Assembly: GCA_038736825.1 (NCBI GenBank)
Contig: JAVYME010000019.1
Span: 1 to 23,602 of the forward strand
Length of the DNA: 23,602 bases
Reading direction: 5' to 3'
Source of the DNA: Candidatus Iainarchaeum sp.
GTDB taxonomy: Archaea > Iainarchaeota > Iainarchaeia > Iainarchaeales > DTGL01
This document shows positions 1 through 23,602 of this stretch, piece after piece. Both the position numbers and the translations under genes were made by a program. The notes under the pieces were generated by a model, which saw nothing but the letters and a program-made list of their open reading frames with translations, made no database searches and was not told the origin of the DNA. Position 1 is the first letter of the stretch, and each line of letters begins with the position of its first letter.

Positions 1-23
1 GCAATTTTGTCTTTGTTTTCAGG

Positions 24-377
24 GTGGAAGAACAAGTTGAAGAGGATGGAGAGATGAAAACCAAGCTCTTTGACTATCAAGTGAAAAGCAATAGTTGGGC
101 TAAGGGCGGTTTAGCCTTTACTGCAATCAACAAGGCTTACTTTACAGGGCAATGCACTGTGCAAAAAATAGATGCAGAAACCGGAACTGTTGTGCAATCC
201 TTTGGCCCGTACAAGTTTTTGGTGAACATAACTGACGGCGATATTGTTAGCCCGAAAACCAGGGATTCCTTTGCTGTAACAATTCTTGATTCAACGAACA
301 AGGTTTGGAAGCAGTTGGGCACTAGTGCTGAGCCAATTGAGCTTGGCGGGGGCAATATAACTGTGCACAGCAAGTGA
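24..377 (+). CDS. hypothetical small beta-rich protein (start uncertain; may be the 3' end of a longer gene)
   Basis: The frame is open back to nt 3, so the ORF may continue upstream of the window. Alternatively it starts at ATG 54, preceded by GAGGA (42-46). Nt 1-23 are T-rich, like intergenic DNA. The C-terminus reads ...SFAVTILDSTNKVWKQLG...ELGGGNITVHSK. No signal peptide or TM helix is visible and no family is recognised. Confidence 0.5.
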   Translation: MEEQVEEDGEMKTKLFDYQVKSNSWAKGGLAFTAINKAYFTGQCTVQKIDAETGTVVQSFGPYKFLVNITDGDIVSPKTRDSFAVTILDSTNKVWKQLGTSAEPIELGGGNITVHSK

Positions 378-391
378 TTTTTTTGAATTGG

Positions 392-442
392 CTGGCTTTG
401 TTTTGAAGGCAAAGCCAGGCATTCTCTTTTTTTCTTTTTTTT
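392..442 (+). terminator. hairpin plus T-tract terminator-like element after the first ORF
   Basis: A 9-bp stem, CTGGCTTTG (392-400) / CAAAGCCAG (410-418), has a 9-nt loop and is followed by T7-C-T8 (427-442). Downstream in the same convergent gap are a T10 run (473-482) and a second hairpin, CTTGCA (488-493) / TGCAAG (501-506). Confidence 0.45.
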
Positions 443-521
443 AATGGGTTGGCTGCAGTTCAGGCCGGCGTGTTTTTTTTTTGAGGGCTTGCAGTTTTTT
501 TGCAAGTGGTTTTTTGTTGTT

Positions 522-1376
522 TTAAAACTTGATTTCTTGGAAATCGCCTTGGTATTCCCTTATTTCTGGTTCTTTGTTTTCTGGTTTTGTTTCTTTTAAA
601 GTGGTTTTTTCTAGAGCGCTTTCCATTTCTTTTTTTTCTGGTGGAACTTGTGGTTTTTTTCTTGTTTTTTTGAATAAAAATATGAATAATGCTATTAAGA
701 GCAGGATTGCAAGCAAAACAATCAATTCTTTTAAGGGTAATCCGTTTTCGCTGTTGTTGTTTTGTTGGATTGCTTGTGTTGGGTTGATTGTTTGGTTTGG
801 CGTGGTTTTTTGGGTTTTAGTGGGAGTGATTGTTGGAGTTAGGTTTTGATTTGGTGAAATTGTTGGAGTTGTTTGTAATGGAGTGCTTGTCTGGGTTGGA
901 GTTATGGTTGGAGTTGTTGTTGGTGGTGGTTTTGACGGGGTTGGGGTTGGCGTGTGGCCCCAGCCGCCTGGTGGTTGTGGTGGCGTTGGAGTGATTGTTG
1001 GGGACTCTATTGGAGTTGGAGATGGAGTGATTGTAGGGGTTGTGGTTGGGGTTGGAGATGGAGTGGGTGAAATTGTTGGAGTGGGAGTGATGGGGGTAAT
1101 TGTTGGGGTTGGAGAGGGTGTGGGAAATGGTGGTAGGGTTTGAGTTGGAGTGGGTGTTGGAGTGATTGTGGGGGTTGTGGTTGGAGTGGGAGTGGGTGGA
1201 ATATCTATTGGGGTTGGAAGTGGGTCTGTTGGAAAGCAGGGAACGCAATAACAGCCGTCACAGCAAAAAGCTCTGCCGTAAGAGTCATAACAGTCTGCGT
1301 TGGTGGAGCAAAAACAGTCAGCCGTGGTAGTGGCGAAAAGGCTTAAAAAAAACAAGGCAAGAAAGGTTTTGCGCAT
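522..1376 (-). CDS. Cys-rich / Pro-Thr-rich type I membrane-anchored surface protein
   Basis: ATG start. Signal peptide [19 protein letters not shown], then 8 Cys within 27 residues ([28 protein letters not shown]). A Pro/Thr tract of about 150 aa follows, then TM helix [24 protein letters not shown] and a charged tail of about 50 aa. Confidence 0.75.
777..1229 (-). repeat. low-complexity Pro/Thr (PT-linker) coding repeat
   Basis: The + strand is a strongly G+T-skewed run of degenerate GGNGTN/GTTGGN units. It encodes TPTPTP.../TITPTP... on the minus strand and creates shadow ORFs in several other frames. Confidence 0.8.
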
Positions 1377-1520
1377 GATTATTGTTTAATGCTTTTCTTG
1401 TATTTAAATTTTCTGAAAGCAAAAAATATTAGTTTTTTAAACTCTTTCCTGTCCAATTAGATTGCGCTGGAATTGTTTGATTGTTTTGCTTTTTTGGTTT
1501 TTTTTCGGGAGGGGGTTGGA

Positions 1521-2171
1521 TTGGAGATTTTTTTGGATAGTGCTGACATTAATGAAATCAAAGAGGCTGTTTCTTGGGGTGTTTTAAGCGGTGTCACCAC
1601 AAACCCAACCCTAATGCAAAAAGCCAATGCGTCTTTTCAAAAATCCATTGTTGAAATCTGCAATGCGGTTAATGGTCCTGTAAGTGCAGAGGTTTTGAGC
1701 GAGGATGCTGATGGAATGGTGAAAGAGGCTGAAAAGCTTGCCAAAATCCACAAAAATGTTGTGGTGAAGATTCCAATGGGAGTTGAGGGCTTAAAGGCAA
1801 TAAAGAGATTGAAGGCTAAAGGGATTAAAACCAATTGCACGCTTGTTTTTAGCGCCAACCAGGCTTTGCTGGCGGCAATCGCTGGCGCTGATTTTGTGAG
1901 TCCTTTTGTGGGCAGAATGGATGACATTGGAAATGATGGAATGCTTGTAGTGCAAGAGATTGTTGGAATGTTTAAAAATTACAGGTTTAAAACCAAAGTG
2001 ATTGTTGCCTCTGTAAGGCATCCCTTGCATGTCACTAGAGCGGCAATGATGGGTGCAGACATTGCAACCGTGCCTTTTGAGGTTCTCAAAAAAATGACTG
2101 GGCATTCCTTGACAGACAAGGGAAAAGTTTTGTTCAAACAGGATGCAGAAAAGGCTGGATTGAAGATTTGA
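1521..2171 (+). CDS. tal: transaldolase (short TalC/FSA-type subfamily)
   Basis: The protein begins [15 protein letters not shown]...GVTTNPTL and has the Schiff-base Lys context VVVKIP and [12 protein letters not shown] at 1521 sits 8 nt after GGAGG (1508-1512) and gives about 216 aa, the normal length for this family. The ORF-track start at 1473 adds a hydrophobic, non-family extension. Confidence 0.9.
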
Positions 2172-2183
2172 ATTGTTGTTGAA

Positions 2184-3017
2184 GTGAGAGAAGTGCAAGC
2201 ATTCCAGGAAAAACTCGCAGAATTAAAGGAAATTGCGAGAAAGATTCGCGTTCTTTCCCTGAAAATGACTTCAAAGGCAAACTCTGGGCATCCAGGCGGC
2301 TCTTTAAGCGAAGCCGATATTTTGGCAGCACTGTTTTTTCATGAAATGAAAATAAATCCAGCAAACCCAAGGGATCCTGAAAGGGACAGGTTTGTTTTAA
2401 GCAAAGGCCATGCAAGCCCTGGGCTTTATTCTGCGCTTGCATTAAAGGGCATTATTTCAATGAAAGAGCTTGATGGTTTTAGGGAAATCAATTGCATGCT
2501 TCAAGGGCATCCTTCAAGGGACACTCCAGGCATTGAAACAATTGCTGGCTCTCTAGGGCAAGGCTTTAGTGTTGCTTGCGGAATGGCTTTAGCGGCAAAA
2601 ATGGATGGAAAAAACCACAAGGTTTTTGTAGTGCTCGGTGACGGCGAAATACAGGAAGGCATTGTATGGGAAAGCGCTTTGTTCGCTGCACACTATAACT
2701 TGAAAAACCTTATTGCAATTGTTGACGCAAACGGTTGCCAGAATGACGGCTATGTAAAGGACATAATGCAAGTGGAACCAATAAAGGAAAAATTTGAAGC
2801 GTTTGGCTGGAACACTCTTTCCATTGACGGTCACGATTTAGAGCAAATAATTGGCGCTCTGGAAAAAGCCAAATTTTCTGAAAAACCCATTGCAATAATT
2901 GCTCGAACCATTAAAGGCAAAGGGGTTTCCTTTATGGAGAATGACCCGCAATGGCATGGAAAGGCATTGAATGCAGAGCAATTGCAGAAAGCCTTAAAGG
3001 AGTTGGGGGAATGCTGA
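2184..3017 (+). CDS. tkt: transketolase, N-terminal (TPP-binding) subunit
   Basis: GTG start. Motifs SGHPGGSLS, SKGHASPGLY and GDGEIQEG...VDANG (the TPP/Mg GDG...N motif). The 277-aa length is typical of the split archaeal-type enzyme. Confidence 0.9.
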   Translation: MREVQAFQEKLAELKEIARKIRVLSLKMTSKANSGHPGGSLSEADILAALFFHEMKINPANPRDPERDRFVLSKGHASPGLYSALALKGIISMKELDGFREINCMLQGHPSRDTPGIETIAGSLGQGFSVACGMALAAKMDGKNHKVFVVLGDGEIQEGIVWESALFAAHYNLKNLIAIVDANGCQNDGYVKDIMQVEPIKEKFEAFGWNTLSIDGHDLEQIIGALEKAKFSEKPIAIIARTIKGKGVSFMENDPQWHGKALNAEQLQKALKELGEC

Positions 3018-3967
3018 GAAAAAGCTTTCAAGAAAAGGCAGCCACAAGGGAAGGCTATGGAAAAGCAATAAGGGAAATGGGCGCTCAAGACAAAAGCGTT
3101 GTAGCAATTGACGCAGACCTTGCCTCTTCCACTAAAAGCCTTGAATTGAAAAAAACTGCTCCTGAAAGGTTTTTTTATGCAGGCATTTGCGAAATGAACG
3201 CAGTTGGAGTGGCAACAGGCTTAACCCTTGAAGGAAAAAAAGCATTTGTTTCAAGCTTTGCGGTTTTTTTAACCGGCAGGGCTTTTGAAATAATCAGGCA
3301 AAGCGTTTGCTATGGAAAAGTTCCAGTGAAAATTGTTGGCTCTCACGCAGGCATTTTAACCGGAAAAGACGGTCCAACAGCACAAGCAACAGAAGACATT
3401 GCAATAATGCGCTCCCTTCCAGGAATGAACATAATTGTTCCAGCGGACGCAATAGAGGCAGAAAAAGCAGCCTGGTTCATGAAAGACTTCAATGAACCCT
3501 GTTATTTGCGCACCAACCGAGATCCAACCCCCATAATTTTTGAAGAAAAAAAATACCGGTTTGAATTCGGAAAAGCAATGGAATTGCGCAAAGGAAAACA
3601 CGCCACCATTATTGCTTGTGGAGCCCTAGTGCCAATCGCTCTCGAAACAGCAGAACTCCTTGAAAAGAAAAAAATAAGCGTGAGCGTAATAAACATGCAC
3701 ACAATAAAACCAATAGATGCAAAAGCAATAGAAAAAGCCGCAAGAGAAACCAAAGCAATAATTGCAGCAGAAGACCATCAAACAATCGGCGGGCTGGGAA
3801 GCGCAATAGCCGAAGTTTTGGCAGAAAAAAACCTCAAAGTGAAATTTAAACGCATTGGATTAAACAACAGGTTCGCTGAAAGCGGTGACCCGACAGCATT
3901 ATACGCAAAATACGGTTTTTCAAAGGAAAACATTGCAAAAACAATTGAAAAAATGATAAAAGGCTGA
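3011..3967 (+). CDS. tkt: transketolase, C-terminal (pyrimidine-binding) subunit
   Basis: ATG at 3011 overlaps the upstream stop (ATGCTGA) and is preceded by GGGGGA. The protein contains REGYGKAI, FYAGICEMNAVGVATGL, GSHAGILTGKDGPTAQATEDIA and a C-terminal transketolase domain. The ORF-track start at 2951 lies inside the upstream gene. Confidence 0.9.
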   Translation: MLRKSFQEKAATREGYGKAIREMGAQDKSVVAIDADLASSTKSLELKKTAPERFFYAGICEMNAVGVATGLTLEGKKAFVSSFAVFLTGRAFEIIRQSVCYGKVPVKIVGSHAGILTGKDGPTAQATEDIAIMRSLPGMNIIVPADAIEAEKAAWFMKDFNEPCYLRTNRDPTPIIFEEKKYRFEFGKAMELRKGKHATIIACGALVPIALETAELLEKKKISVSVINMHTIKPIDAKAIEKAARETKAIIAAEDHQTIGGLGSAIAEVLAEKNLKVKFKRIGLNNRFAESGDPTALYAKYGFSKENIAKTIEKMIKG

Positions 3968-3971
3968 CTTA

Positions 3972-4628
3972 ATGAAAAAAAAAGTTTTAATAGCGCCAAG
4001 CATTTTATCCGCAGACTTTGGAAAACTCAACTCAGAAATAAAAGAAGTCGAACCCTATTGCGACTTAATCCATGTAGACGTAATGGACGGCGTTTTTGTT
4101 CCCAACATCACTTTCGGGCAAGCGGTTTTAAAAAAAATAAAATCAAAAAAACCGCTGGACGTGCACTTAATGATTATAGAACCGGAAAAATTCGTGAAAG
4201 AATTCGCTGAAGCCGGAGCAAAAATAATCTCCTTCCACGTTGAAGCATCAAAGGACGCCAGGCAAACAATCAACCTCATCCGAAAAGCAAAAGCAAAACC
4301 AGCGCTTGCAATAAAACCAAAAACCCCGCTAACAACCATAGAACCATTCCTTGAAGAAATAGACTTTGTCCTGTTAATGACAGTAGAACCAGGCTTTGGA
4401 GGACAAAACTTTTTGAAAGAATGCTTGGACAAAATAAAAGAACTCCGAAGAAAAAAGCCCGAATTAGACATTGAAGTGGACGGCGGAATAAACAGTGAAA
4501 CCGCAAAACCAGCCGTTCAAGCAGGAGCAAACATACTAGTGGCCGGCTCAGCAATCTTTGGAGAAAAAAACAGAAAAAAAGCAATAATGAAAATAAAAAA
4601 AGCAATAAAAGAACAAAAAAAACACTAA
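3972..4628 (+). CDS. rpe: ribulose-phosphate 3-epimerase
   Basis: Motifs IAPSILSADF, HVDVMDGVFVPNITFG, MTVEPGFGGQNF, VDGGI and AGSAIF. The ORF is 218 aa and starts 4 nt after the tktC stop. Confidence 0.93.
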   Translation: MKKKVLIAPSILSADFGKLNSEIKEVEPYCDLIHVDVMDGVFVPNITFGQAVLKKIKSKKPLDVHLMIIEPEKFVKEFAEAGAKIISFHVEASKDARQTINLIRKAKAKPALAIKPKTPLTTIEPFLEEIDFVLLMTVEPGFGGQNFLKECLDKIKELRRKKPELDIEVDGGINSETAKPAVQAGANILVAGSAIFGEKNRKKAIMKIKKAIKEQKKH

Positions 4629-4764
4629 TTTTGCCCTTAAAAAAACCATTCCTTTAAGCCAGCAAACAAAAACACCAGATTTCATTAAACACAGAAAATA
4701 ACCGGAAATTCCCAAAAAAAAAGAAAAAACCATTCAAGCACAAAAAAAAACCACAAAGAAAAGA

Positions 4765-4772
4765 TTATAAAT
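4765..4772 (+). promoter_or_regulatory. TATA-box-like element upstream of the 863-aa surface protein gene
   Basis: TTATAAAT lies 73 nt upstream of ATG 4845. GAGGTGG (4832-4838) is an SD-like site 6 nt before the ATG. This is a sequence-only call. Confidence 0.3.
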
Positions 4773-4790
4773 AAGAATTACAATATATTT

Positions 4791-4812
4791 TGGCAAATGC
4801 TGGCATTTGCCA
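4791..4812. promoter_or_regulatory. perfect 10-bp inverted repeat (candidate operator or 5' leader hairpin)
   Basis: TGGCAAATGC-TG-GCATTTGCCA is a perfect palindrome. It starts about 20 nt downstream of the TATA-like box, where an archaeal transcription start would be expected. Confidence 0.4.
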
Positions 4813-4844
4813 ATCGCATTTCTGCTCACACGAGGTGGAATTGA

Positions 4845-7436
4845 ATGAAAAGAATGGATTTATTTGAAAAAATAAAAACAAAAAGCGCGCTGTCCCTGTT
4901 GCTCTTATTACTCATAATAGCAACAGCAAGCGCAACAATTAGCAGCATAACCGTTGTAACCCCAAACGGAGGCGAAAACTGGAGCGGTAAAAAAAACATA
5001 ACTTGGACTGCCACCTGCAGCACTCCTGCAGACGACTATTTTGACATTCAATGGACTTCAGGCAGTGGCTGGAACACTATTGTGAGCGGATTAAAATGTT
5101 CAACATACTGTACAGAAGGCTCTTGCAGTTGGGAATGGAACACCACAAGTGTGAGCGATGGAACAAACTATCAAATTAAAGTAAAAGACATGCAAAACCC
5201 TGGCACAAACGACATTTCAGACAATGTATTCACCATAGACAACACAGGTCCTGGAAAAGTAAGCGATCTCGGGTCAAGCACTCACACAATAGAGGAGTGG
5301 AGCACAGATAATGACATTTCATTCGAGTGGACTGATGCTGAAGACGACGACTTGGATGGCTACTATGTTTTGTGTGACAACACAGCAGACACAGACCCAA
5401 CAGAAGAAGACACCTTTGTTGATGAAGGAGTGCGAATTTATATTTGTGAAGATGTTGAAGACAGTAACCGCATTTACTTTCACATAAGAGCAGTTGATGA
5501 CGCTGGAAACCTGGGCGAAACAGAACACAGTGGACCATACTATGTTGATGCAACACCTCCAGAAATAGAAATAGATGATCTCGCTAACTATTATGGACCC
5601 AACAGTTGGCCTGGAACAATCACTGGAACAGCAAACGACAACCTAAACGGAATTAAACAAGTTCAAGTGGCAATATGCTATGAGGACGAAACCACAATGT
5701 GCTGGAATGGAACAGACAACTGGCAAGAACCAGAAGAAGGAGACGATTATATCTGGAATGAAGCAAATTATGACGATGGAAACTGGAATTATAACATAGA
5801 CGCTGAAGCATTTACCGGACTTGACGGGGTTGAATTTACAGTAAAAGTGAAAGCAACAGATAATGCTGGAAACGAAGCAGAAGGCGAAAGCGCAAGCTTT
5901 ACCTGGGATGAAACCCCACCAGAATCAGCAGTAAACGAATTCGAAGAATACTATGGACCCAACACTTGGCCTGGAACAATAACCGGAACAGCAGATGACA
6001 CACTAAGCGGAACAGACTTCCTAATGCTAACACTATGCTACACAGAAGGTGAAAGCAATTATTGCTGGGACGGAGAAACATGGAGTACAGGCGCACCCGC
6101 ATTCCTATACCCAGAATACGACGAAGAAGAAAAAACATGGAGCGTGAACGTAAACAAAACACTATTCACAGGACTAAACGGAAAACAAATCACCGCAAAC
6201 ATTTGGGCAATAGACAACGTTGAAAACGAAGCAGACGGCGAAAGCGCAAGCTTTACCTGGGATGAAACAGCGCCCACTGTTTTGATTGATCCAACAGAGC
6301 ATAGCTGGACTGGTGAAAGCATTCTGGTTTTGGTTGAGGGCACTGATGAAGAGGGTGGCAGTGGAATGCGCGCAGTTTACTATGCAATAGTTGATAAGGA
6401 AAGCAAGTGCCCAGCGATTGGCGGGGAAGGCTATACCCAGGTTGTTGGCAGTTATGCTGAAATAAGCATTGAGGATGACGGTGAATGGAAGGTTTGTGCT
6501 TACGCTGAAGACATTGCGGGAAATGTTCCTGAAGGCCCGGACAGTGAAGGAATATACCAGTTTGATGCAGGAGCGCCAGTGCTTGAGGAAGAGGGAAGCA
6601 TGTACAGTCATTCTGACAAAACCTTGGCTTTGCTGTTTGATGATGAGTTAACAGAAATTGTTGACGAAACAAAGATTCAGGTATCATATGATCCAGAGGC
6701 AACCGGGTTTGCAATTGATGCTGGTGATGCCTGTTTTATTGGTGGAGATGAAAACAACTTTGTTGTTTGCAGTTTAAGCATAGTGCACAGGGACTTAATA
6801 CAGGGCTGGTATTTGTCTGGCTATAGAACCCTTTACATTTTTGTGGAAGCCAGTGCTGTTGAAGACAAGGCAGGAAACCAGAATGAAAATACAACGACAA
6901 TAATTGCTGGCGAATACTGGACTCCGCAATTGCAGGGAGAAGTGGTTTTAAAACAGGGCTGGAATTTCATTTCAGTGCCTTTACAGTTAGCCAACGATAA
7001 CACTGAAGAAGTGCTTGAGCTCGAGGAAGGGGATGCAGTGTACTATTATTATAATGGTTCGTGGAGGCAACCTGAAACCCTAGAGCCAATGAAAGGATAC
7101 CTTGTTTACAAGGAAAGCACAGGCAAAAGGGAAATAACTTATGACTATGCGTGCGGAATACAAGAAGTGCCTCCAAGCGTGACAGTTGTTGGAAACAAGT
7201 GGAACATGATTGGTCCTCCAAAAGGCGGTGGCGAGAGCGGAGAAATCAGCTTAAGTGACTTTTTGAATTCAAGCCTTTACAATTATGTTTCAAACAGGAT
7301 TTTCACTTACAACAACACGCTTGGCTCTTATGTGCTGGTTAGTGACACTGTAAACACTGGTGTTGGCTATTGGGTTTTCTTTAGAAGCACAGCAGTAATT
7401 CCAGGCACGCCATGCTATACAGAGGAACTAGATTAA
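4845..7436 (+). CDS. secreted multi-domain Ig-like / S-layer-like surface protein (no membrane anchor seen)
   Basis: Signal peptide MKRMDLFEKIKTKSALSLLLLLLIIATASA. The N-terminal Ig-like module is ITVVTPNGGENWSGKKNITWTA...YQIKVKD. Five modules end in D-x-[AV]-[GE]-N (DDAGN, DNAGN, DNVEN, DIAGN, DKAGN), as in SbsA/Big-type Ig domains. The C-terminal beta domain begins LKQGWNFISVP. Confidence 0.85.
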   Translation: MKRMDLFEKIKTKSALSLLLLLLIIATASATISSITVVTPNGGENWSGKKNITWTATCSTPADDYFDIQWTSGSGWNTIVSGLKCSTYCTEGSCSWEWNTTSVSDGTNYQIKVKDMQNPGTNDISDNVFTIDNTGPGKVSDLGSSTHTIEEWSTDNDISFEWTDAEDDDLDGYYVLCDNTADTDPTEEDTFVDEGVRIYICEDVEDSNRIYFHIRAVDDAGNLGETEHSGPYYVDATPPEIEIDDLANYYGPNSWPGTITGTANDNLNGIKQVQVAICYEDETTMCWNGTDNWQEPEEGDDYIWNEANYDDGNWNYNIDAEAFTGLDGVEFTVKVKATDNAGNEAEGESASFTWDETPPESAVNEFEEYYGPNTWPGTITGTADDTLSGTDFLMLTLCYTEGESNYCWDGETWSTGAPAFLYPEYDEEEKTWSVNVNKTLFTGLNGKQITANIWAIDNVENEADGESASFTWDETAPTVLIDPTEHSWTGESILVLVEGTDEEGGSGMRAVYYAIVDKESKCPAIGGEGYTQVVGSYAEISIEDDGEWKVCAYAEDIAGNVPEGPDSEGIYQFDAGAPVLEEEGSMYSHSDKTLALLFDDELTEIVDETKIQVSYDPEATGFAIDAGDACFIGGDENNFVVCSLSIVHRDLIQGWYLSGYRTLYIFVEASAVEDKAGNQNENTTTIIAGEYWTPQLQGEVVLKQGWNFISVPLQLANDNTEEVLELEEGDAVYYYYNGSWRQPETLEPMKGYLVYKESTGKREITYDYACGIQEVPPSVTVVGNKWNMIGPPKGGGESGEISLSDFLNSSLYNYVSNRIFTYNNTLGSYVLVSDTVNTGVGYWVFFRSTAVIPGTPCYTEELD
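5556..6269 (+). repeat. tandem duplication of a ~120-aa module inside the surface protein gene
   Basis: Copy 1 is 5556-5915 (120 aa) and copy 2 is 5916-6269 (118 aa). Both run PPE...YYGPN[ST]WPGTITGTA[ND]D...CY...CW...FTGL.G...D N...NEA[ED]GESASFTWDET. A 44-nt block (5871-5914 vs 6225-6268) has one mismatch, while the rest has diverged. Confidence 0.85.
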
Positions 7437-7445
7437 GGATTCTAG

Positions 7446-7494
7446 AAAAAAAAACCAATTGCCCCGAAAGGGGCTTCACTTTTTTTATTTTTTT
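7446..7494 (+). terminator. A-tract / GC hairpin / T-tract intrinsic-terminator-like element
   Basis: An A9 run (7446-7454) precedes the hairpin GCCCC-GAAA-GGGGC (7461-7474), which is followed by TTCAC, T6, A and T7 (to 7494). The element starts 10 nt after the stop at 7434-7436. Confidence 0.55.
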
Positions 7495-7549
7495 AAAAAG
7501 TCGGCGGTTAGGATAGCTTTATTTGGTTTTGGTTGTTTTTAGTGATATT

Positions 7550-8863
7550 ATGATTGAAAGGCAGTTAATTGTTTTTTTTTCAATTTTTCTTTTTTTTAGC
7601 ATGGTTTTTGCCCAAGATGTTGGTGAAATACCGCTTATTCCGCACTCGTTTTATGGCGAAATAAAAATAAGCGATCAAAACGCGCCCCCTGGCACAAAAA
7701 TCTATGCGTTTATGAATGGTTTTCTCAAGGGTTCAATTGAAACCACGGAAAGCGGTTTTTATGGAAGGTTTCCCAAGCTTGCAGTGGAAGGCACTTCCCA
7801 AGACAAAAACAAGCCAATAGTGTTCTGCATTGGTTTGTTGAAAGCACAGCAGACAGCATACTGGCAGCCTGCAAAGGTTGAGCGCTTGAACCTTTCAAGC
7901 TCTGTTGAATCCTGCCCGTATGCTCTTGAACCAACGCTCACGCCAAGCCCTTCTCCCACAACAACCAGCACTATAGCACCCACTCCAACAAGAACGCCGG
8001 AAACAAGCACTGGAAGCAGTGGCAGTGGTTCTGGTGGACAGGCAAGCCCCACAATTCAACCCGCAAAAACGCCCGCAATCACTGAAAAAATATTGTTTGA
8101 GGAAACAATTGATTGCCTGCCAAGAGCTGACCTTGAAGGGTTTCTTGCATTTGTCAACAAAGAGCAAAGAAAGAAAAGCGCGCTTTCCCTTGAAAAAGTG
8201 GTAAAAATTGAAAGAAAAACTGTTTTGAAGGAAATGGTTCAAGAGGCAAAAAAATGGTTTAGGGTTGAAATACTGCTTTCAATAAAAAACAATTCTGGAA
8301 AAAAAATTGAAAACCTTTTCTTGATAGAGGAAATCCCGAAAGAGATCGCTGAAACCTCGGACAAAATAAAAAGCACAAAAAACTTTTCCGTGCTCATCAA
8401 AGACCCGGTTGTTGAATTTTTCCTTGGAAGCATTGAAAAGGATGCAAGCGCTTTCACACAATACTATGCCGACATTGAAGAGCAAACGGATTCCGGGGAT
8501 TTAAAGAGCGCGCTTCTTTTTTTGAATTCGCCTGTGGCATATGAAGTGAAGGAAAGCAGGGAATGCAATGACAATAATCCCTGCACAATAGACGAATACA
8601 ATGAGGCAAACGCTTCATGCCAGCACACAATGCTTCCGGATGGCACGCAATGCGCACAAGGCAAAGAATGCAAAAGCGGCAATTGCACAACAATAAAAGA
8701 AACACCAGCTGGCACCGAAAAACCGCCAGAGACAACAAGCCAGAGAGAAAAAAACAATGGCTTTCAAGACTATTTTTGGCTAATTATCGTGTTTTTGGGA
8801 GTGCTTTTATTGGCAGGGATATTTATATTAATTAGAAAGTACAATATACTAAAAGCAAAATAG
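7550..8863 (+). CDS. type I membrane-anchored surface protein with PT linker and 6-Cys module
   Basis: ATG 7550 gives signal peptide MIERQLIVFFSIFLFFSMVFA. The N-terminal beta domain is FYGEIKISDQNAPPGTKIYA... A PT/SG linker spans 7928-8083. A CARDB/DUF11-like module reads LLSIKNNSGKKIENLFLIEEIPKE. A Cys-rich module (8564-8686) reads CNDNNPCTIDEY...CQHTMLPDGTQCAQGKECKSGNC. The TM helix is 8774-8833, with short tail RKYNILKAK. Confidence 0.8.
   Translation: MIERQLIVFFSIFLFFSMVFAQDVGEIPLIPHSFYGEIKISDQNAPPGTKIYAFMNGFLKGSIETTESGFYGRFPKLAVEGTSQDKNKPIVFCIGLLKAQQTAYWQPAKVERLNLSSSVESCPYALEPTLTPSPSPTTTSTIAPTPTRTPETSTGSSGSGSGGQASPTIQPAKTPAITEKILFEETIDCLPRADLEGFLAFVNKEQRKKSALSLEKVVKIERKTVLKEMVQEAKKWFRVEILLSIKNNSGKKIENLFLIEEIPKEIAETSDKIKSTKNFSVLIKDPVVEFFLGSIEKDASAFTQYYADIEEQTDSGDLKSALLFLNSPVAYEVKESRECNDNNPCTIDEYNEANASCQHTMLPDGTQCAQGKECKSGNCTTIKETPAGTEKPPETTSQREKNNGFQDYFWLIIVFLGVLLLAGIFILIRKYNILKAK
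7928..8083 (+). repeat. Pro/Thr/Ser/Gly low-complexity linker coding region
   Basis: Encodes EPTLTPSPSPTTTSTIAPTPTRTPETSTGSSGSGSGGQASPTIQPAKTPAIT. Confidence 0.75.
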
Positions 8864-8869
8864 GGGACA

Positions 8870-10666
8870 ATGGAATTGCAAAAAGGTTTTTTTATGCGCT
8901 CAAAAATTTTATTATTGTTTTTTTTGCTTTCCATGCTTTTCAATGCATACGCTGCAACTTGGTTTAGCGGAAACATTAAGGTTAACAGCCAAAACGCGCC
9001 CATTGGAACCACTCTTGAAGGAATAATTGAAGGCATTGTGGACGGAAGCACCACAATTGAAACCGCTGGCACATACACGTTAATGGTGACAAACGACACT
9101 TGGGCAAACTACATTACATTCAAAATGAAAACCCCGCAAATGCAAACCCCTGTTGAAAAAACAATTCTCTTCGATCCCGAGATTGACCTTCCGGAAGGCT
9201 TTGGCACAGAAGACGAACCATACATTTTAGATTTAGAGTTTGAAGCCGAACTGCCAACACCAACACCCACGCCAACACCCACGCCAACCCCGACACCCAC
9301 TAGCACGCCAACAACCCCAACCGGGCCAACTGGACCCAGCGGGCCAAGTGGTGGCCCCAGTGGTGGCGGAACCGGAGGCGGCGGCGCTACTCCAACTCCT
9401 ACAACGCCCACGCCAACCCCTTCCTTGAAAAAAGAAACAGTTTTGGATGAAACCCAAAAATATCTGCCAAGCCCTGAAGAAATTGAAGAAACCCTGGTTT
9501 TGGCTGGAATAACTGATCCTAAAGAAATTGAAAAAATCATAGAGCAAATGGATCATATTTTGATTGTAAAAACCATTAAAGTTGAAAAAACCACTAATCC
9601 GGTTACCGGAGAAGAATCCTTTCAAAGCATTATAACCATTTCAATCAAGAACACTGGCAGGACTGCTTTTGAAAACATCACTTTCTATGAACTGGTTCCA
9701 AAATCAATTGTAAGGGATGCAAGCCTGATTTCTTCAAGCCAGCCATTCAATATAGAGGAAAAAGGCGATTTTTGGATTATAAAATGGCATTATGATTCGC
9801 TTATGCCTGGAAAAACAACAAAGTTTTCTTACACTCTACCCTTAAACGCTGGAACCACAATATTGAACAACAGCAAGTCCCTTTTCTCTGGAACAGAAAA
9901 AGAGGCTCCGCCAAGCCAGTTATTTGGAAAAATAATTGTAAGGGTTTTATTCAATGGAAGGCCACAGCAAGGCATAGTGGTTTGGCTGGAAAAAGACGGC
10001 ACTAGAGAAGCACAAAACGCTACAAGCGCCCAAGGAATAGTGGAATTCATTTCATTGCCTCCAGGCAACTATTTTGTTTCAACAAATGAAACCTCACAGT
10101 TTTATGCTGCAAGCATGAGAGTGGTTCTAAGTGAAGGGGAAACAAGAGAGGTTGCATTAAGCCTTTCAGCAAAAACCATTCCAACACAAAAACCGCAAGA
10201 GGCTGTAATTCCAGGGTTTTGGCTGCTAGTGCTATTTGCAATCATAGCATTAATCATAATATTGTTCTTTTTCAGGGAAAAACTCTTTGGAGAAGAAAAG
10301 AAAGAAGTAGTTGCCACGCCAGCGAAAAAAACAGAGCCAAAAAGACCGTTCAAAAAGGAAAAGAAAGAACCACCAATTGAAAAGCCGGTTCCAGCCCAAG
10401 TTGTTGAAGAGAAAAAACCAGAGCCAGTGAAAAAAGAAGAACCAAAAAAGCCAGAGCCAACCGCAGAGCCCGTGAAAAAGGAAGAACCTAAAAGGCCGTT
10501 CCAAAAAATCAAAGAAGAAAAAATGGCTGCTGCCTTAAAACCAGAGCCTAAAGAGGAAAAACCGCCAGAAGAGCCAAGCACATACAAGTGTGATGAGTGC
10601 GGTGAAGAATTCCATACAAGGATTGCATTGCGTGCCCATAAAAGGCGCCACCAGCACACAAAATAA
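8870..10666 (+). CDS. type I surface protein with cytoplasmic Lys/Glu/Pro-rich tail and C-terminal C2H2 zinc finger
   Basis: ATG 8870 (alternative ATG 8894). Signal peptide ...MRSKILLLFFLLSMLFNAYA. The N-terminal domain is paralogous to the upstream gene. A PT/G linker spans 9251-9424. ISIKNTGRTAFENITFYELVPK is a CARDB-like module. GKIIVRVLFNGRPQQGIVVWLEKDG...PPGNYFVS resembles a carboxypeptidase-regulatory fold. The TM helix is 10208-10273, followed by a KEP-rich tail and YKCDECGEEFHTRIALRAHKRRH (10583-10651). Confidence 0.8.
   Translation: MELQKGFFMRSKILLLFFLLSMLFNAYAATWFSGNIKVNSQNAPIGTTLEGIIEGIVDGSTTIETAGTYTLMVTNDTWANYITFKMKTPQMQTPVEKTILFDPEIDLPEGFGTEDEPYILDLEFEAELPTPTPTPTPTPTPTPTSTPTTPTGPTGPSGPSGGPSGGGTGGGGATPTPTTPTPTPSLKKETVLDETQKYLPSPEEIEETLVLAGITDPKEIEKIIEQMDHILIVKTIKVEKTTNPVTGEESFQSIITISIKNTGRTAFENITFYELVPKSIVRDASLISSSQPFNIEEKGDFWIIKWHYDSLMPGKTTKFSYTLPLNAGTTILNNSKSLFSGTEKEAPPSQLFGKIIVRVLFNGRPQQGIVVWLEKDGTREAQNATSAQGIVEFISLPPGNYFVSTNETSQFYAASMRVVLSEGETREVALSLSAKTIPTQKPQEAVIPGFWLLVLFAIIALIIILFFFREKLFGEEKKEVVATPAKKTEPKRPFKKEKKEPPIEKPVPAQVVEEKKPEPVKKEEPKKPEPTAEPVKKEEPKRPFQKIKEEKMAAALKPEPKEEKPPEEPSTYKCDECGEEFHTRIALRAHKRRHQHTK
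9251..9424 (+). repeat. imperfect CCNACN hexanucleotide (PT) plus Gly-rich linker coding repeat
   Basis: Encodes LPTPTPTPTPTPTPTSTPTTPTGPTGPSGPSGGPSGGGTGGGGATPTPTTPTPTPS. It generates shadow ORFs on both strands. Confidence 0.8.
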
Positions 10667-10768
10667 TGCTTTGAACACTTTTTGCACTGTTTTAGCCTGA
10701 AAATGGAAAAATTAATAAAGGAGTATTGGATAATCTATACTGTTTCCTGATTGGATTTGGTGTTAGAA

Positions 10769-12268
10769 ATGGTTGGAGAGGAAAAGGAAAAACAGCCTTA
10801 TGGTTACGAGGTTTATGAAGAATATGAATGGAAGGCTTTTGCAAAAAAAATAGCAAAATATTTGCTCATACTTGTAGTTATTTTGGCAATAGGCTGGCTT
10901 ATTTATGACTATTTTGTGGGCTCTTATGTGCCTGTCACAATAATAGTGCAAGACCTTGAAAAAAAGCCCATTACAGACAACACCATTTATGTGACAAACG
11001 AAAAAACTGGCGCTTCACATTTTGAAAAAAGCGGGCAATCCACTTACAATTTCACGCTCAAGCGCGGGCTTTTCGGGGCAACAGAAAACTATGTTGTAAG
11101 GGTTGAAGCCGACAAATTCAAAGCACAACAGGCAATACTGCCAGTTGGAACAGAAAAGTTATCGCAAAATATTTCGCTTGAAAGGGACATTGATGTCAAA
11201 ATCATTGACGTGGAAATACCAAAACAGCTCTTTGGAGGCCAAACCTTTACAATGACTGCCACTATTGAAAACCGCGGTTCAAGTGGTGAAAAAATAGATT
11301 TGGGTTTCAGCAAGGACTTTGAGGAATGGAGTTGCGCTCCAGTGGACAAAGAAATCTTCATTCAGGCGAAAACCAAGTCTGAGTTTGACATTCAGTGCAC
11401 TGTGCCTCCCACTGCAACCAAATCGATTTCCTCCAAGGGCGTGGAAAAAGAAGCCGCTGTTTACGTCAGGCTCACAAAACAGCAGTGGACTGGCAAATTC
11501 CAGCTTTATCCAATGCCTGCGTTTTCGCCGGCTGCAAGACTGGATTTTTCAAGCATGGATCCAATAAAAAGCCCTAAAAAAAAGATGGATTTCACTTTAA
11601 AAAATTCCAGCAGGTTTCCGATTTACGACATTCAATTGAAAATAGAAATAATTTCTGCTGAAAAAAACAAGCCTGAAGACATCAAAAAATGGGTTTATTT
11701 TGTGAATGCGCCTGAAGAGGACAAGACAAAAATCACAGTGCCGGCTATACGCGAGTCTGAAAGCTTTATTGTGCCTGTAGAGGTTTCGCTTCCAGTGAGC
11801 GCTCTCCCTGAAAAAATCACTGGGCGCATAGTGATAGAGGCACCATTCCTTACAGCTCCAATGAATTCCACGCTTTCCATTGAAATAACAAAGGCAGCCC
11901 AGGCAACCATAAGACTGGGCTATTACCCGCAATCGGTTTCAATAGAATTCAAGGACGGCAGTCCAGAAAAACGGCAAATAAGCATTGACGTGGAAAATTC
12001 AGGCGATTTGGACATATCAAACCTCAACATAAGAGTGAAAAACACTGATGTTTGCACAGAAAACTGGCTTTACTTCACTGACACTGGATTTATAACAAAA
12101 CTGGCTGCAAAGGGAAAAAAACAGGTTTATTTGACTGCCACTGCTCCGAAAACAGCAAAGGTTGACGATTATGCGCCCTGCCTTTTAATGGCATCCTATC
12201 CTCACCCCATAACCGGTTCAATGATGGAAGAAGACTTGGGATTAATACAGGTTAAAAGGTCCAGGTGA
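10769..12268 (+). CDS. N-terminally anchored (type II) envelope protein with CARDB/NEW3-like beta-sandwich repeats
   Basis: ATG 10769 is preceded by GGTG (10759-10762). A charged cytoplasmic N-terminus leads into TM helix YLLILVVILAIGWLIYDYFV. Beta-rich modules follow, with recurring patterns (TMTATIENRGSSGEKIDLGF; FTLKNSSRFPIYDIQLKIEI; ISIDVENSGDLDISNLNIRVKN) typical of CARDB/NEW3/COG1470-type S-layer-like proteins. Confidence 0.8.
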   Translation: MVGEEKEKQPYGYEVYEEYEWKAFAKKIAKYLLILVVILAIGWLIYDYFVGSYVPVTIIVQDLEKKPITDNTIYVTNEKTGASHFEKSGQSTYNFTLKRGLFGATENYVVRVEADKFKAQQAILPVGTEKLSQNISLERDIDVKIIDVEIPKQLFGGQTFTMTATIENRGSSGEKIDLGFSKDFEEWSCAPVDKEIFIQAKTKSEFDIQCTVPPTATKSISSKGVEKEAAVYVRLTKQQWTGKFQLYPMPAFSPAARLDFSSMDPIKSPKKKMDFTLKNSSRFPIYDIQLKIEIISAEKNKPEDIKKWVYFVNAPEEDKTKITVPAIRESESFIVPVEVSLPVSALPEKITGRIVIEAPFLTAPMNSTLSIEITKAAQATIRLGYYPQSVSIEFKDGSPEKRQISIDVENSGDLDISNLNIRVKNTDVCTENWLYFTDTGFITKLAAKGKKQVYLTATAPKTAKVDDYAPCLLMASYPHPITGSMMEEDLGLIQVKRSR

Positions 12269-13029
12269 AAACAGTGACAGAACCAGTTGTTGAATTCGTG
12301 GAATACAAGAAAATGGATTTGTCGGGTTACACTTTAATAGAGGGCTTTCCAGGGTTAGGGCTTGTTGGCACAATCGGCGTCAAATACTTGATTGAAAGAA
12401 TGAAGTTTGAACAGTTAGGCCACATTGAAACCAATTTTTTCATTCCAATAATAAGCATTAGAAACGGACTGCCAGTGTACCCTTCAAGGATTTTCGTGCA
12501 CCGCGGAAAAAAACTTGTAGCCATAATTTCAGAGCAAATAATTCCAAAAATGATGGTAAGGCATGTTGCAAAGGCAATAGTGAAATGGATTGAAAAAAAA
12601 GGCATAAAACAGGTTATTTCACTGGAAGGCATCAGGTCCAAGGGCGAGTTCTTGAAAACAGAAACAGTTTACGGAATAGCTGATTCCGAGGCAGCCAAAG
12701 AATTGTTGAAAAAGCACAATGTGACAATTGTAATGGACGGCATTACCACTGGAGTGACTGCACTCATATTGCTGGAATTATCTCAAAACGACAAAATAAG
12801 CAGTTGCTCTTTGCTTGGAAACGTCCAGATTGCTGCAGACTATGAGGCAGCAGCTGAATGCTTAAAGCGCCTTAACGAAATCCTTAACTTGAACCTCAGC
12901 ATTGAACCATTGCTTCAAGAGGCAAAGGAAACCAAAAAAGCCTTAATGAAGCAATTGGAAGGATTGAAAAAAACAAGTGAAACCGTGAAAAAGCTTGAGG
13001 AAAGCGGGGCAATGCCCATGTACACTTGA
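12265..13029 (+). CDS. PAC2-family proteasome assembly chaperone/activator (PbaA/PbaB-like)
   Basis: The GTG start overlaps the upstream stop (GTGA). The family motif IEGFPGLGLVGTIGVKYLIE sits about 25 aa from the N-terminus. The C-terminal region looks coiled-coil and the last three residues are M-Y-T (HbYX-type). An alternative ATG lies at 12313. Confidence 0.8.
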   Translation: MKTVTEPVVEFVEYKKMDLSGYTLIEGFPGLGLVGTIGVKYLIERMKFEQLGHIETNFFIPIISIRNGLPVYPSRIFVHRGKKLVAIISEQIIPKMMVRHVAKAIVKWIEKKGIKQVISLEGIRSKGEFLKTETVYGIADSEAAKELLKKHNVTIVMDGITTGVTALILLELSQNDKISSCSLLGNVQIAADYEAAAECLKRLNEILNLNLSIEPLLQEAKETKKALMKQLEGLKKTSETVKKLEESGAMPMYT

Positions 13030-13034
13030 ACCCT

Positions 13035-13052
13035 AAAAAAAGCGCTTTTTTT
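13035..13052. terminator. bidirectional terminator-like palindrome A7-GCGC-T7
   Basis: AAAAAAAGCGCTTTTTTT is a perfect palindrome that fills the 22-nt gap between the convergent PAC2 and ribH genes. It gives a T7 run on either strand. Confidence 0.5.
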
Positions 13053-13459
13053 CAAATTTTTAATTTTGCCATTTTCACTGCTGCTTCAACAGCGTGCTCT
13101 GAATAAGGTTTCAGTCTTTGCATTGCCTGTTTTTTTGAAACCCTTGGCCCTATTATTCCAGAGCAAACCGGTTTTTCAAATTCAATGCTTAAGTCGGCGA
13201 TTTTCCTGAAAGCGTTTCCTGCAACCATTACATCGTGTTCTGTTCCTCCCCTTAACACAATTCCCAAAACAACTATTGCATCGGCTTGTTTTTTTTCAAG
13301 GATTTTTTTTACGGCAAGCGGTGCTTCAAAAGCGCCTGGAACCCTGGCAACAAGGGAAACTTGCACTCCAAGGCTTTCAGCCTTTTTTTTTGCAAAAAAA
13401 AGCATTTTTTCAGCCATTTCTTTGTGGAAGTCGGCTAAAACTATTGCAATGGAAACCAT
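13052..13459 (-). CDS. ribH: 6,7-dimethyl-8-ribityllumazine synthase
   Basis: The 135-aa protein contains IAIVLADFH...VPGAFEAPLAVKKILEK...DAIVVLGIVLRGGTEHD...AFRKIADLSIEF.KPV..GI.GP...AVEAAVKMAKL. From memory it is collinear with the Methanocaldococcus jannaschii lumazine synthase. Confidence 0.9.
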   Translation of the reverse strand: MVSIAIVLADFHKEMAEKMLFFAKKKAESLGVQVSLVARVPGAFEAPLAVKKILEKKQADAIVVLGIVLRGGTEHDVMVAGNAFRKIADLSIEFEKPVCSGIIGPRVSKKQAMQRLKPYSEHAVEAAVKMAKLKI

Positions 13460-13472
13460 TTATGTCAACCCT

Positions 13473-13952
13473 TTATTTTACTGGCAAGAGTTTGGCGTTT
13501 TTTGAGCCCTGTCTTTGCCCTGTTCCGGCTCTTTCAACAAGGCTTTGAGGGTTAAAGAGCAAGTCTAGCGCGTTCAAGGAATGCTTTTCAACGCGGTCCT
13601 TTAAGATTTTTGCAAGCTCGCTGTCTTTTTTTGACTCGCAAGAGTGCACGAACACTTTTAAAATGTGCTTGCCGCTCAAAAGCTCTGCAATTATTAAGCC
13701 GATTCCTGCCTCCATTGCGCACCTTTCGTCAACTTCTGCCTCTCCAACAAAACCAAGCGCTATTATTATATCACAGTTTTTTTCTTCAAAGAGCTTTTTG
13801 CTGGCAATTGCCAAATCCTTTATTCCTGGAACAGTGTAACGCTCTATTTCAACCTTATAGCCTTTTGCCTTGCATTCCCTGTTAATTGTTTCAATTGCAA
13901 TTTTTCCCATGTTTGCTCGCGCAAACATTGTGTCCGCAATTCCAATCCTCAT
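13473..13952 (-). CDS. ribC: archaeal-type riboflavin synthase
   Basis: From ATG 13952 the protein reads MRIGIADTMFARANMGKIAIE...YTVPGIKDLAIASKKLFEE..CDIIIALG...HILKVFVH...GTGQRQG. From memory this matches the pentameric archaeal riboflavin synthase family (M. jannaschii MJ1184). The start overlaps the ribK stop by 1 nt (TGATG). The ORF-track start at 13982 adds 10 residues outside the family. Confidence 0.9.
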   Translation of the reverse strand: MRIGIADTMFARANMGKIAIETINRECKAKGYKVEIERYTVPGIKDLAIASKKLFEEKNCDIIIALGFVGEAEVDERCAMEAGIGLIIAELLSGKHILKVFVHSCESKKDSELAKILKDRVEKHSLNALDLLFNPQSLVERAGTGQRQGSKNAKLLPVK

Positions 13953-14365
13953 CAAACCACCTTTTTTTCTGTTTTTTTCCAAGCTGAAATTTCCACTGCA
14001 TCGCCGTCCTTGAGTTCAAATTTTTCCCTTAATTTGACTGGCGCAATTATTTCAATTATGTTGCAGGGATGGCTTGTTTTTGCAGGCCTGATTATTGCTG
14101 CATTCAAGCCCTTAAATGAAATCCTGTAAACCTTCAAGCAGCCAAAAACCTTTCCGTCCTTTTCAAAGGAATCCACTTTTTCTTCTTTTAAGGCTTGCAA
14201 GAATTCTTGCAATAATTGTTCTTCAACTTCAATGTTTAGTGTTCCACTGAACGGCTTGAAGCCAAGCAAGCGTTCAAGCCTTTCAAGGTATTCTGGCATG
14301 GAAAGGAACAAGCAGCCTTTTTCCAAACCGCTTCTCACAATTCCCTTGAGAGCAATGTCTGCCAT
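13952..14365 (-). CDS. ribK: CTP-dependent riboflavin kinase (archaeal RibK)
   Basis: From ATG 14365 the protein reads MADIALKGIVRSGLEKGCLFLSMPEYLERLERLLGFKPFSGTLNIEV...IIEIIAPVKLREKFELKDGDAVEI. This matches the MJ0056-type riboflavin kinase (GxVxSGxGxG..F, PYxGTLN, EIIAP.kLR). The upstream 22 codons of the track ORF look spurious. Confidence 0.88.
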   Translation of the reverse strand: MADIALKGIVRSGLEKGCLFLSMPEYLERLERLLGFKPFSGTLNIEVEEQLLQEFLQALKEEKVDSFEKDGKVFGCLKVYRISFKGLNAAIIRPAKTSHPCNIIEIIAPVKLREKFELKDGDAVEISAWKKTEKKVV

Positions 14366-14495
14366 AAAAAACAAAAGGCTGGGGGAAGAATTTAAAACCA
14401 ATACCTTGCAAAAAAACTCCCTTGCACTCAAAGAAAGGTTTTTATTTAGGTGAAGGAGTTAATTACTTACTGTCAAAAAATGGAGGTTGAAATTA

Positions 14496-14714
14496 ATGCC
14501 AGCAAGACCAAAGCCTGTTCAGGCAAAAAAACCAGTTCAAAAAAAGCCAGCGCCGGCGGGAGCGCAAAAAAAGCCAGAGCCCGCGGGACTGGATTTCACC
14601 AGGCGCAATAATCCGAGAAGAATTCAAGTTGGAGAAGAGTACACCATAGAGCACACTCCAACTTTCAATGTAACCTATAAAAAGCCCGTGAAAGGAAAGG
14701 TAAAAGTAGAGTGA
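14496..14714 (+). CDS. small Lys/Pro-rich basic protein, unknown function
   Basis: ATG 14496 lies 9 nt after GGAGG (14482-14486). The TTG at 14487 abuts the SD-like site and is unlikely to be the start. The 72-aa product is MPARPKPVQAKKPVQKKPAPAGAQKKPEPAG, then LDFTRRNNPRRIQVGEEYTIEH, then a short beta-like C-terminus. No family recognised. Confidence 0.55.
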   Translation: MPARPKPVQAKKPVQKKPAPAGAQKKPEPAGLDFTRRNNPRRIQVGEEYTIEHTPTFNVTYKKPVKGKVKVE

Positions 14715-14722
14715 CTGAATAA

Positions 14723-15763
14723 ATGCCTTCTGTTAAGGCAAAAGCCAGGGTTTTTCCAAAAAACCCCGGCTTTTCAAGAAGAAAAAGGACAGTGCCTCAA
14801 AACCAAGAGGCACTCGACCTTAGAAGCAAGCAGCCAAGGAAAATATTGGTAGGCGAGCCCATAGAAATAGTGCACCAAGACCGTGTAAGCGCTGACAGAC
14901 CAATGTCTGTTTTAACTGCAGAGCAAATGGAAAACATTCGCAGGGAAATGCCAAAGGCTGTAGAGTATGCTAACAAGAAACCAGAGCAGGCAACTGCTTT
15001 TTTCAACAAGTTTAAAGATGAAGAAATAAGGCGGGCAAGGCTGGCTGAAATAAACCAGCGAATCACTGCTGTTTTTTCGAGTGTGCCATGGCAGCCCCAG
15101 CTTACAAATCCAAGCCCTCACCATCGCGATTCAAGGCTAAAAACCCCTGCAAATCTTTACGAAGACTACATGAAAGCCTTTGCAATGGAAAAAGCCGTTC
15201 TTGAAAGAAGCCTTGCAGAACAATCTGAGGCAATTCCTGAAAAAAGGAAAGCGTTAAGAAGACAGTTAAGGCACAATCTCTTGAATCCTTTCAGGCTATT
15301 GAATCCATTCAAGTGGAGTGATTTTTTCAAGCAATACCGGGAATACAGGTATCTTAAAAAAAGCCATAAAGCAAACCTTAAAGGCGCACCAGCATACCAT
15401 AAAGCAATAGAAAAAGCGCAAAAAGAATTATCGCTTTTGTTCAATAAAATCCAGGCAGAGGACTGGGAGCACAAGGCAACAGAGGCAACAGTGCGAAAGG
15501 CAGAGGAATACAGGGCAGAATTCATGAGAATAGTGAACGAATTTTATAAGGCAAGAGAGGAATTCGGTTATCAAAACCTTGGAAGGGGTTATGCGAAAAA
15601 AATGGCGCGAAAAGCTGAAAGAATGCAAATCGGCACCACTGCTGAACTGCGCAAGACTGCAGAGCAGTCACTTCTTCGCGAGAGAAAGCCATTGTTTTTA
15701 AAAAGAAAAAAGAAAAGCGCGCCAGAGGAAAGCCTTGAAGCGGAAAGCGAAAGCCCAGAATAA
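14723..15763 (+). CDS. basic, helix/coiled-coil-rich protein, unknown function
   Basis: ATG start 8 nt after the upstream stop; 346 aa. The N-terminus is basic and contains LDLRSKQPRKILVGEPIEIVH, paralogous to the motif in the upstream small ORF. The rest is rich in K/R/E/A. No TM helix or signal peptide. The tail is acidic (ESLEAESESPE). Confidence 0.7.
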   Translation: MPSVKAKARVFPKNPGFSRRKRTVPQNQEALDLRSKQPRKILVGEPIEIVHQDRVSADRPMSVLTAEQMENIRREMPKAVEYANKKPEQATAFFNKFKDEEIRRARLAEINQRITAVFSSVPWQPQLTNPSPHHRDSRLKTPANLYEDYMKAFAMEKAVLERSLAEQSEAIPEKRKALRRQLRHNLLNPFRLLNPFKWSDFFKQYREYRYLKKSHKANLKGAPAYHKAIEKAQKELSLLFNKIQAEDWEHKATEATVRKAEEYRAEFMRIVNEFYKAREEFGYQNLGRGYAKKMARKAERMQIGTTAELRKTAEQSLLRERKPLFLKRKKKSAPEESLEAESESPE

Positions 15764-15774
15764 AAATGATGCAC

Positions 15775-18700
15775 TCATTTTTGCACTAATTTTTTCCTTT
15801 TGTACACCAAAAAGTGGATTGCCAGAGTGATTCCAAAAACAGAAAACACTATTGCTGGAAGCTCTTGAGGCCAAGAGGGCAAATTGAACAAGCCGCCATC
15901 GCTTGCACCAGTGGAAATGTTCATTATATTGTTTCCAGGCGTGGTTACAACTTGTCCGTTTGCTCCCACTTGTGTTAGGGCTCCGTTTTTGAAGGCTTCA
16001 AGCAATGGCAGCAACTGGGCGTTTTCTGCATTCCAAGTGTTTTTTTCTGTGTCATACCAGAAGGAACCGTTTCTGCCTTGCGCCATGGTTAATGGTTCCG
16101 GAGGGTAATTGTTGTAGGTTACCATTGGAATTCCGTTTTTTGCATCAATTCCAAGGTTGTGAGATTTTCCGTCCTCGGTTTTTATTTTTATTCCGTCTGG
16201 TGTTACAGTCATGCTTTCAATTGGAGCATCATATATTTCGCCTGTTTGCTTGTCTATTACCCTGAAATAGTCTTTGCATGTGCCGTCTGGTTCAAGCTTT
16301 GAATAGAATATGAATCTCCTTGTAGGGGTTTCCAGTATTGTGAAGGGTCCAACGTTTTGCAGGGCTTCATTGAAGGCATTAACCTTAAAAGCGGTTGTGC
16401 TGCTCTTGTCGGATGGCAAAACTTCAAGGTTGACTGCTGGCTCTGGGCAGTCTGTGAGCGGGTTTCTTGAAGTGGCTGGCTTTAGTTTTACGCCTGCAAC
16501 ATCATCTGAAGACAACTGCCCGAGCTCGTGCCGTTTCAGCCATACAAGCAATTCATGCGTGTCAGGCTTGTAGAGTATTACTCCGTTCTTGAATTGAATG
16601 GATTTAAAAAGCCCGACAAACATGTTTTGGTCAGGACGCCACAAATAAGTGTTCCTGTCTGCATGAATCCTGGCTTTTGCCTCACTGCCCTCCATTATCA
16701 GCCTGGGAGTGCCTTCTGCAACAATCCTTTTATCTTCAGGCCAAGCCATGATTGATGGATGGGAGTCTGTTACAATTGTTTCCACTTTTCCAAATATTGG
16801 GGTTAAATTGAAGGATGTGGCGCTGTCGCTTTTTGCATCCAATCCTGACTGGAATTTTATTCCTTGCAATAAGCATTCTATAACCGAGGGGATTTTGACT
16901 GTGAGCTCGCCATCAGTGTCCATTTCAAACAATAGTTCTGCAGACTTTGGCAGTCCTATGAGTGTGAACCGTTTTCCGAATTCTTCTGCTGGAATCCTGG
17001 TGTTGGTGGAGGCACTCCTTGTTGCAAGCTCGTTTTCAGTTATTGTTTGAAGGAGTTGCCCGTTTTCGTCAACCACATAAACTTTTCCAGTGTTGAAGTC
17101 AACTATTACAAACCTGTTGCCGTCCTGCGAGGCAATCTTTTTTATGCCTTCGGTTTTGTATTCCAAGGGCGAGGTTTCGCCCTTGTACCAGAAGGAAAAC
17201 AATTGTTCGCCTGAAAGCTTGCCTGAAGAAAACCCAGGGATTTCCACTGTTGCTTGCACTATGTCTGACTGGCTTGCGCCTTCAAAAAAGTCTTTTACTT
17301 GGCGGTCCAAGGCTTCTGCTGCCTTGGAAGTGTAAGAGTTTGTGTCAGACTTGAACATTCCAATCAGTTGTCCTGAAAACTTTTCAGCCATATCCATTGC
17401 TTTTTCTGTTGAAAGCGCTTCACTGCTTTCCGTGCCCTTTTTTTCCTCTTTGGATGGAGCAAATATGTGCGTGTAATAGCCTTCATCGACGTCAACACAG
17501 TCTTGGAGTTGTGATGCAACCACCACTTGTTGGAAGACTGAACCGAAAATTCCAGCCCAAAACGCTGTCATGTAGAGAGCGCTCTCCCCGAAAGCCAGAA
17601 CTCCGCCTATAGCGCTTGGTTTCAAAACACTGTCTTTCGAGAAAGCGCCTGTTGCCCTTCCCAAGCCAAACAAGGCTTCTTGGGCTTTGTCTTGACAGGT
17701 TTGCTTTTTCGCTATTGCTGTTTTCAGGTTTATTTCCCCGCTTGTAGAAGCACCGCTTTCCTTTCCTTGAAGGTTGGTGTGATGGGCAAAGGTTATAAGG
17801 GTGTTGCCTTTCTTTTTGGCGGCTTCAGAGACTGCATCCTCTATCATGTAGGACTTAAAGCGGTCGCTAGCGTAAAAAAATGCTGAAAAGGACTGGAAAT
17901 TGTTTGAAGTGTCAAGGCTTACACCACAACCACTGCACTCGTTTTGGGTTGTGCCATAAAACGCTATGTTTTCCACTTCGTTCCGTATATTGCCGCCTGT
18001 AAAGTTTTCATACAATTTTTTTGCTGGAGCATAGTTTTCTATGAGTTGTCCTGCAATGAACTCCCAGGGCATTGCGCTTACAACCCTGCGGAACATGTCG
18101 CCCTGGTCTGAGCCTTCGTGAGAGAAAAAGTCTATGAAGGCATCATTGTAAATCGGGTCTGAACCCAAAGGCCACCTGATTTCACGCCAGGAATCTGGCA
18201 GCATGTAGGCGGAAATGCCTTCTTGTCCAAAGCCTCTTTTTGCAAACCAGTAAGTGTTCAACAAGGCAGTCCACTTGAATGGACCGGTTTTTGAGCCAAA
18301 ATAATTCTTTAAAAGCTCGTCTTGGTTCATTAGTGCTCTGTCCAAAAGGCTGGTGTAATTGCGTTTCATGAAGCCTTTTGCCTGCAAGCCGTAAACCAGT
18401 TTGTCTGCATTATCCGGGCCATACCAGGTTAGCATTGATTCAAGCCTGCGATTGTTCACAAGCCTTTGAGCGAATTCTTCCGGGCTTAACTCTTTGGCTT
18501 TAGTGATTGCTCCAGCATACATTGGTTTTTGTCCTGTCATCACTTTTGAAACATATGGCAGGGTTGCATCCTTTACCGGCATTACTTCGCCTGGATCGGT
18601 TTTCACAAAAATGTCAGTGAACTGGGAAAAATGCGTTTTTAAGTCGTCTGCGGTGACTTTTGCGATTTCTGTTGCACTTGGATCAAAAGCGTAAAGGTTG

Positions 18701-20412
18701 AGGTTTTTGCCAGCGTTTTCAAAAGAGAACTGGGTTGGCCACATTCCGCCCCAGTGCCCGTCTGCTTCAAACTTTTTCATTACATTGTAAATGTCTATTG
18801 AGTCTGAGGCAAGCCATCTTGTTGCGTCAGAGCCTTGCGGTTTTACTCCATAATAGAAAAGCCTTGCGGAACCATCTCTTGAAAACCATTCCGGAATGTC
18901 TAAGTGAATCATGTCTTCAGAGGAAGTCATTATTTTGCTTATTTTTTGCCCGAAATCAATTCTTGCAGCAACCTCTGAAGGGTGCCCCAAGCCATAAGCT
19001 TTGAGTGCCTGCATGTAGGGTTCTTTTGCATCATTGTACACTGCGCGCTGGATTTTTTGCCATTTCCTTACATCTTCAGCGAACTGGTACATTTCTTTTT
19101 GCACGCGTCCTTCGCTTATTTGGTCAAACCAGCCTCCCGTGTTCATCCATTCCTTTTCAAGCTTGTTTCTGAACTCCCTGCTTTTCAGCAATAACATGCC
19201 GTCCTGCCATCCCTGGGTTTCCATTAATTCAAAGCGAAGCCTTCCAACGTCCGGAATGCCTTCAGCGCGAGCCCACATTCTTCTTCCAAGGCGTTCATAG
19301 TAGGCTGTGCCTGGACCCATAAACCTTCTCCTGATTGCATCCATTATTTTTTCGTCAAACACTTTTTTGATTTTCGGGAAAAAGCCTCTCCTGCCAATGT
19401 TCATGAAGAGTTTTTTTGCCCTGCTTATCAGGGTTGGCGCGGCATTGCTTATCACCATTTCTGTGGAAAACCAGTTGTTGTAGTATTTGTCAAACAAAGA
19501 GTAAACATTGATTATGCAATCTGAAGTGTTGCATGTGGTTTGAGAGTAAGCATTGAAAGTGCTTGCCAGAATGGAGTTTGGAATCATTTCCTTTACAAGC
19601 CTTGACATTGTCTGCACTCTTGTTTCGTTGAGGTCGCTTGAGGCAGCCAGTTCTTTTAATTCTTGCGAGGAGTTTTCAGGCAAGCCTAATGCTTTTCTCA
19701 TGCCCTCATAGTCTTCATCCGTCCAGTCAGACTGCTCTTTTTCCGTCCAATTATAGTCTTTGCCTGTAAGGCCGCCGGCAATTGTTTCACCTGCACTCAC
19801 TGCAGCGCCTTTTATTTTTTGGCCTATTTCTCCAAAGAATTCCTTTATGGGCTTGAAATCGCTTACAAAACCGGTTCCAGAGTTCCTCAAACTCAATTGT
19901 TTTCCTTCCATTGGACAGGGAATGTTTTGGTCCTTTAAGTCAGTACACCTGCCAACCCTGAGAGTGTCTGTCAAAACAAGACCGTAAGAATATGGCCCGC
20001 TGATGTGGTCATTGAAAATGTGTTGGGCTTCATTGGCGTCAAATTTTTGGTCAGCCATTTCCACTTTTCTGGCTGTGTTTTTGTCGTCTCCCAGCGGAAT
20101 AACTACTGTTGGGTTTGCCAGTTTGTCTCTTGCAGTGTTTTCTGGACTGCCACTACTGTATTCTGAGCCCAAAAAGCCGTCCCTTAAAAGGTCCAAAAAC
20201 CTTTGCGAGTCTTCATCGCTCATGGACGGGTTTGCGCAAGTGAATTGCCCGCCTCTTTCCTCCATTGCCTGTAAAGGGGTTTTTTTTGTTTCTCCAAGGC
20301 TTTCACTGGCTTCAGCTGCGTAAACCAGGTGAGAGTTCAATAAAAGGGCTACAAGGATTGCTGCAAGGAATTGTTTTTTTTCCAGCCAGCAATTCAAGCA
20401 AAACACCGTCAT
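15775..20412 (-). CDS. giant (1545 aa) secreted, C-terminally membrane-anchored protein of unknown function
   Basis: ATG start. Sec-type signal peptide MTVFCLNCWLEKKQFLAAILVALLLNSHLVYA/AE. The C-terminal TM helix PAIVFSVFGITLAIHFLVY is followed by KRKKLVQK. An internal hydrophobic stretch sits at about aa 933-969. I recognise no catalytic or repeat motifs. The frame is long and uninterrupted, and only short shadow ORFs lie opposite. Confidence 0.85.
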   Translation of the reverse strand: MTVFCLNCWLEKKQFLAAILVALLLNSHLVYAAEASESLGETKKTPLQAMEERGGQFTCANPSMSDEDSQRFLDLLRDGFLGSEYSSGSPENTARDKLANPTVVIPLGDDKNTARKVEMADQKFDANEAQHIFNDHISGPYSYGLVLTDTLRVGRCTDLKDQNIPCPMEGKQLSLRNSGTGFVSDFKPIKEFFGEIGQKIKGAAVSAGETIAGGLTGKDYNWTEKEQSDWTDEDYEGMRKALGLPENSSQELKELAASSDLNETRVQTMSRLVKEMIPNSILASTFNAYSQTTCNTSDCIINVYSLFDKYYNNWFSTEMVISNAAPTLISRAKKLFMNIGRRGFFPKIKKVFDEKIMDAIRRRFMGPGTAYYERLGRRMWARAEGIPDVGRLRFELMETQGWQDGMLLLKSREFRNKLEKEWMNTGGWFDQISEGRVQKEMYQFAEDVRKWQKIQRAVYNDAKEPYMQALKAYGLGHPSEVAARIDFGQKISKIMTSSEDMIHLDIPEWFSRDGSARLFYYGVKPQGSDATRWLASDSIDIYNVMKKFEADGHWGGMWPTQFSFENAGKNLNLYAFDPSATEIAKVTADDLKTHFSQFTDIFVKTDPGEVMPVKDATLPYVSKVMTGQKPMYAGAITKAKELSPEEFAQRLVNNRRLESMLTWYGPDNADKLVYGLQAKGFMKRNYTSLLDRALMNQDELLKNYFGSKTGPFKWTALLNTYWFAKRGFGQEGISAYMLPDSWREIRWPLGSDPIYNDAFIDFFSHEGSDQGDMFRRVVSAMPWEFIAGQLIENYAPAKKLYENFTGGNIRNEVENIAFYGTTQNECSGCGVSLDTSNNFQSFSAFFYASDRFKSYMIEDAVSEAAKKKGNTLITFAHHTNLQGKESGASTSGEINLKTAIAKKQTCQDKAQEALFGLGRATGAFSKDSVLKPSAIGGVLAFGESALYMTAFWAGIFGSVFQQVVVASQLQDCVDVDEGYYTHIFAPSKEEKKGTESSEALSTEKAMDMAEKFSGQLIGMFKSDTNSYTSKAAEALDRQVKDFFEGASQSDIVQATVEIPGFSSGKLSGEQLFSFWYKGETSPLEYKTEGIKKIASQDGNRFVIVDFNTGKVYVVDENGQLLQTITENELATRSASTNTRIPAEEFGKRFTLIGLPKSAELLFEMDTDGELTVKIPSVIECLLQGIKFQSGLDAKSDSATSFNLTPIFGKVETIVTDSHPSIMAWPEDKRIVAEGTPRLIMEGSEAKARIHADRNTYLWRPDQNMFVGLFKSIQFKNGVILYKPDTHELLVWLKRHELGQLSSDDVAGVKLKPATSRNPLTDCPEPAVNLEVLPSDKSSTTAFKVNAFNEALQNVGPFTILETPTRRFIFYSKLEPDGTCKDYFRVIDKQTGEIYDAPIESMTVTPDGIKIKTEDGKSHNLGIDAKNGIPMVTYNNYPPEPLTMAQGRNGSFWYDTEKNTWNAENAQLLPLLEAFKNGALTQVGANGQVVTTPGNNIMNISTGASDGGLFNLPSWPQELPAIVFSVFGITLAIHFLVYKRKKLVQK

Positions 20413-20427
20413 AGTTTTTTTTCAACC

Positions 20428-20970
20428 TCACGAGTAAAGGAAATAAAGCATTCCCTGGAAAACCCAGCCGAAAAGGAAAAGCAGCAAGGCGGATGCAAGC
20501 AAAGTGCAAGCGTAAACTGAAACAAAAAGGCAAAGGTATTTGTTGAATTTCTTTTTTTCAAGCCATTCTTTTGGAAAAGAGCCAAGCAAGACAAAAAAAA
20601 GGCAGACTCCTGTCAAAAAAATGCTGCCTGCCAAAACCCTGAAAATGGAAGTCAAAGCCAAAGCCATCCAGTCAGAGAAATCAGGCTGCAATTCTTCCGG
20701 TTTTTCGCCCAGGCTTTCAGCACCAAAACCGTACAATAAGGGATAAAAATAGACAGTAAAAACAAGCAAGAGAGAGAAAAAAAAGCAGACAATTGCTGCT
20801 GCAAAAAACCATGAAATCTTGAATTTGGCGGTGAGCTTTTTATGCAATGCCCTTCCAGCCAGTGCAGTGAAAAAAAGCGGGATTGACAATACCAGGCTGC
20901 CTCGCAACAAATCCACCACCGTAAAGGCAACATCAAGCACTGAAGCCAAAACCACCGCCATAACAACCAA
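20428..20970 (-). CDS. small polytopic (about 5 TM) membrane protein, unknown function
   Basis: TTG at 20970 or ATG at 20961. About five hydrophobic helices are separated by short charged loops (HKKLTAKFK; GEKPEELQPDFSD; PKEWLEKKKFNK). The stop lies 15 nt upstream of the giant ORF start on the same strand. Confidence 0.7.
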   Translation of the reverse strand: MVVMAVVLASVLDVAFTVVDLLRGSLVLSIPLFFTALAGRALHKKLTAKFKISWFFAAAIVCFFFSLLLVFTVYFYPLLYGFGAESLGEKPEELQPDFSDWMALALTSIFRVLAGSIFLTGVCLFFVLLGSFPKEWLEKKKFNKYLCLFVSVYACTLLASALLLFLFGWVFQGMLYFLYS

Positions 20971-21045
20971 CTAACGCTAAAAATATACCTGTAACCCATA
21001 TATATAACTTAATGTAACATATTAAGTGTTTTGGATTGGTGCCAT

Positions 21046-21861
21046 ATGTACACTCCAGAAAATGTGCCGCGGAGAATGATGCGCTTTTACAGGGACGACG
21101 GAACCCGCCTTGTAAAACACCTCTCAAAACAGATTGAAAAAGCCAGCGGCATAAAAGAGGTTGAAAAACAAAAAATAATAATAAGCCTTAAGCGAAGGCT
21201 TGAAGAACTCGAAGAAAACGAAAAAAAAGACTTGGCTGTGCACTTGTTCGAGCAAGCAAGCAGTGGAAAAGACGAAACAAAAGAAGTGGTGTTCAAAGAG
21301 GTAATGAAATACCAGGGCAGACAACAGGAACTGTCAAGCAAGGAAGCCGACGAAATAGCGGACAGCATTTACTCTCAACTCAAAGAAAGAGAGGAATCAC
21401 ACAAAATCCTCTCCAGGCTTGAGGAAAAAAAGAAAAAAGAACAAGAAAAAAGCGAAAAAGAAAAAGAAAAAAAACTGCGCGAAGCAGAAAAAAAGCTGCC
21501 GCGCTCTGAAAGGCGTGAAATAAGGGAAGCTGGGCCGTTTGCAATCCCAGAACCTGAAAAAACAAGAAAAATTGACACTGCCTCGGAAGTGGACAAAATA
21601 AAAAAAGAATTATCCCAGGGGCTTGACAAAAAAGAAGAAAGCCCGGAAGAAGAAGAGGATGATTTCAGTGACATCAAAAAAGAACTGGGAATGGATGATG
21701 AAAAGGAAGAGGAAGACTCCACCTTTGAAGAACTGGAAAAACTCAGCGAAGAAAAAGAAGAAAGCCTTTCAGTTGAAAGCGATGAAGATTCAGAAGAAGA
21801 CTTCAGCATGGAGGGCTTTAAAACCGAATTCGAAGAAGAAAAGAAAAAGAAAAAAAAATAA
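21046..21861 (+). CDS. hyper-charged Glu/Lys-rich protein with acidic tail, unknown function
   Basis: ATG 21046 (the track's TTG 21031 is less likely). The first roughly 110 aa are non-repetitive (MYTPENVPRRMMRFYRDDGTRLVKHLSKQIEK...). An EK-rich segment follows, then an acidic tail (EEEEDDFSD...ESDEDSEEDFSMEGF...) ending in KKKKKK. The antisense Ser-rich ORF is a shadow. Confidence 0.65.
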   Translation: MYTPENVPRRMMRFYRDDGTRLVKHLSKQIEKASGIKEVEKQKIIISLKRRLEELEENEKKDLAVHLFEQASSGKDETKEVVFKEVMKYQGRQQELSSKEADEIADSIYSQLKEREESHKILSRLEEKKKKEQEKSEKEKEKKLREAEKKLPRSERREIREAGPFAIPEPEKTRKIDTASEVDKIKKELSQGLDKKEESPEEEEDDFSDIKKELGMDDEKEEEDSTFEELEKLSEEKEESLSVESDEDSEEDFSMEGFKTEFEEEKKKKKK

Positions 21862-21865
21862 AACT

Positions 21866-22675
21866 TTACTGGGCCAGATAACAATTCAAGTCATCATTTG
21901 GATCCAAATCGTGAAAAATCAGTTTTTCATCCAGCTTTAGGGAAGGCCAGAGCCTTAACTCTGTGAAAAGCTTTTCCTCCTTGTAAATCCACTTTCCGCT
22001 CTCCCAATCCCCATACCTGAAATGCAATGCCACAGGCTGAGCCCTTATTGAACTGCCAGTCTGGGACAAAAACTCTTCCTCGATAAAAGACTCAGAACCC
22101 TTTTCAGGATAACAAAAAAAATACCTTATTGCAAAATTGCCCGGCGAAACCTCTTGATTGTATTTCAACACAACCATTGCAAAAGACGAAACATCCTTTG
22201 ATTCAAAGGGAAGCGTGCGCATTGAAAAAAGAAAATCATAGTTTGAAAGAGCTGAAGCCATTATGGTGTTCAAATCCTTGAGAACCAGTTTTTTGGATTC
22301 AAGGCTGAAACCGCGGTGGTTGGCATAATCCTCCTTCAAAAAAGCAAGAAGGTAATCCACTTCCTTTGTGTCCGCAAGCCTTTCCCCATGCTTTCTGGGA
22401 GTGCTGGAATAAAGCAGTGTTTGAACCGCAGAAGTAGCAAAATCGGTTCCATAAAACTCCAAGGCAATCCTTTCAACCGAAGAACCATACGCATTGGTTT
22501 TCACCAGCATCAGCCTTCCACTGCCCGGCACATCAATGCCCACATCCGTTTTAACAGTGGAACCAGTAATGAAAAAAAACATGAGGGCTGCAAGGCAGGA
22601 ACAGATAACCAAAAGAAAAATTGCATCCGCAAGAGCCGCTTGAGCCCTTTCACTGTGCTTCAACCCTAAAACCAT
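21866..22675 (-). CDS. type IV pilin-like protein (class III signal peptide-like N-terminus)
   Basis: ATG start. The N-terminus MVLGLKHSERA/QAALADAIFLLVICSCLAALMFFFI is a short basic region, an [KR]-[GA] site, Q at +1, then about 25 hydrophobic residues. The remaining roughly 230 aa look soluble. It overlaps the upstream gene by 10 nt. Confidence 0.7.
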   Translation of the reverse strand: MVLGLKHSERAQAALADAIFLLVICSCLAALMFFFITGSTVKTDVGIDVPGSGRLMLVKTNAYGSSVERIALEFYGTDFATSAVQTLLYSSTPRKHGERLADTKEVDYLLAFLKEDYANHRGFSLESKKLVLKDLNTIMASALSNYDFLFSMRTLPFESKDVSSFAMVVLKYNQEVSPGNFAIRYFFCYPEKGSESFIEEEFLSQTGSSIRAQPVALHFRYGDWESGKWIYKEEKLFTELRLWPSLKLDEKLIFHDLDPNDDLNCYLAQ

Positions 22676-23223
22676 ACAACCACCACTAAAAGCATTGGCC
22701 TTACAGCAAAACCGCTCTTTATGTTTGCAGAATTGTCCTGGAATGCGACAGGGAACATTTTAACTATTGCCTGGCTGCCTGGCTTCATGTGCTCAAAATT
22801 TCCAGGACAGACAACATGTTCAAGTTCTCCGGTTTCAGGGTTTGTTGTAATATAAACCCCTTGATTGCTGTCAACAAAATCCCTTAACTCTATCATTTCA
22901 AAGGGCGCGCCCTCTTGTCTTAACTCTATCAAGCCTGCCTTGAAATTCACGCCTGGCACGCTCACCTTTTCACACAATTCCTTGAATTCCTGCAAGTCGT
23001 TTATGTACTTGTCGCCCCGCATTTGATCGCTTATTTTAAGGATTTTTATTGCCCTGTCAAAACGAGTGTTGCCCTTGTCAAAAACCGAAAAGGTTGCAGT
23101 AAAGGCAGTGAAAAAAACAACCAGTGAAAAAATTATTGGAATCAGGCTTGGAAGGTCGTCGCCTATTGGTCCAATAAAACCGCGGTTTTTGTTTTTTTTT
23201 CTCCAAAAAACCTTCATTTTCAT
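22666..23223 (-). CDS. N-terminally anchored, possibly pilin-like protein
   Basis: ATG 23223 overlaps the upstream stop by 1 nt (TGATG). The N-terminus is MKMKVFWRKKNKNRG/FIGPIGDDLPSLIPIIFSLVVFFTAFTATF. It has a single hydrophobic helix and then a soluble domain ending in the beta-like RPMLLVVVVWF. The track start at 23238 is also possible. Confidence 0.6.
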   Translation of the reverse strand: MKMKVFWRKKNKNRGFIGPIGDDLPSLIPIIFSLVVFFTAFTATFSVFDKGNTRFDRAIKILKISDQMRGDKYINDLQEFKELCEKVSVPGVNFKAGLIELRQEGAPFEMIELRDFVDSNQGVYITTNPETGELEHVVCPGNFEHMKPGSQAIVKMFPVAFQDNSANIKSGFAVRPMLLVVVVWF

Positions 23224-23602
23224 CACACCGGCGGACATGTTGCCATGTCGGCAAGTATTCCTGAACAGTCTGTTGGAGTGTCAGTGCAACGGCTTTTAAA
23301 ACCTCTTTCTTTTTGGATAAGGCAGGCAATCCTGCCGGTTTTTTCCTTGCAGTCATCGCGGTTGGCTGAAGTGCAGGGCACAAGGAAGACATTGTTGAAA
23401 CCGCTTGCTGTTTCTTTCAACACTACCACTGTATCTATTGGAATTGGGCCCAAGCCAAAGCCCAAAACCAGTGAATCTGACTCGCAGAGTTTTCCGTCCT
23501 CGTCAAGTGAAAAAATGCGAAAAGAGGCTTTTTGCTCTCTGCGCTGGCTTGCAGTTATTTTTGGAGCTCTTCCCCTGTTCACTGCAGACTTGTACTCGTC
23601 AC
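23223..23602 (-). CDS. 3' part of a Cys-containing hypothetical protein (5' end outside window)
   Basis: The reading frame stays open from the listed GTG (23582) to the window edge (...DEYKSAVNRGRAPK...), so the gene probably starts beyond 23602. The visible part has 6 Cys. It is translationally coupled to the next gene. Confidence 0.5.
   Translation of the reverse strand, partial: DEYKSAVNRGRAPKITASQRREQKASFRIFSLDEDGKLCESDSLVLGFGLGPIPIDTVVVLKETASGFNNVFLVPCTSANRDDCKEKTGRIACLIQKERGFKSRCTDTPTDCSGILADMATCPPV

Follow-up and report, generated by a model that had tools for sequence, protein, structure and literature searches.

Few classical C2H2 zinc fingers occur in archaea; those characterised so far are small, soluble and mostly viral. 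AFV1p06, the one characterised example from an archaeal virus, binds DNA (PMC3541406). A zinc domain held at a membrane has been described in Haloferax, where CdpC is anchored at the membrane and, beyond a long disordered linker, binds FtsZ1 through a Zn ribbon (bioRxiv 10.64898/2026.07.16.738847). DPANN archaea need contact with other cells, and very little is known about the way in which their surface proteins are connected to the inside of the cell. A search of the literature on archaea, DPANN and prokaryotes found no description of a surface protein whose cytoplasmic tail carries a C2H2 finger, in agreement with an earlier inspection of the same DNA (hereafter, the sequence-only reading), which knew of no characterised archaeal surface protein with such an architecture. 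Here we analyse an open reading frame with this layout, located in a 23,602-nt stretch of Candidatus Iainarchaeum sp. DNA (the window).

The ORF (8870..10666, + strand, as all features given below; 598 aa, stop codon included) most likely encodes an adhesin-like surface protein, type I membrane-anchored, of an Iainarchaeota (DPANN; Diapherotrites) archaeon, with a C2H2 finger predicted to be cytoplasmic. A Shine-Dalgarno-like GGGGA lies immediately 5' of ATG 8870. Met9 (8894) may be the true start instead, because the related protein P0002 starts at that position; the choice between the two does not affect the conclusions on the protein. Hydropathy analysis revealed only two hydrophobic segments, at aa ~6-32 and aa 447-468. 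The former belongs to a signal peptide (8870..8956, aa 1-29) with a basic n-region (K5, R10, K12), a hydrophobic core and an AYA|AT cleavage-type site, and this end of the protein could be aligned with the N-termini of P0001 and P0002. The latter is a single transmembrane helix, IPGFWLLVLFAIIALIIILFFF (10208..10273), detected by Kyte-Doolittle hydropathy (mean up to 3.3 in a 19-residue window) as well as by AlphaFold2 (AF2; helix 450-472), and there is no Pro, Gly or Asn inside it. Since these are the only hydrophobic segments, the C-terminal tail would be cytoplasmic with the signal peptide either cleaved or retained, and the ectodomain would face outside. The sequence-only reading had proposed a Sec-type signal peptide, one transmembrane helix between ectodomain and tail, and a defined N-to-C layout, and all of these structural elements were found where it had placed them. 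An archaeosortase signal (PGF-CTERM) was considered and rejected: a 'PGF' does precede the transmembrane helix, yet 130 aa come after it. This 'PGF' is not conserved, orthologues having PW, IPW or other residues, and no NCBIfam CTERM model was matched (best, PEF-CTERM, E 0.55, for the protein of locus L002).

The ectodomain starts with a beta-rich N-terminal head (8957..9250, aa 30-127), modelled by AF2 with low confidence, which also occurs in the upstream paralogue described below. It is followed by a linker, Pro/Thr-rich and then Gly-rich (9251..9424, aa 128-185; pLDDT <50), in which Tandem Repeats Finder located CCAACA-type tandem repeats at 9253-9347. Both head and linker had been anticipated from the sequence. 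Next comes a family-specific module made of a two-helix insert and a DUF11-like beta-sandwich (9425..9904, aa 186-345), kept in all family members according to the alignments, and then a CarboxypepD_reg / SdrD-B / CnaB-like beta-sandwich (9905..10174, aa 346-435). The profile matches behind these two assignments, DUF11-like at aa 236-335 (E 5.5e-4) and CarboxypepD_reg/DUF4198-like at aa 354-432 (E 2e-4 to 6.5e-6), were all under the Pfam gathering scores. Nevertheless, aa 184-435 were confidently modelled (AF2 pLDDT about 88-91), and Foldseek matched this ectodomain core to UafA, SdrD, BcpA and CnaB2 with E-values down to 5e-8, which backs the CARDB/DUF11-like and carboxypeptidase-regulatory-like modules of the sequence-only reading.

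The 130 aa that follow the transmembrane helix are rich in charged residues and proline (K29/E27/P20) and carry a net charge of +8. Most of this tail (10274..10579, aa 469-570) is predicted to be disordered, with AF2 pLDDT values of 33-43. As had been noticed from the sequence, this Lys/Glu/Pro tail contains two copies of an EPKRPF[KQ]K motif, EPKRPFKK (10334..10357, aa 489-496) and EPKRPFQK (10484..10507, aa 539-546). The second copy is kept in every finger-bearing orthologue and also in the finger-less proteins P0022 and P0156, and is directly followed by a short predicted helix (aa 546-555, AF2); the [KR]RPF tail motif is present in about half of the family. A tandem 45-nt duplication (10408..10497; two copies, 80% identical) makes this tail longer than those of the orthologues, which show an alignment gap there. 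Tail lengths in the family range from 83 to 142 aa, and net charge was zero or positive in 14 of the 14 family tails examined (0 to +20). Tails without a finger have 7-11 K/R per 12 residues, in clusters such as RRKRRRGKKKKR and KMKKKRKKPRKR, compared to 5-7 in finger-bearing tails, so that the two ranges overlap at 7. A likeness to the TonB EP/KP spacer had also been suggested. In composition the likeness holds, as the TonB spacer is likewise Glu/Lys/Pro-rich, repeat-bearing, extended and located beside a transmembrane helix. The likeness ends there: TonB has an N-terminal transmembrane anchor, a periplasmic spacer and a C-terminal TonB_C domain, whereas the archaeal spacer is C-terminal to its helix and hence would lie on the opposite, cytoplasmic side, and TonB_C was not matched in the Pfam search. 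A relationship with TonB was therefore discarded.

The protein ends in the putative zinc finger YKCDECGEEFHTRIALRAHKRRH (10583..10651, aa 572-594), with C574, C577, H590 and H594 as predicted ligands, and a basic C-terminal extension (QHTK, 10652..10663; QHTK, QHTR or QHAR in three sequences). The finger has the ligand spacing C-x2-4-C-x12-H-x3-5-H together with the conserved aromatic, Phe and Leu core, and it matches in full the consensus [YF]-x-C-x2-C-x3-F-x5-L-x2-H-x3-H, as the sequence-only reading had claimed. Only 3.7e-5 matches to that full consensus would be expected in a six-frame translation of the window, and none was found in 300 shuffled sequences. Profile PF13912 scored 26.0 bits against the whole protein and 31.4 bits against the last 47 aa (gathering score, 25), and PF00096 scored 26.1 bits against those 47 aa (gathering score, 25.2); the fingers of the orthologues obtained 20-24.5 bits, slightly under the profile threshold. 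AF2 predicted a beta-beta-alpha fold at aa 572-597, with pLDDT values of 74-86 in the full-length model and 90-93 in a model of the tail. All the top Foldseek matches of the finger in the PDB were C2H2 fingers, with an rmsd of 0.3-1.3 A over 20-26 columns, although the shortness of the domain left the E-values at 0.2-1. The designed consensus finger 1MEY shares 48% identity over 21 aligned residues, and the Aart fingers also align. Moreover, the 598-aa protein contains just two Cys, both of them predicted finger ligands. By sequence and modelled fold, this tail-end finger is a genuine member of the classical C2H2 class, and it is predicted to bind one Zn2+ through its two Cys and two His.

The sequence-only reading had further raised the possibility that an in-frame ATG at 10523 yields a free 47-aa finger peptide. 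This idea found no backing: the corresponding Met552 is replaced by other residues in the L002 protein, the L003 fragment and P0003, and no Shine-Dalgarno-like sequence was found 5' of this ATG.

A near-identical C-terminal finger was found in three further independent Iainarchaeota assemblies, two of which encode the complete signal-ectodomain-TM-tail-finger ORF: JAZDDY010000106 (L002 = P0014) and P0003/P0154 (JGI Ga0366838 and Ga0370355). The third, JAPLVS010000039 (L003), holds a fragment with tail and finger only. In addition, P0078 (JGI and Logan assemblies), a distant positional orthologue, has a divergent finger located in mid-tail. The same pattern of ligand spacing and core residues occurs in L002, L003, P0003/P0154 and P0078, and the Cys/His ligands are invariant in the five finger sequences. 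Ectodomain, transmembrane helix and finger are thus kept in one ORF in L002 and P0003/P0154, several orthologues retain the finger, and its ligands are conserved wherever a finger was found, so that two observations which would have spoken against the sequence-only reading, loss of the finger from all orthologues and unconserved ligands, were not made. With 83-96% identity, compared to 36-56% in the ectodomain core, the finger is the best-conserved segment of these proteins, and its codon differences (6/1, 8/2 and 8/5 synonymous/non-synonymous) show a domain evidently under purifying selection. A frameshift or chimera joining a separate small finger gene to a membrane protein can be regarded as effectively refuted, since the identical in-frame fusion recurs in independent assemblies from different studies, composition is unbroken across the ORF region, and the alignment of the RPF-helix-finger module runs without interruption across the sequences.

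Alignments, profile search, tail charge and synteny all place the protein in an Iainarchaeota surface-protein family that comprises, besides the 598-aa protein, P0001-4, P0010-14, P0022, P0025/P0156, P0038, P0078 and P0089. The shared layout consists of signal peptide, variable head, PT/G linker, helical-insert and DUF11-like module, CarboxypepD_reg-like module, transmembrane helix and charged tail. Single full-length matches to the family profile had E-values of 1e-125 to 4e-40. Among the 150 profile matches listed, at least 11 were near-full-length and in a single stretch (2 already known), and the rest were mostly giant repeat adhesins. Profile positions about 150-250, the CarboxypepD_reg-like module, match repeats of thousands of such adhesins, and because these dominate the matches, the census of the family is incomplete. 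Most family members have no finger, with polybasic tail clusters instead, and finger-bearing and finger-less members are intermixed in the family tree; P0002, for instance, is a positional orthologue without it. Within the sequences compared, only one small subclade and one distant member have this accessory finger, which is not a family-wide trait. The head of the 598-aa protein is 75% identical to that of P0002 and the core only 28%, a visible case of domain shuffling among paralogues. A scan of metagenome contigs with the finger returned only L004, a eukaryotic multi-finger contig, and also missed the JGI contigs that hold P0003 and P0154. The viral-contig scan returned no relative, hence no hint of a viral origin, and the identical protein was absent from the public gene index.

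The gene neighbourhood is conserved among family loci. In the window, the finger gene is preceded by a tandem paralogue (7523..8863, 446 aa) whose stop codon lies 6 nt before ATG 8870. The paralogue has the same head, linker and first module, followed by a Cys-rich domain, a transmembrane helix and a finger-less 9-aa tail; it is 27% identical to the 598-aa protein over about 300 aa (E 3e-8) and 60% identical to a neighbour in locus L005. Downstream lies a syntenic gene (10751..12268, 505 aa) coding for an N-terminal transmembrane helix and a CARDB-like region. Between the family gene and the counterpart of this neighbour, related genomes have a block of Fer4-T2SSE ATPase and T2SSF genes; these ATPase and platform genes have been lost from the locus in the window. 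A small adjoining gene was considered as a consistent partner and rejected: a DUF5678 gene lies 3' of the family gene in L001, L008 and possibly L002, and not in L003, L006 or the window. Neither the window nor loci L005, L006 and L008 contained a protease gene (rhomboid, S2P or other), which is weak evidence against release of the finger by proteolysis.

The sequence-only reading had offered three functions: a one-component signalling device with a finger perhaps set free by proteolysis, a tether of nucleoid or RNA to the envelope, and a protein-protein adaptor. The observations fit the latter two and speak against a releasable finger that reads a DNA sequence. We favour the reading that this is an adhesin-like surface protein whose membrane-tethered finger acts as a docking module, most probably for a protein, and give it a probability of about 0.4. 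Outside the cell, an exchangeable head on its Pro/Thr-Gly linker would be carried by two Ig-like beta-sandwich stalk modules; inside, the flexible Lys/Glu/Pro tail would present the conserved [KR]RPF linear motif and the short helix and, in the finger-bearing subclade, would terminate in a single predicted Zn-binding finger. The finger would stay tethered to the membrane and dock onto a conserved cytoplasmic partner, physically linking surface protein and cell interior. The DNA-reading positions of the finger were assigned with the contact scheme and helix numbering of Zif268. Helix positions -1/+2/+3/+6 are T/I/A/A, invariant in four close orthologues (N/F/A/G in P0078), the hairpin DECGEE is acidic, and the Lys usually in contact with phosphate (CGKxF) is replaced by Glu in 3 of the 5 sequences. 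A helix face and a hairpin of this kind, on a protein with one finger only, are not those of a finger that reads a DNA sequence, where these positions are polar or charged, the phosphate contact is basic and two or more fingers usually stand in tandem; they therefore favour protein docking, and a role as a transcription factor reading DNA appears unlikely. We also counted for docking the conserved linear motif E-x-[KR]-R-P-F-x-K with its helix just N-terminal of the finger, and the variable tail length and 45-nt duplication as the behaviour of a tether. The docking reading is weakened, on the other hand, because C2H2 fingers mostly bind nucleic acids and the C-terminal half of this helix is basic (HKRRHQHTK), because the obvious candidate partners, the ATPase and platform genes, are lost from the window, and because most family members manage without a finger. 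Furthermore, the polybasic clusters of finger-less tails mean that polyanion binding may be the general job of the tail.

These last points lead to the second reading in our order of preference, somewhat doubtful but ahead of the remaining ones, in which finger and basic surroundings bind DNA, RNA or ribosomes without reading a sequence. Such binding would keep nucleoid or RNA attached to the envelope, or the surface protein close to sites of synthesis, and finger-less relatives would achieve the same through their polybasic clusters. The C2H2 fold is primarily a nucleic-acid-binding one; the single finger of GAGA factor can bind DNA with the help of basic flanks, and the polybasic C-tails of YidC/Oxa1 bind ribosomes. 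The basic helix end, the absence of any net negative family tail and the roughly complementary distribution of finger and polybasic clusters point in the same direction, as does the DNA-binding precedent of AFV1p06 (PMC3541406). However, the T/I/A/A helix face and the acidic hairpin with its Glu at the phosphate-contact position fit poorly with it, the window's finger has a mixed or acidic N-terminal flank (PEPKEEKPPEEPS), the complementarity is blurred by the overlap in K/R density, and polybasic clusters could be binding anionic lipids. Released transcription factors come last in our order. A one-component device whose ectodomain senses contact or a ligand and whose finger regulates genes, either in situ like ToxR/CadC or after regulated intramembrane proteolysis like SREBP, ATF6 and RsiW, would fit the domain order, in which ectodomain and transmembrane helix are followed by a cytoplasmic finger such as transcription factors typically have; orthologues share an unchanged recognition helix, as for a conserved target, and DPANN cells are so small that DNA could be within reach of a tail about 100 aa long. 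We nonetheless consider it improbable: a lone finger is unable to specify a site when its recognition positions are non-polar, no cognate protease gene was found at the loci examined, the transmembrane helix has no internal helix-breaking residues, the ectodomain resembles an adhesin stalk with interchangeable heads rather than a sensor, and the positional orthologue P0002 does without the finger.

A humbler role, as a folded cap shielding the tail from degradation or as a ligand-less domain drifting among recombining paralogues, would account for the patchy presence of the finger in the family tree and for the domain shuffling visible in the comparison with P0002. It is hard to reconcile with the finger being the most conserved segment, with its excess of synonymous over non-synonymous differences and with the invariance of solvent-exposed helix residues in addition to those that determine the fold, and we deem it about as improbable as gene regulation. 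Taken more broadly, the proposal that an adhesin-like ectodomain in contact with a host or surface is wired through the tail to a finger binding nucleoid, RNA or the transcription machinery seems rather unlikely. If true, such transmembrane coupling would make this protein the first archaeal membrane-tethered C2H2 regulator or envelope-nucleoid tether, with a eukaryote-type finger used prokaryotically in outside-in signalling. If the finger merely docks a protein, the locus would be a modest curiosity of domain architecture, limited to a few uncultivated genomes. The RPF motif, helix and finger form nevertheless a small (about 60 aa), strongly conserved and easily expressed module, a handle for finding the cytoplasmic partner of the whole family, whose genes occupy a conserved locus beside a type-IV-pilus-like ATPase and platform. 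The module is also a further piece of information on where the eukaryote-type finger comes from and on the range of functions that it serves.

Among known systems, the stalk domains of Gram-positive MSCRAMMs and pilins (SdrD B, CnaB, UafA, BcpA) are, like the ectodomain core, tandem Ig-like/transthyretin-like beta-sandwiches, but those proteins are anchored by LPXTG and sortase, the archaeal one by a transmembrane helix, and sequence identity to these Foldseek matches is only 8-16%. ToxR/CadC/TcpP and the ZAS anti-sigma factors (zf-HC2) are also single-pass proteins, pairing a domain outside the cytoplasm with a cytoplasmic domain that binds DNA or protein (and is zinc-binding in ZAS). Their polarity is opposite, with the cytoplasmic domain N-terminal (type II), and that domain is a winged HTH or bears an HxxxCxxC motif. 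A regulator of the ToxR/CadC type was rejected on this polarity and on the lack of a Trans_reg_C match in Pfam, and a ZAS anti-sigma factor on the lack of a PF13490 match; to our knowledge archaea have no sigma factors, so no partner ECF sigma gene would be expected. With the classical TFIIIA/Krueppel-type fingers (PF00096 / PF13912), the archaeal finger has in common the consensus, the profile scores and the predicted beta-beta-alpha fold. It differs in being single, without a linker to further fingers, in its non-polar DNA-reading positions and acidic hairpin, and in being carried by a type I membrane protein of a prokaryote, in its cytoplasmic tail. The AFV1p06 family and other small C2H2 proteins of archaea and archaeal viruses also have a single eukaryote-like finger with disordered flanks, but they are small, soluble and mostly viral, whereas here a 570-aa membrane protein precedes the finger in the same polypeptide, and the fourth His is canonical (PMC3541406). 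By its description, the AFV1p06 family is set apart by a loop, helix and third-strand extension after the finger (PMC3541406), which is impossible in the 598-aa protein because only 4 residues follow its finger. [quoted passage not shown]

Only two hydrophobic segments were found by a Kyte-Doolittle scan of the 598-aa product of the ORF at 8870-10666 (+): a signal-like one at the N-terminus (aa ~6-32), whose n-region is basic and which carries a candidate site between AYA and AT, and a single TM helix, strongly hydrophobic (aa 447-468, nt 10208-10273). Because of these two segments and the basic N-terminus, we infer from hydropathy a cytoplasmic C-terminal tail, with or without signal-peptide cleavage. 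Pfam matches in the ectodomain were all below threshold (DUF11 at aa 236-335; CarboxypepD_reg, DUF4198 and SdrD_B at aa 354-432). An AlphaFold2 model, built from a 5-sequence alignment, placed beta-sandwiches with a two-helix insert at aa 184-435 (pLDDT about 88-91), the TM helix at aa 450-472 and a disordered tail (pLDDT 33-43) except for a short helix at aa 546-555. Foldseek neighbours of the ectodomain core were Gram-positive adhesin/pilin stalk domains (UafA 5e-8, SdrD, BcpA, CnaB2). Every element of the layout previously proposed, from signal peptide through TM helix and tail to finger, was thereby confirmed by ORF, hydropathy, Pfam or AlphaFold2. A 'PGF' tripeptide abutting the TM helix (10211-10219, aa 448-450) recalls the archaeosortase PGF-CTERM signal; this assignment was rejected, as the tripeptide varies in orthologues, a 130-aa tail comes after the helix and CTERM models gave no match.

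The C-terminal finger matched zf-C2H2_6 (PF13912) at aa 572-595 of the whole protein with 26.0 bits (gathering score 25), and the last 47 aa alone scored 31.4 bits with PF13912 and 26.1 bits with PF00096 (gathering score 25.2). It was modelled as a beta-hairpin plus helix in the full-length protein (aa 572-597, pLDDT 74-86) and folded at pLDDT 90-93 in a tail-only model. Classical C2H2 fingers were its only Foldseek neighbours (rmsd 0.3-1.3 A), though a domain of this length is too short for significant E-values, and by sequence it matched a designed consensus finger and the Aart fingers. By chance, 3.7e-5 matches to the full consensus are expected across all six translated frames of the window, and 300 shuffles produced none. 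The motif, the profile score and the predicted fold thus bear out the classical C2H2 consensus recognized in the sequence-only reading and mark the domain as a member of that family; its predicted Zn ligands include the only two cysteines of the protein. A free 47-aa finger peptide arising from an in-frame ATG, also suggested earlier, was not supported: Met552 varies among orthologues and lacks a preceding ribosome-binding site.

A first homology search retrieved Diapherotrites (Iainarchaeota) proteins sharing this core, one of which, P0003, ends in TFKCDECGKEFHTRIALKAHKRHH; its full-length form, P0154, lies on a 79.9-kb contig. Scanning for the finger in a set with a single genome for each GTDB species gave two Candidatus Iainarchaeum contigs. 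The first (L002, JAZDDY010000106) encodes a complete 555-aa protein, P0014, annotated at NCBI as hypothetical, with signal peptide, ectodomain, TM helix, tail and finger YKCDECGEEFHTRIALHAHKRRHQHTR; the second (L003, JAPLVS010000039) starts within the tail and reads YKCEECGEEFHTRIALHAHKRRHQHAR followed by the stop codon. An exhaustive ectodomain-core profile search returned mostly giant repeat adhesins and, among the matches listed, at least 9 further family members with a single near-full-length match. A divergent finger, YVCEVCGREFKNKFALRGHMRHH (Pfam zf-C2H2, 24 bits), was located mid-tail in P0078, a relative found in two assemblies (one JGI, one Logan). The ectodomain-TM-finger fusion therefore recurs in several independent assemblies, which effectively rules out an assembly artefact, and all fingers found keep the same Cys and His ligands. 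Among finger-bearing copies, identity was 83-96% in the finger vs 36-56% in the ectodomain core, and codon differences among four close fingers (synonymous/non-synonymous) were 6/1, 8/2 and 8/5, hence mostly synonymous, making the finger the segment under strongest constraint.

The finger is nonetheless an accessory of the family, being absent from P0001, P0002, P0004, P0010-12, P0022, P0025/P0156, P0038 and P0089. A neighbour-joining tree built on the core mixed the finger-bearing window protein, P0014 and P0154 with finger-less P0156 and P0022 and put P0078 elsewhere, pointing to either repeated loss or transfer by recombination. Domain shuffling or recombination among surface-protein paralogues is evident from the window gene, a mosaic: its head (8957-9250) shares 75% identity with that of the positional orthologue P0002 (L005), whereas its core (9425-10174) is 28% identical to that of P0002 vs 56% to that of the L002 protein, whose own head is different and Cys-rich.

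The 130-residue tail of the window protein (K29/E27/P20, net charge +8) contains two copies of EPKRPF[KQ]K and a 45-nt tandem duplication (10408-10497, +). The 14 family tails examined were likewise K/E/P-rich (54-142 aa, net charge 0 to +20), and about half had the motif [A/K/R]R[PS]F or KFRRP. Within the finger clade this motif precedes the finger by ~30 residues, with an Ala-rich helix after it; the EKFKK...HAAKK arrangement of P0078 looks equivalent. Several finger-less relatives share a conserved ...SKFRRP C-terminus, with RRPF or VRPF in other members, and these look like undescribed linear motifs. Maximal K/R content per 12 residues was 7-11 in finger-less vs 5-7 in finger-bearing tails, a distribution that is suggestive though the ranges overlap. 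Extreme polybasic clusters (e.g. RRKRRRGKKKKR, KKRKKRKRRESK) were seen in finger-less P0001, P0002, P0004, P0011, P0012, P0038 and P0089. The tail of P0155, a JGI protein in the 90% cluster of finger-less P0022, departs after '...ARPFNKSEPV' into unrelated sequence; this looks like a frameshift in a low-complexity tail and indicates that family tails easily pick up frameshifts in assembly or sequencing.

Domain scans and ORFs placed four surface-protein genes in a row in the window (4845-7436, 7523-8863, 8870-10666 and 10751-12268), the one upstream of the finger gene (7523-8863) being a tandem paralogue without finger. Other window genes include pentose-phosphate genes, PAC2, two DMRL-synthase genes and an archaeal CTP-dependent riboflavin kinase. 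The two DMRL-synthase-fold genes (13052-13982, -; one strong and one weak match) are adjacent, lie beside the kinase, are arranged alike in L008 and are probably archaeal lumazine synthase and riboflavin synthase. Three related loci (L005, L006, L008) keep the gene order of the window plus a block, between the family gene and a ~500-aa protein preceding PAC2, of a Fer4-T2SSE ATPase with T2SSF-type or small membrane-protein genes and, in some, small ORFs or a Na/Ca exchanger (regions compared: L005 9881-13093, L006 4310-8670, L008 1821-6190). By this shared order, the family is part of a conserved surface and type-IV-pilus-like locus. The ATPase, immediately 3' of the finger gene in L003, has an unusual N-terminal ferredoxin (Fer4) domain, and the machinery is type-IV-pilus or archaellum-like. 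The block is missing from the window at 10666-10751 (85-nt gap) with flanking synteny intact, so the window finger protein persists without an adjacent ATPase. A 67-89-aa ORF directly follows the finger gene at L001 2016-2231, L008 1821-2024 and L002 6262-6531, with a weak DUF5678 match in the two scanned (L001, L008); it is not in the window, L003 or L006. A 1545-aa ORF (15775-20412, -) has no Pfam match and shares 48% identity over about 1500 aa with a 1520-aa L005 protein that lies on the strand of the surface-gene cluster, the window copy being inverted. Five further ORFs of 118-276 aa (20428-20970, 21031-21861, 21866-22675, 22666-23238, 23223-23582) also lack Pfam matches.

In the Zif268 scheme, helix positions -1/+2/+3/+6 are the reference contacts and a hairpin Lys usually contacts phosphate. 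These positions are Thr/Ile/Ala/Ala, invariant, in four close orthologues and Asn/Phe/Ala/Gly in P0078. The DECGEE hairpin is acidic, Glu replacing the Lys in 3/5 sequences, and the protein has a single finger. Given this helix, the acidic hairpin and the single finger, a role in reading DNA sequence is a poor fit. The frozen, partly hydrophobic helix face and the adjacent conserved linear motif better suit a protein-docking surface, and archaeal CdpC combines a membrane anchor, a disordered linker and a Zn domain binding cytoplasmic FtsZ1 (bioRxiv 10.64898/2026.07.16.738847), a precedent for the same anchor-linker-Zn-domain logic. We therefore favour, at a probability of roughly 0.4, a finger that would serve as a permanently membrane-tethered docking module for a cytoplasmic protein.

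The main rival, that the finger binds nucleic acid or ribosomes non-specifically, draws on the basic end of the finger helix, the polybasic clusters of finger-less relatives and DNA binding by AFV1p06 (PMC3541406); we consider it somewhat less likely than docking, the acidic hairpin counting against it. A regulator of the ToxR kind, or one released by proteolysis, is less likely still and quite improbable, since none of the loci examined holds a protease gene, the TM helix is without helix breakers, the ectodomain is adhesin-like with swappable heads, and the finger is dispensable in a positional orthologue.

The window protein is not a member of the ToxR/CadC regulators, the ZAS anti-sigma factors, TonB or the PGF-CTERM substrates. 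The literature searched described no type I surface protein from a prokaryote that carries a C2H2 finger on its cytoplasmic side, in agreement with the earlier remark that no characterised archaeal surface protein was known to have such an architecture. The finding is real, conserved and unprecedented, yet confined to a few uncultivated Iainarchaeota and with a function that is proposed; against the known systems, the window protein is made of known parts in an undescribed arrangement.

Follow-up and report, generated by a model that had tools for sequence, protein, structure and literature searches.

The window, the whole stretch of 23,602 nucleotides of Candidatus Iainarchaeum sp. DNA that was analysed, contains a pair of genes encoding a small polytopic membrane protein (5TM) and a 1545-residue membrane-anchored ectoprotein (the giant protein). 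The pair and its relevant neighbours comprise the following features, with residue numbers (aa) referring to the giant protein.

12265..13029, plus strand: PAC2-family gene (Pfam PF09754, 9.6e-36)
15775..20412, minus strand: giant ectoprotein gene, ORF of 1545 aa
15778..15861, minus strand: C-terminal transmembrane (TM) anchor (aa ~1518-1537) and basic cytoplasmic tail KRKKLVQK
15862..15885, minus strand: family-specific juxtamembrane motif N-L-P-S-[LW]-P-x-E (aa 1510-1517)
15937..17256, minus strand: beta-rich C-terminal ectodomain of ~40 strands (aa ~1053-1492)
17506..17619, minus strand: conserved Gly/Phe-rich hydrophobic helical hairpin (aa 932-969; IGGVLAFGESALYMTAFWAGIFGSVFQQVVVASQL)
17713..18345, minus strand: alpha/beta core, the most conserved part (aa ~690-900)
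18373..19335, minus strand: helical domain rich in aromatic residues, with a small beta insert (aa ~360-680)
19393..20238, minus strand: N-terminal conserved Cys-containing region (aa 59-340)
20317..20412, minus strand: Sec-type signal peptide (aa 1-32), cleavage VYA/AE
20428..20970, minus strand: 5TM gene (small polytopic membrane protein), the first of the pair
20979..21007, minus strand: TATA-like AT-rich boxes TTATATATAT and GTATATTTTT, found by eye
21031..21861, plus strand: acidic Lys/Glu-rich cytoplasmic protein of 276 aa, divergent neighbour
21866..23582, minus strand: tail of a pilin-like operon with products of 269, 190, and 119+ aa, cut by the window edge

The ORF coordinates agree with the original prediction of two co-oriented genes 15 nt apart: both lie on the minus strand, 5TM is upstream, and the spacer occupies positions 20413-20427. 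The 5TM ORF encodes 180 residues from a TTG codon at 20970; translation more likely begins at the ATG at 20961, which yields the 177-residue form that is called by NCBI and is identical to protein QXK06_04000. The TATA-like boxes are located 18-46 nt 5' of the 5TM start, inside a 60-nt divergent intergenic region, and are the presumed promoter of the 5TM-giant operon. The giant ORF is kept at full length in more than 80 other loci, at 30-82% identity, and it is therefore a real gene. Its mature product has a mass of ~169 kDa and a pI of 5.5. By hydropathy, the giant protein possesses only two strong hydrophobic segments, one at each terminus, and 5TM about 4-6.

The signal peptide, C-terminal TM helix, and KRKK sequence that had been predicted for the giant protein are borne out by its termini and its hydropathy profile. 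The N-terminus reads MTVFCLNCWLEKKQFLAAILVALLLNSHLVYA/AE, with a family-average hydropathy that peaks at 1.99 in the signal region (aa 5-38). This 32-residue signal is of the Sec type rather than a class III (pilin) signal, which would have a short basic N-terminus, a [KR]-[GA] cleavage site, and then a hydrophobic helix with Q/E at +1/+5. The C-terminus reads ...NLPSWPQE-LPAIVFSVFGITLAIHFLVY-KRKKLVQK, and both P1512 and P1515 of the juxtamembrane motif are conserved in at least 97% of 68 sequences. The window's other surface proteins lack this motif ahead of their TM anchors.

Conservation is even along all 1500 residues of the giant protein: 75 positions are at least 97% conserved across the family, and 12 Cys, invariant or almost so, might pair in up to six disulfides. 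In the N-terminal region, C59, C156, and C166 are invariant and C294 and C299 near-invariant; this region carries the motifs GPYSFGLVLTDTLRVGRC, LRNSGTG, and YSLFDKYYNNWFS and a variable helical insert at aa ~181-260. The alpha/beta core contains the motifs SAYMLPDxWRExRWPLGS and YNDAFIDFFxHEGSDQGDMF along with an invariant C826-x-G-C829. The hydrophobic hairpin, with a hydropathy of 1.36-1.41 in the window protein and 1.0-1.4 as the family average, is followed by an invariant C972-V-D-V-D-E-G-Y-Y-T-H. The ectodomain of ~1480 residues also has several acidic motifs (D-x-D-x-G and G-S-D-x-G-D types), which are putative Ca sites.

AlphaFold2 models of two tiles of the protein, A and B, assign secondary structure to most of these regions. 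The original prediction described a helical centre rich in W/Y/F; the aromatic richness stands (12-19% W/Y/F in aa 300-800), as does the helical character of aa ~360-680 (mostly helix at pLDDT 80-94, tile A), whereas aa ~690-900 are modelled as mixed alpha/beta, at pLDDT 60-80. The hairpin is modelled as two helices at pLDDT ~50-60, and the low-confidence stretches are aa 40-350 and 900-1050. The last ~500 residues had been thought beta-rich, and in tile B aa ~1053-1492 are indeed almost purely beta, with pLDDT above 90 for aa 1079-1479.

Neither the giant protein nor 5TM has a recognisable relative of known function. Searches of both against Pfam, NCBIfam, and PHROG gave no match, PDB sequences provided no credible one for either protein, and Pfam at E <= 1 on 27 homologues of the giant protein, and also on 7 distant relatives, returned only noise. 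Sequence searches of the PDB, whether with the single sequence or with the 27-sequence profile, revealed no credible relative of the giant protein. A borderline match (18.5 bits) of the helical domain to OPG079 (9wgb) was dismissed as chance, its alignment starting in the His-tag, and the glycosidase hits had E values no better than 0.2. One further fragment was all that another, word-indexed protein search with the giant profile added. The same type of search with the 5TM profile retrieved 9 proteins, all unannotated or labelled Diapherotrites/archaeon; one of them bears an automatic 'PerM permease' label that no HMM backs. We found no published description of the giant family in the literature. 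A motif scan of the giant protein detected no HExxH, P-loop, or PT/ST runs and a profile self-comparison no internal repeats (best off-diagonal probability 1.5%), as had been noted by eye.

Fold searches led to the same outcome. With Foldseek, the N-terminal tile (the N-terminal 1000 residues) had no match at E <= 0.001 in the PDB or BFVD, and the helical domain may represent a new fold. The best 50 of the 860 PDB matches (E <= 10) of the C-terminal tile comprise generic WD40, YWTD, NHL, and tricorn propellers, with probabilities of at most 0.84, TM scores of at most 0.17, and rmsd values of 15-25 A. Given the very poor superposition, we refrain from calling this region a beta-propeller, which it may or may not be; it shows no repeat signal. 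Thus, the absence of recognisable domains claimed originally extends to known families at the level of both sequence and fold.

The giant family is confined to Iainarchaeota/Diapherotrites, the phylum of the MAG analysed here. A protein search yielded 27 full-length homologues, and relatives are present in 114 GTDB species genomes, at one locus each; the family forms 207 clusters at 50% identity. A 5TM homologue accompanies the giant gene in all 68 non-redundant loci that include at least 600 nt of upstream DNA. Of 75 5TM matches, 70 immediately precede the giant gene on its strand, at a median gap of 72 nt, and the remaining 5 are nearby, after inversion, so that 5TM is, as suspected from the single locus, a dedicated neighbour. 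In the alignment of these 75 sequences, W54 and G173 are the sole positions with at least 85% conservation, and no Cys, His, Arg, Asp, or Ser is conserved.

The pilin-like operon that had been proposed next to the pair is real. In the window, its products have TM segments at the N-terminus together with motifs resembling class III signals (..ERAQAALAD.., ..NRGFIGPIGDDLPSLIP..), and the full operons of 6-8 genes at four other loci (L001, L003, L005, and L087) encode pilin signals of the KGQ/RGQ-E-LL type, i.e. class III signal peptides of the K/R-G-Q...E..LL kind. Beyond mere adjacency to pilins, the pair sits inside a phylum-wide type IV filament supercluster with the order pilin operon > acidic protein < 5TM > GIANT > PAC2 < T2SSF_b < T2SSF_a < T2SSE, which is also present around a distant relative at E 1e-45. 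Considering loci with at least 5 kb on both sides of the giant gene as well flanked, type IV filament genes occur in 37 of 37, with pilin-like genes in 34 and T2SSE/F genes in 34. Among all loci, the pilin-like operon is conserved in 52-54, the acidic protein keeps its divergent position in 63, and the position of PAC2 is conserved in 67 (35 of the 37 well-flanked ones). In other genomes PAC2 is the last gene of a T2SSE-T2SSF-T2SSF-PAC2 string flanking the giant gene; the ATPase and platform string is missing beside PAC2 in the window. Riboflavin genes are also found in the window's block. Across 24 genomes, the mean pairwise identity is 0.35 for the giant protein, 0.37-0.38 for the platform proteins, 0.32-0.35 for the pilin-like proteins, and 0.44 for the ATPase, from which we conclude that the giant protein changes at the pace of pilus parts.

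Because the pair is kept inside the pilus cluster in every well-flanked locus, it is probably an undescribed envelope part of the pilus system. More specifically, and tentatively, with confidence a little below even, we propose that the two proteins are a lineage-specific envelope or adhesion accessory module of the archaeal type IV filament system. The orphan status of both proteins and their conserved pairing support the undescribed envelope system of the original prediction, to which the pilus block is now added. The 5TM and giant genes would form one operon and be co-transcribed, and their products would associate in a membrane complex in which 5TM, having no conserved catalytic residues, is probably a structural partner. 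The giant protein would be exported by Sec, then tethered to the cytoplasmic membrane via its C-terminal helix; since its signal is an ordinary Sec signal and not class III, it is not a filament subunit. The module's site of action would be the envelope, beside the pilus or surrounding it. There it would serve in adhesion, in receptor binding, or as a surface component, or alternatively form a 'collar' for passage of the pilus through the envelope, in a role comparable to that of the large PilY-like, adhesin-like, and S-layer-like proteins of other archaeal pilus loci. We infer any pilus role of the pair from gene linkage, the sole evidence for it; counting against such a role, the conserved order could partly reflect common descent, PAC2 and, in the window, riboflavin genes belong to the block, and the window has no ATPase and platform string beside PAC2. 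Host attachment or membrane manipulation by the giant protein is speculation. We also regard as rather unlikely a bolder version, in which the pair is the missing envelope-level part of a DPANN type IV filament machine, membrane-anchored and with folds not seen before, that gates or guides the pilus or engages another cell's membrane via the hairpin after pilus contact.

The main rival reading takes the giant protein to be what forms the S-layer, the main cell-envelope protein, in Iainarchaeota. It would be tethered through its C-terminal helix and anchored or assembled with the help of 5TM, and its pilus-gene neighbourhood would be incidental or serve to coordinate envelope and pilus. An ectodomain that is large and acidic, preceded by a signal peptide and followed by a C-terminal TM anchor, is a common layout among archaeal S-layer proteins; the giant protein has the signal peptide and the membrane anchor, with an acidic ectodomain (pI 5.5, 169 kDa) between them, and its single locus in each of the 114 species genomes fits such a role. 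We found no S-layer protein of Iainarchaeota described in the papers searched, and S-layer-like proteins with a C-terminal TM helix are reported in archaeal pilus loci (PMC4858521). On the other side, neither Pfam S_layer_N/S_layer_C and DUF1608 (searched with the window protein, the 27 homologues, and the 7 distant relatives) nor NCBIfam TIGR01564/TIGR01567 (searched with the window protein) gave a match, ~600 residues form helical, aromatic-rich structure, and Ig-like domains do not show up as an array. The 12 invariant or near-invariant Cys and many invariant polar motifs would be out of the ordinary for an S-layer protein, a class described as containing few sulfur amino acids (10.1101/2021.04.28.441871). 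N-glycosylation sequons are not enriched either (9 in 1545 residues versus ~10 estimated from composition; 2-20 in homologues). On balance, we consider an S-layer identity doubtful, though a serious competitor.

Other explanations centre on particular regions of the pair, and we judge each of them improbable. The hairpin could enter the membrane of a partner cell while the C-terminal helix stays in the cell's own membrane, so that the giant protein would serve as a membrane-insertion or fusion-type contact device for cells brought together by pili. A conserved hydrophobic hairpin with flanking long helices in an otherwise soluble ectodomain, the C-terminal TM anchor, the linkage to pilus genes, and the DPANN lineage of the host of these genes are all consistent with this scenario. 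However, the hairpin contains the conserved E943 and Q962, and its hydrophobicity falls short of that of a typical TM helix, so that it may instead be a buried core; moreover, the giant protein has no fold match to known fusogens in the PDB, its N-terminal tile has none among viral models, and a symbiotic lifestyle of Iainarchaeota is not established. An equally improbable possibility is a surface enzyme acting on polysaccharide or on another cell's envelope, with HEGSDQGD, DVDEGYYTH, NSGTG, and CxGC as active or metal sites. The 75 highly conserved positions include many Asp, Glu, His, Arg, Lys, Ser, Tyr, and Cys, conservation extends evenly over the whole length, and the protein changes slowly for a surface protein, but no enzyme family emerges by HMM or fold and the glycosidase matches in the PDB are those with E of 0.2 or worse. 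Least probable of all, and very unlikely, is a sorting pair, in which 5TM would be a sortase- or archaeosortase-like enzyme that cuts at NLPSLPE and then re-anchors or releases the giant protein. The one-to-one linkage of the two genes and the family-conserved tripartite C-terminus (NLPSLPE motif, TM helix, basic K/R tail), which resembles LPXTG, PEP-CTERM, and PGF-CTERM signals, would suit this idea. Against it, no sortase, archaeosortase, or CTERM model of NCBIfam or Pfam matches either protein, and the 5TM family displays only the two conserved positions given above. For want of a conserved catalytic residue, we rejected 5TM as a sortase-like enzyme, and the reading of NLPSLPE as a signal for sorting in general was rejected, since the window's remaining anchored proteins are devoid of it. 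A role of 5TM as a prepilin peptidase (A24; PibD/FlaK, the '5-TM form'), an enzyme with two catalytic Asp including a GxGD-type motif, was likewise rejected, as it has neither a conserved Asp nor a match to Pfam Peptidase_A24.

The accessory-module reading matters because envelope building and cell contact in DPANN archaea are largely unknown, with almost no proteins involved identified. The pair is a concrete target, having a fixed place in the pilus block in every sampled locus with enough flanking DNA. The giant family is a marker for Iainarchaeota, and its member here is a specific protein to seek in metaproteomes and to label in cryo-ET. Were the pair the missing filament-machine component, it would define a new class of archaeal cell-cell contact device; were the giant protein only an S-layer protein, Iainarchaeota would nonetheless have gained their first assigned envelope protein.

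Three known systems invite comparison. The giant protein resembles SlaA/SlaB of Sulfolobales and the Haloferax csg glycoprotein in size, signal peptide, acidic pI, and membrane tethering, and, like anchored archaeal S-layer proteins, it is encoded at one locus per sampled genome of the lineage. It differs from SlaA/SlaB and csg in having no family match, a third that is helical and aromatic-rich, 12 invariant or near-invariant Cys, and no sequon enrichment.

Bacterial PilY1, an adhesin and mechanosensor associated with type IVa pili, has a beta-propeller at its C-terminus. The giant protein shares with it a length of more than 1000 residues, pilin genes alongside (minor pilin genes in the case of PilY1), an all-beta C-terminal region whose best structural neighbours are propellers, and acidic motifs that could bind Ca. 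In contrast, PilY1 is absent from the best 50 of the 860 Foldseek matches (E <= 10) of the C-terminal tile and was not found in a PDB profile search with the giant family at E <= 10, and the propeller matches that do occur have TM scores no higher than 0.17, with no blade repeats. Unlike PilY1, the giant protein has a C-terminal helix that keeps it in the membrane, and so only a cleaved form of it could ride on a pilus tip.

Archaeal type IV filament loci frequently harbour genes for large adhesin-like, PilY-like, or S-layer-like proteins, some of which carry a C-terminal TM helix; among them are DUF2341/PilY-like proteins from system 1 (Epd-type) loci and a large C-terminal-TM protein of clade 4G (Makarova, Koonin & Albers 2016, PMC4858521; bioRxiv 10.64898/2026.04.22.720090). 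The giant protein departs from these accessory proteins in its lack of any DUF2341, PilY1, vWA, or Ig-fold signal by HMM or fold, its obligatory small polytopic partner gene, its 320-residue helical domain with no structural neighbour, and the restriction of its family to one phylum. Nevertheless, like them, it is a large secreted or anchored protein encoded between pilins and ATPase/platform genes; each giant locus has two platform genes, as in system 1 and 4A loci (DPANN included), and the giant protein has conserved cysteines, as do clade 4G components.

The 1545-aa anchored surface protein (the giant protein) and the small polytopic membrane protein encoded next to it (5TM) form a real, phylum-wide, orphan two-gene module inside the Iainarchaeota pilus gene block. 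This supports and sharpens the original prediction of a candidate undescribed envelope pair, and a literature search found no description of it. The genes concerned are as follows.

15775-20412, minus strand: ORF of 1545 aa, giant protein
20428-20970, minus strand: ORF of 5TM, same strand, 15 nt upstream of the giant gene
21031-21861, plus strand: acidic protein, 276 aa
21866-23582, minus strand: pilin-like operon, cut by the window edge

As originally predicted, these ORF coordinates describe a co-oriented pair with a 15-nt gap, and sequence and hydropathy confirm that the giant protein carries a Sec-type signal peptide (..LLNSHLVYA/AE) and, at its C-terminus, NLPSWPQE followed by a hydrophobic TM helix of ~20 residues and the KRKK sequence (KRKKLVQK). 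Hydropathy indicated no further strong TM segment in this protein and ~4-6 such segments in 5TM. The giant protein was also predicted to lack internal repeats, HExxH, a P-loop and a PT linker, and none of these was found by profile self-comparison and a motif check. The 5TM ORF begins at a TTG (180 aa); the ATG at 20961, which is likelier to be the start, gives a 177-aa product, the form annotated by NCBI. Read by eye, the 5TM gene is preceded by a TATA-like AT-rich stretch at a distance of 18-46 nt and the gap before the giant gene is too short for a promoter, from which we infer a single operon.

HMM and structure searches had been suggested along with the original prediction; they were run, and no known family matched either protein. 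Pfam, NCBIfam and PHROGs gave zero matches for both, Pfam gave no recurrent match among 27 giant homologues (E <= 1) and none among 7 distant relatives. Sequence searches of PDB, started from the giant protein alone or from its family profile, yielded one borderline match, poxvirus OPG079 (18.5 bits, E 0.0026), which we treat as chance because the alignment starts within a His-tag.

From a 28-sequence alignment, AlphaFold2 models were made for two overlapping tiles of the giant protein. Tile A (aa 40-1000, mean pLDDT 65.7) contains a confidently predicted block (aa ~360-680, pLDDT 80-94), chiefly helical and including a small beta insert. For this tile Foldseek, run against PDB and BFVD, gave no match at E <= 0.001. 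Tile B (aa 690-1545, mean pLDDT 73.4) exceeds a pLDDT of 90 at aa ~1079-1479 and is predicted to form a run of ~40 beta strands (aa ~1053-1492). WD40, YWTD, NHL and tricorn propellers were among the Foldseek matches listed for tile B; since their probability was at most 0.84, with TM-scores <= 0.17 and rmsd of 15-25 Å, we record the modeled region as beta-rich with propeller-like local geometry and assign no fold.

Conservation of the giant protein is even from end to end, with variability only around aa 31-60, 181-240 and 901-930. Comparison of 68 non-identical full-length sequences gives 75 positions with at least 97% conservation, and motifs such as YSLFDKYYNNW, HEGSDQGDMF and CVDVDEGYYTH fall largely within this set. 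Twelve cysteines are invariant or nearly so; ten of them belong to the set (C59, C156, C166, C826, C829, C906, C972, C1180, C1322 and C1379), and the other two, C294 and C299, are shared by most sequences. Sequons are not enriched (9 in the window protein versus ~10 estimated from composition; 2-20 in homologues). The motif N-L-P-S-L-P-E, nearly invariant in the family immediately ahead of the TM anchor, is not present in the window's other anchored proteins. Three protein families of these loci have LPSLP beside a TM helix: besides the giant, there is a 190-aa pilin-like family (window 22666-23238, minus strand) whose N-terminal helix opens with an invariant GPIGDDLPSLIPIIF, and there are 2500-aa proteins, from very large ORFs lying upstream in three loci (L006, L009 and L014), that start with ..EKRGLPSLP and then a TM helix; this recurrence could reflect either shared recognition or chance. 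In the MAG LFW-281_4 (L004 / L057 1823-6745), the giant gene is broken into two ORFs of 1389 and 242 aa, by a frameshift, an assembly error or pseudogene formation.

HMMs built for the window's proteins were searched against all ORFs of 87 loci holding giant homologues. 5TM was found in 75 of them, directly upstream of the giant gene and on its strand in 70 (median gap 72 nt) and, where an inversion has occurred, nearby on the opposite side in 5; in all 12 remaining loci the sequence ends at most 191 nt upstream of the giant gene. After removal of duplicates, 5TM was present in 68/68 loci having at least 600 nt upstream, which bears out the proposal of a dedicated partner. No polar or catalytic residue is conserved in the 5TM family, where W54 and G173 alone reach 85%; the family is limited to the same lineage as the giant. 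It follows that 5TM is a dedicated, probably structural, partner.

The pair occupies a fixed place in a gene order that recurs throughout the phylum, where T2SSE is the filament ATPase and T2SSF_a and T2SSF_b are platform proteins: [T2SSE > T2SSF >] pilin-like operon > acidic protein < 5TM > GIANT > PAC2 < T2SSF_b < T2SSF_a < T2SSE. The adjoining operon had been predicted to be pilin-like, and its small proteins indeed carry class III signal peptides (e.g. RKGQESAPFELLIAVIV, NQKGQAFATFRLLISAIV); its 44-70-aa member may be the main subunit. Of the non-redundant loci, 37 extend at least 5 kb beyond the giant in both directions; 34 of these contain pilin-like genes, 34 contain T2SSE/F, all 37 contain one or the other, and 35 contain PAC2. 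A distant giant relative (1355 aa, E 1e-45) has the entire gene order preserved, with a 172-aa polytopic protein in the place of 5TM. Mean pairwise identity across 24 genomes was 0.50 for PAC2, 0.44 for the ATPase, 0.37-0.38 for the platform proteins, 0.35 for the giant, 0.32-0.35 for the pilin-like proteins and 0.27 for 5TM; the giant thus evolves about as fast as the pilus parts, unlike a fast-changing adhesin.

The PAC2 gene (PF09754, proteasome assembly chaperone-like; window 12265-13029, plus strand) ends a co-directional T2SSE > T2SSF > T2SSF > PAC2 string, beside the giant in the same 35 loci and in the distant-relative locus L087; a PAC2-like protein fixed within a pilus core operon is unexpected. 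The T2SSE-type ATPases of the block have N-terminal 4Fe-4S ferredoxin domains, with Fer4 families fused to T2SSE (L002 1-975; L087 14515-16041).

Together with the PAC2 gene, the remaining content of the window is consistent with an archaeon and, by Pfam, includes:

split transketolase, transaldolase and ribulose-phosphate epimerase
CTP-dependent riboflavin kinase and two lumazine-synthase paralogues
several Ig-like surface proteins with C-terminal anchors

Where other genomes have the ATPase and platform genes beside PAC2, the window has four surface-protein genes (4845-12268, plus strand; 863, 446, 598 and 505 aa) whose products show Ig-like, CARDB or CarboxypepD_reg signals; of the four, the 505-aa protein alone is matched by a counterpart at the same position (L001, L002). 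The surface protein at 8870-10666 (plus strand) has DUF11/CarboxypepD_reg-like domains, a TM helix (aa 442-475), then a long Lys/Glu/Pro-rich tail and a terminal C2H2 zinc finger (PF13912, E 8.8e-6), an odd combination of a putative ectodomain with a predicted cytoplasmic zinc finger. Between PAC2 and the giant (13052-14431, minus strand) lie two tandem lumazine-synthase-family genes (135 aa, full domain; 169 aa, partial weaker match) and the riboflavin kinase gene. L001 has all three at the same place, and L003 has just the kinase; these genes look like ordinary metabolism inserted into the block. A highly basic, helical, non-membrane protein of 346 aa (14723-15763, plus strand) is convergent with the giant, the stop codons being 11 nt apart; it was found in only 3 loci, L001 alone has a weak counterpart (26% identity), and the protein is therefore outside the conserved block.

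A word-indexed search of 5.8 billion proteins retrieved 27-28 clusters of giant homologues, all of ~1500 aa and every named one from Diapherotrites. Exhaustive HMMER searching of 1.84 billion representatives gave 207 relatives at E <= 0.001, 114 of them at E <= 1e-30, and the named distant ones were again Diapherotrites. When each GTDB species was represented by a single genome, relatives occurred in 114 genomes, including Ca. Iainarchaeum andersonii, the complete AR10 genome and Ca. Forterrea; the best 80 of the 114 were Iainarchaeum/Diapherotrites or unnamed archaea, except two labelled Micrarchaeota.

Judged only from linkage and anatomy, the giant and 5TM would together be a type IV filament-linked envelope or adhesion module, a tentative reading to which we give a little under an even chance. 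That the giant is instead the S-layer protein of the phylum is unlikely, if still a serious candidate. At aa 932-969 the giant has a Gly/Phe-rich hydrophobic helical hairpin whose character is conserved (family-average hydropathy 1.0-1.4) and which contains a conserved Glu and Gln; a membrane-insertion device acting through this hairpin is improbable, and we give equally little weight to a surface enzyme. A sorting pair seems very improbable, and a small remainder of the probability goes to none of these readings.

The filament-linked reading can be compared with archaeal type IV filament loci, in which published surveys distinguish three types of large accessory protein: PilY-like (DUF2341), 'hook-like' with an Ig fold, and S-layer-like with a C-terminal TM helix. 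The roles proposed for them are in adhesion or in filament passage across the envelope, and two platform genes have been noted in DPANN-containing loci of systems 1 and 4A (PMC4858521; bioRxiv 10.64898/2026.04.22.720090). The giant/5TM pair resembles these accessory proteins in position and topology, but no homology with them was detected and it is distinguished by an extra, obligatory membrane partner.

What the first reader, a model, noticed from the sequence alone, without database searches (positions are those of the whole stretch)
21866..23602. Translationally coupled operon of type IV pilin-like proteins running off the window edge
Three minus-strand ORFs overlap: a 1-nt TGATG junction at 23223 and a 10-nt overlap at 22666-22675.

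The 269-aa product starts MVLGLKHSERA/QAALADAIFLLVICSCLAALMFFFI. That is a short basic n-region, an [KR]-[GA] site, Q at +1, and an uninterrupted hydrophobic helix, which is the class III (prepilin/pre-archaellin) signal pattern. It is also reminiscent of TadE-type pseudopilin N-termini (RGQAAVEFAL...).

The 190-aa product starts MKMKVFWRKKNKNRG/FIGPIGDDLPSLIPIIFSLVVFFTAFTATF. It has a similar layout, with unusual acidic residues at +7/+8. The third ORF is truncated by the window.

The sizes (190-270 aa) and the lack of similarity to archaellins suggest minor pilins or pseudopilins of an uncharacterised surface filament. The ATPase and platform genes presumably lie beyond 23602. The nearby giant ectoprotein hints at a combined attachment apparatus.
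Basis: partly seen in the sequence, partly recalled or inferred. Interest (0 to 1): 0.62.

Follow-up and report, generated by a model that had tools for sequence, protein, structure and literature searches.

The report
Pilin-like genes of DPANN pilus locus
These three overlapping genes are the last part of a type IV pilus-like gene cluster found in nearly every sampled genome of a phylum of tiny (DPANN) archaea. They encode three pilin-like protein families that no database describes yet and that probably help build or tip a surface filament.

Summary

- The window is a whole contig of a 1.14-Mb Iainarchaeota ("Diapherotrites", DPANN) genome.
- In about 75 related loci the order ATPase, platform, pilA (1-4 copies), pilC, p230, p190, p269, 5-TM protein, giant protein is nearly invariant.
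- The window holds the C-terminal half of p230, then p190 and p269.
- p190 and p269 carry a class III (prepilin) site: K/R at -2 and G/A at -1. p269 then reads Q+1 and D+6. p190 reads F-I-G-P-I-G-D-D-L-P-S followed by a hydrophobic helix.
- AlphaFold models (pLDDT 86-88) show a long N-terminal helix plus an alpha/beta head.
- The genome has three A24 prepilin peptidases. The platform protein's C-terminal half opens contig C1. The cognate ATPase falls in an assembly gap.
- No Pfam, NCBIfam, PDB-sequence or Foldseek match exists for any of the three.

The likeliest role is single-copy minor pilins that prime or tip the filament. This is inferred, not shown.

The scan had already met this system on other Iainarchaeota DNA. 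It is a new variant of a known kind, of moderate interest.

The parts
21866..22675 (-). p269: a 269-aa prepilin-like protein. Leader MVLGLKHSERA (22643-22675), predicted cleavage A11|Q12, mature N-terminus QAALADAIFLLVI... (hydrophobic helix about 22562-22642), alpha/beta head with conserved Cys188.
   Evidence: +1 Q in 74/74, D+6 in 74/74, -1 G/A in 73/74, -2 K/R in 66/74. AF2 pLDDT 88.
22666..23238 (-). p190: a prepilin-like protein of 183-190 aa. The likely start is the ATG at 23217 or 23223. Predicted cleavage is ...NRG|F, and the conserved mature N-terminus FIGPIGDDLPSLIP lies at 23137-23178. A hydrophobic helix and an alpha/beta head with the conserved Cys89/Cys144 pair follow.
   Evidence: AF2 pLDDT 86.5 with a 43-residue helix.
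23223..23602 (-). C-terminal half (about 125 aa) of the p230 family protein, with stop TGA at 23223-23225. About 105 N-terminal codons lie beyond the contig end. The GTG 'start' at 23582 is not the real start.
   Evidence: matches p230 profile positions 108-229, E 8e-18; 47-50% identity to residues 103-232 of the same-genus proteins.
23221..23225 (-). TGATG stop/start junction between p230 and p190.
22666..22675 (-). 10-nt overlap ATGGTTTTAG between p190 and p269. A GGTGG SD-like motif sits just upstream.
   Evidence: In relatives the overlap or gap is <=0 nt in 62 of 70 loci.
21826..21865 (-). T-rich tract directly after the p269 stop, a likely archaeal terminator at the end of the pilin gene block.
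20428..20970 (-). 180-aa multi-TM protein (tm180), a conserved downstream neighbour of the pilin block.
   Evidence: present in 38 of 42 loci with at least 3.5 kb of downstream DNA.
15775..20412 (-). 1545-aa giant surface protein, a conserved downstream neighbour of the pilin block.
   Evidence: present in 30 of 38 loci with at least 7 kb of downstream DNA.

Best explanation
The three ORFs are the last three genes (p230, p190, p269) of the pilin block of a type IV filament (T4F) locus. The locus is specific to, and nearly universal in, Iainarchaeota, with diverged copies in Micrarchaeota.

Proposed mechanism:
1. Each protein is made as a prepilin with a short basic leader.
2. It is inserted in the membrane.
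3. One of the genome's three A24 prepilin peptidases cuts it after [KR]-[GA].
4. The dedicated ~760-aa FlaI/TadA-type ATPase and ~785-aa platform protein extract it from the membrane into a helical filament, through its N-terminal hydrophobic helix.

Inferred role. pilC, p230, p190 and p269 are single-copy, always in the same order, and each has its own conserved charged N-terminal signature: E+7, K+5, D+7/D+8 and D+6. The small pilA/pilB genes vary from 1 to 4 copies. The four are therefore most likely minor pilins forming a priming or tip complex, as GspH-K and FimU-PilVWX do in bacteria, with pilA/pilB as the major subunit. The adjacent 5-TM protein and giant surface protein are probably functionally coupled to the filament, for example in adhesion.

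Shown: gene order, motifs, fold layout, and presence of peptidases and platform.
Inferred: cleavage, incorporation into a filament, and the minor-pilin role.
For: Synteny:
- The order ATPase, platform, pilA(1-4), pilC, p230, p190, p269, tm180, giant holds in about 75 loci.
- Among loci with enough flanking DNA, the platform is present in 36/41, tm180 in 38/42 and the giant protein in 30/38.
- In divergent orders of the same class, the same pilC-p230-p190-p269 order and the motif variants [KR]G|FVTVIGFD, RG|YSALEDVP and leaderless MIGPIGED occur.

Motifs:
- p190: -2 K/R in 72/76, -1 G/A in 76/76, then FIGPIGDD[LI]PS. An exhaustive HMM search found 249 representatives, nearly all reading [KR]G[FY][ILV]G.[IL]GDD.P.
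- p269: Q+1 and D+6 in 74/74. The window's RA|Q matches the EpdA site RAQI, and the KG|Q of its homologues matches EpdB-E (PMC4371748).
- p230 has a full [KR]G leader in Micrarchaeota.

Structure:
- AF2 for p269 gives pLDDT 88 with H7-38 and H62-88 followed by a beta-sheet head. AF2 for p190 gives pLDDT 86.5 with a 43-residue helix followed by an alpha/beta head.
- Conserved Cys pairs fit an extracytoplasmic head.

Machinery in the same genome:
- Three A24 peptidases carry both Asp motifs.
- The platform C-terminal half lies at C1:3-1196 (497 bits) and is followed by pilA genes.

Distribution: the family is in 180/201 genomes of the phylum.
Against: - No sequence or structure match to any solved or catalogued pilin.
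- In p190 the hydrophobic helix starts only about 11 residues after the predicted cut. The Gly/Pro-rich, doubly acidic segment between them is modelled as coil, which is atypical for pilins.
- In Iainarchaeales the p230 leader is only 'MLG', and the -1 residue is D, M or E in some members, so p230 may not be cleaved at all.
- The cognate ATPase, pilC and the p230 N-terminus are missing from this assembly.
- There is no expression or proteomic evidence.
- Part of the motif sample (L039-L112) was ascertained by the pattern FIGPIGDD itself. This bias is mitigated.
Confidence: 0.78

Rival explanations
1. p190, and possibly p230 or p269, is not a filament subunit. It is a bitopic membrane component of the assembly machine, functionally like PilN/PilO/GspM or the ArlF/ArlG stator. 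Its highly conserved N-terminal peptide FIGPIGDDLPS would sit at the cytoplasmic face and dock onto the platform protein or the ATPase.
For: - The 11-residue segment is far more conserved than the rest of the protein (25-30% overall identity).
- It is predicted as coil before the helix.
- It contains Gly, Pro and two Asp, which is unusual for the buried start of a pilin helix.
- The protein is strictly single-copy and universal.
- The ATPase is very strongly conserved (bit scores 1236-1409 of about 760 aa across both phyla), so a conserved docking partner exists.
Against: - The motif is always preceded by [KR]-[GA], the class III cleavage site. Leaders of very different length, or no leader at all, precede it: MKKG|F, a leader carrying four extra repeats of the RG|FVG-type motif (P0053), and leaderless MIGPIGDD. 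This fits a processed N-terminus.
- Foldseek finds no PilN, PilO or GspM-like match.
- The gene sits inside the pilin block.
Confidence: 0.15
2. The proteins only use the class III signal route for membrane anchoring or export, as the Sulfolobus bindosome sugar-binding proteins do. They would then be surface proteins with a function unrelated to filament assembly.
For: Archaeal A24 peptidases process non-pilin substrates (PMC4371748). The heads have no recognisable pilin fold match.
Against: - There is no enzyme or binding domain.
- The position is fixed between pilC and the end of the pilin block, next to a dedicated ATPase and platform, across two phyla.
- Sizes and the helix-plus-small-head layout are typical of pilins.
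Confidence: 0.05
3. The ORFs or their N-terminal motifs are chance features of an AT-rich contig end.
For: A loose class III rule gives 69 hits in this genome against about 19 in shuffled controls, so the motif alone is weakly specific.
Against: Orthologues with the same motifs and order occur in about 180 genomes, and the AF2 models are confident.
Confidence: 0.01

Closest known systems
Epd pili of Methanococcus maripaludis (archaeal T4F 'system 1'; EppA-processed pilins EpdA-E)
   Same: - Class III signal with K/R at -2, G/A at -1 and Gln at +1. EpdA has RAQI and EpdB-E have KGQx. The window's p269 has RA|QA and its homologues have [KR]G|QA.
- Several minor pilins are encoded together with a FlaI/TadA-type ATPase and a platform.
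- A larger A24 peptidase with an archaeal C-terminal domain is present in the genome.
   Different: - No hit to PF04021/DUF361 or to any Epd family.
- The acidic residue is D+6, not E+5.
- p190 has F at +1.
- The platform is one ~785-aa gene, not two genes. Two-gene platforms occur in this genome's other loci on C13, C2 and C23.
- The ATPase is ~760 aa, and earlier first-reader notes on related genomes record a Cys-rich N-terminal region.
- A giant 1500-aa protein and a 5-TM protein are linked to the locus.
Core minor (pseudo)pilins of bacterial T2SS and T4aP (GspH-I-J-K; FimU-PilV-W-X, with the PilY1 adhesin)
   Same: - A set of four single-copy pilin-like genes in a fixed order, distinct from the major pilin.
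- One member is enlarged.
- The set is adjacent to a very large non-pilin surface protein.
- The junctions are tightly coupled or overlapping.
   Different: - No sequence or fold homology was detected.
- The context is archaeal, with a single membrane.
- The giant protein has its own Sec-type signal and a C-terminal anchor.
- The analogy is functional only and is untested.
TadE/TadF pseudopilins (PF07811) of bacterial Tad pili
   Same: The N-terminus of p269 (RGQAAxTDAxF...) resembles G-x-x-A-V-E-F-A-L, and Tad ATPases are the bacterial relatives of archaeal FlaI-type ATPases (TadA model, 131 bits).
   Different: No PF07811 match in any of the 65 family members. The head domain is unrelated.
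'Dark matter' pilins in DPANN type IV pilus loci (Makarova, Wolf and Koonin 2019, PMC6393860; T4F census PMC13705601)
   Same: The general prediction is the same: unannotated small proteins with signal peptides next to the FlaI-type ATPase (written 'FliI' in that paper) and TadC-like genes in DPANN genomes are pilins.
   Different: - Those papers give no family definitions, motifs or structures for these proteins.
- The 2026 census reports that DPANN T4F genes are mostly scattered. This locus is ordered and conserved across a whole phylum.

Membership tests
Type IV pilin-like proteins (class III signal peptide substrates) | Charged residue at -2 and G/A/S at -1, with the site placed before the hydrophobic H-domain (criteria in PMC4371748) | tested here: met
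   In the window, p269 has ER-A|Q and p190 has NR-G|F. Across the families, -2 K/R is 66/74 and 72/76, and -1 G/A is 73/74 and 76/76. This also holds in the exhaustive HMM hits and in divergent orders.
Type IV pilin-like proteins (class III signal peptide substrates) | Uninterrupted hydrophobic helix of about 20 residues right after the cleavage site | tested here: inconclusive
   Met for p269 (QAALADAIFLLVICSCLAALMFFFI, one Asp at +6). In p190 the 22-residue hydrophobic stretch starts at +12, after FIGPIGDDLPS, which AF2 models as coil.
Type IV pilin-like proteins (class III signal peptide substrates) | Long N-terminal alpha-helix with a small beta-sheet-containing head ('lollipop') | tested here: met
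   AF2 for p190 shows a 43-residue helix (25-67) followed by an alpha/beta head, pLDDT 86.5. AF2 for p269 shows H7-38 and H62-88 followed by a 5-strand head, pLDDT 88. Only the layout is met: Foldseek finds no solved pilin.
Type IV pilin-like proteins (class III signal peptide substrates) | Encoded with, or served by, a T4F ATPase, a platform protein and an A24 prepilin peptidase | tested here: met
   The ATPase and platform are adjacent in relatives. The platform C-terminal half is at C1:3-1196 in the same genome. Three A24 peptidases have both Asp motifs. The cognate ATPase is not in the assembly.
Type IV pilin-like proteins (class III signal peptide substrates) | Leader actually removed, and protein incorporated in a filament | not testable with these tools
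   No culture or proteome is available.
Epd / DUF361 pilins (Pfam PF04021), EppA substrates | Gln at +1 | tested here: met
   For p269, Q+1 is 74/74. It is not met for p190 (F or Y at +1) or p230.
Epd / DUF361 pilins (Pfam PF04021), EppA substrates | Match to the family model, and Glu at +5 | tested here: not met
   No PF04021 hit at E<=1 in the window proteins or in the 65 p269 members. The acidic residue is D+6.
TadE-like pseudopilins (Pfam PF07811) | Match to the family model | tested here: not met
   No hit.
Archaellins (Pfam PF01917) | Match to the family model | tested here: not met
   No hit in Pfam or NCBIfam.
PilN/PilO/GspM-type alignment proteins (considered for p190) | Conserved short cytoplasmic N-terminal peptide, one TM helix, ferredoxin-like periplasmic domain | tested here: inconclusive
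   The conserved N-terminal peptide, the TM helix and an alpha/beta domain are present. No fold or sequence match to solved members was found, and the peptide is preceded by a cleavage-type [KR]G.

The most novel reading that the evidence does not exclude
pilC, p230, p190 and p269 form a fixed four-member tip or priming complex of a DPANN-specific filament. The complex carries or cooperates with the neighbouring 1500-aa giant protein, in the way bacterial minor pilins present PilY1. This would make the locus the host-attachment organelle of Iainarchaeota and Micrarchaeota. The conserved, doubly acidic FIGPIGDD N-terminus of p190 would be a new kind of assembly-initiation signal read by the oversized platform protein or ATPase.
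Probability: 0.25. Interest if true: 0.7.

Novelty: new variant of a known kind. Interest (0 to 1): 0.45.

Why it matters
DPANN archaea are thought to live attached to other cells, but the attachment machinery of most lineages is unknown. A recent census concluded that their type IV filament genes are mostly scattered and of uncertain function.

This locus is ordered. The p190 family was found in 56 of 58 high-quality genomes of the phylum, so the locus appears near-universal, and it is shared in diverged form with Micrarchaeota. It contains at least three protein families without any database description, and it is linked to a giant surface protein.

Clear cleavage motifs and confident models now define these families. 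That gives concrete targets for metaproteomics, antibody or cryo-ET labelling in enrichment cultures, and in-vitro peptidase assays. It would also improve annotation of several hundred 'hypothetical proteins'.

Tried and rejected
- Pfam, NCBIfam, PDB sequence-profile and Foldseek/PDB searches of p190 and p269 gave nothing meaningful.
- hhalign of the p190 and p269 families shows no mutual homology, so they are not recent paralogues.
- No other contig of the genome starts with sequence overlapping the end of C19.
- HMM search of the whole assembly found no pilC, no cognate ATPase and no p230 N-terminus. Contig C47 carries only a paralogous ATPase (about 40% identity) and platform.
- The second round of the search for homologous proteins with an alignment added only three p269 relatives.
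- A home-made class III rule applied genome-wide was too unspecific to be useful: 69 hits against about 19 in shuffles.
- My first HMM-building script timed out.
- The idea that C23 (ATPase and platform near a contig start) continues C19 was rejected. C23's proteins are only 26-28% identical to the cognate ATPase, and its pilins are of the GVSPLIAT type.
Full report
**Observation**

- A 5'-open ORF ends with TGA at 23225-23223.
- An ATG at 23223-23221 shares one base with that stop (TGATG). The database gene call for the second protein starts two codons later, at 23217, giving 183 aa (P0001).
- The second ORF ends with TAG at 22668-22666. The third starts at 22675, so the overlap is 10 nt.
- GGTG-type Shine-Dalgarno-like motifs lie in front of the starts.
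- A long T-run follows the last stop.

**Organism and contig**

The window is the whole contig C19 of a 1.14-Mb, 50-contig genome that is 95% complete. CTP-dependent riboflavin kinase, PAC2 and a split transketolase in the window mark it as archaeal. Homologues are labelled Candidatus Diapherotrites or Iainarchaeum. The organism is therefore a DPANN archaeon of the phylum Iainarchaeota.

**Conservation and context**

Both complete proteins are conserved and adjacent in 38-40 of 41 relatives spanning 29 families of the order. I took regions from complete or large contigs and 74 loci from the genome collection. I classified their ORFs with iterated HMMs.

The gene order is almost invariant:
1. 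ATPase (~760 aa)
2. platform (~785 aa)
3. pilA/pilB (1-4 copies, 140-200 aa)
4. pilC (~190 aa)
5. p230
6. p190
7. p269
8. a variable gene
9. a ~180-aa multi-TM protein (tm180)
10. a ~1500-aa giant protein

The window holds the C-terminal half of p230 (profile positions 108-229, E 8e-18), then p190, p269, tm180 and the giant protein.

Among loci with enough flanking DNA:
- The platform is present in 36/41.
- tm180 is present in 38/42.
- The giant protein is present in 30/38.
- p190 and p269 overlap or abut in 62/70.

The ATPase matches T2SSE, and its best models are FlaI and TadA, far below their cut-offs. The platform has a marginal T2SSF match. This is a strongly diverged T4F machine.

In the window's own genus the ATPase-platform-pilA arm is inverted and lies directly upstream of pilC (L039, L041, L043, L044). 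In the window's genome the C-terminal half of the platform (497 bits) opens contig C1 and is followed by pilA genes. pilC, the cognate ATPase and the N-terminal halves of p230 and the platform are not assembled. In one sub-clade the ATPase is not adjacent, as earlier reports of this scan also noted.

**Class III signals**

A review of archaeal pilins gives these criteria: G/A/S at -1, a charged residue at -2 that is critical in archaea, and a site that precedes the H-domain (PMC4371748).

p269 family:
- -2 K/R in 66/74.
- -1 G in 62 and A in 11.
- +1 Q in 74/74.
- D at +6 in 74/74.
- The window's RA|QA equals the EpdA-type site RAQI. The KG|Q and RG|Q of its homologues equal the sites of EpdB-E, which are substrates of the Gln-requiring peptidase EppA.

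p190 family:
- -2 K/R in 72/76 and -1 G/A in 76/76.
- Then F-I-G-P-I-G-D-D-[LI]-P-S-[LI].

The 74 loci were found through the pattern FIGPIGDD, so this invariance is partly circular. I checked it in two unbiased ways.
- Divergent orders of the same class keep the same gene order. Their variants read KG|FVTVIGFDIPS, KG|FIGPIGFDLPS, RG|YSALEDVP, a paralogue RG|QMSTLGEDLP, and two forms that start directly at Met-IGPIGED or MPSLID.
- An exhaustive HMMER search of 1.84 billion representatives found only 249 members. Nearly all read [KR]G[FY][ILV]G.[IL]GDD.P, often with a leader as short as MKKG, and once with no leader.

Leaders of variable length, including none, in front of a fixed N-terminus are what a processed precursor looks like.

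The other families of the block also fit:
- pilA/pilB read [KR]G|QAFSVF[KRE]LLIAA.
- pilC reads [KR]G|QESAPFELL, with E+7 in 64/64.
- p230 has [KR]G leaders in Micrarchaeota. In Iainarchaeales it has only 'MLG' or 'MLD' before F-I-L-S-K, with a Lys at +5.

The genome encodes three A24 peptidases with both catalytic Asp motifs. Two of them carry the archaeal C-terminal domain.

**Structure**

With family alignments, AlphaFold2 gave confident models.
- p269: pLDDT 88, pTM 0.77. Helix 7-38, a low-confidence genus-specific insert at 39-61, helix 62-88, then an alpha/beta head with five strands.
- p190: pLDDT 86.5. Residues 1-24 (leader plus FIGPIGDDLPS) are coil, followed by a 43-residue helix and an alpha/beta head.

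This is the pilin layout, but neither model matches any solved structure (best Foldseek E 0.06 and 0.5). Neither family matches PDB sequences, Pfam or NCBIfam. The two families are not detectably related to each other. Conserved cysteines fit an extracytoplasmic head: C89/C144 in p190, C188 in p269 and three in p230.

**Interpretation**

That these are prepilin-like components of a T4F machine rests on motifs, layout, synteny and the presence of the machinery. I put this at about 0.8.

The narrower claim is inference. pilC, p230, p190 and p269 are single-copy and keep a fixed order. Their charged N-terminal signatures are conserved and differ from one another: E+7, K+5, D+7/D+8 and D+6. The small pilA/pilB genes vary in copy number, as major pilins often do. 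This mirrors the four core minor pilins of bacterial T2SS and T4aP, which prime assembly and, in T4aP, present the large PilY1 protein. The conserved neighbouring giant protein invites the same idea. This narrower claim is roughly 0.5 within the main reading.

The chief rival concerns p190. Its 11-residue Gly/Pro/Asp-rich N-terminal segment is far more conserved than the rest of the protein and is not helical in the model. It could therefore be a docking peptide of a membrane-anchored assembly factor, in the manner of PilN, rather than the buried start of a pilin helix. The [KR]G site and the variable or absent leaders argue against this but do not exclude it.

**Comparison with what is known**

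Makarova, Wolf and Koonin (PMC6393860) already stated that unannotated signal-bearing proteins next to the FlaI-type ATPase (written 'FliI' in the paper) and TadC in DPANN genomes are probably pilins. A 2026 census (PMC13705601) reports DPANN T4F genes as mostly scattered, with many Epd-like ('system 1') pilins.

The present locus shares the Q+1 site with Epd pilins. It fails the family models, and it has one long platform gene instead of two. It also coexists in this small genome with other loci that have two platform genes: an Epd/Flp-like one with Q+1/E+5 pilins on C13 and C2, and one with GVSPLIAT-type pilins on C23. It is best described as a new, lineage-specific variant of a known kind of machine.

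This scan had already met the same system in other Iainarchaeota genomes, and next to this finding.

**Limits**

No multimer prediction was possible. The p230 N-terminus, pilC and the ATPase of this genome are unassembled.

Noticed in passing
G000 contigs C2, C9, C13, C23, C47 (outside the window): This 1.14-Mb genome carries five T2SSE-type ATPases, three loci with platform (T2SSF) genes in Pfam hits plus a fourth platform-like gene on C47 and the platform half on C1, and distinct pilin sets. These are Q+1/E+5 'QGALEY'-type pilins on C13 and C2, 'KG|VSPLIAT'-type on C23, and a paralogous oversized ATPase and platform on C47. That is a heavy investment in type IV filaments for so small a genome.
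   Followed up: partly
P0053 (p190 homologue from a JGI metagenome): Its leader holds four tandem copies of DNKSRGFVGFLG, that is, repeats of the cleavage-site motif itself, in front of the genuine KG|FIGPIGDD.
   Followed up: no
L041 (G003:C32, same genus), p190 gene: The p190 orthologue is split into two reading frames there, and NCBI calls it 'partial'. This is either a sequencing error or a pseudogene in a close relative.
   Followed up: no
L079:559-2859: In a Forterrea-like sub-clade, a 766-aa protein with a class III-type N-terminus GEKA|QSTTEYLALVGLL (Flp/Epd-like E+5, Y+6) sits upstream of the platform gene, where the ATPase sits in other lineages.
   Followed up: no
window 21031-21861 (+): A hyper-charged Glu/Lys protein converges on the pilin block. 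A counterpart occupies this slot in same-genus and same-family loci (57-61% and 31% identity). In other lineages the slot holds other genes, for example a zinc-ribbon protein in L033.
   Followed up: partly
window 22493-22561 (p269 residues 39-61): A genus-specific, low-confidence insert of about 23 residues lies between the membrane helix and the second helix of p269. It is absent from several close homologues.
   Followed up: no
L115 (G152) and P0230: Some p190 homologues appear to start directly with Met at the position of the mature +1 residue (MIGPIGED/DD...), with no leader to remove.
   Followed up: partly
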